The notes under the pieces are model-generated. The model did not search any database, was not told where the DNA came from, and saw only the letters and a program-made list of their open reading frames with translations. The translations under genes were made by a program, and so were the position numbers. A stretch of DNA of 64,000 nucleotides, taken from Convolutriloba macropyga. Its lineage: Eukaryota. The stretch lies in contig NC_134477.1 in NCBI RefSeq assembly GCF_964194025.1, forward strand, positions 46,190,001 through 46,254,000. Direction: 5' to 3'. Positions 1 to 64,000 of the stretch are shown here, piece by piece (positions within the stretch are counted from its first letter, which is position 1; each line of letters starts with the position of its first letter).

Positions 1-3000
1 TCCATAATTTCATTCACTGTAATTTTGCAATTCAAATCAGTTCACTAAATTCTCTTATTGAATTCCGCTCCGCAAGTAAGTGCAAGCAAATTGAATCAGG
101 ATTTCGCATCGCAAATCACCAAGTATTAATTTCTACGTATACTTGCACTACGAATCACTACTCTGAATAAGTAGAGTACGACAGGTGTCATTACAAATAA
201 TCCTTCGTTACATTGGATTTTAAAAAGTGTAGATTTTCATAACACCTTTAAAATCAATCAGTTTGCTGGCTCAATTTATTTATATCGACTAACTCAATTT
301 ACCTATATTGTCCGCCATAAAAAACTTACTGCTGCAAAGGCAATAATAAATGTTGTCTCTTAAACTTCTGGCAGAAAAACGGCTATCTTGCAGGATTCCG
401 ATAAAATTAGGACTTCGTTCCGGATGAGCTGTATTTATCATTTTCATGGTGATAAAACTTGAATATTGTTGATATGTTTGTTTTGCGCACTGTATTTTGC
501 GCACTTTTTTGTTCAAGTTTCGTTTTCTTTTTTTTGCAATAAAGGCAGACGAACTTATTCTGGCTCCGATAAGGGAAACCCTTGAGTATTTAATGTTTAT
601 TCTTCCTTATTGCAAAATTTCTTAAAATAGATTCTGTCTCAATATTGTTGCGGGAATACTCCAAGCTCATTTAGGGCCAAGTTAGAAGACACTGATTAAC
701 TGTGACGAAAGGATTATATAACAAGGTTCCCTCTGAAAGACACAATTTGGACACTTTAGCAGACAAACTAGGCATGTTACAGAAAATATTTATTTTGCAG
801 GAATATGATAACGTTAGCTTGTAGGAATCTGATCAACGCATGATTCACATAAGAGGGAATATAAACCATTACATTTTTATTGTTAATATTTTTCTACTAT
901 TCGTTCAAAAGATTTGATAATAATTTAATGTTCATCATTTTATTATTCGATAATAGGGTGTTTTGGAATTATTTTTGGGCAGCCTGTTTTTGGGCAGCCA
1001 TGGTAACACGAGTTCTTACTAGAGACACTAAAGGCTCCCGGGTCCAATTTCCATCAACAAAATTACTTGTAAGATTATCAATGTAATCCGGGCAGGCTTC
1101 ATATAGCATATTCAAAAGTTATTAGTATTATTTGTGGTTGAATTTGATGTGCGAGCAAACTGGGGATAATAATTCCTATAGGTGATAGTTACTCAACTAA
1201 CTTTGTGCGTAAGATATAAGAACTGATTGCATACGGACATTCATAAATCTTAATTCTGGATTGTATTTTACAGCCCTCACTCACAGTCCATTCACGCACT
1301 AAAAGGGGCTTTCTACAGCATAAAAATACGAACACGAAACAAAAAATTGAGGGAAGTGCTGCCACCAAAAAACGACAAATTTTTACCATTTGAACAGATT
1401 AAAATGAGAAACGACAAACCTGCAAAAACTGACCGTTAAATAACAATTTTGTCAATTTTATAAAATTTGTTAATGCAAAACTTTAAAACTTTTGATAGAT
1501 AGCAGAAAAATTAATTAACTCAAATTGCAACTAGAACAGATATTTATGTGTTACTTCATTTTGTTATCAACGAAAGGAACTAGATAACTAGTTGACCAAA
1601 ATTTTCATAGGATAGCAGTTGTTTTTCGGTGGTCAGATCAAACTGCAAAACATTTCATATTTTATTAATCATCTATTTTTTAGTTATGATAACCAGTAAA
1701 TATATCGCTATTATTTATTTAACCGGGCACCTCGTATTAATTTGTAAATATTGTTATTATTTATGCTTCGAAAATTGTTTTTTACAATTTTCTTTCTCGA
1801 TGTAAGGGGTATGTGATACCTGATGTATCTTTATTTTATTAATTCCTTTGATGCAGTATATTTTATATGATGCCTTAAATTTAGTTCATTTATTTAACCT
1901 TCATATTTTGTTCAGTTCGTGTCTTGTGATCTGCCGTTAACTTTCTGCTTAGTTTCCCGCCCCGTGATCAGACATGTCTGATCACGCATTCACGTTGTTT
2001 ATGAGTGTTCATATTTCCATAATTTCATTCACTGTAATTTTGCAATTCAAATCAGTTCACTAAATTGTCTTATTGAATTCCGCTCCGCAAGTAAGTGCAA
2101 GCAAATTGAATCAGGATTTCGCATCGCAAATCACCAAGTATTAATTTCTACGTATACTTGCACTACGAATCACTACTCTGAATAAGTAGAGTACGACAGG
2201 TGCCATTACAAATAAACCTTCGTTACATTGGATTTAAAAAAGTGTAGATTTTCATAACACCTTTAAAATCACTCAGTTTGCTGGCTCAATTCATTTATAT
2301 CGACTAACTCAATTTACCTATATTGTCCGCCATAAAAAACTTACTGCTGCAAAGGCAATAATTAATGTTGTCTCGTAAACTTCTGGCAGAAAAACGGCTA
2401 TCTTGCAGGATTCCGATAAAATTAAGACTTCGTTCCGGATGAGCTGTATTTATCATTTTCATGGTGATAAAACTTGAATATTGTTGATATGTTTGTTTTG
2501 CGCACTGTATTTTGCGCACTTTTTTTGTTCAAGTTTCGTTTTCTTTTTTTTGCAATAAAGGCAGACGAACTTATTCTGGCTCCGATAAGGGAAACCCTTG
2601 AGTATTTAATGTTTATTCTTCCTTATTGCAAAATTTCTTAAAATAGATTCTGTCTCAATATTGTTGCGGGAATACTCCAAGCTCATTTAGGGCCAAGTTA
2701 GAAGACACTGATTAACTGTGACGAAAGGATTATATAACAAGGTTCCCTCTGAAAGACACAATTTGGACACTTTAGCAGACAAACTAGGCATGTTACAGAA
2801 AATATTTATTTTGCAGGAATATGATAACGTTAGCTTGTAGGAATCTGATCAACGCATGATTCACATAAGAGGGAATATAAACCATTACATTTTTATTGTT
2901 AATATTTTTCTACTATTCGTTCAAAAGATTTGATAATAATTTAATGTTCATCATTTTATTATTCGATAATAGGGTGTTTTGGAATTATTTTTGGGCAGCC

Positions 3001-3655
3001 TGTTTTTGGGCAGCCATGGTAACACGAGTTCTTACTAGAGACACTAAAGGCTCCCGGGTCCAATTTCCATCAACAAAATTACTTGTAAGATTATCAATGT
3101 AATCCGGGCAGGCTTCATATAGCATATTCAAAAGTTATTAGTATTATTTGTGGTTGAATTTGATGTGCGAGCAAACTGGGGATAATAATTCCTATAGGTG
3201 ATAGTTACTCAACTAACTTTGTGCGTAAGATATAAGAACTGATTGCATACGGACATTCATAAATCTTAATTCTGGATTGTATTTTACAGCCCTCACTCAC
3301 AGTCCATTCACGCACTAAAAGGGGCTTTCTACAGCATAAAAATACGAACACGAAACAAAAAATTGAGGGAAGTGCTGCCACCAAAAAACGACAAATTTTT
3401 ACCATTTGAACAGATTAAAATGAGAAACGACAAACCTGCAAAAACTGACCGTTAAATAACCTTTTTGTCAATTTTATAAAATTTGTTAATGCAAAACTTT
3501 AAAACTTTTGATAGATAGCAGAAAAATTAATTAACTCAAATTGCAACTAGAACAGATATTTATGTGTTACTTCATTTTGTTATCAACGAAAGGAACTATG
3601 TAACTAGTTGACCAAAACTTTCATAGGATAGCTGTTGTTTTTCGGTGGTCAGATC
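1..3655. repeat. Near-identical direct duplication, period about 2015 bp (1-1639 repeated at 2016-3655)
   Basis: TCCATAATTTCATTCACTG starts at 1 and at 2016. The copies match until GGTCAGATC (1639/3655). The ORF track shows identical spurious ORFs offset by about 2016. Only scattered substitutions. Confidence 0.95.
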
Positions 3656-4283
3656 TGGAAACTTTTTATATCTATTGGGACAAATTTTGGAGGTATAAAA
3701 CTGTAATTCGTCAAAAATGCCCAGGCTTTGCTGGAAGCGCCAAATAAATGACAAAAACTATGCAGTAATATCAGTTAATGAGGTAAAAATTTTTCAACAA
3801 GAGGCTAAATGCGCTGAAAAGAAAAAAGTAGCTTTTAAGCGTTTATCTCGCATAACTAAACGCTCAATATAGCGTTGACTTAAGAGAAAATTTTTGCTAA
3901 AATTTTTGAGTAATTTGGCAATAGTTGTACATAGTTAAGCGCTTAATTTAGCGTTGAATTACTCCATTTGTCCGCCTTAGAAGTGCACTCAGTAGTATGA
4001 TTCATAAAGAAAACAATTTCATTGAAAGCTAAGGTTGAGTGACAACGTATTGGGTTTCAACCATCAGGACAAAAATGTAAGTTGACAGTTTTTCTGACAT
4101 AATTGTTGAATAATACTTAAGCTCTGTATTCTCTGGCAATTATATTATTAAACGATAGTTCCTTATCTTACATTTTTTTCATAATGCTACCTGGGTAACC
4201 ATTTCTGTAGATGAAATTTTTGCGAAGGTAAGATGATGAAAGTTTTGCTCGAAAGTATTTTGGTCCATAAGAAGACTATTCAC

Positions 4284-4876
4284 CTGGAAAGTGTTGGTAT
4301 TAACAATATCAATCGGCCGATCACCCACATGATACCAAGTTGCAATGTATCCAAAGTTAGCATCAAATTTTGGATCTTGTAGCTTGAATATTACAGTTGA
4401 CAAGTCATTATCCGACATCCGTCGATATGAGACCTCGGCACCATCAATATCTCGTTTCTGTCGCGTACCCGAGACAAATTTGTTCTGAATCAAAGCCGGC
4501 GCAATTATGTACTCTCTCAAGTCGAAAAAATCTGAGGGAGTGATTGAAATTGCAGACGCATTTTTGCAATCAAGCACAACATAGCCATCGTTGCATATAC
4601 AAACTTTATTAAATTGAATGTCGAATAATTTAACGTTGTTGCTCAGCTGGACAGGATCCGAACATATGCCATCAGTGAGTGGATTCAAACTATTACCAGC
4701 GTCATCACCAATCGGAAAATCAGCGCAGAAACTGTCCGGGTTAAGAGGTATGATTGGGTCACGTGATCCCCTTTGGTCCAATTCAAACAACCAGGTTCTA
4801 GTGTAATCGTTATTATTTGTTGTCGGCAAATGTGTCACATTCTCTGTTCCAGATCCCTTCACTTCCCACAGTGTTA
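4284..4876 (-). CDS. NIDO-like protein paralogue A, exon 2 (593 nt)
   Basis: Acceptor TTTTTTTAG| at 4877-4878 and donor CAG|GTGAAT at 4283. Translation includes IIAP...YRR...YIATWYHV...NTFQ, typical of NIDO domains. Same length and boundaries as the paralogous exon 37801-38393. Confidence 0.85.
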
Positions 4877-6019
4877 CTAAAAAAATAAGATTTCAATCAA
4901 ACAAACAGAAATAGAAGCTCTCTAAAACTCTCTCGTGTAAAATCACACGATTTCTTTCGTGTGATCAAAATTCATGCAATTTTTCGTGCGGAAAAAGCGT
5001 CTTGTGTAATTTCACATGAAAAAATCTTCCACGTATGATGAAAAATTACATGAACACTTACTCTGCTTTAAGTGTTGAAATATCATTCCATTTGAAATGT
5101 CATTCCAAGTGCAACAAAATCTAAATCTCACAAAATACAAAGCAATCAGTATGCCTGCCCATAACAATTCAAATATCACACTACAAAACGACATTCGACA
5201 AACAATCCAACCACCCCAATCTGCAACAGAACTATTCTTGAAATTTTTCAGGTGGACAGCGAATGATCAGACACCGGAAAACATTTTTAATTGATGGAAC
5301 GGAGGCCCATCTCCTCTATAAAACCGACGATTTAGATGACATCAAGAAAGTAAATGTGAAAGATATAACAAAAAAATAAGCGCAATGGGAATTAAGGGAC
5401 TAGATAATTGGTGCTGCAAACTACAAAACAAACAGTTCAAAGTAACAATCTAAAACTTATATGATTGCTCACAATTTTAAAGAAAAGAGCAGAAAGAAAA
5501 CAACGCAACCGGGTTGTTGATAAACAGCTTCACATGACATAATTGCAATAATTATGACAACTTTTCAGCCCGTTAGACCGTAACACTGAGTGTTATTTGA
5601 CTACTGCTCACCTGCAGAAGAACACTGACTGCAGCCTAACTAGTTTCAAAAAGACGTAAGTTGTAATTTATCAAACTTTTATTTTAAATAGCATTAATAA
5701 TTGAGTAGAAATATTAAGAAACGGTATTTACTGCTCTTCCGAATCAGTCAAAAACTTAGCTTTGCTTTTTTTGTTTGAAAACGTCAGCGCAATAATAACA
5801 GCGTCAAATCCATTATGCAATCTAACTTTTAAGTAATGAATTTGTTTAGAAAAACTAAATATTCACAGACGCATCTTACTTGAGTCTGTAACACAAATTT
5901 TTAATCTGAATTTTATTAGACATCTTCAACTATCTTTAATCCTGTTATCTACCATTTTTCTCCAATTACTTCAATGAAATAAATCAGTTATATTATTGTT
6001 CAACCCTTCCGTTTTTTTT

Positions 6020-6460
6020 ACCCTGGTGGCACTTTATATGTTGTTATATAGCACACCCAGGTTAAAGTCCAGACCAAAATGGCCTCTGATCAGACCTTCC
6101 CAGACGAAAGCGACCTCTGATCAGACCGAACCAGACCGAATTGTCCTCTGATCAGGCTAATGTGCGCTTGAAAGTCACTCCCTGATCAGACTAGTGTGCG
6201 CTCAAAACCACCTCTGATCAGACTGAAGTGCGCTCGAAATCTACTCTAATCCGACTGAATTGCGCTTGGAATTGCCTATATGATCAGACTAAAGTGCACT
6301 AGAAATCGCTTCTTACCAGACTAAAGCGCGCTCAAAGTGGCCCCTCATTACACTAAAATGCATTCAAAATAGTCCGACCAGAGGATGATTTTGAACATGA
6401 ACAAATCTGGGGCACAAAAGTTATATGCCCAATAAGCTGAGGGGCATATATATCCACTAG
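6020..6460 (+). mobile_element. Probable non-autonomous Helitron relic (3' end defined, 5' end uncertain)
   Basis: Hairpin TATATGCCC (6422-6430)/GGGCATATA (6442-6450), followed by TATCCA-CTAG (6457-6460) and then T, is the canonical Helitron 3' terminus. The minisatellite lies just upstream. The start coordinate is approximate. Confidence 0.5.
6066..6375. repeat. Degenerate 31-34 bp minisatellite with palindromic TCTGATCAGA core (about 9 units)
   Basis: Cores at about 6085, 6116, 6147, 6181, 6213, 6245, 6279, 6311 and 6343. The intervening parts are also related to each other (CTAAAGTGCGCTCAAA-like). Confidence 0.85.
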
Positions 6461-7849
6461 TCAACTACTGCAGCGTTTTTCATCTCATGTTTTTCTGCGT
6501 TCTACAGAAACAGATTTCAAGTACAAAATTTTTTGAACTAAAATTAGAGCATTCGATTGCAATGTTGCAGAACGTAACTATGTAACAACTGTTGAAAAAA
6601 CAATTCTCAGATTGCCAAATTTAATCACATTTTTGTAAACCGTGAAACTAAAGTTTGGTGAAACAAGACTTCATTGTCGAGGCCTTAATAATTTTGCTAG
6701 TCCTAAAACGATATAAGCTGAAACATTGTCAATAGCTTGTTGATGTTATTTTTTTCCTCTAGAGTTATGAAACTAGTAAAACACGTGTTTTGACAATGCC
6801 ATAAGATAGTGAACCAAACTATGATTCCCACATCCTCTGAGCTCATTGCAACTTTCGGCCAAGTTGCACACAGTATGCTTTCTAACAAATGTCCGAAAAT
6901 TCATTGGTCGTGAAACCAATTTTTTTGCTCAAAGCGAAAGTATTTCAAAACGTCACTTTTCGGCAGCAATGACGGTTTGAGCGGTCAATCTACTTTTTTT
7001 TCAGAAAACATTTTTGTTTTTTCTGTTTGCTGTATCAAATTGAAAAATGATAAGATCAACTTTTTTTTAAAAAAATTGAACTCACTGGATCATATTAACA
7101 ACCAATTCGGAATAGTTTACGCCAAAAAATCGTAGTTTAAAGTTTTGAATGAATCGCAACACCACATTTTTTATCAAAATATAGGCAGCAGTGTAGAAAT
7201 AAGAAACGGATGTAAAACTCAAGTAAAATATTGCAAATTTTTTTGTGAATCACCTGAGATAGTAAGTTCACCCCAAATCACTTTTCAAAATGGCTTTTCA
7301 AAATGGCAAAATTTTCCAAGCCAAACGGTCGAGAAACTATTGACAAAACAGTGGTTTATAAATAAAAAAAAAGGTTATTGCTGTTTATTTTCAACTACAA
7401 AAAATTCATTGCTCACAATTTCATAATTAAGTGCTGTCATGGCTTTCCAATTCATTTTCAGTCGAACTCTAGAAGCTCAAATCATTTTAATTTAAAAATA
7501 TGTTTAAAGAATTGAAGGTTTGCTGGAGAATCAGAAATAAGGATAGCTAGGAAAATACAACTTAAAAAATTATCTTGCAGCTGTTTTTTAATCCTTGTGG
7601 AAAAATTGACAACACTTTTTTCAAATTTCAAAAAAAAATAAGAAATTGTGGGAAATTTCTACTGGCTTCTTTGGATTTTACACAGTGTTGTTTTTAAAAT
7701 CTTTGAAAGAAAATCTTCGGTTTCTTCTGGCTAAAAAAAACTATAAGTATACGCAAAACTGAGGGTTGATGTCGTACATAGAAGCACTGTAGATTTTCAA
7801 TGTGCAATCTATAAAATAATAGAAAAAGGGACAAAAACTATTGTCTAAC

Positions 7850-8375
7850 TGTCTGGTCCGTTCATTCCAAAGCGCATGTATTGTCCATTATCAACTATTT
7901 GGGTAAGGCTGGCGATATCGAACTCAAACAAGCACCTCTTCACGCCCATACCATCAGTGCCACAAGATATGAAAATTTGCCTGTTCCCACTGGTAAAATC
8001 CCACACAGCTCCGATCTCGAACCCGTAATTGTAACAAGGTATCGCATCTCTAAAGTAATTTGGATTGTCAATTGTTTTCAGTACAGCTGATTTGCTGTCA
8101 TCCGAATCAAACAGAGCAGCCGCAATAACTGTGGTTGGAGGGTCCAGCAAATCATTTGGGTTCTTCAAATTGGCAGATTGCCCGGCGACTGTTATGTAGC
8201 CATCGTGGCACAGGTAGATTGAAGTTACAGTCGTGGTTCCCACTTTGAACGATTCCGGTAACACGTAAGGTTCCGAAGCACATCCTTGAGCGTTTGTTAC
8301 AGTCGCTACAATTGCGTCGTCCGCAAATGCAGTAGCGATGACCAATGCACTGAAGGCCAGCTTTAGAAAATTCAT
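7850..8375 (-). CDS. NIDO-like protein paralogue A, exon 1 (signal peptide plus first NIDO-like domain)
   Basis: MNFLKLAFSALVIATAFA|DD is a signal-peptide-like start. Homologous to 44407-44947. Phase-1 donor A|GTTAGA sits at the same position as A|GTAAGT in the paralogue and is in phase with the exon at 4876. Exons 3-4 were not found in 1-4283 and presumably lie left of the window. Confidence 0.8.
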
Positions 8376-9191
8376 ATCGTTTCAGTTTATCAGCAATAAT
8401 TTTCTTCAATAACCAACTTTTGCGTGCTTTCAAAAGCGTTTCTACGATGATTCTACAACTATTTAAAAATGCTTTAACTGCAAAATAAGTAGACCTGCTG
8501 TCTCAAAGTATTGTAACAAACTGGTTTTTCTCGAATGGTTTTTGTCTTTTTTCACAATTCTTCGTTTATCAAACTGCCGGCCAATCACATTAGTTCCAAT
8601 TTCTGTAGTAAACTGATAGCTAACAAAAACGTTCAAATTTTGCATTATTTTCATGTTGATCAGAAGTATAATTTTACATATGGTCGGTCTGGTTTATGAG
8701 CAGCTGCCGGCATTAAAAATTAATTTGCTGAAAGTTTTCTGTTGTTTACTTAATTTTCAACCAAACGGTGAACTAAAATTTTTGTGTTTGTCGGCTATAT
8801 CACAAGCCATGACATGACCGTGCAAAGATAAGAACACTTCTTTTTAATGTAAGTTGTCTTCAAATCGATAGAACGATAGAAAGTTTTCTCCTGTTTTCCT
8901 TGTGTTTTTTAAATCGTTTATATTCAACTTCTGAATAATGAAAAAAAATTAAATTTGTGTTGTCTTTGTCTCGAAGTCAAATTAATATTGTGGCGGAATA
9001 GGGGAGGGGATGAATTTCTTCTCATTGCCCATATTTTTCCAGTCAGCAATTGCTGTATTTCCCATTGAAAAATATAAGCAATATAAACTGAAAAGCATAT
9101 AGATCAGATAATAATTAATTATAAGGGTTTTTTAGAAGAAGCTATCCAGGTTTTTTGAAATATTTACTACTGATCTGTTACTGGATTATCT

Positions 9192-11985
9192 GCACCAATC
9201 AAAAACTATCCTACTTGCACGCTCAAAAATGATAGTGAGTGTTTTGGAGACAATAAGGGCTACAGTTTCAGGTTCACTTCGTATTTCCTCCGACTGTGTC
9301 AAGCTAATTTGCCCGTTTGTTTAAGATATACTTCCCATTTAACTTATTTCGCGCAAAGCAGGTAAAAAAAACCAGAATTGAGGTTGTTCTTCAAACGGAA
9401 GTTGATAGGTTTCTGCAACTTTTCACCTATTTTGGTTAAAACTCATGCTGGTAGCACACACCATTAATAAATGTGGCAGGCAGAACATCTGGAAGCTCTC
9501 ACTCAAGTATTCAGACGTGAAGACCGTTTTCCATATTGAGCTACTTACAAAGTTCAATGACATTGCTTTAATATGAACGAAGTGACTGTTAACTTTAGAC
9601 CTTTTAATCTTTGGTATGGATAAGACGGAAAAGAAAAAAAGTTCATTTTTCGTATTCCATTCTTTTTTAAAAATCTTCAAAAATAAAACTGACAATATTT
9701 TCAGGAGAAAATGCTTGTTTTAAAATGTTTTTTCGTCCCCTTATTGTAAAATAGACATTCTACGGGTTTGTATACTCTGATTGAAGCCAAATAGAGACAT
9801 GCATTACTACTTTGTCAAAAAGGTTAAGCAGCGGACGTCAAAATGGCTTGTTTTGTGACTATGTCGAGTAAAAAGATCTCATGTTCAGCACATAAAGTTG
9901 TAGCCTACAAACTAAAAGGTATCACAAAAAAACGATACCCGCTTTGATTACCTTAAGAGTTAAAAAAGATAGACAAAAACCAAAATTAAAACCCAAATTT
10001 AAAAAACTGTTCCCTGTCGGTGTAGAACTAAAACTAAAGAACTTCCAAGTGATGATATGCATAGATTTTTCATTGAATTGTGGGGGAAATCTTTTGCGTT
10101 ATTTTTGAGTCATAGAAAGATAAATTAGACTAAACTATTCTTTTTAATACATAATTTAATTAGTCTGATCATCCGTCGTTGTGACATTGGAAAACGACCA
10201 ATGGAAGCAACCTTAGTGTTTGACAGTGGGCAGAAACTGAGAGATTTTAATTTGGAAAAATTTTAAATCTCTCAGACTCTAAATTAAAAATCGGCAGCCT
10301 TTTCTTTTTTAATGTCTAATCAATCATTGACACCAAAAAATCTCACAAGTAGAAGTACAGCAAATTTATTAAAACATTTTTCAGTGACAAAAGTAGACAA
10401 ACAAATCAAAAGCTATTTATTGAAGAGTTTTCGAAATTTACTTTTTGAAATTGTCTCCAAGTTAATTATTAACGTTATTGTGAACGTACAAAAAAATTTA
10501 AACCACGAATGACTTAGATTACAAAACCTAGATTAGACGCAGTATTACAAATCTAGCCAATATATTTTTGATGAATCAATTCTATGAGCACCAATCAAAA
10601 ACTATCATACATGCACACTCAAAATTGATAGTGAGTGTTTTGGAGACAATAATGGCAACAGTTTGAGTTTCAGTTCGTTTTTCCTCCGACTGTGTCGAGT
10701 TAAATTGCCCTCTTTTTTAAGATATACTTCCCATTAATAAACTTATTTTGCGCAAAGCAGGTAGAAAAAAAACAGAATTGAGGTTGTTCTTCATCACTCT
10801 GTAACGGAAGTTGATAGGTTTCTGCAACTCTTTACCTATTTTGGTTAAAACTCATGCTGGTAGCCAACACCATTTATAAATTTGTCAGGCAAAGCATCTG
10901 GAATCTCTCAATCAAGTATTCAGACGTTGAGAACTTTTTCCATATTGAGCTACTTACAAAGTTCAATGACTTTGCTTAAATATGAATGAATTGACTGTTA
11001 ACTTAAGACCTTTCAATCTTTTGGTATGGATAAGACGGAAAAGAAAAATTCATTTTCCTTATTCCATTCTTTTTTAAAGTCTTCAAAAATAAAACCGACA
11101 ATATTTTCAGGAGAAAATGCTTTTTAAAATGTTTTTTCGTCGTCTTAATGTGAAATAGACATTCTATGGGTTTGCAAACTCTGATTGAAGAGAGACATGC
11201 ATTGATATTTTGTCAAAAAGGTTAGGCCGCGGACTTCAAAATGGCTTCTTTTGTGACTATGTGGAGAAAAGATCTCATGTTCAGCACATAAAGTTGTAGC
11301 CTACAAACTAAAAGGTATCACAAAAAAACGATACCCGCTTTGATTACCTTAAGAGTTAAAAAAGATAGACAAAAACCCAAATTAAAAACCAAATTTAAAA
11401 ACTGTTCCGTGTTGGTGTAGAACTAAAACTAAAGAACTTCCAAGTGATGATATGCATAGATTTTTCATTGAATTGTGGGGGAAATCTTTTGCGTTATTTT
11501 TGAGTCATAGAAAGATAAATTAGACTTAACTATTCTTTTTAATACATAATTTAATTAGTCTAATCATCCATCGTTGTGACATTTGAAAACGACCAATGGA
11601 AGCAACCTTAGTGTTTGACAGTGGGCAGAAACTGAGAGATTTTAATTTGGAAAATTTTTAAATCTCTCAGACTCTAAATGAAAAATCGGCAGCCTTTTCC
11701 TTTTTAATGTCTAATCAATCAATGACACTAAAAAATCTCACAAATTGAAGTACAGCAAATTTATTAAAACATTTTTCAGTGACAAATATAGACAAACAAA
11801 TCAAAAGCTATTTATTGAAGAGTTTGCGAAATTTACTTTTTGAAATTGTCTCCAAGTTAATGATTAATGTTATTGTTAATGTACCAAAAAATTAATACCT
11901 CGTATGGCTTAGATTACAAAACTTAGATTAGACGCAGTATTACAAATCTAGCCAGTATATTTTTGATGAATCAGTTCTATGAGCA
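9192..11985. repeat. Head-to-tail tandem duplication, unit about 1396 bp
   Basis: GCACCAATCAAAAACTATC at 9192 and 10588. Both units end TCTATGAGCA. Moderately diverged, with small indels. Confidence 0.93.
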
Positions 11986-12002
11986 TTCCTACTTCATTTG
12001 AA

Positions 12003-12003
<1 letters not shown>

Positions 12004-12057
<54 letters not shown>

Positions 12058-12196
12058 TATAANNNNNNNNNNNNNNNNNNNNNNNNNNNNNNNNNNNNNN
12101 NNNNNNNNNNNNNNNNNNNNNNNNNNNNNNNNNNNNNNNNNNNNNNNNNNNNNNNNNNNNNNNNNNNNNNNNNNNNNNNNNNNNNNNNNNNNNNNN
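12004..12196. other. (TA)n microsatellite followed by assembly gap (N 12063-12196)
   Basis: About 24 TA units, then 134 N. Confidence 0.98.
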
Positions 12197-14271
12197 ATTA
12201 TTATATATTTTATTGTACATATATTGTAATCGAAAAAATTTAGCCTCTATAAATTTTTGGTTTGTGGGTACAAAAATTGTCTAGAACGGCGAGCCTCCCG
12301 CTCCCTCGCCAGCTGGACTGCCCATTTGCCTATCAGGCTCTTCCTGTTGCTATGCTGCAATCGGTTTCATTTCAGCAACATGCTTTACTTCGGAGTGAGA
12401 GCAATAGAGATCACTCAAAAATGAAGAACCAAAGCGTAAAAAATTCAGTTGAGAAGTAAAAAAATGTTCGAGAAGAAAAGCGCAGAAAGCTCAAGCAAAA
12501 AATTTGCATAAATAAGACCAACACGTTTAGACTAATTGCTACGAACTTGTGCGTTTCTTGATTTGTGCCGTTTCTTTTGACGCCATTCAAGTGCATAAAA
12601 TTTATGTGGTATCTTTTTCTCAGCTAGTATTGAAGTTTCATAGCAATAAGCGAAGAAGGTGAATATTAGCTAAAGTTGCAGCTTCTGGAACGAAAGTTCA
12701 AACTTATCTGCCAGTTTCTACCTTCCGGTAAACACTAAGTTTGCATGAACACATTAGTCATTTTCTAAAGTCACACCTATGGATGATCAGACCAATTAAA
12801 CCTTGTAATCAAATTCAAAAACGGTAAAAATTGAGCAAAGAACGCTCAAATTAAATTAATTATTTTTGAATTCCATGTTCTAAATTATTCAATTTATTTC
12901 AAACTTTCCATTATGGGCTCTTGTGTTTTTATTTCATGAAGGAGACTACGTTTTGTATTAAGTGGATTAAAATTGACCTAAGTTCTTCAAGTTTGCAATT
13001 TTTGGTACATTTCGTATCAATTTTAAACTATATCGCATTTGAAAGCTCTACAAGAGGAACAAATTTTGTTCAATTTAGAAGCTCTTGTTCGACAACTTCT
13101 GCAGCAGTTTGATATGAGGGCCTTCAATGAGAGGATAATGAAGAGATGGTTGCCAACAACTCACTTCAAATAACACAGTTCTTGCCTTTTTGTTCTAGTA
13201 CCATTTGGTCAAATAGATTGCAGCAACATAGAAAACAAAACTTAAATTCGAAAAACCTAATTTGTAATTTTTCATCAAGTCTATCATCAATTTCAATTTT
13301 CTAGATATTACAAAATTCTAGAGGCTGGAAATTTCTTTTGACGGACGTTAGGGTTCTTTAGAAGGGTAAAAAGGTTCATTTGATGTTTGAATGTCATATT
13401 TGCCTAGATTCTAATTTGCACAAAGACACCACCAACAACACATCTTTTCTGAAATCTTCTAATTGTTTTAATTTTTTTATATGAGGCGAGAGATCAAAAT
13501 TTTTTAGGTTCAACTTAATTAAATTGCACAAAAATGAAAACAATAAACTCATAATAACTGCCTCACTTATGTATTATGGGAGTTTATGTTAGAAGTGTAA
13601 ATTTTTAGTTCTAGATACAGAAAGATCTATTTGGTTAGTTCTACAACACAATTAAAGTCACCTAGTAACAATTATCGCCCATTTTTTTTACCTCATTATC
13701 ATCAATTCTGATCAGTTTTCAGGATAAGTTGAACTGAAAAGGCAAAAGGACGGCTTGTGAGAGACTGTACGTATTGTCGAATGTTCCAACATACGTCTCA
13801 AGTTCGTCAAAAATTATTTTTTGCTGAGATGAAAGTTTCTGTTGCAAAGTTTTTTCAAATTTGCAAAACTCAATTTAACCACTTATTCGGATTAAATTTG
13901 AGTACAATTTTCATAAAACATTTTTAAAATCAGAATTCTTATTGTGTCATAGTTTTCCCAGATGAAAAAACACATGGACTCACAATTATTTTGCCTTGTA
14001 AAACAACTTTTTACAGAAATTTAAAGCTCAATAAGAGCAATCAGTAACAGAAATTTTATTTTTAAAAATAGCCAGTAAGCTGCGAAACAAAATGCTTTGA
14101 TCAGTTTAAAAGCTAGGAAACGCAGACAATTGAGTTATTGGACAAGATCTTAGCGATTCCGATAAGAGCTGAAAAAGAGTAATTGAGAATTAAAATCACA
14201 AAATTGAATAAATTTTCCGATTTCCTTTTTTTCATAGAAAATATACCATATTGATAAAACTTCGAATCGAG

Positions 14272-14575
14272 TGTAGCAGTGGAAATACTGAATGTGCACC
14301 TTCAACCAATCAGAGACTGAGAAGACACTATTCTCTTTTATATAGAGAGAACTGAACTAACTATAGTCAGTCTTTTAATTAGATACACCATGTGTATACC
14401 ATTGAATCCGGTGCTATACTTCTTAACTACCGTATTAATAGAAGTTTACTCTCAGTGTTTTTCAGAGTCGGTTAGTCTTAGAGATATAGGTAAGTCTACG
14501 TCGCGGGCACAAATAAGTAGCCCTAGATCTTTATACTTTAAGGCTGTAAAAGGAGCCCACATCGGGTCTGCCTTA
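14272..14575 (+). repeat. 5' LTR of env-bearing gypsy element
   Basis: TGTAGCAGTGG...CTGCCTTA. About 12 substitutions versus the 3' LTR by manual count. Contains TATA-like TTTTATATAG (about 14336) and AG|GTAAGT (14490). Confidence 0.95.
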
Positions 14576-14577
14576 AC

Positions 14578-14592
14578 TGGTGCGACCAGTGA
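14578..14592 (+). promoter_or_regulatory. Primer-binding site
   Basis: TGGTGCGACCAGTGA lies 2 nt after the LTR and begins with TGG, complementary to tRNA CCA. The cognate tRNA was not identified. Confidence 0.7.
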
Positions 14593-14771
14593 TATAACAA
14601 ACTCTAACCGTACAAAGAACTCACACAGAACACCCCTTTCTCTCTTGAGAAAGAAATCTAGAACCAGATTACATAGATTTTTAGTCTTTAAATACTTAAA
14701 ATTTAAGAAAAAAGGGGACACAATCCCAGCAAAACAAAAACAACTGATATTTAAACAACAATATAACCAAA

Positions 14772-15570
14772 ATGGATCACTATAATGATCAGCCCTTCTA
14801 CCACGTACAAACACACTGGGACGAAATACAACTAGCTGTTCTGACACAACAGAACAAACGCTTGACACGCGAAATTTTACCCTTTGAAGTTAAACACTAT
14901 CAACACCAAGATGAGCTAAACATACTCTTAAATGCAGCAAAACAGCTTAAATACCTCTATTTTGCAAAAGAACAACAACCTCACCTTTCTTTACCAGAAA
15001 AAGCATCACAGGTTTCACGAACCGCCTTTCTTTCATACTTAGTTGAAATTTACGGAACTCAACTCACAAAATGTTCAGTTCTTTTCCTTTGTGATCCACT
15101 CACAAATAGTTATATCTCGCTAACATACGATACTCTGTTTCACCCCTTATCAGACACACTTTTTGAATTCGTTAACGGAATAAGGTCTGAAATACAACCC
15201 CCAGACAGAGGAGGAATATTTAAAAAATCTTCATTCTAATTTCATAAACGCCTTCACCCGCACTTAATACTAATGCTTTCCACTCTCGAAATGAAAGCAT
15301 ACAGAAAATTGCCCGGCAGGAAATAAAAGGATTCACTCAACTTCTCAAAATAAACATAAGCTCTGTCACAGATGCAGACTTAAATGAGGAAGAGATTTTT
15401 GACTCTCTCACACTTTTATCTTGGTATATACACAGATTTTGGAAAAGTCTGGTAAGACACATTTTTCCAGCCACCAAACTAATAGCAGAAATTTATCCAC
15501 AAATAATCACTAAATTACAGGAAACACTTCATTATATATGACCCAAATTGGTTTCCACAAAATTTCGTAA
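14772..15570 (+). pseudogene. Unassigned ORF upstream of gag (frameshifted)
   Basis: ATG-initiated 155-aa ORF with globular-looking composition. Protein-like sequence continues in shifted frames (RKIARQEIKGFTQLLKINISS...SWYIHRFWKSLVRHIF). No motif recognised. Confidence 0.5.
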
Positions 15571-15579
15571 ACATCACGG

Positions 15580-17000
15580 AAATTCCCTCCGACACAGACA
15601 GAAATCCGTACATTTTAACACAGAACCCATCATTCTTAATAATTCAACTCAACCCACACAAGGGACTACTCAAAATACACAAATCACTCCACAACAATTA
15701 GTAAATATTGTTAGGCAAACAAATTCACAAAGTGCGCAATAAAGTACAAGCGCACCGACTCCTTATTATCTATAAGTGGCGTCTACACAAACGCCATCAC
15801 TTGTAGTTCGCAGGAGTACACAAATGAAGTACCCCTACTTAGGCGGCTCGGTGCCAATGCAACTTTCTTTAAGCACATTTGACGGTACTGACCCCACTTA
15901 CACTACAGGAGATTCTTTAAATGCTATCAGAGCAAATATGGTACAGACAGCAGGACCAGAGCAGACTGATTCACCATTTCATGAAGCCTGGATTTTGAAA
16001 CGAATTGCCATGATCTAAACGGCCCTAATAGGACAAGCACAACAATGGTATTCACTTTTTGACCTAGACATGAAAAAGAATCGGCAAGCATTTTGCCGTG
16101 AATTTCAGAAAACATTCGATATCCAACATTCGCAAACACACGCAAAATTATTACTAGAAAGCATAACACGTGCTTCTGGTGAACAAATTAAGACGCTAGC
16201 ACAAATGAATGACGCACTCGTCAAAGCACTTGATCCACAACTTGTTAGAAAAGCACTTAAAAAGATTGCTAATCACAAATCAACCGCATTGGAACCACAA
16301 CTTCCATTCGCACAACTTGCTGAAAAAATACAGCAGGAAGACATTACATTGACAGGCACAAACTAAATACAAAATCTACTTTTTCACCCTCAATTAATAA
16401 CCTCTCTCTTGAGATAGATAATCTCACCGTAGATGATATACACCAATGGAACAAGATATTGCCCACGGAACAAATGTAGTACAACACAAGTACTCAAACG
16501 ACCCTAATTTTTTGAAGGAAAACCACTCTTCCTAAAATTTTGCGAAAATTGTTCCCGTTCAGGACATAGTATTTCTACGTGCCCTGAGAAAAGGTATACA
16601 AAACCACTTGATAAACCCAATTTTTAAAAACAAACTTTCAATCAAGCAATGAAAGGTAATCGAGACCTTCCTAACAGACAATTTACATCGAATAATATGA
16701 CAAGTAAACCACTACTATTTTTATATCGCTCCCGTAGCAATAGCAGAGAAGATCGAAATCACTCAAGACACAGAAGTCCAAAAAAATTCTTACAAATTAA
16801 TTCAAAACCCTATTACGGAAATAGCCACTTCAAACCACCCCGGAGAAACGGTTCACCATACCCAACACCAAATTTACAAACTAATTCACAATAAAATTCT
16901 AGACCACAATCACCTCACTATAATCGAGACGGAAATCGCTCACGACAACAGTTCTCACAAAATCGACTTCGTATTGTTGGAAACTATATTAGTTCATTAC
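15580..17000 (+). pseudogene. gag: gag (disrupted)
   Basis: Capsid-like segment (LSTFDGTDP...ALIGQAQQWYS...FCREFQKTF) and a perfect CX2CX4HX4C knuckle CENCSRSGHSISTC at 16541-16582, followed by an R/S-rich tail. Confidence 0.8.
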
Positions 17001-17026
17001 TAGAGCAAGAACAATCAGACAACACT

Positions 17027-20000
17027 ATGTCAAATACCGAAAATACACACACTACAAATGTCTCCGAGGAAACACTCCTCGAACAACTATTTAATGATTT
17101 ACTTTTAGAATTAAATGAAGACACACAAGATGAATATTTCAATTGCCATGAAGAATGTAATAATCTCACAGAAAAATACATTCTCTCTACCTCCTGTAAA
17201 AATAATATATGGGTACTACCACTCTTAATCTATACTCAAAAAAAACTTGATCATAAGAAAACAATCTCCCCACCACATCTAGAAATAGATTTTCTACTAG
17301 ACTCCGGTGCAACACTTAATGTATTGAATACTGACACTTGGAATGAAATCAAAGACTACCACAAATTACAGCTGGAAGCATCAACATTTGTTCTCTCAGC
17401 AGCAAATAGTTCTAAATTACAGTCAAAAGGTACAGTAAAACTTACACTCTACCCAGTTGTAACTGAGAGTCCAACTCTCAAAAATACTTCGTTTACACTC
17501 ATTTTTTATGCATTAAATACCAAATTTAATATTCTAGGTACACTTTTCCTTGAAAAATACGTAGATTCAATTAAATGTTCATCTCATACACTTGAGCTCA
17601 AACATAAAAATGATGTAAAGTCACTAAAATTCCACGATTCATCAATTTAACCACCCCTTATTATTCATGCTTATTTCCACTAATTGGAGATCACTCAGTA
17701 ATTTTTACACCATCTGAACACCGTATTTTAACGTATTGGTTAATCGCATATGAATGTAAAAATAAAAAAGCAAGCGGTACCATCCTCTATGCATCTGATT
17801 TCTCATTTACATCACTACGCAAAAATATGTTTTTCTCTATAATGGATATAAACAATCTCGAATATCCCTATCAATCATTTATTCAAATTTTAATACGAAA
17901 TCTTTTGAATCACCCATTAACACTCGTAAATGGAATAATTGGATATGCACTAAATGATGTATCACTCAACAACTACCAAACCATAAAAAATTGCATAAAA
18001 GAACTAACATAATTCATGGATGCTTATACTTTAAATTACCTCACTCAAGGTACGTCAGAAACACTTAAAAAACTTTATTGCTTAAATCTTAGTAAGCAAA
18101 AAGAGCGCGAATATAAATCACAACAGAAAAAATTCACTATACCCTTTGATGTCTCAAAATTCACCAAAACGGGTAAAGCATTTCTCACCATGTTTAATTT
18201 TGAACAAACACAATTAACACAAACACAATTTGAAAAATTGGCACCATTTCTCAAACAATTTCAAAAGTGTTATGCAACTTCCAAGTTCGATATTGGAAAA
18301 ACTAAAATAGAACTAAATCTTCTTCTCAAAGCAACAGCTATCTTTAAAAAAACAAAGAGCTATTCGTTTTCCACTCCAATTACAAGATAGAGTACAACAT
18401 TTACTCGACATCTTAACACACTTTGATATTATAGCACCCGTGAATACAGATTCTGAATCTGTATTCGTGAATCATAGCACCCGTGAATCACCGGAAATAC
18501 ATTCATTAACCCAGTAATCATCCTTAAAATGAGAATCCTTAAAAATTGTCCTAGACGCCCGTCAATTAAACACAATGATTGACAAAACAAAATGTAGTTG
18601 GCCCATAGAACCAATTCAGATTTTTCTAACACGGATTTACGGACCAATTTTCTCTATAGCTGATATGAACAGTGCATACAGTCAAATGCCACTTGATAAA
18701 CCATCAGAAAGACTCACAAATTTTGTGATTGCTGGACAACAATACTGTTTTTAACGCCTATTCTATGGTATTTCTATTGGCCCAGCAGCTTTTTCATCCT
18801 TCATGAGAAGTATTTTTAAACCACCAGTTAGAAAAAACAACATAATCACTTATCTGGATGACATTTTCATCCAAGACAAAACAACAGACACAATGTTGCA
18901 AACAATTACTCAATATCACACTACTTTAGAGAATGAAAACCTCAAAGCGCTCCGGACAAATCGTTATTTTTCTTAGACTCAGTTAATTTTTTAGGACACC
19001 AAATTCAAAATAATCACATACACCCACTCAAATCAAAAATAGACGGATTTTTAAAACTACAACCACCCAAGAATAAAAAATAATTTCAAAATTATGTCGA
19101 ATTTCTCACCTTTATTTCAAAATATATATACAACCTAAAAGTCATTCTTCGACTTTTTTTTATCTCCAACTCAGAGATACAGCAGATTTTAAATGGACTC
19201 CTGAATTACAACAAACACAAAGAGTCAAGAACGAACTTGCGGACGGAACACTCCGCCTCGCAATTCCGAATTCAGAAAAACCTTTCTATATTCTTTGCGA
19301 TGCCTCTAACTGTGGCATTGGAGCAGCACTCCTCCAAAAAAAATGAATTTGAAAAAATGGAGCTAGTGCCGGCAAACTCTCGTCTATTTTCAACCACAGA
19401 ACTTAGATTATCAACCATTCTTCGCGAATGTTCAGCCATCATATATGCACTTTCAGAATTTGAAGTCCTTATTCAAGGATCTAAACACCCAATAATATTA
19501 TACACTGACCATATACCAATTTTATTCTTAATCATACCAAAGAATCAAAAGAATAAACCAAATCACAGAGTTTACAAATTTCATTTAATACTAATGAAAT
19601 TTCCAAAACTACAAATAGTTTGGACGGAAAGAAAAAATCTTTCACTTCCAGATCTACTAAGTCGCTCACTGACAACAACAACACAAGACGAACACCATCA
19701 TCGCACAGTCGAAATACCAGATTCTCTTAATTTCTTTATGACGCACAATCAAAAAACACAACCTATACAGTGTCACTACGCAGTATCAAAAGAATACATT
19801 AACACGATATCTACAGACACTCATGTAGAATCACTTTCCAATCTACTTACAGGTTGAAGATAATTATTTGAAAGTACAAATAGAAAATGATCTTTATCCC
19901 CCAGTCTCACATTATGAATTTAAAACCAAAGCACAGACCTTAGAGAATATGCACCAACAGAAACTACAACAGTTTAAAAATAATTACCCTCTCCTAGAAA

Positions 20001-21738
20001 ATTATCCTATTATACAACACAGAGATGTCACACTAAACACAAACAAGACAGAACCTTTCATACAATTCAACCACAACGCAAATTACGCTGAATTAATATA
20101 TAGTATAACACTTCCAATCCCAGCAATGGACGACTTTATACCAAAGTCCCCAACCCTTTACAATTACATCTACGAGGAACGAACTGAAATAAATGATACA
20201 CTCCTCTATCAAACACAACAACAAGACCCTGTTCTAAGACAACATCTACTTTGGAAACACTACAAAAATTTCCCCCCAACCTCTTCACTAACTATACGAG
20301 CAAAAGAGGATTACTACATTATTATCGACGTTTTCAAAATCTAAGCATTAACGAAGACAATAATCTCCTGTATTACATACAAGAAACAACGTCACCAAAA
20401 ATGTGCCTACCACTCTTCTCCTAGTTTTTTTTTATAAAGCACACTCTCATGATCTTTCAGGACACCCTGGTCGTGAAAAAGACACGCAACAATCAAGGAA
20501 AACTATTTTTTCCAATCATTAATACATGAATAGCAATACTTACACAAGATTGCTTAAGTTGCCAAACTAGCAAATCGATGCCAAATCTCTTAATGGCATC
20601 ACAACAGCCATTCATTGAAGTTTCACCATACTTCAATCAACGTATTTCAATGGATACAAAAGGTCCAATCTCACCGCCTTCTGACGGAAACTCTTACTTC
20701 TATGTTATTGTAGACGCATTTACGCATTATGTTATACTCCACCCTTCTCCCAAAAATGATGCCACTAATGCACTCACAATTTTATTTGACCACTCGATTG
20801 TTAAATTCGGCATTTCAGATATTTTGGTGACAGATAACGGAAATGAATACATTAAGGGAGAATTCACGCATTTCTGCCGTACACATAATGTACAATTCAA
20901 ACCACGTACGCCATACGCACCGTGGTCTAATGGACGGACACGTTGAAAACAGTAATCGCCAAAAAAACACATTTCCCCGTACAGTCTTAGACTCACAATA
21001 TGACACGTGGTCACGCAAAGTGAAAGTTTTTTCGTTTGCATTCAATTCACAGGTCAGGACAAATTTGAACCTTCTACCATATGAACTTGTATTTGGTCAA
21101 AAACCAAAGAAACCTATAATGTTCAACCTATTTTCCACTACAGATAGCTTAGGAAACTGTAAACCTACAGACAATTCACCTTGTAATTCATTCCCTGATC
21201 ATACACATAGTGAACACTTAGGCCATCACCCACAAATTAAAAAGTTACAGAAAGGAACCTTTGCACACTGATTTCTTAATCGTGAAAAGATGCACTCGGA
21301 AATTTATAACGAAGTACATAATTATTTAAACCAAAATAAACATTTACGCACATTTATAAATCGCCGCTTTGGAATGGCACAAACACTCAAAATAAACACT
21401 TATGTTTTAGTCGTAAATAAAACCACACAAATCGGAGTATCAAAAAAATCCAACCACAAAAAATTGGACGTTATAAAATAAAAGATACTCCCACATTGGT
21501 CACGTATAAATTAGAAGATATCTCTGGCAAGCAAATCACCCGTCATAGAAGTAATATAGTACCATATTATCCCAAAGAACTCTTCGTTCAAGAGCAAATG
21601 GAGAAATACTTCTCGGATAGTTCACTTTTAAAACTCCATCCAAAAAAGCCACCACTTACCAAGTCGAAGACTGTCTCGTTCAGTCTAGACAATTTAAAAG
21701 TACCATCCACAGATGACCTTCCCCCAACTACCTTGTAA
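17027..21738 (+). pseudogene. pol: pol: protease, RT, RNase H, integrase (disrupted)
   Basis: Protease FLLDSGAT (about 17290). RT FSIADMNSAYSQ and YLDD (18851-18862). RNase H ILCDAS...LYTDH...PDLLSR. Integrase GHPGREK/CLSC, SMDTKGP, VTDNG, PWSNG. Confidence 0.93.
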
Positions 21739-21814
21739 CCCGTCTGAAATACCCGAACACACTTCGGAAAACTACACTACAAGAAACAGTCGTCTTCACG
21801 AACAACGCACACTT

Positions 21815-22071
21815 AAAATTTCGGCTTCAGGAACAACGCACATTTAAAAGCATTCACACTTCACTAATAGAACACACGTTAGATCAATCTTCTCGCTTTA
21901 TATAGCCAAATACAAGCTAGCATAACACGCTAAATATTTAAATCAAAAATTTCGGCTCCACAAACAACGCACACTTAAAAGCATTCACACTTCACTAATA
22001 GAACACACGTTAGATCACCCTTCTCGCTTTATATAGCCGAATACAAGCTAGCACAACACGCTAGATATTTA
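21815..22071. repeat. Two about 131-bp direct repeats downstream of pol
   Basis: AAAATTTCGGCT...AACAACGCAC...GCATTCACACTTCACTAATAGAACACACGTTAGATC occurs at about 21815 and 21946. Confidence 0.9.
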
Positions 22072-22714
22072 CTAAAAATATTCACGATAAAAATACAATC
22101 CCCTCGTTCTCTTATACGAGAGGGATATTTCGAATAGTTCCTTCACCCCTCTCCCCCGTAATACATTACTTTCAATAGGAAAATTAATCAAACCTCTTAG
22201 CCCAGTAAACAAAGCACACGGACTTTCTCTTCACCAGCTTCCCTAGCAGAACCACAAAAACCCTCATTCAGGAAAAGAAAAAAAGGGAATTACAGGCCCT
22301 TCCCCACGATAATAATAAAAAGGAAAATAACTAAAAATTAAGTTAATAACCGACCTACAGCTCGGTCCGGGAAAAATTCCCCAATCTCATTTATTTGCCA
22401 AGATATTACTCGGTAATTTTTTGCACCCCACTAAAATGTCGTGGTCAGGCAAAATCATATCGTCTAAAATCACTTTTCAGTCCACCACTCTTGAAACTTA
22501 GTTGCTCCTCTCTTCTCTCTTATTCTTTCAACAATATTCAATAATCTACTACTGAACTTCTCTTCTTCACTCTTTTAAATTTTAAGTTAGAAAATCTCTC
22601 ACTTTTGTAAGTAATTTTTATTTCTCACTTCTTCTCTCTCTATCAAGAAAAAACTGTCTCACAGTACAGTTCTTTAGCTCTTCTAAACTTTAATTTCCTT
22701 GACTTCACTTACAG

Positions 22715-24470
22715 CTCACAGAAAGCTCTCAAAAATCTGAGCAGGGAAGCAACAACGACTACAACACTCAAATCATAACTTTCAGTCTCACAGTACTGAA
22801 AGCATCCTTTTCGACAGATTTTTAACAGGTATGCACATAACTTCTCAACACAGACTAGAAGTACTATTTAAAAGAACACCCTACGCTGATACTTTAAGAT
22901 GTATCCAAAATTTTAAACCTAGACAGGTCCGTTTTCAGGATATTTTGTATAACCCTGATCACATTCTATATTCGCATACTTGTTCTGAATGGGGTTTTAC
23001 ATTACAGATTTTAATAACGAACACATTTCTATTATAACGAAACTTTCTATCTTCCTATTTTTTCCACCATAAGCTACGCCAAAACTCTCTGAAATTCTAT
23101 ATACAGATATTGTCTGCACTGTTAATCTCGACGCTATCCCAGCCTCATATGATATTAAATACATTAAGGAACTCCTAAGATTGGATGAACAATACCAACA
23201 AATTGTCAAACAACAACAAATCAACAAATGAAATTACATATCCGCACGTTATTTTTTTCTTTGAACGAAAAGAATACCTAATTGCTGAAATCTTAACAGT
23301 TGTTCTGCTGATTTTTTAGATCTCATCTATCTCCATAATTTCATCCCACCAAAATCACCCTGCGCAGCAATCCAAGTAAGTATACCCACTATAAATCTCT
23401 TAATAATTGTTATACCCACATCTACTGATTATAAAATCTATTATTGCGATAATTGCCCCAATCTGGGCCAAAGATTATCGTCACAATTGCGTCCTCTAAT
23501 CAACAATCAAACACTAACCCAAGTGCTCCCCCCGTCTCAGAATCGCCTAGTTGCTCATGCAGCGAAGCAACTAAACAATCAACAGCCAAAAAGTCATCAT
23601 ATAAACTCTTTAATAAAAAACCACAAACACAAGAAACCGAGGAGCCCTCATACTCAGTCATTACTACTGCCAAATCTACAGATAGACCTCGTCCTACTGG
23701 ACACTCCCCCCACTTTTCCCCACAGTCGGTAATCCCATATCCCCCATCAAAGTCAAACGCAAATACACCAAACGCAAGCACAACAACAACAACAACAAAT
23801 AACTGCACAAACTTTATTGCCATACACTGGTTTTCTTCCAAATACGACACTCCCACCACCCACACTTATACCAGCTCCTCCACGAGCACCACAGCCTGAA
23901 TTACTAAATTATTCAAACATTCCACAGTTCTCCACTCAACCAATAAATTTTGCAAACACTGATAAAACTAGTAGCTCAGATTTGCCACAGCCAATTCAAA
24001 CTGTCTCAAATATTCACGATACCCCACATGCTTTTAGCCTACTTTCTGACACTTCTAACTCTGATCCAATTAGTTCTCATTTTTCTTCACCGACTGCATC
24101 ACAAAATGCGAATAATCCTTTTAATTCGCCACAAGGACAAATAACTAATTTTGAATGTTTGTTATCACAAGCACACTGGAACCACTCTTTTAATTTTTCA
24201 ATTCATCACCTTCTTTCAAAACTCGCAGCCACCCAGTTTTCCGGGTACACCACTCATTATCACTTTAAGCTCAAATTCACCGACACCAGATCCGGAACAA
24301 CATTCTCATCACTGTATTGGGAAACAACCCGACACAATACGAACTTATCCAACTCTACCATTTAAATTAGATCCTAAATTTATTGTTCCCCCACCCGCCC
24401 TCTTTGGAGACAATAATAACGGAGAACAATTACATAATTGGGCTAAACAAAAAATCTCTAAATCATAACA
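22715..24470 (+). pseudogene. Unassigned ORF remnants between pol and env (globular segment, then Pro/Ser/Thr-rich segment)
   Basis: Overlapping plus-strand ORFs 22831-23037, 23453-23899, 23817-24365 and 24151-24468 are joinable by frameshifts. No motif recognised. Confidence 0.45.
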
Positions 24471-24479
24471 TTTCCACAC

Positions 24480-26750
24480 CTAAAACAGGCATACCAGATG
24501 TTGTCGTCACGCATTATGACTGTTCACCAAAGCATATCACAAATATGCAGTATTATAAACTCAATAAAATTGGCGAGTGTAAAATTAATCCGGCCGACTT
24601 CAAAATCCTCGCCGCCCAAGTACAAATTTTTCACAAATCCGAACACTACAAGTAGCCGCTTACGCCGTACACGCTAAACTTAGTGATAAGGAAAGCTTTT
24701 GTCACAAAATTGCACTCAAAAGTGGTTTTCGGTTTGATCACGATAATTGGAATGTTAATAAAATGGAACGAACTTTCTTTCAAACAGAAACTGAAGGTCG
24801 TCGAGAACTTGCACGAGTTGGTCTAATAAGTAAAACCCAATATCGCCCTCTAATGATACAATTCGACGTAATAGACGACCCCCGCTGGCAAGCTAATATA
24901 GAAGAAAAACATGTCCGTTTTTGTTTAGATCGTTATAGACCCTTTTCTTTCCAACACGGAGGCATCTTTTATAACCCACGTGATACTAATTGGATTCCTA
25001 ACGCCACAAATAATCCCTGGGCTAACTGTCCCGGTAAAAACGCAGAACACGAATATCATGTCATCCACACACTAGGAGGGTCATTTCAATTAAATAACAT
25101 CACTCACACCTGTGATTTTACCTCAGAACACATGTACTATGGCAAAATTCGCAGTAAGTGTGATCTAGAACGAGGTCACTGCCCTCCAAATCACGCTATT
25201 AAAGCCACAGTAATTTGGGAACCCGAACACCACTGCCGTATTTTTGATGTTGGAAGATCACATGCACGTATGATTAAATTTCAAAAAAGATACTTCATTG
25301 AAACACTCGAAAATAATGAAACTAATTCTGGTCATAAACACAATGCACACATGTATTGAAGTCGCTTTCAAAAACACCTTTGCGATGAATCCTCACTTTC
25401 TCGTTTTGAGGTTCTCACAAAACACCTCTACAAATGTAATGAAGACCACCCATATTACGCCACTCAATATCAAGACATTTTTATACAATAAAAAGAAGGT
25501 TTTAATTTTGTCTCAGGAAAACCGTCACCCGACTTTGATATTACACACATTACAGTCCCTGACGGACCACCCTCTTTAACACCTTACACAAAAGCAAATA
25601 TCCGTGATGGATATTTTATTCCTCAAGAGTCACAATTATATCACAAATCAAAAAATTACGAGTTAATTAGAAAACAAAATTGGTTTGGCGCTGTTCACCT
25701 TGATGTCCAAATTGATGCAAAACATGATTACATCATCAGTCGAGTCTTGCTCGGAATGGATCAAACAAGTTTGAACATTTATAAGAAACTCTGCGACTTA
25801 GACCCGACTTGAACAAACCGCTTTCATTTTACTCACACAGAAATTTTCTTTGGTTGGTTATATAATTACAGGACAGCGACACACATTCGCTACACTTAGA
25901 AGTCAAAATATAATTTCACTCTTTCAATGTAAAGTTGTTTCATCACCCCTTTATGTATTAGAAAACCATTGCTTCGAACGTACTCCTATATATTATCAAA
26001 AAAAATTACAATTTGTAGGCCAAGTCACCCGAAAGACCTTCCCCTGGTCTAAAAAAGCATCGTGTAAATCTAAAAAGTTTGATCAACAAATCTCACTCGA
26101 CGCAGACGGCGATGACACATATCGCTTAACACCCTATGCAATTAAGGCGCGAAATTGCGTTAAAACTTTTACGCCTGACGAAGTTGAAAACCGCTTCACC
26201 CACGCTGATTTTACCGCGCAACAACTTGAATTTACCGTCAACACGACTGGACTAAATCAATAGATAAGAAGAAATTTAATCAATTAGTTGATGACGCGGC
26301 TGAAAAATTTGATGTAGCACGCGCAGTAAAATTTGCAGATATTGCAAAACAAGCACAATTACAAGCACAATTCTCACAATTACACATAGAATATAATGAT
26401 TAGTTTAACAAACTCTTTATTAACGGCAAAGAATTAACCCTCCGCCGACTCGATTGGCGTGACTTGATTTTTTACAGTGTCTTTAATTTTTAATTTTAGT
26501 GTGTTTTTAATTTTTTACAGTGTCTTTTTTGCCTATTTTGTAGTGCATTTAACACGTATAATCTAAAAAAACTTTTAGGACCCAACATCACATTGGCTAA
26601 AATTATAACCTCCGGATTTTTTGGAGTATTTTCACAAACAATATTCCATGTGCTACAATCCGATTCCACGCAATATAAACCACCATCACCTAAGAACGAC
26701 GTAGACACTCAATTGACAGTTGCACTCCACACTCTCAACATGAATTGAAT
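24480..26750 (+). pseudogene. env: env-like glycoprotein resembling class III (chuvirus G / herpes gB-type) fusogens, disrupted
   Basis: Ordered motifs: VVTHYDCSPKHITNMQYYKLNKIGEC (YDC at 24515-24523); VQIF..QIRTLQV; CDLERGHC...VIWEPEHHC; KCNEDHPYYATQYQDIFI; IDAKHDY...IYKKLCDL (helical); IISLFQCKVV...CFERTPI...FVGQVTRK...ASC; hydrophobic segment at about 26460-26640. Confidence 0.75.
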
Positions 26751-27060
26751 TTATTAAACAAAAAATTCGAAAATTTCTATAAGAAATTCTCGTCTCTTGT
26801 GCAAAATAACTCAAATAAATGATATACATCCACTCTTCCAGCCTCTATTTATCAATGCTATGAAACACCAATTGATTCTTGTACGAAACCAGACTTTCAA
26901 TCTCTACACCTACACACCTTTCAACCTAATAAGCGTAAACGCTCACGTGTAATTTCTCTTTCACGCGACTCTCTTGACAAAGATCCTGACTATCAGGAAA
27001 TTCCAGAGGAACTTTTCCTTAACCTCCCAAGTTCTCGTCTTTAACACCTTTTTGTTTTAG

Positions 27061-28818
27061 TAACTCCACTGCAGTTCCTACCCACCAAGAATGAGGCTCA
27101 CCAATCCCCCCAAATGTCGATCCTACAGCATACGACCTCACCATGCTGGAGGTTGATGACGTTCTGCCATCACCCCTCACTCCATTGCTACTGGCACCCA
27201 CAGTACCCGGACCAGTTTGCGAAATGCAAACACCAGCCCTCTTCACGATGGCGCAATTTTCCCCACAGCCACAGTCTGTGGACACAGTCAAATATGCGCG
27301 GGTGAACCCACTGCCTTCACCTGCCACTTCTTCCTCCACTCTTTTCTACTGCGCACACTGCAGTATCCACATCACAACCACCAATCCAGTCTACGAGCAT
27401 TCCATCTTGGGCTGATGAAGTCGCCACAGCGGAGGAGTCAGGCAACTCCACACCAGAAACGGTTGTCCCCAACTGGGCGTACTCCGGTAGGCTTTGTGGA
27501 GCACGACCACGATCACAGCAACTGGTCTACACACCGCCAGTGATGCCAACACCGCATACACAACGCCCGCCGGTACCCTCACCGCGGTACGGCACGGCTT
27601 TACCACCTCTGAGACCACAACAATCTTTCCCTCAGCCAATCCCCTACAACAGACCCACGTCAACCGACAATTACCCGTGTACTGATCCCTCAACAAAGAA
27701 GCTCCCACGGCCAACAACACACGAAATATATATCCCGTTCGCTCTTCACCGATACAGGCTTCACAGTCGCCTGCTCGTCACACAACGAGCCCTTCCTGAG
27801 GCGCTCAGCCCTCATCTTCTCGCGGAAAGCCTAACCCATTCTCACCAACACACGGCATTCCACGCAGGTCACAACGACCAAATTTCAGATTCCACGAGTT
27901 TACAAACCCTCTCGGCATTAATACCATCCAGGGTATACAAGTGCCAGAGAGAATCGATTATACTTCCACTCCCCCTCAGCACACGCTGAAAGCAACAACC
28001 AGTTCCTGGACAATTGGAGAACGAATATGTTCAAGAAGGACGGAACAAGGATCTGCCCCTTGAATGCATGCACTTCCCTCTAAATCCTTGCTTCACGGAA
28101 CAATTTCGGCATCTCTCAAAGTACTTCTTTGCACTTGCAGATCGACCAAACGATTACCTTAATTCTTTCTTTACTCGTGACACTGCAGCCTACAAAATAT
28201 ATGCCAAATACGACCCCCTCTATTTACAATTTGGTTTTTTACATCCCACAAAGTTGGATGTAAATAACACCACTCATGAAGTAAATCGGGTGAAAAAGCT
28301 CCACACGATGCACACCTACTTATTTGTGCAGCATCATTTTCAACACACAAACCCGATCATCCACATGAACTCGCGTCTTCAGTATGCTAACACAAAGCTG
28401 ACTTCACCATATTATATGAATTACAGCTACATAATAAAACCCAACTATTGTGAAGGCACCCGTCGTAATTCTGACCCGATCAAAAACTATTTCTCCACTC
28501 TATGCCAAGACTATTCGCCCCATCCTCGTCCCAATCGAGTATCTACAATGTGTAGAAGGAAGCGCCACGAAGTGTGCCTATAGACACACTTTGAACCTCC
28601 TCTACAGGGACTGGATGGCCGATAAGCTCGACAATCGACAGCCTTCACCAGAAGAAACACAGATATTCAATCACCCTCTTGCGTTACAACCACACTGTAA
28701 CGCTGATCTGTATCCCCGTGCCCTTGCTGCTTGTCTGGCACGTGATCCGGAATTCCTCGCCTTCTTCCGTGATCCAGACAACCGAACTCCGGATTTCGAT
28801 TTCGAATACCGGACGTAG
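27061..28818 (+). pseudogene. Unassigned long ORF remnant downstream of env
   Basis: ORFs 27540-27989 and 28014-28583 share a frame separated by one TGA, flanked by 27143-27415 (CAHC motif) and 28450-28818. GC is higher than the flanks. A splice-acceptor-like TTAAC...TTTTTGTTTTAG ends at 27060. Confidence 0.55.
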
Positions 28819-29484
28819 GCCACCAACCTACAGCACCACTTTGGGCTCACAGACCCACAAAACGAGACTCACTGATCTCAAAAACTCAATCTAAAATTAT
28901 TTTTCTCTTTTTCTTATTTCTCTTTCTCTATTATCTATGTCTGAAGATCAGGATCAGTTCTTTTCTTCTTCTTCCCGGTCGGGACTTACAAAAGAAAGTA
29001 TTAAATCTCACTAATAGATTTAATAGAAAAAGTAGCTCACGCATTAGCTAAATGATGGATTTCCACCAGAAGGTAAGCTGGTAAATCCGACTGGTTCAAA
29101 CCTTATACCAGGTGGAGATAAACAGAAATTTCCTCGTGCAAACCAGACAGAGACTACGGACTACAAGCGATCCTCAAACTTGGAATAAATCCTCACTACA
29201 GGACAGTGAGAGCAGTTGGGCATACTCTCAACAGGACTGAAGTTACTGGCCAGCAGACCCTGTATCGGGCAGTCTTACTGGTTACACAAACGAACCTTTT
29301 TACTGACGACACTAGTCACTACTTCACTGACAGGGACTCCAGACGACGACACAAGTCACAATCCACTTCAGAGAGGACACAACTCATCACTCACTTCAAC
29401 CTACCCTTCAACGAGGATGACACATTCAATGTATTTCTGCTGCACTTCACAAATTCGGATTTGAAACTCTCAACCCCGGATGGA

Positions 29485-29788
29485 TGGAGCAGTGGAAATA
29501 CTGAATGTGCACCTTCAACCAATCAGAGACTGAGAAGACACTATTCTCTTTTATATAGAGAGAACTAAACTAACTATAGTCAGTCTTTTATTTAGATACA
29601 CCATGTGTATACCATTGACTCCGGTGCTATACTTCTTAACCACCGTAATAATAGAAGTTTACTCTCAGTGTTTTTCGGAGTCGGTTAGTCTTAGAGATAT
29701 AGGTAAGTCTACTTCGCGCGCAGAAATAAGTAGCCCTAGCTCTTCATACTTTAAGGCTGTAAAAGGAGCCCACATCGGGTCTGCCTTA
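29485..29788 (+). repeat. 3' LTR of env-bearing gypsy element
   Basis: Direct copy of 14272-14575, followed by TSD CGAG. Confidence 0.95.
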
Positions 29789-32700
29789 CGAGATTCAGTT
29801 ACAGACTTTAGTTTAAAAAGTGTTACCGAGTGCCAGAAATTGCACAAAAAGAGTTCAAAATTATAATGACTTTTTTGCAACAACTTTGTTTCGAGTTATT
29901 TTCAACTCGTTTGTCCTATATTCAAATAATTATATTTTGTTCATTTTCTAAATGAGTTACTGAAGTCTTTTATATACTCAAGCTGCTGGTTTTTGTAAAT
30001 TGGTGTCAATCAAACGTGAATTCCATAGAGGAGGTGTAATTCAAATACGGTCAAACATAAGTCGACGAGAATGCTGCAGGGTTTTTCGATGACTGCGGTT
30101 TTAAAGGCAAGAAAGGTATAAATTGAAATTCGACATTCCTTTTCTTATTCAATTTATGTTTTTGATTATCCCCTAAAAGACACTCATATTCTGTTCATTT
30201 GCTGTCAAAATGAAGCTCTTAAATTTAGGAGACACTGTGACAAAGTATTTAAAAAGTGCTCGAAACAGTTCATCAAGAAAACTTGTTGTTACATTTCCAA
30301 GATTTTTTCCCTTCTGATCCGAGTTGTTTTAAAGCGGAATTGTACCGGCAAATTCATAATTTTCACTTTCAAATTAAGGGTAAGTACCCGGCTATTACAA
30401 ATACAATTTTTTCAAACAACTGTTTTTTTTCCTTTTTTTTAATTCAAAGAAATTATAAAGATCTTCTGATAACCTTACAATTCAAAACAAAATTTCTGAT
30501 CACGTTTTACCTACTAATTAGTTTAAAAAATCAGAGAGATCAACAGAACAAAGATAAAAAGGCTTCAGTTTTCGTTTGTTTCTTTCGCGCTCTCTAAAAA
30601 TAATTGTATATCATTCCTTCATTAATTGTTTTTTCCTTTTGCTTATTTAAAATCTTTGTCAGTTTAGAAACTTCGATTCACAAATTTAATAAAAAACTGT
30701 TTTCTGTTTTGGTATTATGGCAAAACAATGAAAAAAAAACTATTTAAAAAAACTAAAAGAGAAACGACGTGGAAAATGAAGAACCTCAAAGAAAGTTTTT
30801 TTGCGCTTTGAACACTTTTTCATGGAGTTATATTTTAATTACCACTTTGTTTCAATTTTCCGCAATTTAGCGTAACTATGAATTCTTAATTTATTAACTT
30901 AATTTTAAAAAGTTTACAACAATTTTTAATATAAAGAATTTTTTTTACCCCAACCCCCCAAACACCTTCATGACTTTTTTTGTGTTATCCCGCCAATTTT
31001 TTTAAAAAAAAAAATCAAAGCACCGCTTTAAACCTGCAATAAAAATGTAAATAAACATCAGAAGTAGACTCTGAGGGCTACAAAATGATGCTTACCATTT
31101 TTGTCTACAGTTCGTAATCAAAAATGTTCGAACAAGGAGAACATAGCCGACAGATTGCCGGAAAATAGCCGCCGTTGACGCTATTGATGCATATCTGGAT
31201 TGAAACCGAAAAAAAAGAAGAGATACACTGAACAAAATTTTTTCTATTTTTTTTTCAGTGTCAAAAGAGTTCCATTTCGGCGTGCAGTTTTGGTTGGATT
31301 CTAAAACTATACTTAATTCAGCTTCTAAACTAAAACCTAACAAGTTTAATACCAATTTCAGCTAGCAAACACTCTAAAGAACTTTGATAACCCAATTCTC
31401 AATGAAAAAATGACCGGGTTTCATTGGTTTATCCCGTCTCTTTTGATTTTGCTCTTTTGCTATTGAATTTATTCCCTATCTTGAGTATTTCAATGAGTGA
31501 ATGGATTTAAACGACACTCAGTTGAAACAGTGAGTGAGGTAAGTCAGAAGTCAAACGTGAAAGTCGTGACTTATGTAAAAGAAAAAACGTGATCAAACGG
31601 TAAAGCGAAATAAAAAAACAAAGAAGGACAAGTCCTGAAATACATTTCAATGAATTGTTTTAATTTACGACCTGACAATCAGTTAGTCTGCTCTAAAAGG
31701 CAAATGAGAGCTGATAATAATGAGACTAATACAACAACACAAGAACAACAAATACAAGCAAGATTTAAAAAAGTTCAACATTTAATTTTTGAAAAGAAGT
31801 GATCAATACCAAAACACAATTGCTATGAAGTCAAACTTCCAACTATACCTCTCCACTTTTCATAAATCAGATGCCATTGAATGACAATGGGTCCTCCCAC
31901 TAGTAATATTAAATAACAAGCCAAAAATAACCAAAAACCAAAAAAATTCGCCTACATTTTTTGAAAACACTTAGTATAAAGGTAACAGATCGGAACAGCT
32001 ACTGAGGGATACAATTACACTAAATAGTTTAAATCCCAACTACCAACGTTGAGGCCTGTCATCAGTGAATTGAAGTGATAAGACAGCAATAACTACAACA
32101 AACACTAGCAAAACAAAAAAATCAGTAAGATTTCTTTTTAGAAAAACGAACCAGCGATCCAGTGTATAAATCACAAAAGGCAATAGCTATGAACTGAATT
32201 GATGAGCTTTAATTGAAACCCTTTTTTAGGAACCGATGAATTTCGATAAATATTTTTGAGAACAATTAGTTTCAATGTCATAGAAAGCTCTAGCTTTGAA
32301 CGAAAACAATTAAATCTATAATAGTAATTCCTATTAGCAGCGTCAGATACCTGTCCCAATTAGATTACAAGATAAGACATCAAAAAATACAATAAATACT
32401 TGCAGAACCCAAAAAATCAGTCATGTTTTTTTAGAAAAAGTAGTGTCGAAGTCATGAAAACCACTAGCTATTAATTCGAGCCATTAATTAGTTTCTTTTA
32501 TGCCTCATTGGCAACCAATCAGACCTGTCATTGATAATACTAAGTGATAATACAACAAATATTACAATAGTATTTTGATATAAATCACGCCTCAAACGTA
32601 CTCGATTTTTCGCACCCTTTACTGTTTCAGTTTCACCAAAATCACCCATCTAATTTGACTTCTCACTGACGTGAAAAAGCCGAAAAAAGCCTGAACAGAT

Positions 32701-33535
32701 CTTAAAAAACATACCAGGACAAGTCCTGGCGTACAATTCAAAGAATTTTCATTGACTAAACAAAAAATTAGACTAGAACGGACTATGATTGAACTGGAAA
32801 ATCAGATCAAAGTTAAAAAAAAAACAGAAAATCAATTTCAAAATGCCGCATGTGAACAAAAAACCACCCGCGAGAAGTGGAAATTTGGTTCAAACTAAAA
32901 AGTAGACCCAAAATGAACTATGAAGAGGCTGGGAAAACTATTTAGAAAAAAAATCCGATCCAAAAAATCGAAAAACAGTAAATATCACAGTGAAATTGCC
33001 ACACGTGAACAAAAAACCACTAGCGAGAAAGCGAATTTTTTTCTCACTCTATTTTAAAATTAGAGCGAAAAAATTACCGACGCAAAACCACTCGCTTTTT
33101 CGCTCCACTTCCTGTTTCGGTGCGACCAAAATCACTACTCCAATTTGACTTCACAAGTCTTGAAAATAAGTGAACAGATCTCAAAAAATAACAGCGCCCG
33201 AACACAATTCAAATTATTTCAATTGTAAAAAAGTAGCGCACCAATAAAATTCAAATTCTTTGAATTGTAAAAAAGGACAGTGCCTAAATAATAGTCGTTT
33301 GAGAGGCTGACGGCGGCTGTTAAAAAACCATTCACCTAGCAAACAGCAAAATCAAAGTGTTCATAAATTTACAACTGCAGCTCTATTCAATAAATAAGAT
33401 CAGATAATGACCGCATAATCCATTCGATACTTTTATTCTGATTCTTACATGTAAATATCATCATAATTAATTATTATTAATCTTTACAGCGCATTTATGC
33501 AATTTGTACAGGTGGGCTGCCGCATCACACAATTT

Positions 33536-33768
33536 TTATCCCAATTTAATCATAACCACACCAATTATGGAAAGGAAGCAAGAGATCATCTGTGGTCTCA
33601 TTTCTTCGACACCCGACGTGAACTTGTTACGGTCAAATCTGGCCACAGCTTCTACGTCATCACTCAGATGTTCTCGCAAATCCAACAGGAATATTCCAGT
33701 GTTTCCAGTCAAGTAGAGACTGATGTTTTCAGGCGGTATATTCTCAGGGATCAAGGTGTAATCGATTT
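33536..33768 (-). CDS. NIDO-like protein paralogue B, terminal exon 4 (end of domain 2 plus hydrophobic GPI-like tail)
   Basis: Acceptor TGTTTCAG| (33769-33770), phase 1, matching the exon 3 donor. Encodes IDYTLIP...LTGNTGIFLLDL...MISCFLSIIGVVMIKLG*. AATAAA on the minus strand at 33432-33437. Confidence 0.75.
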
Positions 33769-34295
33769 CTGAAACAGTTTTAATTATACACAATTAACTT
33801 TACGTGTGACCCATTAGTTTGATTTTCTCAGAAGCATTTTTTTTCTGAAAATCAATTATTGCTTTATAACTATACAAAATAATTATCTTTGAGATAAGAA
33901 AACAATGTTAACATTAACAACTGTAAAGCAATTCTCATTGTGTGTGATGCGCTAAAACCATTATTTAGGAATTTGCGTAATTTTTTGATAACGTAGAGTT
34001 TTCTACAGCAGCTATACATCAGTAGCAAGGATAAATGTTACAAATCTGAAAAGCATCAACTTAAAACTGCCACGGTAGTTACAAGCAACTAATGTACCTA
34101 TATAAACGTATTTTCAAAGAAAATTGTTGCAACTTACCGATCAATTAAGATAATTTAAGGTAAATAAGTGTAGTCAAATTTTGCAATGTATCAATCGGCA
34201 AAAGGGAGAAATCAGCTACAAGAGTTAGGAATTTATTCAATAAGTTGGTAAAAGGTACCGGAGGACGTTTTTAGCGTGAGAATTTGATTGCTTAC

Positions 34296-34434
34296 TGTTT
34301 CCCGGTCCATTTATACCAGCAATGAGTTGTTCACCAGCTACAGTTTGAGTGTATCCCATTTCGAAGTAGTAAATTATGGCCACACAACGCTGTCTGTCAG
34401 TGCCATCATAGCCATTGTCACATACAACACTCAA
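34296..34434 (-). CDS. NIDO-like protein paralogue B, exon 3 (139 nt)
   Basis: TTTTAG| phase-0 acceptor and A|GTAAGC donor. LSVVCDNGYDG...VAIIYY...LIAGINGPGN continues NTFQ as expected for NIDO (NTFQ-VL...DG..FAIFLY...AGFN). Confidence 0.85.
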
Positions 34435-34522
34435 CTAAAATCATAGCCCGTGAAAAAACATGCTTTATCTTGCCAAGATCTTGCATGTTCCATGTCGAGA
34501 AAATATCAATATATGAACGAAA

Positions 34523-34959
34523 GGATCTTTTCAACAATCGCCCCCTTTTGTACCTAGTAGAGAATCTCCCCCTTCTCTGCTATACTTTTTACGACAATAT
34601 TACTCGGCCTACGGTAATGTAGCCGAATATGGGTTTGAGCGCAACTGCGTACCGCTGTTCACGGCCATGCTTCTCATGCGCTGTGGGATGTAATCCGGAA
34701 ATCGCCGGTCAGTTATCGCGGCAAAGCTACGACGCGCGTGAAGCGCCGCCACCAACCCACCAGTCGGAAATTCAATTCGCTTTGTATTCCAATTCGTTTA
34801 ATTGGCATAGCATGGCGTCTTTTATTCTATTCGGTATAACATAGTATGCGCATACGTGGAAAGTTATTAGTTGTCTCTGTTTGGTTAATGAATTGCGCGC
34901 TTAAATTCCATTCAAAAATAGCCCCCCTTTTGCAAAAGGGGCCATTGTTGAAAAGATCC
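34523..34959. mobile_element. MITE / non-autonomous DNA transposon, 437 bp, in intron
   Basis: About 27-bp terminal inverted repeats: GGATCTTTTCAACAATCGCCCCCTTTTG and CAAAAGGGGCCATTGTTGAAAAGATCC. Interior is GC-richer than the flanks. TSD unclear (AAA on both sides). Confidence 0.85.
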
Positions 34960-37800
34960 AAACAAACTGTAAGATCTCCCCATGGGTATGAAAAAAACTG
35001 GATCTCGGCACCATACACAAGAAATTTTACCTTTCTGAGTTGTAGACATTAATTTTCTTTTGCCAAGATTTAACAAGATTTTGGCACCATGAACTTTTCC
35101 TAAAATATCTTACCAAAATCTAACCAAAGTGTTCCGAGTAGTAATGTCCTATCAAAATAAAAAGTCCGAGAGATCAAAAGTTCAACAGAACGATGATCAA
35201 AAAGTTTCAGTTTTCTTTTGTCTCTTTCATACTCTATGTAAAAAAATAATTGTCGATTCATAGGTTTAATAAAACTGTTTTCTGTTTTGGAATTATGGCA
35301 AAACTATTTTTTTAGAATCTGGCCAAGATTTAACTAAGGCGTTCCGAGCATTTTTGCCCTATCAAGATCTTGGCAAAAGATTTCAATTTTTTGCCAGATT
35401 TATAATGATCTGGTATGAAATGACAAGGCATATCAAGTTTTGATTCTCTGACTAACTGAAGGGTTTTTGTCGAGCTTAATTCCAGAGTTTTTGTGTGAGT
35501 CATAGTAATAATTGAGATGCACGCTGTTTTTGCTCTCATTCTCCTGATATTTAATTTACCATTTGATAGCGATTTACCCTGTCCCTTTTGACACCAAAAT
35601 CAAGCAAAGTTAAACAAAGGAGCTTTATAGTGTGGCATGGTAAGCCATCGTTTCCACGGTAAGTGACTCAGCTTGCTACTTGGTAGAAACAATCATTTTC
35701 ACTCTAATAACTCCAGATGTTAAAAAATGTGTTGATCATAGAGGAAATGGAAATCTGTCCCTTAAGATGCTGAAATCATATAATTTTCGATTGAACGACT
35801 GCAGCAGCCAAAATGACACTTTTTGCATGTCAGTTTTGTATACGTCAGAAACATCTGCAACAAAAACTTTTCGAACTGATGGCTGCATTGAAAACATAGA
35901 ATATGACAGGAAAATAGAAAGATTTAGTAGTTCCATTTGTTTTTCGGTTTGCGTGCTCCAGTGTGTCTGTTTTACATTACCATGGAAGAAGTTTGAGGTT
36001 CAACTGTTAACTTGAATGCAAATTGATTGCAAAAATTTTATACTCTTCGTGTTTGCATAGAATAATAAATTTGAGCAGCATGAGACTGTTTCCTTAGTTT
36101 CTAAAATCCACATTTTTGATCCCTTTGATCTGACAACGTGAGTTTTTATCATAAATAGCTATTTCAATGTGCACTTATAGTTTATTATACCTATTTCCTT
36201 GTGGATTGCGATCTAACTTTGCCAGCTTTTGGATTTATTTGCCAGAATAAATGATTTACTTTTTTCTACTCACTGTGCTCTTCAGACCTTTCACTGGACG
36301 TTACATGAACCGTGAAGGGTTAATTGCTGAAGTTTTCAGCGAATTTCATAAATTGTTCACTAGATCAGGGTGCCAAATAATTCGTTATTGACTGCCACTT
36401 CTTTAATAACCGGCAATCAATTTTTACAATTCAGCTAATCGGCAATTAACACTCCTATTGAATTTACTTCACTGATCTCCTATTCTCTTATTGGTTCCAT
36501 TTTCAAGTTAGTTCGTAGTTTTTTCTGTTGGGTCAAACTCTAATCTTCAAAGTTTAAGATGCAACTTGTTTGGCTTTAAAAAATTAAGGAATGAGATGTC
36601 AAGTAATAAGATGAACTTCCTTCCAAAAAAATGGGTGGGTGGGTTCTTCGCAATACAGATTTTAATGCAATTTTTTCATTGATGTCGAGTTTCTATGGAA
36701 GGAATATTTACGGCCGAGCCTTAAATCTTGTCTTTAAGGCGATAATGTCCCAAAAAAAATCTCACTGCTGCTGCCGCAAGATGCCCCTTTCATCAAAAAA
36801 GAGAAATACAAGGAGAACGAAGAAAAAACAATGTTCATGCGGTTAAGTCCGGTTAAGTCAGTGAAAGTAGATTAATAAATGGAACAAAATAACGAAACTC
36901 CGATATTTTCCGTTGTTTTATCGGTAAATTTCAACTCTTGGTTTCTTTCTTCCAAAGCTACTGTTAAAAAACATAGGTCGTTTTATTGGAGCAAATTTAA
37001 AAAATCTTTTTTTTTTGAACTTCCAAATATTTCACAACAAAAATTGTTTAAATTAGGTTTCGGTGAGAAAACGGTGTTTGGACAAAAATTCGTTTTCTCG
37101 CTTGTGGTTCTTTGTTCAAATGCGACATTTTGATACTGATTTTTACTATTTTTCAATTTTTCTATTTGATTGTTTTCTAAATGGCGTTCCCAATCCATGC
37201 ATAGTCCATTCTGGTTCGTTTTCTTAATTAATCAGTGAAAATCGTGTCAAGTTTGTTTAACTTCAGCTTTACCTTAAGTCACAGCTTGTTCAAAAGTTTG
37301 ACTTCTCTAGTCTAGATTCATTCTCTGCTCAAAGTGTTTTTAAACAGCAGTTGGTTGCTCAGAAAAGCAATCTAAAGTGAACAGAATCAGTACCAGAAAA
37401 CGAAATCAAAATGATCTCAAATTCTACAGTTTTTTTCTGCAATTTTCGGCAGGATTTTTTTAAATGGTTTTTTTAATGCACTCAGAGTCCTTGTCCTAGT
37501 CCTTGTCCTTGCTTCCGGATTTGTCCTGCTATGTTTTTACGTTTAGAACGAGAATTTTGAAAAGTCACATCATTAACACCCATGTGCAAACATATTTAAC
37601 ATCACATATCATCACGTCATTGCTATGGAAATTAACCTCTCTCTTACATCTTTTTGGTTGAATTTTTGAGGGGTCAATATTCTAATACTCGCTAAGTAAA
37701 CGCCATTACCTGCGGCTCAATATCTGCTTGAACTGATTTTTCGGGTTTACCTTTTGAATAAGTTCTCCCTCATATCCTGTCCCTTATAAAATTTACTCAC

Positions 37801-38393
37801 CTGAAAAGTGTTAGTGTTAACAATATCATTCGGCCGATCACCCACATGATACCAAGTCGCAATGTATCCAAAATCAGCATCAAACTTCGGATCTTGGAGC
37901 TTGAATATTACAGTTGACAAGTCATTATCCGACATCCGTCGATATGAGACCTCGGCACCATCAATATCTCGTTTCTGTCGCGTACCCGAGACAAATTTGT
38001 TCTGAATCAAAGCCGGCGCAATTATGTACTCTCTCAAGTCAAAGAAATCTGAGGGAGTGATTGAAATTGCAGATGCATTTTTGCAATCAAGCACAACATA
38101 GCCATCGTTGCATATACAAACTTTATTAAATTGAATGTCGAATATTTTAATGTTGTTGCTGAGCTGGACAGGATCCGAGCATATGCCATCAGTGAGCTGA
38201 TTCAAACTATTGCCAGCATCATCACCAATCGGAAATTCAGCGCAGAAACTGCCCGGGTTAAGAGGCATGATTGGGTCACGTGATCCCCTTTGGTCCAATT
38301 CAAACAACCAGGTTCTAGTGTAATTGTTATTGTCTGTAGTTGCCAAAAGTGAGACATTTGCTGTTCCCGATCCTTCCATTTCCCAAAGAGTAA
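37801..38393 (-). CDS. NIDO-like protein paralogue B, exon 2 (593 nt)
   Basis: TTTTTAG| acceptor and CAG|GTGAGT donor. Highly similar to 4284-4876. Contains RQKR and YIATWYHV...NTFQ. Confidence 0.88.
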
Positions 38394-39599
38394 CTAAAAA
38401 ATTATATATAATCAACTACATTTTGGATAGAAAGTCTAGATCTTCTTGCAGTTGGTTAATTTCGATTTACAACACACAATTCTTTCAAAACACTTTTTGA
38501 ATATTTGTTAAGAACTTAAAATGGAATTTTTTGTTACCAAGAACTTTGTGATGGAACTTTCACACGATACAAGAGGCTGGGTTATGTGTTTAGGAGTATT
38601 GCATACTTTCCTTAATTTTAAATCCAAATGGAAAAAAAATAGAAAAAAAAGGATAGCAGATAAATTGCAAGAGAAACAATACAAAAACAAAAATATTACA
38701 AAGTTATTGACGTGTAAGAACAGGCAAGTCTATGCCAAAACGAACATGTTCCTGCAATACAATCAATTAAGATATATAGCAGTTAGTCACTTGACTCGGA
38801 AGAAACTTACAAGTCAACATTTTGGTCAACAAGAGGCACACACAAAAATCATTTGACTCAAAGTACTAACAAATTTGTAATTTATCATGAGTTAGCTTTC
38901 TACTTTAAAGGAAAGTACGCAAGATATCTTTAGAACAATGTCGCCTTTTGAAAACAAAACCAAAGAGGCAATGCTCCACGTAAAAGATTTTGCTTTTGCA
39001 AAACCGCCAACTATCGACTTTTGCAGAATAAACAAAAAGCTGGAAGCGCACGATATCGTAAAAACATCTCAAGAACATCACTGATTACATACTCTTAGCG
39101 CTAAAAACAGAGTTCTAGCGGGTGTTGTCGGCAAAACATATTGTAATTTAGAAAATTTGAATTGACAATTAACTTGGTAAACATAACTATGTGCATCGAT
39201 ATAACAGATCAACAGTTTAATTAATCATCTTTCATCAGTCCATTTCAATTCTCCGCAAAAGAACTTTTGTTTTTAGTCTCCCCACTTTGGCCAGGAAAGA
39301 TAAAAAGCTTGTGTTTGAAAAAATTAAAATATCCTGAGTGGTTTCTCTGGACTGGATCAACTACTGAAGTTCCACCTACTTGATCAGGTAACAACACAAT
39401 GACAAGAACAAGTACTACGTTATTTCAGATGCCTTAGAAGAATTTTTCTTTCCTTTGGTGAGCTTGGAAATTCTCTCAAAATCAGCAAAGACTTTAATGG
39501 CGCCCGGGCTCGCAACATTACCGCAGACCCATAAATTACATTTACTGAGAAAAACCTTGACAACCTGTCGGGAGCAATAGAAAACACTTCCAATAGATA

Positions 39600-39870
39600 A
39601 CTTCTGCTGCCTGAAACTGTGGCTATCCTTTCCAAAGTTTTTTAGAAGATTGAAAACAAACCATTTACTAAGAATTACACAGCCAGTAGCACAAATAGTT
39701 GACTGCCTTGACTTCTTAGCCCTATTTCAATGACGTTCAAAGAACTCAGCACAACACCAGGAGCAGCCGTACGGCTCAATATCTTTGATGGCAGAAAAAT
39801 GTCTTCTGGTAAAGAAAAGCTTTGAGTCATAAGGTTTTGTTCTTCCAAAACTGGAGGCAATTTAGCCATT
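39600..39870 (+). mobile_element. Possible very decayed non-LTR (LINE) RT fragment
   Basis: Translations VAILSKVF*KI and KALSHKVL resemble LINE RT motifs (LSKVFEKI; KAFDSVSH.IL). Weak. Confidence 0.25.
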
Positions 39871-40524
39871 GAAAACGGTGTTACGATTCGGTCTCAATTT
39901 CTATCATGTGTTGCAATTGAGTGCTCCAAGTCCGTGATACACAACAGCATGGTCACTTAATGCATCCAGAGTTCTGTAAAAGCAATATAGGCATATTCTC
40001 TTAAAGTCTTAATTTGTTTTCTGCAAGTCTGTGCTTTACGCTTATCCCAAATTAATTGTTGGACAAAAAGAGACCTGAAGCAGGTACAGGAAATGCAGAT
40101 ACTCGTGCGCTGGATTGTGGAAGTGACAGCAACGAAAGTCTAGCATTCTCTATCACTGAATTTTGGTCATCTTTCGAGTCTGCAAACTTCTGAAGATCTA
40201 TAACCTCAATTTTTTTGTTTCATAATAGCAGACAAAATGAATCAAAAGTCTCATAGGGAGCTGCAAAACCAGGTTCCTCTTTGTTAGACAGACCTGAGAT
40301 TTTTGTAACCAAAGCACTTGATGCTGTGAGGGATCCCACGTAACAAGCTTGATGTTTCTGTTGAGGTTGTTTGATCCCTTAATAAGACAGTTTTCAGGAA
40401 GACATGCGTGCTGCCATGTGATATAGGAAAAAACTGTTCCAAGATATTAATCTAAAGTCTCTGTTTGAAAATTGTCGAAAATTTTCTTCAACACATCTTA
40501 TTCAATTGTTGGTGTTTTTTAAGG

Positions 40525-43500
40525 GAGAGAAAACAAATTTTGCAGAACTCAGAGTGATGTCAAATAATACCCACTGACTTTTATATTGTAGAAGTAGCTC
40601 AATTTTTCAAGTATTTCTGAAGATCTTTAAAATCGTTTTTCTCAAACATGAAACATCGTTTTAGTTGCTTCATATTGCAGCCACAATACACTCAAAAACA
40701 TGGCTCAAACCCAGTTGCACTTCCCATTCTAAAAATGGCTCATCGGTTTCCGAAAAACTTCACATTCGTCTTTTCTTAAAAAGAGACCTCTTTCAGGCCA
40801 TCCTTTCAGGAGGATTTGTGAAGGTTGGTTAAGTTGGTCTCACACTACGGCAACTCCGTCATGTAACTTTCAGTTCTCTTTTGTGAGTTCGGTGTGCTGT
40901 GCAATGGAACCCACCCCGCACCCCGCTCGTCTTTTTTGGAGTGCAAGGTGGCACCTAAGAAATTTCCTCTGTAGTCTGCGTTTACAAATTGTTTTTTTAA
41001 ATTCAACGCTGAGTCCGATTGATATAGGGCTGCGCATTGAACTCAGTGTCGTTAAACACTCAAAAATCGTTTTGCTGCGTCAAGCAGCAGTCTGTCTGTT
41101 GAAAGTGATATGTTTTTTGTAAACGTCTTCATAACTAAAATCAAAAATATTTGACACCAGATTGTTTGGGGATGTAACTGAAGGCAGAATGTTTTTTTTC
41201 TGTCGAGATGCTAGTTTATGCTAGCGGTTTAATTGTGGCTTTATTATCAAAAACGAGTCCATCAGACGCTATAAATTTAGCAGTTTTTTGAATATAAAAT
41301 TAGAGGCACAGCTTTTTTGCTTTTAACCAATTGCTATAAATCACTTTCTTGTTTTCTTTGCGATTATGTCATGGAAGTTGCATTCGACCAAAGACCACAA
41401 AACTCAACGGTGCTCCAGCACCCTAAAAGTTTGGAACTAGATTACGTTTGTTTTTTTCCACCTCTGTTGCTCAATGTAAGAGTAAAAATGCTCTTTGATA
41501 CTGAAAACAATTTTTGAGAATTTCAGGTGAACATCTGGACTCTAAACGCAGTCATTTTACTATAAGTGAAAAAATGCGATCACCTCTTTTGCAACTCTTC
41601 AGGGATACAGCAACAAGGCTGCACATATGTGCTCAATTTTTTCATTCTGCACCCCCGAAAAAGTTGGTCATTCTATCTTAAAATGAACGATGAAAACATC
41701 AGATTTCACTGAGAGCTCATCAATTTGAGCTGAATTTGCTTGAAATGTTTTTCTAAGTGCTCCTGGGTTGCTTAAAATTGGAGTACGCCCAAACTTGCAT
41801 CAACTTAACCCAATAGACCTTATCTGAGCCCCATGACAGTGTATAAAATTCTGATATTTTCCTAAAATTTATAAGCACCCGCATTGTATAAAACTCTGCT
41901 TGGGAAAATTGTATTGTGCTTGGTATTATGTGATAACGATTATCGATGCTCACCACAGTTTCCTTTAAAAAACTGCAAATTGCTTGCATTGGTAATGTGC
42001 TCACTTTTTGAGTAGCTGTGATCGCCTGTTTACGTTGCCTTTAGATAGTATTTTGGGTTTTCCATCTGTTGAGTAGATCTCAAAAAAGTAATTTGATAAC
42101 CTGGGATGATGAGGATAAGTAAAGAGTGATACAACTAGTTGTATATTGTTTTCGTTTCATCGTTACCGTTTTACGGCTCCACCCCAAAATTTTCGAAAAA
42201 AGATATGATTTATGGGGTCCTATGAGTTGTAAATTAAAATTTCTCAGTAATTTGTGTAATTGATTTAGTTAAATGCTGTATAGTTTGTCTTCGTAGCTTT
42301 TTGTGTTCTTTGTATGTCTCTTTGAGAGGAAACAACTTTTGCAGTATTCAGAGCGATGTCAAACAATATCCATTGACTTTTATATTGTAGAAGTAGCTCA
42401 ATTTTTCAAGTATTTCTGAAGATCTTTGAATCGTTTTTCTCCAACATGAAACATCGTTTTAGCTGCTTCATATTGCAGCCACAATCAACTCGAAAACATG
42501 ACTCAAACCCAGTTTCACTTCCTTTTCTAAAAATGGCTCATCGGTTTCTGAAAAACTTCACATTCGTCTTTTCTTAAAAAGAGACCTCTTTCAGGCCATC
42601 CTTTCAGGAGGGTTTGTGAAGGTTGGTTAAGTTGGTCTCACACTACGGCAAATCCGTCATGTAACTTCCAGTTCTCTTTTGTGAGTTCGGTGTGCTGTGC
42701 AATGGAGCCCACCCCGCACCCCGCTCGTCTTTTTTGGAATGTAAGGTGGAACCTCAAAACTCAGATAACTGCTCTGCAGTCTGCGTTTACAAATTGCTTT
42801 TTTTAATTTCAACGCTGAGTCCGATTCATCTAGGGCTGCGCATTGAACTGAGTGTCGTTAAACACTCAGAAATCGTTTTGCCGGGTCAAGCAGCAGTCTG
42901 TCTGTTGAAGGATATATGTTCTTTGTAAACGTCTTTATAACTAAAATCAAAAATGTTTGACACCAGATTGTTTGGGGATGTAACTGAAGGCAGAATGTTT
43001 TTTTTCTGTCGAGATGCTAGCGGTTTATTTGTGGCTTTATTATCAAGAACGAGTCCATCAGACGCTAAAATTTTAGCAGTTTTTGAAAATAAAAGTAGAG
43101 GCCCAGCTTTTTTTGCTTTTAACCAACTGCTCTAAATCACTTTCTTGTTTTCTTTGCGATTATGTCATGGAAGTTGCATCCGACCAACGACCACAAAACT
43201 CACCGGTGCACCAGCCCCCTAGAAGTTTGGATCTAGATTACATTTGTTTTTTTCCTCCTCTGTTGCTCAATTTAAGACTAAAAATGCTCTTTGATACTGA
43301 AAATATATATGAGAATTTCAAGTGAACATCTGGACTCTAATCGCAGTCATTTTACTATAACTGAAAAATTGCGACCACCTCTATTGCAACTCTACAGGGA
43401 TACAGTGACAAGTCTGCACATATGTGCTCAATTTTTTTCATTATGTCATTAAAACACTGCAACCCCCGAAAAAGTTGGTCATTCTATTTTTAAATGAACG

Positions 43501-44133
43501 ATGAAAAGATCAGATTCACTGAGAGTTCATCAATTTGAGCTGAATTTGCTTGAAATATTTTTCCGAGTGCTCATGGGTTGCTTAAAATTGGAGTACGTCC
43601 AAACTTGCATCGAATTAACCCAATAGACGTTATCTGAGCCCCATGATCTCAGTCCCATCCAGTGTATCGAATTCTGATATTTTCCTAAAATTTTTAAGCA
43701 CCCGCATTGTATAAAATTCTGTTTGGGAAAATTGTATTGTGCTTGGTATAATGTGATAACGATTATCGATGCTCATCACAGTTTCCTTTAAAAAACTGCA
43801 CATTGCTTGCATTGGTATTGTGCTCACTTTTTGAGTCGCTGTGATCGCCTGTTTCATTTGCCTTTAGATAGTATTTTGGGTTTTCCATCTGTTGAGTAGT
43901 TCTCAAAAAAGCAATCTGATAACCTACGATGATGAGGATAAGTAAAGAGTGATACAACTAGTTGTAAATTGTCTTCGTTTCATCGTTACCGTTTTACGGC
44001 TCCACCCCAAAAGTTTCGAAAAAAGATATGATTTATGGGGTCCTATGAGTTGTAAATTAAAATTTCTCAGTAATTTGTATGATTGATTTAGTTAAATGCT
44101 GTATACATTGACTTCGTAGCTCTTTGTGTTCTT
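40525..44133. repeat. Head-to-tail tandem duplication, unit about 1.8 kb, in intron 1 of paralogue B
   Basis: GACTTTTATATTGTAGAAGTAGCTC at about 40576 and 42375. Both units end CTTCGTAGCT..TTGTGTTCTT (42310/44133). Confidence 0.93.
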
Positions 44134-44406
44134 CTAGAAAAGAGTAACATGCAATGACGAATCGGATAGTTTTCACAAGACAGGAAATCATTTTGTTTTC
44201 ATCGCCCTGTGTGAACAAGTCACCCTGCGTGTTTTGCGCTAATATTGGTTTGCTGAGTCTATTAAGAAGAGAACTAGCCCAGAAGTTTGATACCGAATTT
44301 TATCAATGAGATGGGTTCATAACATTACTGAGACTAAAAAATATATCAGAAAATTGTATTCGCCAATACAACAGGTGAAAATCAAAACAATTCAATTTAG
44401 ACTTAC

Positions 44407-44947
44407 TTTCTGGTCCGTTTATTCCGAAGCGCATGTACTGTCCATCATCGGCAATTTGACCTAAGCTGTCGACGTCAACCTCAAACAAACACCTCTTCAC
44501 GCCCATGTCATCAGTGCCACAGGCTACGAACACTCCTCTCTTCCCGTTGTCAAAATCCCACAGCGCTCCGATCTCGAATTCGTACGTGAAGCAAGGTACA
44601 GCACTAGCGAAGTAATTTGTGTTGTCGAAAGTTTTCAAAAAAGCGGAACCAGTATCATTTGAACCAATCAGACCACCCGCAATAACCGTGGTTGGAGGAT
44701 CCAGCAAATCATCTGGCTTCTCCAAATTGGCAGATTGCCCGGCGACTGTTATGTAGCCATTGTGACACAAGTAGATTGAAGTTACAGTCGTGGTTCCCAC
44801 TTTGAACGATTCCGGTAACACGTAAGGTTCCGAAGCACATCCCTGAGCATTGGTTACGTTTGCAACAATTGCATCGTCTGCAATTACAAAAGTAACTAAC
44901 AGTGAGCTCAGGGCCAACTTTAAAGAGACAATCATTGTCATTTTCAT
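44407..44947 (-). CDS. NIDO-like protein paralogue B, exon 1 (signal peptide plus first NIDO-like domain)
   Basis: MKMTMIVSLKLALSSLLVTFVIA|DD. SEPYVLPESFKVG...SIYLCHNGYITV resembles the N-terminal part of NIDO modules. Canonical phase-1 donor A|GTAAGT at 44406. The true start could be any of three ATGs. Confidence 0.85.
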
Positions 44948-45530
44948 TTGACTGAGCGTTAAAATTTATAACTTTTTTATAACTAAGCACAAAAAATGCA
45001 TATGGTCCAATTAAGAACGTTTGTGGTCTCAAAGTTGAATAATAAGAAGCCTTTCGTAAATAGCTTCTGCTCTTATTTTGATTATTTTTGTTTATCAGTT
45101 GACCAAAATTTAAGAAAAAAATAACTTTTTGTTATGCAAATATTTAATCAATACTATTAAGTGTCTCATTATGTTTATTATTTATTTAGCAAAATTGCAA
45201 TTTTATGTATCGTTGAGTTTATAAAGAGCTGACTGCTTGAAAATTGCTATTTAGAATGCATAAGACCATTTTTAATTAAACCATTCACACCTGCAGTGTG
45301 GCTTATTAAAGAGCCGTAGAAAAAACAGCCGAAGTAGAATACAGCTAAAAATGTTTGAAAAAAGGTGAGGTCTTTATGCTACACCAAGTTGTTCAGACAT
45401 GTTTTGACTTTTTGGGAAGCATCACAGACTAACATGTATGGCATCAAATAAAAGCTCTACGCCTGCAGAATTTTACTAAAAAGAGTGAATTCAAGAACTT
45501 CTTTTATTTTTTAACAAAGTTTTTGAACAA

Positions 45531-47092
45531 AAATTGGTAGCTTTTTATGTCAATTTGGCCTAAAGTTTAGCAAATTTGAAATTAATTAGCAGTTTTTTTC
45601 TAAAGATTTCGACAACTTATGGCCTCTTTGGTGATCTAACAGACCAAGCACTTTGCTTCTTACCTAAAAAGTCTGCGTAAAATAGAAAAAAAAATTGAGC
45701 TGAAATTCATTTCAATCAGAAGAAAATTTTGACAGGTTTCTTCTTAAATGAGTTCCCTTTCCAATCAATGCCATCTCTAGGCAATACCTCGAGGCAATGT
45801 CTGCATGATAACTACGTCACTTTACCAACAATGGCACTATCTAGAAGTTTATAAAAGACGTAAAGACAATGCGTATTTGATAACAAAAAACATGGGAACA
45901 GAAATTTCTCACTTTTAGCTAATTGGGTTCAGTTTTTTCTTTGTTTTGCCGCTCCTTCTGCAACATAATTGCAACCTATTTTGTGACCTTGAAAAACAAG
46001 AAGAACAATAGCTGTGGCGCTTGTTCTTAAATAATTAATTCTTAATCAATTTTTGAGAAAAATCATGAAATATATGAAGATAAATTGTATCAGCAATTAA
46101 TAAATTTAGAAAAATAGCAGACCGATGAAGAGAAATCGCTCGCTTGGAAACCTTCAAAAAAAATTTTGCTGCCTTTTAGATTTTTCAAACTCAACCTTGA
46201 AAATCGAAAAAAATTCGATAGAGACTTTTTCGTTTGGTCTTATTTCTTCAACATTGTAATTGATTTTTGTCAAAATTTTCTCTCCAGATGAAGAAACAAA
46301 AAGAATTGCAAAAATTGGCAGCCTTTCATGTTAATTTAGCCTAAATTTTCAAACTATAACATAAATTTGCAGGTTTTCTGAACAATTCTTCAAATTATGG
46401 CCTCTTCAGTGATCTCACAGACCAAAAACTTTGTTACTTGCCTAAAGATTTCTGTGTAGTGCAAATAGCATATCAAACAAAAGGAAAAAATTAATTTGAG
46501 CTGAAATTCATTTCAGTTAAGAAAAAGTATTGACAGATTTCTTCTTAGATGAGTGCCTTTTCCCATCAATTCATATATCTAGGGACTACCTCGAGGCAAT
46601 GTCTGAACAATAAGTAAGTCACTTTTCCAACAATGGCACTATCTAGAAGTTTACAAAAGACATAAAGAGAATGCGTGTTTGATAACAAAAAAGTGGGAAC
46701 AAAAATTTCTCACTTTTAGTTTTTTCTTTATTTTGCCTCTCTTTCTGCAACCAATTTGCAACATATTTTGAGACCTTGAAAAACAGAAGAACAATAGCAG
46801 TGGCCTTCAGTCTTAATTAATTAAATCTTAATCAATTTTTGAAAAAAAAATCAGGAAAAATATGATGCTAAATTGTATCAACAATTAATTAATTTAGAAA
46901 ACTAGCAAACCAATCAAAAGGAATCACTGACGAAAAAACTTTCAAAAAACTTTTTGTTCTCATTTAGATTATTCAAACGCAACTCTGAACATCGAAAAAC
47001 AAATCGAGAGAACTTTTTTCTTTTGGTCTTTTTTCTATAGCCTTGTATTTGATCTTTGTTAAAATTTTCTCTCCAGATGAAAAAACAAAATA
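45531..47092. repeat. Older head-to-tail tandem duplication, unit about 780 bp
   Basis: AAATTGG(T/C)AGC at 45531/46312; shared CCAACAATGGCACTATCTAG; both end AAAATTTTCTCTCCAGATGAA. Confidence 0.88.
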
Positions 47093-47396
47093 AAATCAAC
47101 AAAACTTTTAGCAAGAGGCGTCATCATTATTGTTGCCTAATATAGTTGTGCCAATTTTACAATACAAAAATTTGGATCTTGCTTCAACGTCCTTTTTTCA
47201 TAGATATGATCGCACATCTTGTATTGTTTGCAGGTGGAAATTGAGGCGTGCTATAACGAATACAAATGTGCGAAACCATTTTTGGTTATGTGAGGTATTT
47301 CGGCTACTATTTTTACTGTATCTTTTCACTCGACCAATTCTTCATAGCTGTTATGAAAAATAATGATTAAGAATAAGATTTATCAATAATAGAATA

Positions 47397-47648
47397 CGAT
47401 TAAGAATTATCAATTAAGATGTATCATAACTGCAATTAAGATAAAAATTTAGATTAGGATTCATCAGTTACTCACTAAAAATGCATAAAATAGTCAAGAA
47501 GGTTCGGTTAAGATGTATCAATTATCAAGAATTCGGTTAAGAATTATCAATTAATATGTATCATAATTGAGATTAAGATAAAAATTTAGATTAAGATTTA
47601 TCAATTACTCACTAAAAATGCATAAAATAGTCAAGAAGGTTCGATTAA
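47397..47648. repeat. AT-rich direct repeat, period about 137 bp
   Basis: TTACTCACTAAAAATGCATAAAATAGTCAAGAAGGTTCG occurs twice. Confidence 0.85.
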
Positions 47649-48189
47649 ATTCCTTCCATTGGGCGCCATTTGTTTTGCCTCTATTCATAGTTTTTCTTGT
47701 TAAATTGTTTGAAAATCAACCGAACAGATTTGCAATCATTCAACCTTCTGTTTGTCCACTTTTTTTGCAATTTTTATCAAATTTGATCACATCTGTTCTG
47801 AGAAAAATTTTTGTATTTTAGTTAATCGTGTTTTAAAACATATCTCAAGTCTAATCATTTGTTAAAAGAGCACGTCTAAGTTTCACGTTGTTGGACAAAA
47901 GAGTCAAGTTTTTGTTGCAATTTTGGCGGTTTTTGAATCATCTTGAAAGTTGCAATAACATTGGCAACATGCTGCAAGGGCACAAAAGGGGCATCAAGGG
48001 TTGTCGGAGGCATCAATTGATTGAAGTCTTTTGTCATCCTCTTTGAAATTGGCTCTGAAACTGCAGGCTGAAATGTTGTCAATATGGTCAGTACATCAAT
48101 TTGTGGGAAAGTGGTAACTCACGTTGCCTAAAACCGGAGCGAGAAAAATCCAAAAGAAAAAAACTACGGAGAAAAAGCGCGTGCGAGAC

Positions 48190-51100
48190 CGGAAACGGGG
48201 CAAACGAACGTGCCGTAAGCCGTTTTTACCTTTACGACTCGTGTTTCTCCATCTCGTCCTGGCGTTGCCTCCATGACTCTTCCCAGTGGCCAAATGCCCC
48301 TTGGGTGTTTGGTCTTCCAACACCCAAACAATGTCGTCCACTTTGAGAGGTCGATCGTTGTTGTTTGACCATTTCGATCGTCGGCTAAGCATTGGCAGAT
48401 ACTCTTTCACCAAGCGTCGCCATATATGGTTCATCAGCTTCTGCGTGTTCTTCCATGTCTTCAAGCTTGCAGGTTGCTGGTCTCCAAATTGTCCTGGTGG
48501 CAAGCTACTGAAGGGACGCTGGATAAGAAAGTGGTTTGGAGTCAAAGGTTCCTCGTTGGCAGGCTGCTCAGCAACGTTAGTCAGTGGTCTGGAGATGAGG
48601 ATTGATTCTGTTTCCACCATAATTGTTAGGAAAGTGTCCAAAGAGAGTCTTCTGGATCCTAGAATGAGGAGGAGCGTTCTTTTGGCGCTCTGGATCAAAC
48701 GTTCCCAGACACTGCCAAAATGAGGGCCGTATGGGGGATTGAATTTCCACGTTGTATTGGCTACTGCTAAAGCTTTGTAGATTCTGTCATTGTCCAAGTC
48801 TTTAGCAGTTTTCTTCAGTTCTTCAGAAGCGCCAACAAAAGTTTTGCCGTTGTCGCTGTAGAGAAGTTGGGGCTGGCATCGACGACTGTAAAATCTTCTT
48901 AAAGCATTGAGAAACGTATCTGTATTGAGGTCTGGACACGTTTCTAAGTGAACTGCTCGTGTCACCATGCATGTAAATATTGGAATATAATGTTTTTCTA
49001 AAATCCCTTTGGAATCTTCGATGTAGAAGGGTCCAAAGAAATCTACACCAGAATTAGCAAAGGGGAACTGTGTTTTTGCTGTTGGAAAACGAAAACTAGG
49101 TAATGGTGCCATAATTGGTTGAATGTTTTTCGTGTCAAAACGTCGACATAAAAAACAATGAAACCGTACGCTTGCTAACGCTTTACGAAGGCTAATCACA
49201 TGGTAACGTTGTTGAATGAATGCTTTTGTTGGTTCTGTGGACTGGTGAATACATATTTGATCGGCATGTTCCAAGTACAAACGAACAATTTTGTCCTTGG
49301 CGTGCAAAATTACTGGACGTTTTCCCAAATCCAGTTGTGTTGGTGCATACTGCAATCGACCACAAGATCTGAGTAATCCGTCCTCATCCAACAGCGGATT
49401 TAAGCATCGTATTTTGCACTTAGAATCTAGTTTGATTCCACGTTGTAAGGAATTAACGGTCGAATGAAAAAAACTGTCCTGAGATAATTTCAGGAGATAA
49501 TTTCTTGAAAATTGAATGTGTTCAGTTGTGTATTGGTGATTGTTCGTTCGCATTTTCTTTCGCACGATTAATTAAGTTGAAAACTGTTGCAACTGTCAGA
49601 AGAAGTTTGTTCCATGTTGAGAATTTACTCGGATCGACTATAGGTTTAATTGTCTTGGGACTTCTCGTGACTGCCGCACATGTTGCGCGTGGTTTGTTTA
49701 TCTCATTCCAGGTCGACTCGCTTTGGCAAAGAATTTGGGGCGGATCTAACCATTTCTGCTGAATTTCGTTTGTCTCAAGACCGCGAGTTCCGTGATCGGC
49801 GGGATAGAGATAATTGAGATGTGACGCCAGTTCTGTGGTGAATAACTTTTATGAATTTCTCGCAATCTGTGTGAAACAAAAACGTTTTGCTTCTTATTTG
49901 AGGCTATCCAGTCCAAAACTACTTGACTGTCGGACCAGAGAAAAATTTGGTCGAATGTCAGTGTCATTTCTCTTTGGATCAGTTGTAGAAGGCGCACTAC
50001 TTTAACAGCGGCTTCTATTTCCATTTTCGGCACACTTATTTGTTTAATGGGAGCAACTTTGCATTTTCCCATGAGAAAACATGCTTGTGGCGGAGTGGTT
50101 TGACTATTGGTTGTACGGAGGTAAGCAACGGCTGCCATAGCTGCCATTCATGCATCCACAAATATACGAAGTTGGCTTGTGATTTTACTGAAACTGTGAA
50201 CAGTTCTTGGTATTCGGATTTTGGGCATGGCAAAGTAGCTGTTTAGAACTTTCTGGAGGTCATGGTGTAGTTCATGTGGTATCAAAGCATCCCATTTTCT
50301 TCCAAGTTTCCAAATCTGCTGCAAAACAATTTTGATTCTAATTGTCAGGGGAGAAAACAGACCGAAGGGATCGAAGATTGAAGATACCAAACTGAATATG
50401 TTCCTTTGTGTGTACACTGTTGCATCTTTAGGAAATTGTTGTAAAGGAAACGTGACAAAATCTTCAGCTGTTGTGTTCCATTTTTGACCAAGGACTCTTA
50501 TGATCTCTTTTGTTTCGTCTTTGTCGTCGGAAGAGATTTCAGCGAGTACATCTTGTTCGTTCGAAACAAATTTTGTCAACCTGAAGCCACCATTTTTCAG
50601 GCATCTTGTTGTCTGTGATATGACTTTTTTGGCTTCTCAAATTGTTGGCAGGCACTGGATGAAGTCATCCATATAAAAGTGGTGTTTAATAGCGTTCAAG
50701 GCGGCTGGAAATTCACTTTTGTTGTCTTCTGCACATTTATTGAGCACATGAATTGCGCAAAATGGTGAATATGTTGTGCCAGAGATTAATCTAGTGAATT
50801 GGAATTGTCGAATGGAGTTGTCTATCATCCAAAGGAAACGAAGAGCAGACTGGTCTTCTTGTCTCACGGCAATCTGCATAAACATTCCTTCGATGTCTGA
50901 CAAAACAGCAACCGGGTGATCTCTGAATCTCAACAGCACTCCAACTAAGTTATTTAGCAAATCAGGTCCAGTTAAAAGATTTGGGTTCAGTGATTCACCG
51001 CGGAATTTTGATGCTGCGTTGGCAACTCTTCTCACTTTTCCGGGTTTGTTTGGATTAGTGACTGGATGATGAGGTAAGTACCATATTGACTCTAGGGATG

Positions 51101-54100
51101 GTGCTTGCATTTCGACTGGCTTGACAAAATTTTCATCCAAGTCTGTTTGGAGTGTCTGGTTGTACTTCTGATTGACACCGGGATCGTTTTGTAGTCGGTT
51201 TTGTAGAATTTTTAGTTGACTGACTGCTGAAAAAAAGTTATTCTGGAGCTTCTTTACAGGTTTCCAAGGAAGGCCAATCTGATATCTTTCACCGTTGTGA
51301 CAAATTGAGTTTTCCATTGTTTGCACTGCTAATTGGTCTAGTGAGCTGTCTTCATTCTGTTCGGGTAATGTGCATTCAGCTTCTATTTTCCAGAATCTTT
51401 GAACCAAATTGTCCAATGGTTCTTCTTCAATGTCTTTCCGGCAGACAAGGTAAATGAATGGTTGGCGAGGGGGCTTGTTTGCGTTCATTGTTTTAGGAGA
51501 TAGCTCGTACTCTCCAGCGAGAGTCCATCCAAGCTTTGTTTTTACGCCAAATGGGCGCTTTTTGCTACCTTGGTTTTCGTCGACTGGATATGTGAAGGCA
51601 AACGTATTGACACCTATTTTAAGGGCGCCTATTGCACCGTTGGCTATGTCAGGGAAATAAATGTGACTAAGTTCCTTTAAGGTGTCGCATAATTGATTGA
51701 GTTCAAGAACGTTAGCGGGTGATACATTGAGACATGGCGTGCTATAGGCTCTTGTAATGCTGAAGTGTTGATTGATTTTGTCATAAGGCGTTACTGTCTC
51801 TGTTTCACTAATTTTGGACAGTGGCATTTCATGTTCAGTGTTTAGGTACTGCAGAGTTGTTGATGCTTGTGCTTCGCAGGGAAGCTTAAGAAAGCTAGCA
51901 ACTTTATCCAGCAGGAAGGTGAACTGGCTTCCGGGGTCAATCAAGGCGTAGGTATCAAACACTTTACTTCCGTTTACAAATGAAACTGGTATTATTTGTA
52001 GTTGTTCATACCATTCAGTAGGAGGAATTGTATTTCGGTTGATACTGAAGCTTAGGGTCGGATACGAAGCATTTAAACGGGCGCATTGAATATTTTGTTG
52101 CTGTGATTGTTTTTTACCAGAAAACGATTGACCGTATCTTGTCTGCTGGCTCTTTGTACTGCTGACAGTGTCAGTTTTTTGTTTTGATTTTGTTGTTGAA
52201 AGGATGGCTGTGTTCGGGGGCTTGCTAGATTTTGTGTCGGCTGATTGGGATTGCTTGTTGAGAAGGCAGCGGTGGGCCGCTTAACTTGTTTCGAAGGATC
52301 TTGCAAAGTTGTGTGGTGAAATCCTTTACATGTTTGGCATCGTGTTGTGGACGGGCATGACCGCTTAAAATTTTTGTTGCTAAAACAGTTCGAGCAAAGA
52401 TTGTTCTTGCTCACAATGTCATACCTTTGGTCTGGCGCACATTTCTGGTATTCAGGGCATGTTGCGAGTATGTGACTTCCGTTGCATTTCTCGCAAGACT
52501 TGTTTGACTGATCAGCATCTTTACGCGGAGGAAAGGGTGGTTGTTCATGCTGGTTTGCAGGGCGACTTGAGTGCAATGAATTCCGTTTCCAATTGTTTTG
52601 TGAATTATTAGAAAATTGATTCACAGCATTGCTGTTCCTATTATCATTGTTGTTGTTAATTTTGCTAATGCTATTACTGTTTTGACCGAAAGTGTTCCAA
52701 TTATTAAACGGCTTATGAACATTTTCTCTGTTGATTTTGTCGTACACTTGGGCCTCTACTTCAAGCCACTTCTGAAAATGAGAGACGGTCTGTTGATTTC
52801 CAATTGATGTTATTGTATACTGGGCCCATTTTATCAGAATATTATGTGAAATTTTTTCTTTTGCCATTTTCATCAATGTTGAACTTTGCAAGTCGGCTTT
52901 GAAGCCTAAATATTCAAAAGCTTGCACTAATCGTTTGAGAAAAGAAGCAAAAGATACGAAACTCTGTTTGTTGTAGTCATTGTTCGGACGTCAGGCTTCC
53001 AGTTGATTGATGAAAGCATTCACAACAATGCTGGAAACTCCAAAATGATCCATGAGCTCTTTCAAAGCAATCGCGTAGTAAGCTGGGTCACACGAGTAGG
53101 CTTGAATTTTTTCTTTGGCTTTTCCTCCGACCGAGTTCTGTAAGTATGTTATACGGTGTGTATCCGTAAGGCTAGTATTATTGTGAACTAGTTTGAAAAA
53201 ATTGTTTATCCACTCATGGTATTTCAGTGGGTTACCATTGAAATTTGATATTGTTATTGGTGGAAGTTTAATGGAATTTTTGTTTGTGGTTTGTAAATTA
53301 AAATTATTTTCAAACGGGATTGTTTCTGTTTGTTTTTCAGTTCGTGGCTGAAACAACTGCTTTCCAGAGAAAGACCAATTTGGAATTTGTTTCGAATTTC
53401 CCGAAATGTTTGGTTGGCTAATATGTTGAGTAAAGGGGGGAAGAATGGCTGTTTGGTAGTTTGTAAAGGGATTTTCCGGAGTAAGCGGAAAATTAGGTGG
53501 CTGAGATGATGTGCAGCAAACAAGGTTGGTACCTTGGTTGTTGAGTGTTGTATTGGAGGGGAAAACAATTCCATCTTTTGGTTCTTCCGTTCGATTTCCA
53601 TTGCTAAAAAGAACTCCAAATGGGTAAACTGGGTTCTGAAATTGTTGGGAAACGTTTGTTTGCGCTACTGTTGGTAACGGCATTGCTGACGCCAATTTTC
53701 CGCTGTTCTGGTTTTCACATATTGGAACCGCTGAAAACTGAGTGTTTGAAACAATTTGAGCAGTTGCACTTTGATTGTTGTCAAAAAGTAGGGGATTGTG
53801 ACGACTGTCTTCGTAACAATATGGATTTGGCGTGGTCTCATTTGTCACTCTGTTTGTTCCTTTTTTTGAATGAAATTGACGCTGAAGCATTTGCTCATTC
53901 AAATTGCACGAACTTGATGTTTGGTATGTATTGGTTTTGTTAACTGAGAAGTAATGTTGAAATGTGTTTTGTAAATCTAATGCAAGACGTTGTATGCTTT
54001 GATCTTCTCGTTTGTTATTTAAGGGAACAGAAGACTTTTCTTTTGGTCTAACTGTGGCATTTGCTGGTTGATTCATTGGCATTGCGGGCAATGTGATTAG

Positions 54101-54966
54101 CTTTGAACTAGAGAACTGGTTCAATTCTCCAGTTGATGAGTGAATTAATTCCGGCTGGTTATCAATAGATTCAACAGGAAATAAGACTGCAGTTTGATTC
54201 ATTGGATTGGAGGGTTGTTGAATTGAAGCAAACTGGTTGAAATTGTTCTCTTGCTCTCTGAGAACAACGTTGAGTTCTGGGGATTGAGCATTACTCAGAA
54301 CAAATCTGTCCTGAATGTTTGCTCTGGATATTAGGGTTGATGCTGGTGTTGGGGTTGCTAACAACGACATTGATTGATTTATGTGTTCAACCGTTGTAAA
54401 AATTTTTTACTGATTCTTCAGTCAATTCTCTAGTATCCTGCGCAAATTGTCTGTTGCTCTGACTGAATTTGGAGAGAAGGTTGGGTTTATTTTCTCCTTG
54501 CGGAAGGAAAAACGATGTTTCGCCGGTCTTGGGGCACTGGAGAGACATCGCTGGCAGGGTTCTTTACTGTCATGTTGTTCTGCTCTGAGTTTTGGGAAAC
54601 CGGTGTCAATCGATGCGAACCGAGCTGTATTTTTTAGGACTGCGAGACGCTGCTGATGTCATCGCGCACTCGAGTTGATGATTGACTCAATTGACCATCA
54701 TCGTCGAGACTGTTGACTTCTAGTTCCAATTTTTCTAGACGAGAGATCAAGTTCGATTGACGTTTCATGACTGAATTTATGCTACTAGAGCTTACTTTTT
54801 CCATCATAATGCTGTCAAGTTTTGTCTTCAGCTCTTCAACGCTCTCTTTGATTTTGTTGATCAACAAAGAAAGAGTGCGGAAGCTTTTTCTCTGCTCAAC
54901 GGATGTCTGTAAGAGATCAAGCTGATTTTTCAAGTTGCAGTATGCTTTCCTAAGAAAACCCGACAT
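48190..54966 (-). pseudogene. BEL/Pao gag-pol (several stops and frameshifts)
   Basis: Start MSGFLRKAY. DUF1759-like IKLPPITISNFNGNPLKYHEW. Three Cys/His motifs (CEKC..H..C, CSNC, CQTC..HH). Protease LIDPGSQ; RT FYMDD; RNase H IFVDA*..A.AAVAYLR; integrase GVDFFGP, SDNGKTF, GSVWERLI. Confidence 0.93.
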
Positions 54967-55155
54967 TTACACTTATAGTCAGTAGTCGCAGTAGTCACCA
55001 ATTCTTATGAAGTTAAGGACAACTGCTACCATTAAACTGCTTGTATTTGTTTCTGGATATTATCTGCCACCTATGAATTGCTCATCTTTACTTTGGTGAC
55101 TACTGCGACTACTGACTATAAGTGAAAATTTCGGGTTTTCTTAGGAAAGCATACT
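54939..55155. repeat. 63-bp inverted repeat overlapping the BEL gag start
   Basis: 54939-55001 is the reverse complement of 55093-55155 with 2 mismatches; 91-nt loop. Confidence 0.92.
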
Positions 55156-57300
55156 ACCCCATTAACTAGGCTCGCGGTTAGTCGTATGCAATTAAGATCA
55201 AAGAATACACAAACCTCTTTGTAGGTTTTTTTTGTCAGAATCTTTTCAGTAATTTTCTGTCTGTTCTTTTCGGTTTTGCAGAATGGTTATATAGTTTTTC
55301 AGCTTGTTCTGTAATGAACTGCGGAGGTATATAAAATAGCTCTTTTTTTGAAAATTGATTGATTTTTTTCTTTAATCAGAAAAAAAACGTTAGAAAAAAC
55401 GTTTTTTGATTTTTATATAACAGAGAAACAATTTTGCCACTTTTCTGTTGCTTCTTTGCAGTTTTGCAAGGGGATGAAATAAATTTTCAGATGGTTTTCA
55501 AACAAACAGAAGGAGCCATTTCGAACGCTTTCTTGTTATCTACTGAAAATTTCCAATAAACATTAGAAAAATGTTTTTTGAGATTTTTAAGTAAAAGAAG
55601 CAAATTTGCAAACTTCAAGTTGCCTCTTTATAAAATTTTTACTGAAAAAGTTTTACTGAAGTGTTTTTTTTGTGTGGAGTTTTAGGAACAAATAAAACCT
55701 AAAACCAAACAAACTAAATCTATATTGATACTTCTTCAAAATAAGTAATTTTTTTTAGAATTTAAAATGCGGTGCGACCAGGCAACGTGAGCTACAGACA
55801 AGCAGAGAAAACTGGTTGCTTAAAAACTGGGTCTACTTTGAAGCTCTTTTCCAAAAAATTCTGTTTTGCGGTTCTTATGAAGTTAAGGACAACTGCTACC
55901 ATTAAACTGCTTGTATTTGTTTCTGGATATTATCTGCCACCTATGAATTGCTCATCTTTACTTTGGTGACTACTGCGACCCAACGGAAACACACTCCTCT
56001 TCAGTGGGTGACTACTGAGACCAAAAGGGGAACAGGGACTTCTTTCGGCAACTTCTGAGACCGCGGACAAAAAAGAAGAGACGTTTGAGTTTTCCTACTT
56101 AGTGGGACTATATGCGTGAATGAATTTAAGTGGGGAATTATTCGAGAGCTTTTGATTTACTTCTTTTTGAGAAAAAAGGAAAATAGATCTTATCTTCTCT
56201 TTTTCTTTCTCTTGAGAAGGTATTTTCAGTGTATACTACTCAATTAACTAGATGCGCGGCTAGAAGTATGCAAAATGAAAACAAAATAAGTGTAAATGTC
56301 GGGTTTTCTTAGGAAAGCATACTACCCCATTAACTAGGCTCGCGGTTAGTAGTATGCAATTAAGATCAAAGAATACACAAACCTCTTTGTAGGTTTTTTT
56401 TGTCAGAATCTTTTCAGTAATTTTCTGTCTGTTCTTTTCGGTTTTGCAGAATGGTTATATAGTTTTTCAGCTTGTTTTGTAACGAACTGCGCAGGTATAT
56501 AAAATAGCTCTTTTTTTGAAAATTGATTGATTTTTTTCTTTAATAAGAAAAAAAACGTTAGAAAAAACGTTTTTTGATTTTTATATAACAGAGAAACAAT
56601 TTTGCCACTTTTCTGTTGCTTCTTTGCAGTTTTGCAAGGGGATGAAATAAATTTTCAGATTGTTTTCAAACAAACAGAAGGAGCTATTTCGAACGCTTTC
56701 TTGTTATCTACTGAAAATTTCCAATAAACATTAGAAAAATGTTTTTTGAGTTTTTTAAGTAAAAGAAGCAAATTTGCAAACTTCAAGTTGCCTCTTTACA
56801 AAATTGTATATTCAATCAATTGATTTTGAAGCTTATTTTCCAACAAAACCAGGGGGGCTAATCAATGGGTTTCTAATCAATGTTTTATTCAAAACGTTAG
56901 GAAAACGTTTTTTGAATCTTTGATTCAAAGAAGCAATTTTTGTCAAAATTGAGTTGCTTCTTTACAAAATTGCAAAATCGATAAACTGATTTTGAAGCTT
57001 ACTTTCCAACAAACCCAGGGGGGCTAATCAATGGGTTTTTTGGATTTATTAAAAGGTTTTCCCTAAAACGTTAGAAAAACGTTTTTTGATTTTTTGTAGT
57101 CAAGGAAGCAAATTTTGTCAAAATTGAGTTGCTTCTTTACAAAATTGCAAAATCGATAAATTGATTGTGAAGCTTCTTTTCCAACGAACCCAGGGGGCTA
57201 AACAATGGGTTTTTGGATTAAATAAAAAGTTTTCATTAAAACGTTAGAAAAATGTTTTTTGATTTTTGACGCTGTAAAAAGCACTTTTGCGACTTTCTCA
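55002..57300. repeat. Internal duplications and about 170-bp tandem units in BEL 5' leader
   Basis: 55002-55108 matches 55872-55979; about 55118-55635 matches 56286-56800. AAAC(G/A)TTAGAAAAA unit heads at about 55385, 55558, 56552, 56726, 56891, 57065 and 57238. Confidence 0.88.
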
Positions 57301-57895
57301 TTTTTTGAGCAAAAATTTTACATAAGGTGTTCAACCAAAATAAAGTTGATTTTAAGTCCAACTGAAGTGTTCTATTCAAATGAAAATTTTACTTTCATGT
57401 AGAATTTTTGCGACAAATTGAGAGAATTGTTTTTGAGTTTTTCCGATGCAAAAAACGCTATATCGTTTTTTCGGGCAATTTGTGTTTTTTTTTCGTTAAT
57501 TGCTGACTTGTAGTTGCTCACGGCTATTTCTTTCATAAACCATCTACCAAAAGCTCGTTGGGGGACAATTTTTGTGTGTTTGAGATTTTTTGTCGCAAAA
57601 AAAATCACGTTTTTTTTGGATACGTCTATTCGGGGAAAGGACTTCTAAGGTGACGTCTGGAACCTCGGGCGATCATCTCTTGGTGACGTCTGTAACCAAA
57701 AAAATGTCAAGCTTTCTTGATCGGGTGACGTCTGAAAACCCTTGAAAAAAAACTCTTCGTCTTTGGTTGGCTCGTCTGCAATAAGAAACTCTTCCTCTGT
57801 CGTAGTCTTGGATATTAGTCTTGGGGTGTGCTCATGCCCCCTCTTTGTTTAAAAAAAAATTAAATTTAATTCAGAAGGCTTTATGTCCTCATTAT

Positions 57896-57913
57896 CAAGG
57901 CGGATGGTCGCCA
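57896..57913 (-). promoter_or_regulatory. Primer-binding site of BEL element
   Basis: TGGCGACCATCCG on the minus strand, 6 nt inside the 5' LTR boundary. TGGCGACC is compatible with a tRNA ending GGUCGCCA (Arg-type; not verified). Confidence 0.75.
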
Positions 57914-58912
57914 AAATTATGTTTTAAAACATATCCCTAGTCTAATCATTTGTTAAAAGAGCACGTCTAATTTTCACGTTATTGGACAAAAGAGTCAAGT
58001 TTTTGTTGCAATTTTGGCGGTTTTTGAATCATCTTGAAAGTTGCAATAACATTGGCAACAAATCGATTTTTTTACAAAAACAGGTTTGAAAAATCTTACA
58101 TATTGTTTTTTAATATCCCTCAGAACATAGACTAAAACTATAGCAATTTGGATATGTATTTGTTTACAAATGCGTGCAGTTTGTGAGTGGAGTGCGAAAA
58201 TTGTGATATATGTGCTAATTGGTCTGATAATTGTTATACTATTCTATATAAAAAACTTAGAAATCGTGCTTTCTATTTGTAATAATATCAATTTGTTGAG
58301 TGTAAATCACAACGTAAATGTATTTTTTTTATTTTGACACCATTTTCCTCAAAAACCATACTGAGTTACTTCTTTCTTGCCAAATTTAACAGCTTTCAAT
58401 TTGTACATTTATAAGAAGTTCAAACTGGCGCCGAAATACTTGTGTGTTCAAAGAGTTGGACAACATGAAAAATTTAAGAGGCAACGTGTTTCTTGTTATA
58501 TTTTATGTCTTTTCCAAATTGTTATTGTTCGATATCTTTATTGCAAAATAAAAATCTACTTTTTTATTGAAATCAGCAGAAAATCTGCAAAGGTGTTTTT
58601 TTCTCGAGTCTCTTGAATTGTAACGCGAGAATTATTTCACAATGATTTGGGTGCCGTCAATTGGATTTTTTTTCGTTTTATTTGCTCCTTTAGCATACTG
58701 CTAGAATTTTTGAGCGTGTCAACAATCTAATTTCAGTCCAACATTTTGAAATAAATAAATTGCAGGCAACTGGGCAACTTTGTTATTACGTTTTTAGCTT
58801 GAGCCATAAATGAAAAAAACATAAAACTAACAAAACGAAAGTAATTGTTTCACTGTTGTATTGCTGTACAATAATCAAAACTTTGATGATGATGTCAAAA
58901 CAATAATCAAAA

Positions 58913-59030
58913 CCTTCCTTAACTCACCTTAATTAACTCTAACTTGCCTTAAAATTACCTTAACAATACCTTAACTCCCTTAACTTTGCCTTAACTAAGC
59001 CAGAAATTTACCTTAAAACTACATTAACTT
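58913..59030. repeat. Degenerate CCTTAA-core simple repeat (about 10-11 bp period)
   Basis: About 8 CCTTAA cores in 115 bp. Confidence 0.75.
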
Positions 59031-59116
59031 CATTTAGTGTGTGAACACGTGGCTAAATACTAGTTGTTAAAACAACTTTTTAATTTTTTTTGGATTAGCA
59101 AGATAAACTTGAAAAC

Positions 59117-59531
59117 TGTAGCACTCTGTTATACTCGATCGTATTGAATACTTTAGGATTCGCGTTGCGAATACTTGTGTCGAGATTACGATAGGAATTG
59201 CTAGGCGAATACACAATAACTTGTGTAATACGAATTCTGATTATTGGAGACGCGGCGCGAATCCGTTGTTAAGTCTAGCTTAAGATTATGAAGAGCGTTT
59301 ACAGAGTAACTTGAATTCAGATAACTAAATGAAATTATGATTACTTATGATAAACTAGTATGAACAAAATATGAAATAATTTAGTAGACTTACGGGAATA
59401 TTAATATAGGTGAATAAATAGAAGTCATAACTTTTAGTTATAAAACGCATGATATAATTATAGATATAGAGGATAAATAATTTAGTACACATAGAAGTTT
59501 CGATATATAATAGGTATCCATACGTATCACA
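59117..59531 (-). repeat. Putative 3' LTR (415 bp)
   Basis: Minus strand TGTGATACG...GTGCTACA after a PPT-like tract. The partner LTR is outside the window, so the boundaries are unconfirmed. Confidence 0.65.
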
Positions 59532-60055
59532 TTTCCCTCGTGACAAAAAAAAATTTTAATGTATTTACAATATTTTAGATTAACACAAAACATGTAACCG
59601 ACTTGGATGAACAAAACTGAACTCAAAATTGTAGAAGTACTACGAATGTGAAATTTAAGAATAATTAACAATGGAAATTTTTAGCATATGCGAGGCTTAT
59701 ACCTCTAAGAACATTCAATTGCACATAAGCTGTGTGAGTTAATGCATATAAATTATCATCACTTGACGGATAATTACAGCACATAGCATTCTCAATGTTT
59801 TAATAATTTTGGAATTGCAAAGCGAATACGCTTCAAAATTCTGAACATGGAAACTGAGTACATGAAATGAAATAAATTTAGCGCACATACATTAATGAAA
59901 GGATTCACAGGGCAAATACTTGAATAAATGTAAAACTGACAATAGGAAAGCAAATGTTGTAAAATAAAGCAAAGTTAACATTAATTTTAGATTAAAAGTG
60001 GAAACAAGTTTAAATAATTGAATTGAGTTTTTGACAGTTTTGTTGAGTTTTTAAC

Positions 60056-63000
60056 TTAAATCTCATTTTCTGCATCCCAAACAGATAGTTCTCTCTCTTG
60101 TTCGTATTCATGGTATCGAACTCCAGAATCTGGTGGCGAAACTTGGCCGATTTGAATTTCCGGTCTTGGGGGAGATGGGATTCTTGAATGTTCCGCATTT
60201 TGAATCATGGCTACTACTGTATTTGCGGTTGCTGCCTCTTGCTTCTCTTTTTTCGATTTACGTTTTTTCTGTTTACCGGAACTGGTAGAAGTCAAGGAAC
60301 TTGTAGGCGAAATATCCGCGTCCGTGAAACCGTAGAATTGGGGTCGATTTCGTTTTCGGGTTCCTTGTTGTTTTTGTGGTTCGGGATGTGTGTCTTGAGA
60401 CTGTTGGTTTTGAGAGGAAGACGTTTGCGGAGCGGGTACTATTGATATTAATTGTTGTTCCTGAACTGTTGCGTTATCATTGTCGTTGATTGGAGCTGCA
60501 TTTCGACGACGTTTGGGCTGTGGTTTTGTAGGTTTGCGTACAGTGAGGGCTCTAGACACGTTTGAATTGACTGAGGAAACAACTGAGGTGGTGTCTCGAT
60601 GCCGATGTCGAATTTTGATTTCCCCTCGCTTTTGTTTTTTGATGTCGTTGCTGTGCTTGGCAATCTTTATCTCAGTTGTCTGTTCATAAGGCGCAGGACG
60701 CCTTTGTGCGTACGTCCAGAGATTTGTAGATCTTTCAGCCTTGGTGCCAAACTTTGCCAGATCACTGTCTCTGACTTTGACTGGCGTTCGCCCCGGTTCA
60801 TTAATTATGGTTGTCGTGGGGGAGGATTTAGTGACAAATGAACCGGGTTTTAAAACTTCATAAAGCCCAGCAAGTTGTCGTTTCGCCCTCTTTTTGTTTG
60901 GTATCTTTCTGGCCAGCTTCACACTGAATGATTTTTCTGTTCTCGGAATGGGGTTCGTAAGTTTGGGGTGGATTATGAACCGCGATTCCTTGTCGTCTGA
61001 GTCGCGGTACCGGAGGCCTGCGTCTTGTTGTTCTTTATTCATAGCCGTCTCAATTTCCAGATCGCTTCTCTCCGGGTTGACCCATCCAGCATCATCGAGG
61101 TATTTGGCGACAGGAACTGTATCAGCATCTAAATAGTGATTAATAATTTTTTCATATGTTAAATTTAAACTTGATGGACATGTGCTAATATTACGCAACG
61201 GAGTATTCACCAGACGACCAAAATGAGCTTCGAATGGAGTTATCTGTGTTGTTTTCTGTCTTGTTATTCGTAAGTCAAAAACTATCTGTTTAATTGCTTT
61301 AGATGTAGAAAATGAATCTTTATTTTCAGTTTTCATACAGGATAACCGCCGTTTAATTGTCTGTACCATTCGCTCCACTAATCCAATTGCTCTATGGTCT
61401 CCGACTGGCGCATCGAGAATGTTAATGTTATTTTCATTACAATAGTTTGTAACTTGTTTACCTACTAAACAAGTAGCTTGATCTAGGCGGATTGTTCGCG
61501 GGATCCTATGAGTATAAGCATAATCGCAGAGAAATTTTACTACATTTGTCCCATTTGCATGTTCAAAAATTCGAGCTGTTGGATACTTTGAATAACTATC
61601 TATACATGTCAGAAAGTAAATATCTTTATCTTTATCATTTGTTATCGGGCCCCCAAAGTCAATTTGAATTTCTTCATTTGGTTCTTGACAAGCCTTGTGA
61701 GGATACCATTTAGATTTTGGTATAATAGGTTTCAAATTCTTACCAATATCGGTACACGGACCGCACTCTGATGCTTTGGCGAGAATCTCTCTATGCATAT
61801 ATGGCCACCATGCATACTGAGATAATGAAATCATGCCCCAACTACCAGGGTGGGTCATGTGTATGGATTCCAGTACCGCGTCCTTTATCGAATTAGGTAT
61901 GGCGACGCGCTCATCCACACACAAACAACCGGACCTCACATGAAGGTCCTTCCAGAACGAATATATATAGGGGCTAACTTCCTTACAGCGGTTCTCGTCG
62001 TCTTGGAGGACACAATCTCTAATTTCTTTTAATACTGCGTCCTTACTTGTTAGGACGGCTAAGAAGGATTTTGTGAATAGTTGGTTTAAGTTACTTTCAA
62101 AAATTTCCTCTTTGGATAATTCAATGTCTTGTATTTCGGGTGATGATGAAATTGGGGTGTGAATGTTAGGGCTTGTACTGGTTGTCGCTATAGGGGTTGA
62201 TTGGGTGCGGAAAGTTACTTTGGGAGCAGTAGTAGGAGTTGGGGGGTTAGATTGAGGCACTTCTTTTGCGGACATTGTTATGTGGTTCACTTTATTTTCT
62301 GTTTTTGCGGCTGAATTACAATTAAATTTTTTTGGCTGGATTCGTGATGCGGATGCAGTAGTGTTTTTAATCAATTGATTTGCAAGGCAATTAAAGTTGG
62401 AAATGAATTCAGAATTGTAATTGTTTACTTGTGCTCGAGGAATGAGTGGATTAATTGAGGTATTTGAGTTATTCGTGCTAATGTTAGCAGGTTTGCAACC
62501 GTGGACGCGCGTCTTGTTTACTTGTTGGTTATAATTACTGGTTATGTGCCGCTTTTGGAAAGGAATTTTATTCGCGTGACTAAATAAAGATGTAATTGCG
62601 TCGCGAATACGGGAAATTGTTGCTACCATGAATTCCTCATCGTATTGATTGACACTTTTAGCGTTTTGATTTGGTTGACGCGAAATATAATCAACTAAAC
62701 CCATTCTGGTACCAGGAATATGTTCGATGTTAAAATCAAATGGTAACAAACGATCAATCCATCGTGTTAATCTACTGTTGTAGGATTTATTAGAACGGTG
62801 TGATTTTAGAACTGAAAGAAGTGCTCTGTGGTCTGTTAAAACTGTGAAAGTCATCCCAAATAAATAATATTTAAAATATTCAATGGCCCACACCACCCCA
62901 AGTAATTCGAGTTCATTTACACTATAGCGTTCTTCGTTGCTATTAAGAAAACGAGACGCAAAAGCTACTGTTTTCCACCCTTCACAATCTAATTGTTCAA

Positions 63001-64000
63001 GCGCAGCGCCTAAACCTTGGCGAGATGCATCGCATTTGATTCGCGTTTCCAGTGTTGGATTAAAATGAGTGTTTTCCGTAGCATTTGCAATAACAGTTTT
63101 GATGTGTTCAAAATGTAATTGATGAGTTTCATTCCAAATAAATTTTTCGTTTTTCTTTAATAATGGCCGAAGGGGATGGCATATTTTGGCAAGATTGGGT
63201 ATAAATTTGCTTAAGTGATGAACACTACCTAAGAATGATCGTAATTGTTTCAATGTTTTTGGAGCTTTGATTTCCGCAATTGCCGCTGTTTTAGATTCTA
63301 TAGGTTTAACACCACTTTGTGAGAATGTGAAGCCAAGCCAGTTTATTTGATGTTTTGCGAAATGACATTTACTCAAATTAATTCGGAGGTTATCGGATTC
63401 GAGTTTTTGGAGACATTTGTACACGTATTTGAGGTGCGATTCCTTGGTACCTTTGCTAACTACAATTATGTCATCCAGAAAACAGTATGTGTTAGTTAGT
63501 CCAACCAATGTGTAATCCATTGCCTTTTGAAACTCAGCCGGCATATCCGTAAGGCCATAAAATCCCGTTTTAAAACGATATGTGCCAGTTGCATCGCCGC
63601 AAATGATATTAAAATTGCAATGACGTGCGGTATCCGGATGCAGTTTTAATTGACTATAGGCATATTTTAAATCAATCGTTGAAAAGTAGACATGATCTCC
63701 TAGGTTTGAATTATTAATATGTTGTGAGATTGAATCGATAAGACTATCTATATTTGGCATTTGGTACTTGTTTTTGTGGATCGCTTTATTTAATATTTTT
63801 GAATCAAGAGCTAACTTTACAGATTTGTCCTTTTTGACCGTGATTACAATGGGGGAAATGTAGTTTTTATCCGAACATTCTTGTAATTTTTCGATGTGTC
63901 CTTGTTCAGAAAGTTTCTTCAGCTCAGCAGATACTTTGTCTAGTAAATTTATAGGAACACGACGGCCCTTTTGGTGGGATGGAGTATAGTCTTTGTGGAA
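60056..64000 (-). CDS. pol: Ty3/gypsy Pol (RT, RNase H, integrase, long C-terminal tail), 5'-truncated by window
   Basis: The frame is open from 64000 (FHKDYTPSHQKGRRVP...SPIVITVKKD). RT FSTIDLKYAYSQ and CFLDD; RNase H CDAS, ELELL, TDH, VDYISR; integrase H-x3-HPG...CGPC, IDFGGP, RLDQA, GLVER. More than 1300 codons without a stop. Confidence 0.96.
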   Translation of the reverse strand, partial: FHKDYTPSHQKGRRVPINLLDKVSAELKKLSEQGHIEKLQECSDKNYISPIVITVKKDKSVKLALDSKILNKAIHKNKYQMPNIDSLIDSISQHINNSNLGDHVYFSTIDLKYAYSQLKLHPDTARHCNFNIICGDATGTYRFKTGFYGLTDMPAEFQKAMDYTLVGLTNTYCFLDDIIVVSKGTKESHLKYVYKCLQKLESDNLRINLSKCHFAKHQINWLGFTFSQSGVKPIESKTAAIAEIKAPKTLKQLRSFLGSVHHLSKFIPNLAKICHPLRPLLKKNEKFIWNETHQLHFEHIKTVIANATENTHFNPTLETRIKCDASRQGLGAALEQLDCEGWKTVAFASRFLNSNEERYSVNELELLGVVWAIEYFKYYLFGMTFTVLTDHRALLSVLKSHRSNKSYNSRLTRWIDRLLPFDFNIEHIPGTRMGLVDYISRQPNQNAKSVNQYDEEFMVATISRIRDAITSLFSHANKIPFQKRHITSNYNQQVNKTRVHGCKPANISTNNSNTSINPLIPRAQVNNYNSEFISNFNCLANQLIKNTTASASRIQPKKFNCNSAAKTENKVNHITMSAKEVPQSNPPTPTTAPKVTFRTQSTPIATTSTSPNIHTPISSSPEIQDIELSKEEIFESNLNQLFTKSFLAVLTSKDAVLKEIRDCVLQDDENRCKEVSPYIYSFWKDLHVRSGCLCVDERVAIPNSIKDAVLESIHMTHPGSWGMISLSQYAWWPYMHREILAKASECGPCTDIGKNLKPIIPKSKWYPHKACQEPNEEIQIDFGGPITNDKDKDIYFLTCIDSYSKYPTARIFEHANGTNVVKFLCDYAYTHRIPRTIRLDQATCLVGKQVTNYCNENNINILDAPVGDHRAIGLVERMVQTIKRRLSCMKTENKDSFSTSKAIKQIVFDLRITRQKTTQITPFEAHFGRLVNTPLRNISTCPSSLNLTYEKIINHYLDADTVPVAKYLDDAGWVNPERSDLEIETAMNKEQQDAGLRYRDSDDKESRFIIHPKLTNPIPRTEKSFSVKLARKIPNKKRAKRQLAGLYEVLKPGSFVTKSSPTTTIINEPGRTPVKVRDSDLAKFGTKAERSTNLWTYAQRRPAPYEQTTEIKIAKHSNDIKKQKRGEIKIRHRHRDTTSVVSSVNSNVSRALTVRKPTKPQPKRRRNAAPINDNDNATVQEQQLISIVPAPQTSSSQNQQSQDTHPEPQKQQGTRKRNRPQFYGFTDADISPTSSLTSTSSGKQKKRKSKKEKQEAATANTVVAMIQNAEHSRIPSPPRPEIQIGQVSPPDSGVRYHEYEQERELSVWDAENEI

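Follow-up and report, generated by a model that had tools for sequence, protein, structure and literature searches.

The decayed element and its genes

The window, i.e. the whole 64,000-nucleotide stretch of Convolutriloba macropyga DNA that was analysed, harbours a decayed Ty3/gypsy copy, one of hundreds in its family. The copy carries two 304-bp LTRs on the + strand (5' LTR, 14272..14575; 3' LTR, 29485..29788), which end in TG...TA rather than TG...CA and show 12 mismatches to each other, and is flanked by the unstranded target site duplications CGAG at 14268..14271 and 29789..29792. The unit of about 15.5 kb at 14272-29788 proposed in the preliminary description was thus borne out. The primer binding site (14578..14592, +) is complementary to tRNA-Met(CAT) and matched the 3' end of the host tRNA-Met(CAT) genes; its 14-mer occurred 826 times genome-wide versus 2 for a control. 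For the polypurine tract, no clear purine run was found within 20 nt upstream of the 3' LTR. The coding remnants are all on the + strand, in the order first reported, and the window element was again found free of internal LTRs or TIRs that would mark nested insertions.

Gag-Pol (14772..21805, +) is a single gene, broken in the window, with an N-terminal 'ORF0' domain (14772-15538, +), CA, CCHC, PR (DSGA at 17300, +), RT (YLDD at 18851, +), RNase H and integrase. ORF0 had been listed as a gene of its own; in natural copies it opens one Gag-Pol frame, of 1775 codons in family 1 (the family of the window copy) and 2582 codons in a second family of the same genome, family 2. Pfam matched Retrotrans_gag, RVT_1, RT_RNaseH(_2), Integrase_H2C2, rve and SH3_Tf2-1, and the domain order was gag-PR-RT-RNase H-IN with gypsy-type profiles. 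The RT scored higher against Ty3-G (7q5b, 101.7 bits; 4ol8, 103.4 bits) than against foamy (50-61 bits; Pr125Pol, 61) and MLV-type enzymes (p80 RT, 42 bits); judged by these scores, it is much closer to Ty3 than to either and does not belong to the retroviral RT lineage. A quick tree of 61 RT-RH rows, midpoint-rooted, with a long-branch warning and without curated reference clades, placed the lineage in its own clade of 12 rows (SH-aLRT 100, stem 1.61). The sister RT group P0327 had no match in G000 at strict cut-offs. The Bel/Pao-type domains DUF1759 and DUF5641 were absent from the element's Gag-Pol in Pfam; a neighbouring element in the window does carry domains of this type.

Downstream of pol, the tandem repeat of the earlier account, a 131-bp duplication (21815..22071, +), could not be kept as a family feature: among the 15 copies in which the unit was detected, it was single in 13 and doubled in just two, the window copy and one other, and is thus nearly private to the window copy. 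The spacer (22072..22830, +) is largely non-coding (dN/dS 0.67-1.43 across three frames) and contains pyrimidine tracts, the acceptor-like TCTCACAG repeated at 22657 and 22786, and a conserved CAG/GT immediately 5' of the ORF-A ATG. The following region (22.7-24.4 kb), formerly ORF-X, is indeed a coding extra, but it is not one gene and consists of three selected ORFs. ORF-A (22831..23231, +) is broken in the window and encodes 128 aa in an unbroken natural copy. ORF-B (23185..23732, +) is selected over its first ~100 codons, and its tail overlaps ORF-C in another frame. ORF-C (23486..24467, +) runs for 430 aa without any Met, with a likely AUU start at 23486, and combines a P/S/T/Q-rich N-terminal part with a conserved C-terminal domain of ~120 aa, a domain largely deleted from the window copy. 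This copy lacks 346 nt at the C/env junction, a gap that takes in the last part of C and the signal peptide of env (stretch covered by 28/31 rows), and 445 nt in gag (covered by 27/31).

The env gene (24467..27044, +) is broken in the window and without its N-terminus; in a natural copy it encodes 881 aa with a signal peptide, a TM segment and a long tail. It matched Pfam PF24664 (E=8e-14 and 3e-13), has hydrophobic segments at both ends and shares 12 Cys with the family 2 env, and by sequence it is a gB/class III-like glycoprotein. Behind env lies ORF-Y (27061..28818, +; ~620 aa, first ATG at 27143), also broken in the window, with a P/S-rich N-terminal half and a conserved C-terminal domain of ~270 aa. 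This domain is weakly predicted to hold a Tudor/KOW-like barrel: in a model with mean pLDDT 57 and pTM 0.38 (an earlier model reached pLDDT 40), residues 99-159 aligned with Spt5/NusG KOW, PWWP and Tudor structures over 50-60 residues at rmsd 2-4 A, with VIA Z scores of 5-6, which fall inside the tool's noise range. Foldseek searches of the model against PDB and BFVD gave no E <= 0.001 (best E 0.013). Y has divergent relatives in other assemblies, forming at least four further divergent groups; the best Pfam results on 64 of these relatives, ATP-cone (4/64) and IreB (3/64), were taken as noise, and the Y groups P0204 and P0257 had no match in G000 at strict cut-offs. Pfam gave no match for A, B, C, Y or the family 2 extras, the C and Y profiles and env returned nothing usable in a PDB sequence search, and C and Y returned nothing usable in the ESM Atlas. 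The searches with C and Y turned up no homologue in hosts or viruses; A and B were scanned against Pfam only. In these comparisons A, B, C and Y fit no known family.

Selection on the extra genes in two families

The extra regions recur in other genomic copies, as the preliminary description had supposed: all nine tested parts were present in 21 of 30 compared copies, and the part order was kept in 30/30 compared family 1 copies. Copies were picked partly for long open Y frames or for having both ORF0 and Y, a choice that might bias the sample towards Y but would leave A, B and C unaffected. Identical LTR pairs occur, so family insertions are recent.

Our dN/dS analysis revealed that A, B, C and Y are under purifying selection comparable to that on pol. 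Shared-variant values in family 1 (31 rows) were 0.02 for A (N/S 8/87), 0.17 for B, 0.05 for C, 0.04 for Y, 0.07 for env and 0.05 for RT, whereas singletons gave 0.81-1.35, i.e. around 1. Family 2 (20 rows) gave 0.17 for A', 0.11 for a, 0.05 for b, 0.12 for B', 0.06 for C' and 0.04 for Y', so that the extras ranged from 0.02 to 0.17. Selection was frame-specific (P 1e-8 to 1e-186), and the off-frame values contrasted with the low in-frame ones. The value for ORF-B holds outside the overlap with C; inside it, dN/dS was 0.85 and selection on the B tail was not detected, while C itself showed 0.21 there. The preliminary count of env plus at least three extra ORFs was right in that the extras are real, but ORF0 drops out and ORF-X becomes three. 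The selected extras thus number four in family 1 (A, B, C and Y), which also has a probable peptide encoded in the LTR, and six in family 2.

Family 2 is ~21 kb long and has the same layout as family 1 in 12 of 20 fetched copies; the two RTs are 62% identical. It carries homologous C and Y at the same positions (the C-terminal domain of C is 40% identical to its counterpart), together with two additional short membrane ORFs, i.e. TM ORFs of 58 and 50 aa. The B and C frames overlap in family 1, while those of family 2 lie end to end. For A and B, no homology was detectable between the families, and the similarity of A to B' was marginal (E 0.01); this unlikeness points to turnover of the extras.

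Splice-like sites and probable AUU starts

The LTR contains a hydrophobic ORF of 33 codons (14390..14489, +), whose end coincides with a conserved splice donor, the GT at 14490. An in-frame ATG was present in 38/47 LTRs, 36 of them with the ORF open, and its shared-variant dN/dS of 0.39 indicates moderate constraint; it is probably a first coding exon. The peptide is absent from family 2. The LTR donor was kept in 26/26 family 1 and 16/17 family 2 copies, and the donor at the A start (22828/22829 in the window) in 21/26 and 16/17, respectively, as scored with an approximate generic donor matrix. A further donor-like site, AAG/GTAAGC, is located in the 3' UTR (29070..29078, +) in 28/29 copies, with an equivalent in 19/19 family 2 copies. 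Just 3' of the env stop there is a conserved acceptor-like TTTTAG (27054..27060, +), whose distance to the first Y ATG was 70, 79, 82 or 85 nt (1 mod 3) in 21 of 24 motif-bearing copies, and the Y frame upstream of that ATG showed 0 N and 17 S changes. One stretch before ORF-A that could serve Y as an upstream phase-2 exon was open in only 13/24 copies, compared with 7 and 8 for the remaining phases; in the subgroup that includes the window copy it is out of frame. No phase-2 exon could be firmly assigned upstream of Y. The unspliced leader frame showed weak selection (dN/dS 0.46, P 0.055).

An RNN-ATT-G start was kept in 21/25 copies for C, 14/17 for a, 14/16 for B' and 15/17 for C'. The four ATT start columns, which were chosen after being seen, had no shared synonymous change, compared with 78/102 and 56/72 ordinary ATT columns with one. 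C begins with ATT-GCG-TCN in both families and is depleted of ATG in all frames (2 versus 7.6-10.5 expected; 3 versus 9.3-10.8; P 0.002-0.02). From the donors, the frame-keeping Y acceptor, the four RNN-AUU-G starts and the AUG depletion before env, we infer splicing plus leaky scanning. The scheme that we regard as probable has three kinds of RNA: unspliced RNA would give Gag-Pol and the genome; RNA spliced to the spacer would carry A-B-C-env, on which ribosomes would start at AUU or at a weak AUG and leak on to env; and RNA spliced to the post-env acceptor would give Y, to which an upstream coding exon would contribute in family 1.

It is rather unlikely that translation of the ORFs lacking AUG depends on frameshifting, readthrough of stops or spliced exons that escaped detection, instead of on AUU initiation. 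The overlap of B and C in one family and their abutment in the other would suit such routes, as would the acceptor-like sites inside B and C and the apparent need of Y for an upstream exon; however, frameshifting predicts neither the shared start of C nor its AUG depletion. Readthrough from B' into C' was rejected because the spacing from the B' stop region to the C' ATT took all three phases in 15 copies.

Relation to known elements and proposed roles

In complex retroviruses, accessory genes (vif, vpr, tat, rev and nef in lentiviruses, pX in deltaretroviruses, tas and bet in foamy viruses) are located between pol and env and behind env, in overlapping frames, with a major 5' donor and a post-env exon, and cassettes of several accessory genes count as a hallmark of the complex retroviruses of vertebrates. 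The lineage described here likewise has accessory genes on both sides of env and overlapping frames, with a predicted 5' donor and post-env exon. However, its RT is Ty3-like, its env is class III-like and no homology to retroviral accessory sequences was found; the likeness is one of architecture and is convergent.

The earlier proposal that this Ty3/gypsy lineage bears env together with accessory genes of its own was supported by their presence in other copies, purifying selection and the lack of nesting. The window holds a dead copy of such an element, from a lineage with four to six selected accessory genes around env, whose expression probably resembles that of complex retroviruses, with alternative splicing from a donor in the LTR and leaky scanning. 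Y may act as a regulator in the manner of Tax, Rev or CERV through its predicted barrel, a role to which we give slightly less than an even chance; the ligands of the barrel would be methylated host proteins, chromatin or RNA, and Y would promote transcription or the export of unspliced RNA, or blunt silencing. More tentatively, A, B, C and the short membrane ORFs could work with the gB-type Env in particle assembly, egress and spread from cell to cell. Comparably tentative is the broadest reading, in which an invertebrate Ty3/gypsy lineage would have become a full complex retrovirus independently, i.e. an infectious element of 16-21 kb, active until lately and found in several host genomes, with a class III env, a spliced post-env regulator of the Tax/Rev kind with a Tudor-like reader domain, and a polycistronic orphan cassette, translated by leaky scanning from AUU starts.

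That the extras are captured host or viral cargo (e.g. anti-silencing or host-manipulating), without a role in the element's own RNA regulation or in its spread, is quite improbable. Other LTR elements are described as capturing enzymes as extra ORFs (PMC5408684, PMC6431247), and the turnover of A and B would fit; against this, C and Y yielded no outside homologue (A and B within Pfam alone), both occupy the same positions in the two families, Y occurs in at least four more divergent groups, and selection among element lineages implies a benefit to the element either way. The idea that the extra regions of an otherwise ordinary gag-pol-env element are filler without coding function, or separate insertions nested in it, can practically be dismissed: it would suit the heavy damage to the window copy and the failure of its fragments to match any family, but frame-specific selection with neutral singletons, the fixed order and the same layout, with homologous C and Y, in a second family of so different an RT speak against it.

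In the literature covered, no more than one or two separate extras are described for any known Ty3/gypsy element. The third ORF of Cer1 in C. elegans is an element-specific 3' gene as well, and its spliced product CERV is needed for unspliced RNA export, the role proposed here for Y; however, as described there it replaces env and is not fusogen-like (PMC10309623), whereas a true env is present here beside four to six extras. No CERV-named match appeared in the Y searches, a comparison by name alone. The MDG1-group elements have the short accessory ORFs sORF1 and sORF2, one encoding a transmembrane protein for cell-to-cell transfer, to which the short TM ORFs of family 2 may be likened by description, but they are described as lacking env (PMC11952523). 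Burro of planarians (extra domains and env inside one polyprotein), Ogre of plants (1-2 extra ORFs, long LTRs) and rotifer elements (one ORF3 of recognisable enzyme type) are likewise oversized Ty3/gypsy elements with extra coding capacity; in these accounts a multi-gene cassette flanking a separate env is not described (PMC6431247, PMC5408684). For the proposed AUU starts, the plant pararetrovirus rice tungro bacilliform virus (RTBV), in which the first ORF is initiated at AUU and the later ones are reached by leaky scanning, is an analogy of mechanism alone (PMC5902531).

Close to the lineage in plan are also the gB-type 'ancient errantiviruses', described as three-ORF elements (Chary and Hayashi, eLife 2026, PMC13524379), which share the Ty3/gypsy pol, the gag-pol-env order, an HSV gB/chuvirus-type env, LTRs, a tRNA PBS and multicopy young insertions. 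Unlike them, our elements are 16-21 kb long, with 2.8-5.3 kb and three to five selected genes between pol and env and one gene behind it. The words 'accessory' and 'extra' are absent from the main text of that study, and a motif search of seven of its supplements, which may contain no sequences, gave no match. No description of the lineage was found in the literature by titles and abstract starts (outside bioRxiv supplements and subscription journals). Taken by its sequence features, then, it is a complex-retrovirus-like variant of env-bearing Ty3/gypsy, previously undescribed in the literature searched, with predicted protein roles. The genome plan of complex retroviruses would thus have arisen in parallel in a Ty3/gypsy lineage, with young copies in two families and with at least four to six families of proteins unlike any known type. 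The first filter of the errantivirus study accepted a POL-ENV gap of <=1 kb and 10 kb overall, with manual extension by 3-5 kb in some phyla (PMC13524379); screens that demand env close to pol likely miss this whole class of enveloped elements.

Gene content of the element and its genomic copies

The window corresponds to C10:46190001-46254000, and the element within it, at 14272-29788, was bounded by two 304-bp LTRs on the forward strand (14272-14575 and 29485-29788), each beginning with TG and ending with TA, and CGAG was present on both flanks, which upheld the preliminary description of an LTR/TSD-bounded unit. The LTR pair differed at 12 positions. A PBS at 14578 was complementary to the 3' end of host tRNA-Met(CAT) genes, and its 14-mer was counted 826 times in the 1.18-Gb genome versus 2 for a control. 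The window copy is a dead element: stops or frameshifts interrupted all of its genes, with 445 nt missing from gag and 346 nt from across the C/env junction. In profile searches, its fragments matched protease (weakly), RNase H and integrase, the remaining ones giving no meaningful match. Two long Pol inserts, at about 17650-18200 (between PR and RT) and 19700-20200 (between RNase H and integrase), had no Pfam match.

The genome gave 2103 candidates for ORF-Y and 1052 for ORF0 at first look, 150 being scored for each, and 30 loci with a long open Y frame, or with both ORF0 and Y, were fetched. One natural copy, L001/L002, whose two 328-bp LTRs are identical, was taken as the frame reference. 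In this copy, a 1775-codon frame opened by ORF0 spanned CA, PR, RT and RNase H; a second frame of 792 codons with integrase and a 0.87-kb spacer followed, and then in order ORF-A (128 aa), ORF-B (219 aa), ORF-C (no Met), env (881 aa) and ORF-Y (about 620 aa). All nine tested parts were present at a coverage of at least 50% in 21 of 30 rows (29 copies and the window, the reference excluded), and their order was kept in all 30. This layout and synteny indicated that the extra genes are a property of the family, that ORF0, earlier listed as an ORF of its own, is the N-terminal domain of Gag, and that the former 'ORF-X' is indeed coding but consists of three genes (A, B and C) rather than one. The tandem repeat was dropped as a family component, its 131-bp unit being single in 13 of the 15 copies where it was detected. 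The earlier reading of the element was thus supported with a corrected gene list.

Selection on the accessory genes and related families

Variants were sorted per codon column into singletons, representing post-insertion decay, and those common to at least three copies, representing lineage changes; multiply changed codons and those beside gaps were excluded from dN/dS. In family 1, the genomic family of the element, singletons were neutral (0.81-1.35). Shared variants gave 0.10 for ORF0, 0.05 for PR-RT, 0.07 for IN and 0.07 for env, and the extra ORFs proved to be constrained as well: 0.02 for A (8 N / 87 S), 0.17 for B outside its overlap with C and 0.85 inside, 0.05 for C (0.21 within the B overlap) and 0.04 for Y. 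As controls, A, C, env and Y read in shifted frames gave 1.6-7, and the spacer gave 0.67-1.43. We are practically certain that the accessory genes are real.

A Y relative with 40% identity (P0015) led to family 2 in the same genome, found at C12:4972445-4993443 and 19 other loci (L062-L121), with a length of about 21 kb and an identity between paired LTRs of up to 100%. Twelve of these 20 fetched loci were LTR-bounded at 20.0-21.6 kb with the family 1 PBS and three at 18-24 kb; at five, no LTR pair of the element was found. One copy held an intact 2582-codon Gag-Pol frame, and a 556-codon open Y frame was common to many. The gene order was A', two short hydrophobic ORFs (58 and 50 aa), B', C', env' (1132 aa) and Y', with a spacer of 2.8 kb, and all of them, the six extras and env', were under selection (dN/dS 0.04-0.17). 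Identity between the families was 62% in RT, 40% in the C domain, 34% in the Y domain, 30% in env and 22% in the Gag N-domain, and no clear homology was seen between them for A and B.

The Y-domain profile matched 221 proteins among 1.84 billion representatives. Among the matches listed (150 of the 221, with 13 from an earlier search), Y relatives formed six groups, 26-43% identical, and included no named protein; two of these groups, other than those of families 1 and 2, were sought in this genome at strict cut-offs and were not found. Further Y groups (P0204-P0208) came from other assemblies. A third RT group (P0040-P0092), 64% identical to both families, has a 2740-aa Gag-Pol in a cluster of 1493 members, and a link of those Y groups to its element is only putative.

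Proposed expression and protein functions

Splicing combined with leaky scanning from AUU is, judged from the sequences, the probable expression mode. ORF-C lacked Met over 430 residues in family 1 and 379 in family 2, and RNN-ATT-G stood at the start of C in both families and also of a (one of the short ORFs) and B'. The four start ATT columns, picked post hoc, had zero shared synonymous change, versus its presence in 76-78% of ordinary ATT columns. AUG was scarce across C in all frames (medians of 2.1 versus 18.1 and 2.7 versus 21.2 per kb, C versus env). These features fit initiation at AUU with leaky scanning to env, as demonstrated in RTBV (PMC5902531). C, a, B' and C' would be initiated at AUU, and ribosomes would leak on to env.

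Y would be read from an mRNA spliced to an acceptor after env, with an upstream coding exon in family 1. Exactly three strong predicted donor positions were kept in both families: one within the LTR, one immediately 5' of A and one in the 3' UTR. A conserved TTTTAG was situated 3' of the env stop, and in 21 of the 24 family 1 copies with the motif (five more rows lacked it) the first Y ATG followed at 70, 79, 82 or 85 nt, always 1 mod 3; the codons before this ATG showed 0 N / 17 S. The constant phase of the spacing and these counts make a further coding exon 5' of Y probable, an arrangement that is also found in the post-env regulators of complex retroviruses. In family 2, a strong AUG lay 13 nt downstream of the acceptor-like site (6-9 rows covering it). 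The family 1 LTR carried a 33-codon hydrophobic ORF terminating at the donor; its ATG lay at 99, 105 or 108 nt in 38 of the 47 LTRs, and the ORF was open in 36. A mini-exon ahead of A is a weak candidate for the middle part of a possible three-exon route: it was open in 13 of the 24 copies, and in the subgroup to which the window copy belongs it was out of frame. For the 3' UTR donor (29070-29078, also in family 2), no acceptor was evident further downstream within the element; this donor could splice into the LTR or host sequence. At gag codon 231 of the family 2 copy L102, a donor-like site in phase 1, located where the Gag N-domain ends, was kept in 14 of 18 and was in phase with A'; by analogy with CERV, it could give a Gag-A' fusion.

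Sequence searches assigned A, B, C and Y to no known family. For the Y domain, a model from 64 sequences reached pLDDT 66-84 in a small beta-barrel and the helical bundle after it, and 57 overall. The modelled barrel could be aligned (Z 5-6) with domains of the KOW, Tudor, PWWP and chromo-barrel kinds, and Foldseek gave E 0.013 or worse; the match is a lead only. In view of its place after env, its predicted splicing, its low-complexity arm and its barrel, the role that we favour for Y, at slightly less than even odds, is that of a Tax/Rev/CERV-like factor that would regulate transcription, RNA export or silencing of the element along the lines of CERV (PMC10309623). The short membrane ORFs of family 2 are reminiscent, by analogy only, of sORF2 (PMC11952523).

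Affinities of the element and other features of the window

The element belongs to Ty3/gypsy. Its Pfam domain set was that of Ty3/gypsy, and Ty3 was the nearest solved structure to its RT. In a quick RT-RNase H tree built on 61 non-redundant rows (taken out of 112 long matches), a long-stemmed clade with support 100 comprised both families, the third group and nine rows of 41-46% identity, rows outside having at most 31% identity; as the tree had no curated references and carried a long-branch warning, it shows isolation of the clade, not placement. The env claimed earlier was confirmed: it matched Monjiviricetes_fusion, a signal and a TM segment were recognisable as hydrophobic stretches, and 12 Cys were common to both families. 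From its sequence it appears to be the gB type described by Chary and Hayashi (PMC13524379).

By its RT the element is not a retrovirus, but it is organised like complex retroviruses and departs from the three-ORF errantivirus plan. Ty3/gypsy elements with env are already known, as are single extras (CERV, sORF1/2, rotifer ORF3s, Ogre, Burro) and additional genes in some Ty3/gypsy clades (PMC2774666). In the literature searched, covering few subscription journals, we found no element in which a separate env is flanked on either side by a multi-gene cassette under selection; the filters of the main survey would probably have left out this layout (Chary and Hayashi, PMC13524379).

Elsewhere in the window, the reverse strand carried a Bel/Pao-type remnant (48099-54406; DUF1759, DUF5641), a separate, unrelated Ty3/gypsy pol (60059-64000) whose 1314-codon open frame runs past the window end, and two host-like exons, 92% identical, with a weak NIDO match (4182-4892 and 37750-38415), apparently a duplicated gene. 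Several tandem duplications of 1.2-2 kb and a 166-bp repeat array with an inverted repeat nearby lay at 1-2820, 9187-11670, 40631-43959 and 55118-57297. Tandem arrays matching the primer tRNA 3' end (94 matches genome-wide) were located at C1:77.67-77.77 Mb and C4:55.03-55.13 Mb, and tRNA-Met and tRNA-Thr genes were confirmed in the two scanned C1 loci.

Follow-up and report, generated by a model that had tools for sequence, protein, structure and literature searches.

A probable decayed gB-type env copy in a large Ty3/gypsy family of an acoel genome, accompanied by four further open reading frames under purifying selection

The Drosophila elements gypsy and ZAM, as treated in the available part of Chary and Hayashi (eLife 2026, PMC13524379), are the model of soma-to-germline infection by an env-bearing gypsy element, and they carry an F-type env with a furin site in a layout of three ORFs. 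The same paper describes errantiviruses whose env is of the HSV/gB type, and its survey, in the part accessible, comprises 1512 env-bearing gypsy elements across invertebrates, with the gB type as common as the F type and with elements found using chuvirus-like baits included; the search applied a first filter of 1 kb, followed by a 3–5 kb manual or ORF extension, and uninterrupted gag, pol and env were the criterion for a gB-env errantivirus. A glycoprotein of the same type has been placed inside an LTR element of mosquitoes, Anakin (PMC7642597, available portion), and LTR elements enlarged by additional ORFs are represented by planarian Burro and fish foamy-like ERVs (PMC6431247, partial text) and by rotifer elements with an ORF3 (PMC5408684, partial text), the former source noting that ORFs occasionally lie downstream of env or in the interval between pol and env, and that Burro has a RING-related motif. 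Because gB-type env in gypsy elements has been described across animals (PMC13524379, as available), the env type alone is not new. The initial annotation of the present locus had pointed to such precedent in invertebrate LTR elements and had expected any novelty to lie in lineage and context, which is where we found it: the host is an acoel, and four additional ORFs are conserved, neither of which the annotation had seen.

The locus lies in a stretch of 64,000 nucleotides from Convolutriloba macropyga (hereafter the window) and is probably the decayed env of one copy in a large Ty3/gypsy family of this acoel genome. The mitochondrial cox1 of the assembly is 91% identical to that of Symsagittifera roscoffensis, 75% to one further named match, taken to be an acoel, and 68% or less to named matches outside the acoels, which places the host among the acoels (Xenacoelomorpha) provided that the window contig and the cox1 come from one animal. 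A 15.5-kb Ty3/gypsy element spans the region that had been annotated as an envelope, and that region is its env gene (Table 1). The family layout is LTR - gag-pol - U - V - X - env - Y - LTR, that is six ORFs, with gag-pol in a single frame. Like the gB-env errantiviruses in the available part of PMC13524379, the family combines a Ty3/gypsy pol, the order gag-pol-env, a signal peptide and a transmembrane (TM) segment with absence of a furin site, multiple copies, recent insertion and a tRNA-Met primer site. It differs from them in host, since Xenacoelomorpha are missing from the taxon list there (acoel and xenacoelomorph terms were absent from the accessible text and seven supplementary files), in having three ORFs within about 2.8 kb between pol and env compared with the first filter of 1 kb, and in that uninterrupted gag, pol and env were not found in the eight elements examined here; the main text of that paper, as available, never uses the word 'accessory'. 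Where gypsy and ZAM have an F-type env, a furin site and three ORFs, the present family has a gB-type env, no R-x-K/R-R word and six ORFs, and where Anakin combines its glycoprotein with a BEL/Pao pol in an insect (PMC7642597, available portion), the pol here is gypsy-type and the host an acoel. The env region of Burro, within the partial text of PMC6431247, matches gypsy (F-related) Env and lies inside a polyprotein, whereas the env here is gB-type and has four unmatched ORFs around it; rotifer ORF3s (PMC5408684, partial text) are single known enzymes or F-type env, whereas the U family described below is tandemly multiplied in a sister lineage.

Table 1. Features of the Ty3/gypsy element in window coordinates.
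Feature	Position	Strand	Remarks
Left target-site duplication	14268..14271		4 bp; identical 4-mer at 29789-29792
5' LTR	14272..14575	+	304 bp, termini TG...TA
Primer-binding site	14578..14592	+	complementary to 3' end of host tRNA-Met(CAT)
gag-pol	14772..21967	+	capsid, CCHC knuckle, protease, RT, RNase H, integrase; many stops and frame breaks
ORF U	22831..23200 (end approximate)	+	about 128 aa; broken in window copy
ORF V	23185..23480 (end approximate)	+	about 95 codons under selection; broken in window copy
ORF X	23453..24467	+	Pro/Ser/Thr-rich N-part with PSAP, conserved C-domain; Met-less
env	24467..~27044	+	chuvirus-G/gB-type fusion glycoprotein by sequence similarity; pseudogene in window copy
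ORF Y	27143..28818	+	about 596 aa from ATG; low-complexity N-half, conserved C-domain of about 270 aa; broken
Short purine-rich tract adjoining 3' LTR	29478..29484	+	
3' LTR	29485..29788	+	
Right target-site duplication	29789..29792		4 bp

By its anatomy the element is a Ty3/gypsy element (Metaviridae), having LTRs, a tRNA primer site and a 4-bp target duplication, with termini TG...TA and not TG...CA. The two LTRs of the window copy were 96.05% identical (12 mismatches, gapless), and a block of strong strand skew of about 15 kb coincided with the LTR pair. When the window element was examined together with seven elements fetched from the genome, the 4-bp duplication was present in seven of the eight, the remaining one having a cut LTR end, and a purine-rich word, identical or nearly so, preceded the 3' LTR in all eight. 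The tRNA-Met primer-site pattern occurred at 90 sites genome-wide against 0 for the reversed control, and ARAGORN called tRNA-Met in both loci scanned. Pfam searches of window pieces and one natural copy returned protease, RT, RNase H and integrase in that order, with a Ty3-type RNase H, which is the gypsy order, and CX2CX4HX4C knuckle, YLDD and GPY motifs were seen in family copies. Among solved structures the RT was most similar to Ty3 (E 8e-29), followed by foamy (4e-18), caulimovirus-type (6e-18) and MLV-type (1e-10) entries, a similarity ranking rather than a tree, in which the group names are partly what we take the entry codes to mean. The gypsy context proposed in the initial annotation was supported by the Pfam order of pol and by the closeness of its RT to Ty3.

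Three other assignments were considered and set aside. Troyka has CG...CG termini, a 3-bp duplication and no env (PMC12440569, accessible part), compared with TG...TA, 4 bp and an env here; Odin/lokiretrovirus has a dual RNase H (PMC9040795, accessible part), compared with a single Ty3-type RNase H after RT here; and membership with Anakin in BEL/Pao is contradicted by the gypsy-type pol, as judged by Pfam and the ranking of solved RT structures. No second RNase H was detected in the bridge between RNase H and integrase by Pfam or by PDB sequence and profile searches, a fold-level remnant being possible.

For the characterisation of Env, the 881-aa ORF of a natural, less decayed copy was used as the query. 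It matched Pfam PF24664 (Monjiviricetes_fusion) at E 8e-14 with 50.9 bits (cut-off 27), and the Atlas feature search scored chuvirus-type G at 0.96, herpes gB at 0.94 and rhabdovirus G at 0.93, at a recognition of 1490 on a scale where high scores count as strong from 2300. No F-type env match was obtained with this copy in Pfam or Atlas, and sequence and profile searches of the PDB returned nothing significant. There were 685 relatives at E <= 0.001, including long ones at 24–32% identity; all 13 distant relatives scanned matched PF24664 (E 1e-22 to 1e-47), and all 12 ectodomain cysteines were invariant across the 14–15 distant relatives aligned. On sequence similarity, Env is a member of the chuvirus-G/gB family, so that the protein type named in the initial annotation is upheld by the profile search, with its chuvirus-type and no F-type match; a class III fold would follow from that family membership together with the available parts of PMC13524379 and PMC7642597. 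The natural copy has hydrophobic segments at residues 3–21 (signal-peptide-like) and 721–739 (TM-like), four ectodomain sequons and no furin word (R-x-K/R-R). In a quick tree, in which placement is unreliable, the env of this family formed a long branch of 4.3 changes per column, and its PF24664 score was far below those of the sister families; the two together leave room for a changed function of Env. Relatives sought with the env query were confirmed for none of 221 JGI metagenome matches, nor for any of 22 pattern matches in IMG/VR.

In the window copy, the motifs that had first drawn attention to the locus are all present in the order given, although scattered over frames: YDC (24515), IGEC (24569), a cysteine pair (25159-25182), the W within VIWEP (25210), IDAKHDY (25711), LCDL (25789), QCKVV (25925), CFERTPI (25970) and TRK (26027), followed by the hydrophobic remnant of the anchor from 26509. 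Two details were misread, the spacing given as C-x5-C being C-x6-C and the 'NIT-like' word reading HIT. An independent profile, built from 15 distant full-length env relatives with none from the same family, was run against 1495 natural stop-to-stop pieces of the window and gave six colinear matches between 24371 and 26745 (E 2.5e-27 to 5.4e-4), the best match elsewhere in the window having E 0.079; five env pieces scanned singly gave no Pfam match. The extent of 24480 to 26750 assigned earlier therefore does hold env, as the six colinear matches indicate, but the gene continues to about 27042-27044. Aligned to the natural protein, the window copy spans its residues 31–881 as five blocks that fall in three frames and contain six in-frame stops. 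A 352-nt deletion at about 24467-24474 has removed the end of ORF X and the env signal peptide, and a loss of 95 nt at about 26458-26503 has taken the first part of the membrane anchor, a lesion crossed by one 131-nt contig in each of two sequencing runs; the run contigs over 22500-29000 are short and mix copies, and single-base frame breaks are accordingly given as read in the assembly. The signal peptide and TM segment predicted in the initial annotation were recovered, by hydropathy only, in the natural copy and were lost or damaged in the window copy. The window copy is inert and cannot be infectious: the present infectivity entertained earlier is excluded for it by the lost signal peptide, the damaged anchor and the stops. 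The same lesions (no signal peptide, part of the anchor gone, six in-frame stops) refute a host-domesticated, syncytin-like env at this locus, a reading in whose favour we found nothing and which, with the window copy being one of at least 149 matches, has virtually no probability left.

The family to which this copy belongs is large and has been active recently. The same genome contains at least 149 matches to env, 145 to Y and 153 to U, the env figure being a lower bound from the 148 candidates scored of 2064. LTR pairs were 94.8–100% identical across the eight elements, two of the eight pairs being 100% identical, which indicates recent insertion of the family, the window copy being older. 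Not one of the eight elements examined, out of these at least 149 env matches, had every ORF unbroken, and the intact copies envisaged in the initial annotation were thus not among them. Env was kept under constraint, with dN/dS of 0.09–0.14 in all seven comparisons, compared with 0.07–0.13 for RT, and a median of 0.12 over 17 copies measured against a single reference copy; the env ATG was kept in 20 of 21 copies.

By analogy with Drosophila errantiviruses and by homology of its Env, the family is likely to be an enveloped, errantivirus-like gypsy element moving between cells by means of a class III fusogen. Env would sit on budded particles as a trimeric fusogen of class III and would let the element pass from an expressing cell into another, most likely a germ-line cell or a stem cell that produces the germ line. 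Selection on env shows that it is used and not how, and an intracellular retrotransposon whose Env was retained for direct cell-cell fusion or passage, or for blocking receptors against rival elements or viruses, is an alternative that we consider unlikely. The strong divergence of env, an Env tail with no canonical late-domain word, the statement in the available part of PMC13524379 that the entry mechanism of gB-type elements is unknown, and the proposal of receptor blocking for solo chuvirus glycoproteins (PMC7642597, available portion) are all compatible with it. That proposal, though, concerns solo copies kept by the host and not a gene selected within an element, and Env here has been retained in multiplying gag-pol elements with both hydrophobic segments and all 12 cysteines, which argues against this alternative.

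Codon periodicity, computed on copies selected by env, further revealed an excess of mismatches at third codon positions not only in gag-pol and env but also in four more stretches, corresponding to U, V, X and Y. In estimates that all share one reference copy, median dN/dS was 0.06 for U (24 copies) and 0.16 for the N-half of Y (29 copies), both from loci picked by protein similarity, which lowers dN, 0.25 for V (24 copies), and 0.14 in the middle and 0.05 in the C-domain of X (31 copies); for the C-domain of Y, dS was saturated in six of seven comparisons and the seventh gave 0.05. The controls gave 0.95 for the pol-U spacer (17 copies) and 0.8–2.8 for shifted frames. The ATG was present in 24 of 25 copies of U, 21 of 25 of V and 28 of 30 of Y, the Y stop was found in 30 of 34, and env sequence lay directly upstream in 28 of 30 Y loci. 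These data show that U, V, X and Y were under purifying selection while the family multiplied. None of the four had a significant match in Pfam or PHROGs, nor did Y in the Atlas, and PDB sequence and profile searches gave nothing significant for the Y domain, the X C-domain or the U family (best E 0.92). The best 120 of 245 matches to Y were all ENA proteins at 44–85% identity, most of them located on long contigs; as they may derive from the same or a closely related species, we do not treat them as independent relatives. In the window copy most of the X C-domain is deleted. Between pol and U, at approximately 22320-22440, lies a conserved non-coding stretch devoid of codon periodicity; 19 of 24 copies preserve a GGTAA word in it, and the stretch is a candidate internal promoter, splice signal or RNA signal.

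The four stretches need not correspond to four genes, and a smaller number of products is a possible but doubtful alternative, in which V and X (perhaps with U) would be joined into a single product through a frameshift or splicing, and Y would be a spliced or read-through partner of Env. X is Met-less, the two frames V and X overlap with a -1 offset in 16 of the 24 copies, and a slippery-type heptamer lies within the overlap in 17 of 24; the V frame also stays open beyond its roughly 95 codons in some copies. Near 23480, on the other hand, some 115 nt 5' of the heptamer, it is already the X frame and no longer the V frame that is under selection, and no strong structure follows the heptamer; a -1 frameshift at this site joining V to X is accordingly not supported. 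In addition, U, V, env and Y each retain a separate ATG, and a separate stop is kept by env and by Y. The handover from V to X falls in a brief segment of high conservation, within which an ATT sits in a favourable context for initiation, and this ATT leads us to guess at a non-AUG start for X. Either outcome alters the gene count only, and the conserved extra coding capacity stands.

As a weaker inference, the extra ORFs would be accessory genes in the style of complex retroviruses. A PSAP word occurs near the start of X in 11 of 14 pattern matches and is absent from the family's own Gag and Env tail, while among distant relatives the Env tail carries PSAP, PTAP or PPxY in 6 of 14 (9 of 14 if [AS]PPY is counted). 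PSAP binds TSG101 and thereby ESCRT. Quite tentatively, X may act in budding as an adaptor of matrix-like type, bringing in ESCRT and supplying the late-domain word that Gag and the Env tail lack; within a Pro/Ser-rich stretch, PSAP can also be a chance occurrence. U, V and Y might act on host defence or on element RNA, two options that we do not rank. The position of X just before env, with its PSAP, recalls rhabdoviruses, in which M precedes G, and the top Pfam and Atlas matches of Env are Monjiviricetes fusion proteins, all of which would suit a lineage-specific capture of env, perhaps with its neighbours, from a chuvirus or another negative-strand RNA virus, X being a captured matrix-type gene. 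We regard such a capture as quite improbable: X has no match in Pfam, PHROGs or the PDB, the deeply diverged env of other gypsy families in the same genome interleave with other relatives in the tree (a quick search that took in no named chuvirus G), and ancient co-divergence of env and pol is argued in the available part of PMC13524379.

Sister families with gB-type env were then described from seven fetched regions of the same genome, where PF24664 gave at least 99 matches among 68 scored candidates, many of them open frames of 770–900 aa. An 18-kb family (three copies, on contigs C15, C6 and C12) has a PF24664 env, LTRs of about 810 bp that are 98.9–99.9% identical and a primer site different from that of the window family; its env has three abutting, paralogous ORFs of 104–110 aa upstream and one ORF of 284 aa plus two small ones downstream, the five small ORFs being mutually linked paralogues. 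The U profile matched the best of these at 22 bits (E 5e-7), compared with 11.6 bits for the best of 2500 shuffles, so that by sequence U belongs to a family of small proteins multiplied in this sister element. A 12.4-kb family (contig C2) has gag-pol-env with the same tRNA-Met primer site as the window family and a 611-aa coiled-coil-like ORF after env; an env related to it at locus L118 has a weakly GDSL-like ORF upstream (E 0.0095) and no pol match nearby. In two further families (contigs C5 and C10), env is followed by runs of related 75–115-aa ORFs and by RING-like ORFs, the best matching zf-C3HC4_3 at E 3e-6. Two of the RING-like ORFs start with Met-Gly, a possible myristoylation signal, and one has a weak zf-P11 match (E 0.01). 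No homology of Y to the post-env ORFs of these families was found. Identity to the window family was 40–42% over RT-RNase H for three sister families and 21–24% over env for several. As the sister families have ORF arrays of their own, such accessory arrays are a trait of the lineage and not a peculiarity of a single element. On contig C10 (L112:2526-10000), env and accessory ORFs lie between LTR-like repeats 99.6% identical and about 7.5 kb apart, with no gag-pol match and with the 3' repeat running past the fetched stretch; this is possibly a non-autonomous, env-only element.

What is new, then, is the acoel host lineage and a six-gene layout resembling that of complex viruses, of which sister families have their own versions; for acoels, no description of gypsy elements with an env or with several accessory genes was found in the open-access literature. 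How gB-type gypsy elements assemble, bud and enter is posed as a question in the available part of PMC13524379, and the family supplies candidates, since selection on env and its four companions, one with a budding-type motif, names putative helper genes. It also brings in an early-branching lineage of Bilateria, a point relevant to the pre-Cambrian age that has been proposed for gypsy elements with an env, and the long gap between pol and env suggests that filters for three-ORF elements may miss similar ones elsewhere. In a related acoel, roughly half of the genome consists of LTR elements (PMC9911081, accessible part), and with such a share enveloped multi-gene elements may drive the growth of acoel genomes. 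More speculatively, and short of what we would expect on balance, acoels could host still-mobile 'complex' enveloped metaviruses of 12–18 kb, equipped with accessory genes and spreading as true viruses. These would be an invertebrate parallel to the complex retroviruses, passing between cells and perhaps between animals, with accessory sets made up of the U family (five paralogues in one sister family), the PSAP-bearing X and RING-like proteins.

Several other observations were made in the window and the genome. On the minus strand, 48096-54406 holds a decayed second LTR-type element whose ORFs appear BEL/Pao-like by eye from their motifs. Host-like exons of an extracellular protein, which we take to be NIDO-like from their motif, lie on the minus strand at 37747-38415 and 44303-44965, and similar DNA at 4277-4884 and 7845-8326 points to duplication of the gene. 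Tandem duplications of 1.4–2 kb with 91–99% identity occupy 1-3655, 9192-11985 and 40525-44133. Elsewhere, long tRNA-Met arrays matching the primer site were located on contigs C1 (about 77.67-77.77 Mb) and C4 (about 55.03-55.06 Mb), with tRNA-Thr interspersed in one scanned locus, and fragments of cox1 on contig C13 (L036, L037) are probably mitochondrial insertions into the nuclear genome.

What the first reader, a model, noticed from the sequence alone, without database searches (positions are those of the whole stretch)
33432..44947. Hidden 4-exon gene: double NIDO-like, furin-cleavable, probably GPI-anchored surface protein
Seen: exons 44947-44407, 38393-37801, 34434-34296 and 33768-33536 join in phase (1, 0, 1) through GT-AG sites into 1506 nt (501 aa plus stop), with AATAAA about 100 nt downstream. 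Two internally related domains both end G(I/M)NGP at a phase-1 intron. RQKR sits inside domain 2, and the C-terminus is hydrophobic with no cytoplasmic tail. Known: NIDO normally occurs once, with other modules (nidogen, alpha-tectorin, MUC4, SNED1). Inference: a NIDO-only tandem architecture may be a lineage-specific adhesion, mucus or recognition family.
Basis: partly seen in the sequence, partly recalled or inferred. Interest (0 to 1): 0.7.

Follow-up and report, generated by a model that had tools for sequence, protein, structure and literature searches.

The report
Acoel double-NIDO surface protein gene
The four exons are real and form an intact gene of the acoel worm Convolutriloba macropyga for a secreted, probably membrane-tethered protein with two divergent nidogen-type (NIDO) domains; it is one of three tandem copies of a family found so far only in this species, and its function and expression are still untested.

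Summary
That covers the four minus-strand exons, GT-AG borders, phases 1/0/1, 1506 nt, RQKR, the hydrophobic C-terminus and AATAAA 98 nt after the stop.

The window is Convolutriloba macropyga (acoel) chromosome piece C10. The gene is the first of three tandem paralogues, and exons 1-2 of the next copy lie in this window.

**Exon join.** RefSeq models the next copy (XP_075256111.1, 497 aa) with exactly this four-exon structure. All copies keep the splice phases and an Ile codon split across intron 1. Per-exon dN/dS is 0.08-0.67. No further family-like exon lies in the introns.

**Domains.**
- Domain 2 is NIDO: Pfam gives 29.6 bits against a cut-off of 25 on the paralogue.
- Domain 1 is missed by Pfam but is clearly homologous to domain 2 (profile-profile 99.8%, E 1e-27).
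- Domain 1 aligns weakly but end to end with canonical NIDO.

**Processing.** An R-x-K/R-R motif sits in the same loop in 7 of 11 paralogous loci; that loop is poorly modelled (pLDDT under 50) in the paralogue B model. Convertase genes exist in the genome. GPI anchoring is plausible and untested.

**Limits.** No RNA evidence could be obtained; the only runs served were genomic DNA. Tandem NIDO is not unprecedented: a fish mucin-22-like protein has five. This gene itself was not found among annotated proteins.

Verdict: a modest, lineage-specific architectural variant.

The parts
44407..44947 (-). Exon 1 (CDS start to phase-1 donor): signal peptide plus most of NIDO-like domain 1
   Evidence: Open frame ATG...GINGPE then A|GTAAGT. 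Paralogues are 73% and 60% identical and use the same phase-1 donor. dN/dS 0.27-0.31. AlphaFold2 model of mature residues 25-180: pLDDT 82.5, all-beta.
44876..44947 (-). Predicted signal peptide (residues 1-24, cleavage after ...VIA)
   Evidence: Hydrophobic core with Kyte-Doolittle mean 1.9-2.2. Small residues at -3/-1, by inspection. The paralogues keep an equivalent N-terminal hydrophobic leader. No SignalP run was available.
38394..44406 (-). Intron 1 (6013 nt), holding two direct copies of a ~1.6-kb element (40525-42136 and 42324-43959, 90-95% alike, start-to-start spacing ~1.8 kb)
   Evidence: the repeat finder. No family-like coding piece inside (tblastn).
37801..38393 (-). Exon 2: last strands of domain 1 (38393 to about 38287), a linker, then the first two thirds of domain 2 (38223-37801)
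   Evidence: ttttttag acceptor and GTGAGT donor. The split codon A+TT is Ile, also Ile (A+TA) in both paralogues. Pfam NIDO positions 27-104, E 2.4e-4. dN/dS 0.15-0.16.
37969..37980 (-). RQKR, candidate proprotein-convertase site in a loop inserted in domain 2
   Evidence: CGA CAG AAA CGA. The same loop carries RQKR, RKRR or RHKR in 7 of 11 paralogous loci. The loop is absent from domain 1. pLDDT is below 50 there in the paralogue model.
34435..37800 (-). Intron 2 (phase 0), with two very high-copy repeats (about 34632-35031 and 37032-37431)
   Evidence: Read-contig depth is 1,000- to 2,000-fold above the neighbouring sequence. No family-like coding piece inside.
34296..34434 (-). Exon 3: middle of domain 2, ending GINGPGN at a phase-1 donor
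   Evidence: ttttag acceptor and A|GTAAGC donor. 87-89% identical in paralogue B with the same borders. dN/dS 0.08-0.10.
33536..33768 (-). Exon 4: last strands of domain 2 (33768-33674), a polar spacer, the hydrophobic tail and the TAA stop
   Evidence: tttcag acceptor. Paralogue B has the same acceptor and phase. dN/dS 0.22-0.67.
33539..33589 (-). C-terminal 17-residue hydrophobic segment (candidate GPI attachment signal, or a membrane anchor)
   Evidence: Kyte-Doolittle mean 2.16 and nothing after it. It is preceded by T-S-G and a 6-7 residue polar spacer, with the same spacing in paralogue B. The equivalent segment of paralogue B is predicted as a helix.
33432..33437 (-). AATAAA polyadenylation signal, 98 nt after the stop
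   Evidence: Read directly from the sequence.
7850..8375 (-). Exon 1 of tandem paralogue B (RefSeq XP_075256111.1)
   Evidence: 100% match to P0007 residues 1-175.
4284..4876 (-). Exon 2 of tandem paralogue B; its exons 3 and 4 lie outside the window, at C10:46182919-46183056 and 46178580-46178789
   Evidence: 92% identical to exon 2 of the finding. 98.5% match to P0007 residues 176-375.

Best explanation
This is an intact protein-coding gene of the acoel Convolutriloba macropyga. It is the first of three tandem paralogues on the minus strand of chromosome piece C10.

**Product.** About 501 residues:
- a cleavable signal peptide;
- NIDO-like domain 1 (exon 1 plus the start of exon 2);
- a short linker;
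- NIDO domain 2 (the rest of exon 2, exon 3 and the start of exon 4);
- a roughly 30-residue polar stalk;
- a 17-residue hydrophobic C-terminus.

**Shown.** The exon structure, its conservation, purifying selection, homology of the two domains to each other, and homology of domain 2 to NIDO.

**Inferred mechanism.**
- The protein enters the secretory pathway and is N-glycosylated; there are six sequons.
- It is displayed on the cell surface, most likely after the C-terminal peptide is exchanged for a GPI anchor at the Ser of T-S-G (about 55%). Otherwise that peptide acts as a tail-less membrane anchor.
- A furin-type convertase cuts the exposed RQKR loop inside domain 2 (about 55%). The predicted strands lie on both sides of the cut and no cysteine pair is expected to bridge it. 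The two fragments would therefore stay together non-covalently, as in Notch S1 processing, or the N-terminal part could be shed.

**Likely role.** Extracellular adhesion, a matrix or mucus layer, or ligand (possibly glycan) binding. Longer family members place the same two domains on a Pro/Thr-rich mucin-like stalk.
For: **Sequence.** The exons, borders, phases, stop and AATAAA were read directly.

**Organism.** Identity comes from the RefSeq names of cluster members and the matching assembly size.

**Exon join.**
- Three tandem copies keep exon order and spacing.
- Acceptors, donors and phases are the same, and the split Ile codon across intron 1 is kept in all three copies.
- The RefSeq model of paralogue B (P0007, 497 aa) has exactly this structure.
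- Other annotated family proteins run co-linearly through exons 1, 2 and 3.
- No other family-like exon lies in the introns.
- dN/dS is 0.08-0.67 in every exon.

**Domains.**
- Pfam NIDO scores 29.6 bits against a cut-off of 25 on P0007 residues 318-405. Exon 2 of this gene alone gives E 2.4e-4.
- Domain 1 against domain 2: blastp E 2e-8 over 186 columns; hhalign probability 99.6-99.8%, E 1e-23 to 1e-27.
- Domain 2 against five canonical NIDO repeats: probability 78-94%.
- Domain 1 against the same repeats: E 2.7e-5, co-linear over 168 columns.
- The AlphaFold2 model of P0007 gives both domains the same order of strands and helices.
- The exon 1 model of this gene has pLDDT 82.5.

**Convertase site.**
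- The motif sits in the same loop in 7 of 11 paralogous loci that share only 30-37% identity.
- The loop has pLDDT below 50.
- The P_proprotein domain (PF01483) scores above its cut-off at three loci of the genome.

**Membrane end.** Hydrophobic tail statistics and spacing. Family members P0026 and P0016 have a mucin-like stalk followed by a hydrophobic end.
Against: - There is no transcript evidence. The four runs found were genomic DNA, with contigs running straight through the introns.
- This copy was not found among annotated proteins although both neighbours were.
- Pfam does not detect domain 1. The direct domain 1 to NIDO profile match is weak (probability 6-49%).
- No GPI, signal-peptide or cleavage predictor could be run.
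- The candidate omega+2 residue is Val, which is suboptimal. The tails of paralogue B and of P0026 contain charged residues.
- Whole-protein analyses used paralogue B (73-92% identical by exon).
- No solved structure resembles the models (best Z 6.2), so the fold gives no functional anchor.
Confidence: 0.72

Rival explanations
1. The copy in the finding is a silent or decaying duplicate, or is spliced differently from the model. Only its neighbours B and C would be working genes.
For: No RNA evidence. Not found among annotated proteins while B and C are in RefSeq. Introns are loaded with repeats and the gene sits between a gypsy and a BEL element.
Against: All four exons are open with consensus splice sites and a poly(A) signal. 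dN/dS against B is 0.09-0.56, not about 1. A second haplotype or assembly carries an intact exon 1 ORF, 93% identical.
Confidence: 0.12
2. The gene is as modelled, but the processing claims are wrong. The C-terminal segment would be a plain transmembrane anchor, or the protein would simply be secreted. RQKR would be an uncleaved surface loop.
For: The omega+2 residue is Val. The tails of paralogue B and P0026 contain Arg, Lys or Glu and look more like a membrane span with a very short tail. Four of 11 paralogous loci lack the basic motif. No predictor or experiment was available.
Against: Paralogues A and B share the same spacing: small residues, a 6-7 residue polar spacer, then a hydrophobic end with nothing after it. 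The basic motif is kept in a loop that otherwise varies, among paralogues only 30-37% identical. That loop has pLDDT below 50 in the paralogue B model. Convertases are present in the genome.
Confidence: 0.3
3. Exon 1 and exons 2-4 belong to two separate genes, so there is no double-NIDO protein.
For: The 6-kb intron could not be spanned by reads. Pfam does not see NIDO in exon 1.
Against: Exon 2 has no start codon or signal peptide of its own, and it begins with the last strands of a domain whose beginning is in exon 1. The phase and the split Ile codon are conserved in three copies. The RefSeq models of B and C, and four more distant family proteins, join these parts.
Confidence: 0.03

Closest known systems
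XP_075256111.1 (LOC142348598) and XP_075255321.1 (LOC142348040), 'uncharacterized proteins' of Convolutriloba macropyga: the two tandem paralogues
   Same: Same exon structure, with signal peptide, two NIDO-like domains and an RQKR loop. Identity to this gene is 73-92% (B) and 60-73% (C) by exon.
   Different: They are separate genes 33 and 67 kb downstream. C's model ends in unrelated sequence after exon 2, and its exons 3-4 were not found on C10. None has a described function.
Alpha-tectorin (TECTA)
   Same: An extracellular protein with an N-terminal NIDO (entactin G1-like) domain. It is GPI-anchored and released by proteolysis (abstract of bioRxiv 10.1101/2024.01.04.574255). This is the nearest described analogue of the proposed way of working.
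   Different: TECTA has one NIDO domain followed by vWD and ZP modules (from general knowledge), and its cleavage is not inside NIDO. Here there are two NIDO domains, no other module, and the basic site lies inside domain 2.
MUC4, nidogen-1/2, SNED1 and Drosophila Mesh (classic NIDO proteins; from general knowledge of Pfam PF06119 architectures)
   Same: NIDO domain in a secreted or surface glycoprotein. Longer C. macropyga family members also carry a Pro/Thr-rich mucin-like stalk.
   Different: Those proteins have one NIDO domain combined with AMOP, vWD, EGF, sushi or FN3 modules. Here there are only two NIDO domains. The sequences are so divergent that a Pfam scan of the genome does not pick up these three loci.
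Mucin-22-like protein of the fish Hoplias malabaricus (XP_066520069.1)
   Same: Tandem NIDO repeats in one protein: five, Pfam E 1e-191.
   Different: It is 2289 aa with canonical NIDO repeats that have no basic loop. It matches this family only at E 9e-4.

Membership tests
NIDO domain proteins (Pfam PF06119) | Domain 2 matches the Pfam NIDO model above the gathering score | tested here: inconclusive
   For this gene only single exons could be scanned. Exon 2 gives 21.6 bits against a cut-off of 25, E 2.4e-4, model positions 27-104. The full-length RefSeq paralogue B, 92% identical in that exon, gives 29.6 bits and passes. A domain 2 profile against five canonical NIDO repeats gives probability 78-94%, E 2e-5 to 3e-8.
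NIDO domain proteins (Pfam PF06119) | Domain 1 is also a NIDO domain | tested here: inconclusive
   Pfam finds nothing. Domain 1 is homologous to domain 2: hhalign probability 99.8%, E 1.6e-27. A domain-1-only HMM hits the Pfam-positive NIDO region of P0016 at 4.6e-14. The direct match to canonical NIDO is weak but full-length: E 2.7e-5 with probability 49% in global mode, and E 0.006 with probability 6% in local mode. The order of secondary-structure elements is the same as in domain 2. Membership therefore rests on transitive homology.
NIDO domain proteins (Pfam PF06119) | Extracellular context (signal peptide, sequons, paired cysteines) | tested here: met
   N-terminal hydrophobic leader in all three copies. 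Six N-x-S/T sequons and 12 cysteines in the ectodomain. This is by inspection only; no SignalP was available.
GPI-anchored proteins | N-terminal signal peptide, plus a C-terminal hydrophobic 15-20 residues at the very end, preceded by a polar spacer and small omega residues | tested here: met
   The pattern is T-S-G, a 6-7 residue polar spacer, 17 hydrophobic residues (Kyte-Doolittle mean 2.16), then the stop. Paralogue B has the same spacing. Omega+2 would be Val, which is suboptimal.
GPI-anchored proteins | Positive call by a dedicated predictor, or release by PI-PLC | not testable with these tools
   No GPI predictor was on hand, and the spliced product was not assembled.
Proprotein-convertase (furin-type) substrates | R-x-K/R-R motif in an exposed stretch of a secretory protein | tested here: met
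   RQKR at 37980-37969. The loop is an insertion relative to domain 1. It has pLDDT below 50 in the paralogue model. The motif is kept in 7 of 11 paralogous loci. The convertase P-domain is present at three loci of the genome.
Proprotein-convertase (furin-type) substrates | Cleavage demonstrated | not testable with these tools
   Needs expression and an inhibitor or mutant test.

The most novel reading that the evidence does not exclude
The tandem double-NIDO genes belong to a fast-diversifying, highly polymorphic family of convertase-primed, membrane-tethered binding proteins, some on mucin stalks. Acoels are reported to lack the conserved immune signalling pathways. They might use this family at the epidermal or digestive surface to bind microbes, algal symbionts or mucus glycans.

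Hints only:
- The family is confined to this species in 1.84 billion representatives.
- The two available exon 1 sequences of this gene (this assembly and an ENA-sourced ORF) differ at 12 of 180 residues.
- A 'Nidogen-like / mucin-2-like' transcript is abundant and goes down after Vibrio challenge (PMC12849515 Table S5).
- Both domains weakly resemble carbohydrate-binding supersandwich domains (Z up to 6.2).
Probability: 0.1. Interest if true: 0.7.

Novelty: new variant of a known kind. Interest (0 to 1): 0.3.

Why it matters
NIDO is a widespread extracellular domain with no solved structure (none was found in the PDB by sequence or by fold here) and no agreed function. This family offers a compact two-NIDO, single-purpose protein with a conserved internal convertase loop and a membrane tether. 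That makes it a simple system for asking what NIDO binds and how cleavage changes it. For acoel biology it adds a lineage-specific, tandemly expanding family of surface proteins. One related member responds to bacterial challenge, in an animal reported to lack canonical immune signalling. As it stands, this is an annotation-level result: one more, apparently unannotated, member of a family already present in RefSeq as uncharacterised proteins.

Tried and rejected
- **RNA support.** The look-up of sequencing runs returned four runs of unknown kind. Laying them on 33432-39431 showed contigs running through introns 2 and 3, so they are genomic DNA and say nothing on splicing. Intron 1 (6013 nt) cannot fit into one 6000-letter lay in any case.
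- **Pfam on single exons.** Only exon 2 hits, and below the cut-off.
- **PDB by sequence.** Nothing for exon 2 or for a canonical five-NIDO protein.
- **Foldseek against PDB.** Noise only, for both models.
- **VIA-align wide search.** The whole-paralogue model gave Z up to 6.2, with both domains hitting galactose-mutarotase-like supersandwich domains. With the confident exon 1 model alone the best Z was 4.4, and those folds no longer stood out. I keep this as a lead, not a fold assignment.
- **Word search with the full paralogue.** It found only an ENA ORF of this gene's exon 1, so orthologues in other taxa and a RefSeq entry for this copy were not found. Short cluster representatives may hide members.
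- **Extra exons.** None were found in the introns.
- **The bacterial promoter/terminator scan** is irrelevant for an animal gene.
- **Joining the exons.** Every whole-protein step used the natural RefSeq paralogue P0007.
Full report
**1.

I read the four blocks on the minus strand directly.
- Exon 1 (44947-44407) opens with ATG, codes 180 residues and ends with one extra base before GTAAGT.
- Exon 2 (38393-37801) follows ttttttag and ends at ...NTFQ before GTGAGT.
- Exon 3 (34434-34296) follows ttttag and ends ...GINGPGN plus one base before GTAAGC.
- Exon 4 (33768-33536) follows tttcag and ends in TAA.
- AATAAA lies at 33437-33432.

The lengths add to 1506 nt with phases 1, 0, 1. RQKR is at 37980-37969. 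The last 17 residues are hydrophobic (Kyte-Doolittle mean 2.16), and so is the N-terminus.

Whole-protein work used a natural paralogue instead.

**2. Where it is**

The window is G000:C10:46190001-46254000 of a 1,175,981,408-base assembly. Cluster members of the exon 2 hits are RefSeq proteins of Convolutriloba macropyga, an acoel. The published assembly of that species has the same size and scaffold count.

The gene lies between a gypsy element and a BEL element flagged by other first-reader notes. I did not check those notes.

**3. It is one of three tandem copies, and they validate the exon join**

Exon-by-exon searches of the genome found further copies on the same strand.
- **Copy B.** Exon 1 is at window 7851-8366 (73% identical) and exon 2 at window 4284-4874 (92%). 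Exons 3 and 4 lie just outside the window.
- **Copy C.** It lies about 34 kb further on, with exon 1 60% and exon 2 73% identical.

In all copies exon 1 ends one base into a codon with A, and exon 2 starts with TT or TA. The split codon is therefore Ile each time. All other acceptors, donors and phases agree too.

More distant annotated family proteins (P0026, P0025, P0018, P0028) align co-linearly through exon 1, exon 2 and exon 3. Apart from exons 1-2 of the next tandem copy (B), at 7851-8375 and 4278-4877, nothing else in the window matches the family, so the introns hide no extra exon.

Nei-Gojobori dN/dS between copies:

| Exon | dN/dS |
|---|---|
| 1 | 0.27-0.31 |
| 2 | 0.15-0.16 |
| 3 | 0.08-0.10 |
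| 4 | 0.22-0.67 |

All four pieces are therefore under purifying selection in this frame.

**4. No transcript evidence**

The only runs served held 85% of the exon 2 words. Laid on 33432-39431, their contigs run straight through introns 2 and 3 at even depth, so they are genomic DNA. Expression and the junctions of this particular copy remain unshown.

This copy was not found among annotated proteins. The exon 2 search and the search with P0007 returned only B, C and an ENA ORF of this gene's exon 1. Short cluster representatives could hide an entry, so 'unannotated' is likely but not proven.

**5. Domains**

- **Pfam.** It sees NIDO only in domain 2. Exon 2 of this gene gives E 2.4e-4, below the cut-off. 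Full-length paralogue B gives 29.6 bits against 25.
- **Domain 1 against domain 2.** In B the two halves align over 186 columns from the N-terminal DDA to G-x-NGP, at E 2e-8. Profiles built from first domains and from second domains of family members match at probability 99.6-99.8%, E 1e-23 to 1e-27.
- **Against canonical NIDO.** I used the five repeats of a fish mucin-22-like protein as the reference (Pfam E 1e-191). Domain 2 scores probability 78-94%. Domain 1 scores only 6-49% (E 0.006 to 2.7e-5), but the alignment is end to end and matches the landmark motifs in order.
- **Domain-1-only HMM.** It also hits the Pfam-positive NIDO region of P0016 at 4.6e-14.
- **Protein-language atlas.** Its nearest clusters for exon 1 and for P0007 are all NIDO, but at scores that count only as leads.

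So domain 1 is a divergent NIDO by transitive homology.

The intron after GINGP lies inside each domain, at homologous places one codon apart and in the same phase. The final strands are on the following exon. The domains therefore do not end at that motif.

**6. Structure**

The AlphaFold2 model of P0007, with a 16-row alignment, has mean pLDDT 63.7, about 70-80 in both domains. Each domain shows the same succession of strands and short helices. The RQKR loop (308-321) and the C-terminal 46 residues fall below pLDDT 50, and the tail is modelled as a helix.

Mature exon 1 of this gene alone gives pLDDT 82.5 and pTM 0.79, all-beta.

No solved structure matches.
- Foldseek gives noise for both models.
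- In the VIA-align wide search, both domains of P0007 separately hit galactose-mutarotase-like supersandwich domains. These were the N-terminal domains of GH94, GH149, GH65 and GH95 enzymes, aldose epimerases and the YidC periplasmic domain. Z was only up to 6.2, below the tool's stated noise level.
- With the exon 1 model the best Z is 4.4, and those folds no longer stand out.

This is a lead, not an assignment.

**7. The basic loop**

RQKR sits in a 12-residue insertion that domain 1 lacks. I aligned the exon-2-type pieces of 11 loci.
- The same loop reads RQKR in A, B, C and one more locus.
- It reads RKRR in two loci and RHKR in one.
- Four loci have no basic motif.
- The rest of the loop varies, and overall identity between these paralogues is 30-37%.
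- Canonical NIDO repeats have no such motif.
- The convertase P-domain (PF01483) scores above its cut-off at three places in the genome.

Together with the poorly modelled loop, this makes convertase cleavage a reasonable but untested inference. The cysteines lie either all before or all after the site. I therefore expect no disulfide across the cut, and a non-covalent two-chain form or shedding of the N-terminal part.

**8. The C-terminus**

After the last strands of domain 2 comes a polar stretch. It is followed by T-S-G, six or seven polar residues and 17 hydrophobic residues up to the stop. Paralogue B keeps the same spacing, though its tail is less hydrophobic.

Longer family members (P0026 of 777 aa and P0016 of 577 aa) insert a long Pro/Thr/Ala-rich mucin-like repeat before a similar hydrophobic end.

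This pattern fits a GPI signal. A tail-less membrane span is the alternative. No predictor was available.

**9. How wide the family is**

A full HMMER pass of exon 2 over 1.84 billion representatives gave 14 hits at E up to 1e-3 and only six at 1e-10.
- Every named strong hit is C. macropyga.
- The only named outsider is the fish mucin-22-like protein, at E 9e-4.
- Three weaker hits have unrelated repeat architectures (haemolysin-type calcium-binding repeats in an ENA record; FN3 and SdrD-B in JGI/IMG records) and are probably spurious.

Within the genome at least six other genes carry one or two such domains. A Pfam NIDO scan of the genome finds 13 loci but not A, B or C.

The family is therefore divergent and, as far as these libraries show, lineage-restricted. 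Tandem NIDO as such is not new.

**10. Context from papers**

- The genome note reports 3.65% heterozygosity and a deposited alternate haplotype. This may explain the ENA-sourced exon 1 ORF that differs at 12 of 180 residues.
- A study of immune challenge in this species lists a 'Mucin-2-like ... Nidogen-like' transcript with base mean about 2100 and log2 fold change -0.62 after Vibrio exposure (PMC12849515 Table S5). Its sequence is not given, so I cannot say which family member it is.
- Alpha-tectorin is the closest described analogue in way of working. It is a GPI-anchored NIDO protein released by proteolysis.

**11. Verdict**

The 'double NIDO' reading is supported: firmly for domain 2, and by transitive homology for domain 1. 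Furin cleavage and GPI anchoring are plausible inferences strengthened by family-wide conservation.

This is a lineage-specific architectural variant of a known domain family whose sister copies are already in RefSeq as uncharacterised proteins. Interest is modest unless expression and binding data show a role at the host-microbe surface.

Noticed in passing
window 4284-4876 and 7850-8375 (minus strand): Exons 2 and 1 of tandem paralogue B (RefSeq XP_075256111.1). Its intron 1 is about 3 kb. Its exons 3 and 4 lie 11 kb and 15 kb further on, outside the window.
   Followed up: yes
G000:C10:46160361-46164437; L033 and L035; G000:C9:19382582-19384319 (L024, L029): Paralogue C has exons 1-2 only on C10, and the RefSeq model ends in unrelated sequence. 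No exon 3 or 4 lies in the 20 kb downstream, where a 200-N assembly gap sits. An orphan exon 3 + exon 4 pair with intact splice sites lies on another chromosome piece (C9), and its exon 4 is 95% identical in protein to the finding's exon 4. This is either a misplaced piece or a partial duplicate.
   Followed up: partly
window 40525-42136 and 42324-43959: Two direct copies (90-95% alike, start-to-start spacing about 1.8 kb) of an unidentified ~1.6-kb element fill a third of intron 1.
   Followed up: partly
window about 34632-35031 and 37032-37431: Two short stretches of intron 2 have contig depth 1,000- to 2,000-fold above their surroundings in genomic runs, so they are very high-copy repeats.
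   Followed up: no
window 44408-44947 compared with P0011: An ENA ORF from another assembly or haplotype carries this gene's exon 1 with 12 of 180 residues changed. By eye, paralogue B's exon 1 differs from its ENA counterpart (P0008) at fewer positions. This may mean high polymorphism in domain 1.
   Followed up: partly
paralogue model m9579c88b6447, residues 14-227 and 238-455: Both NIDO-like domains weakly resemble galactose-mutarotase-like supersandwich domains of glycoside phosphorylases and hydrolases, aldose epimerases and YidC (Z 4.2-6.2). The similarity did not stand out with the exon 1 model alone.
   Followed up: partly
G000:C8:52241698-52266723 and G000:C8:52515030-52515212: Another family locus has exon-1-like, exon-2-like and exon-3-like pieces. 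Its exon-2-like pieces carry in-frame TGA and TAG stops, so it is probably a pseudogene.
   Followed up: no
window 44964-44981 (minus strand): Two TATA-like motifs lie only 17-34 nt upstream of the first ATG. Transcription may therefore start at or after it, and the second or third Met (residues 3 and 5) may be the true start. The signal peptide is kept either way.
   Followed up: no
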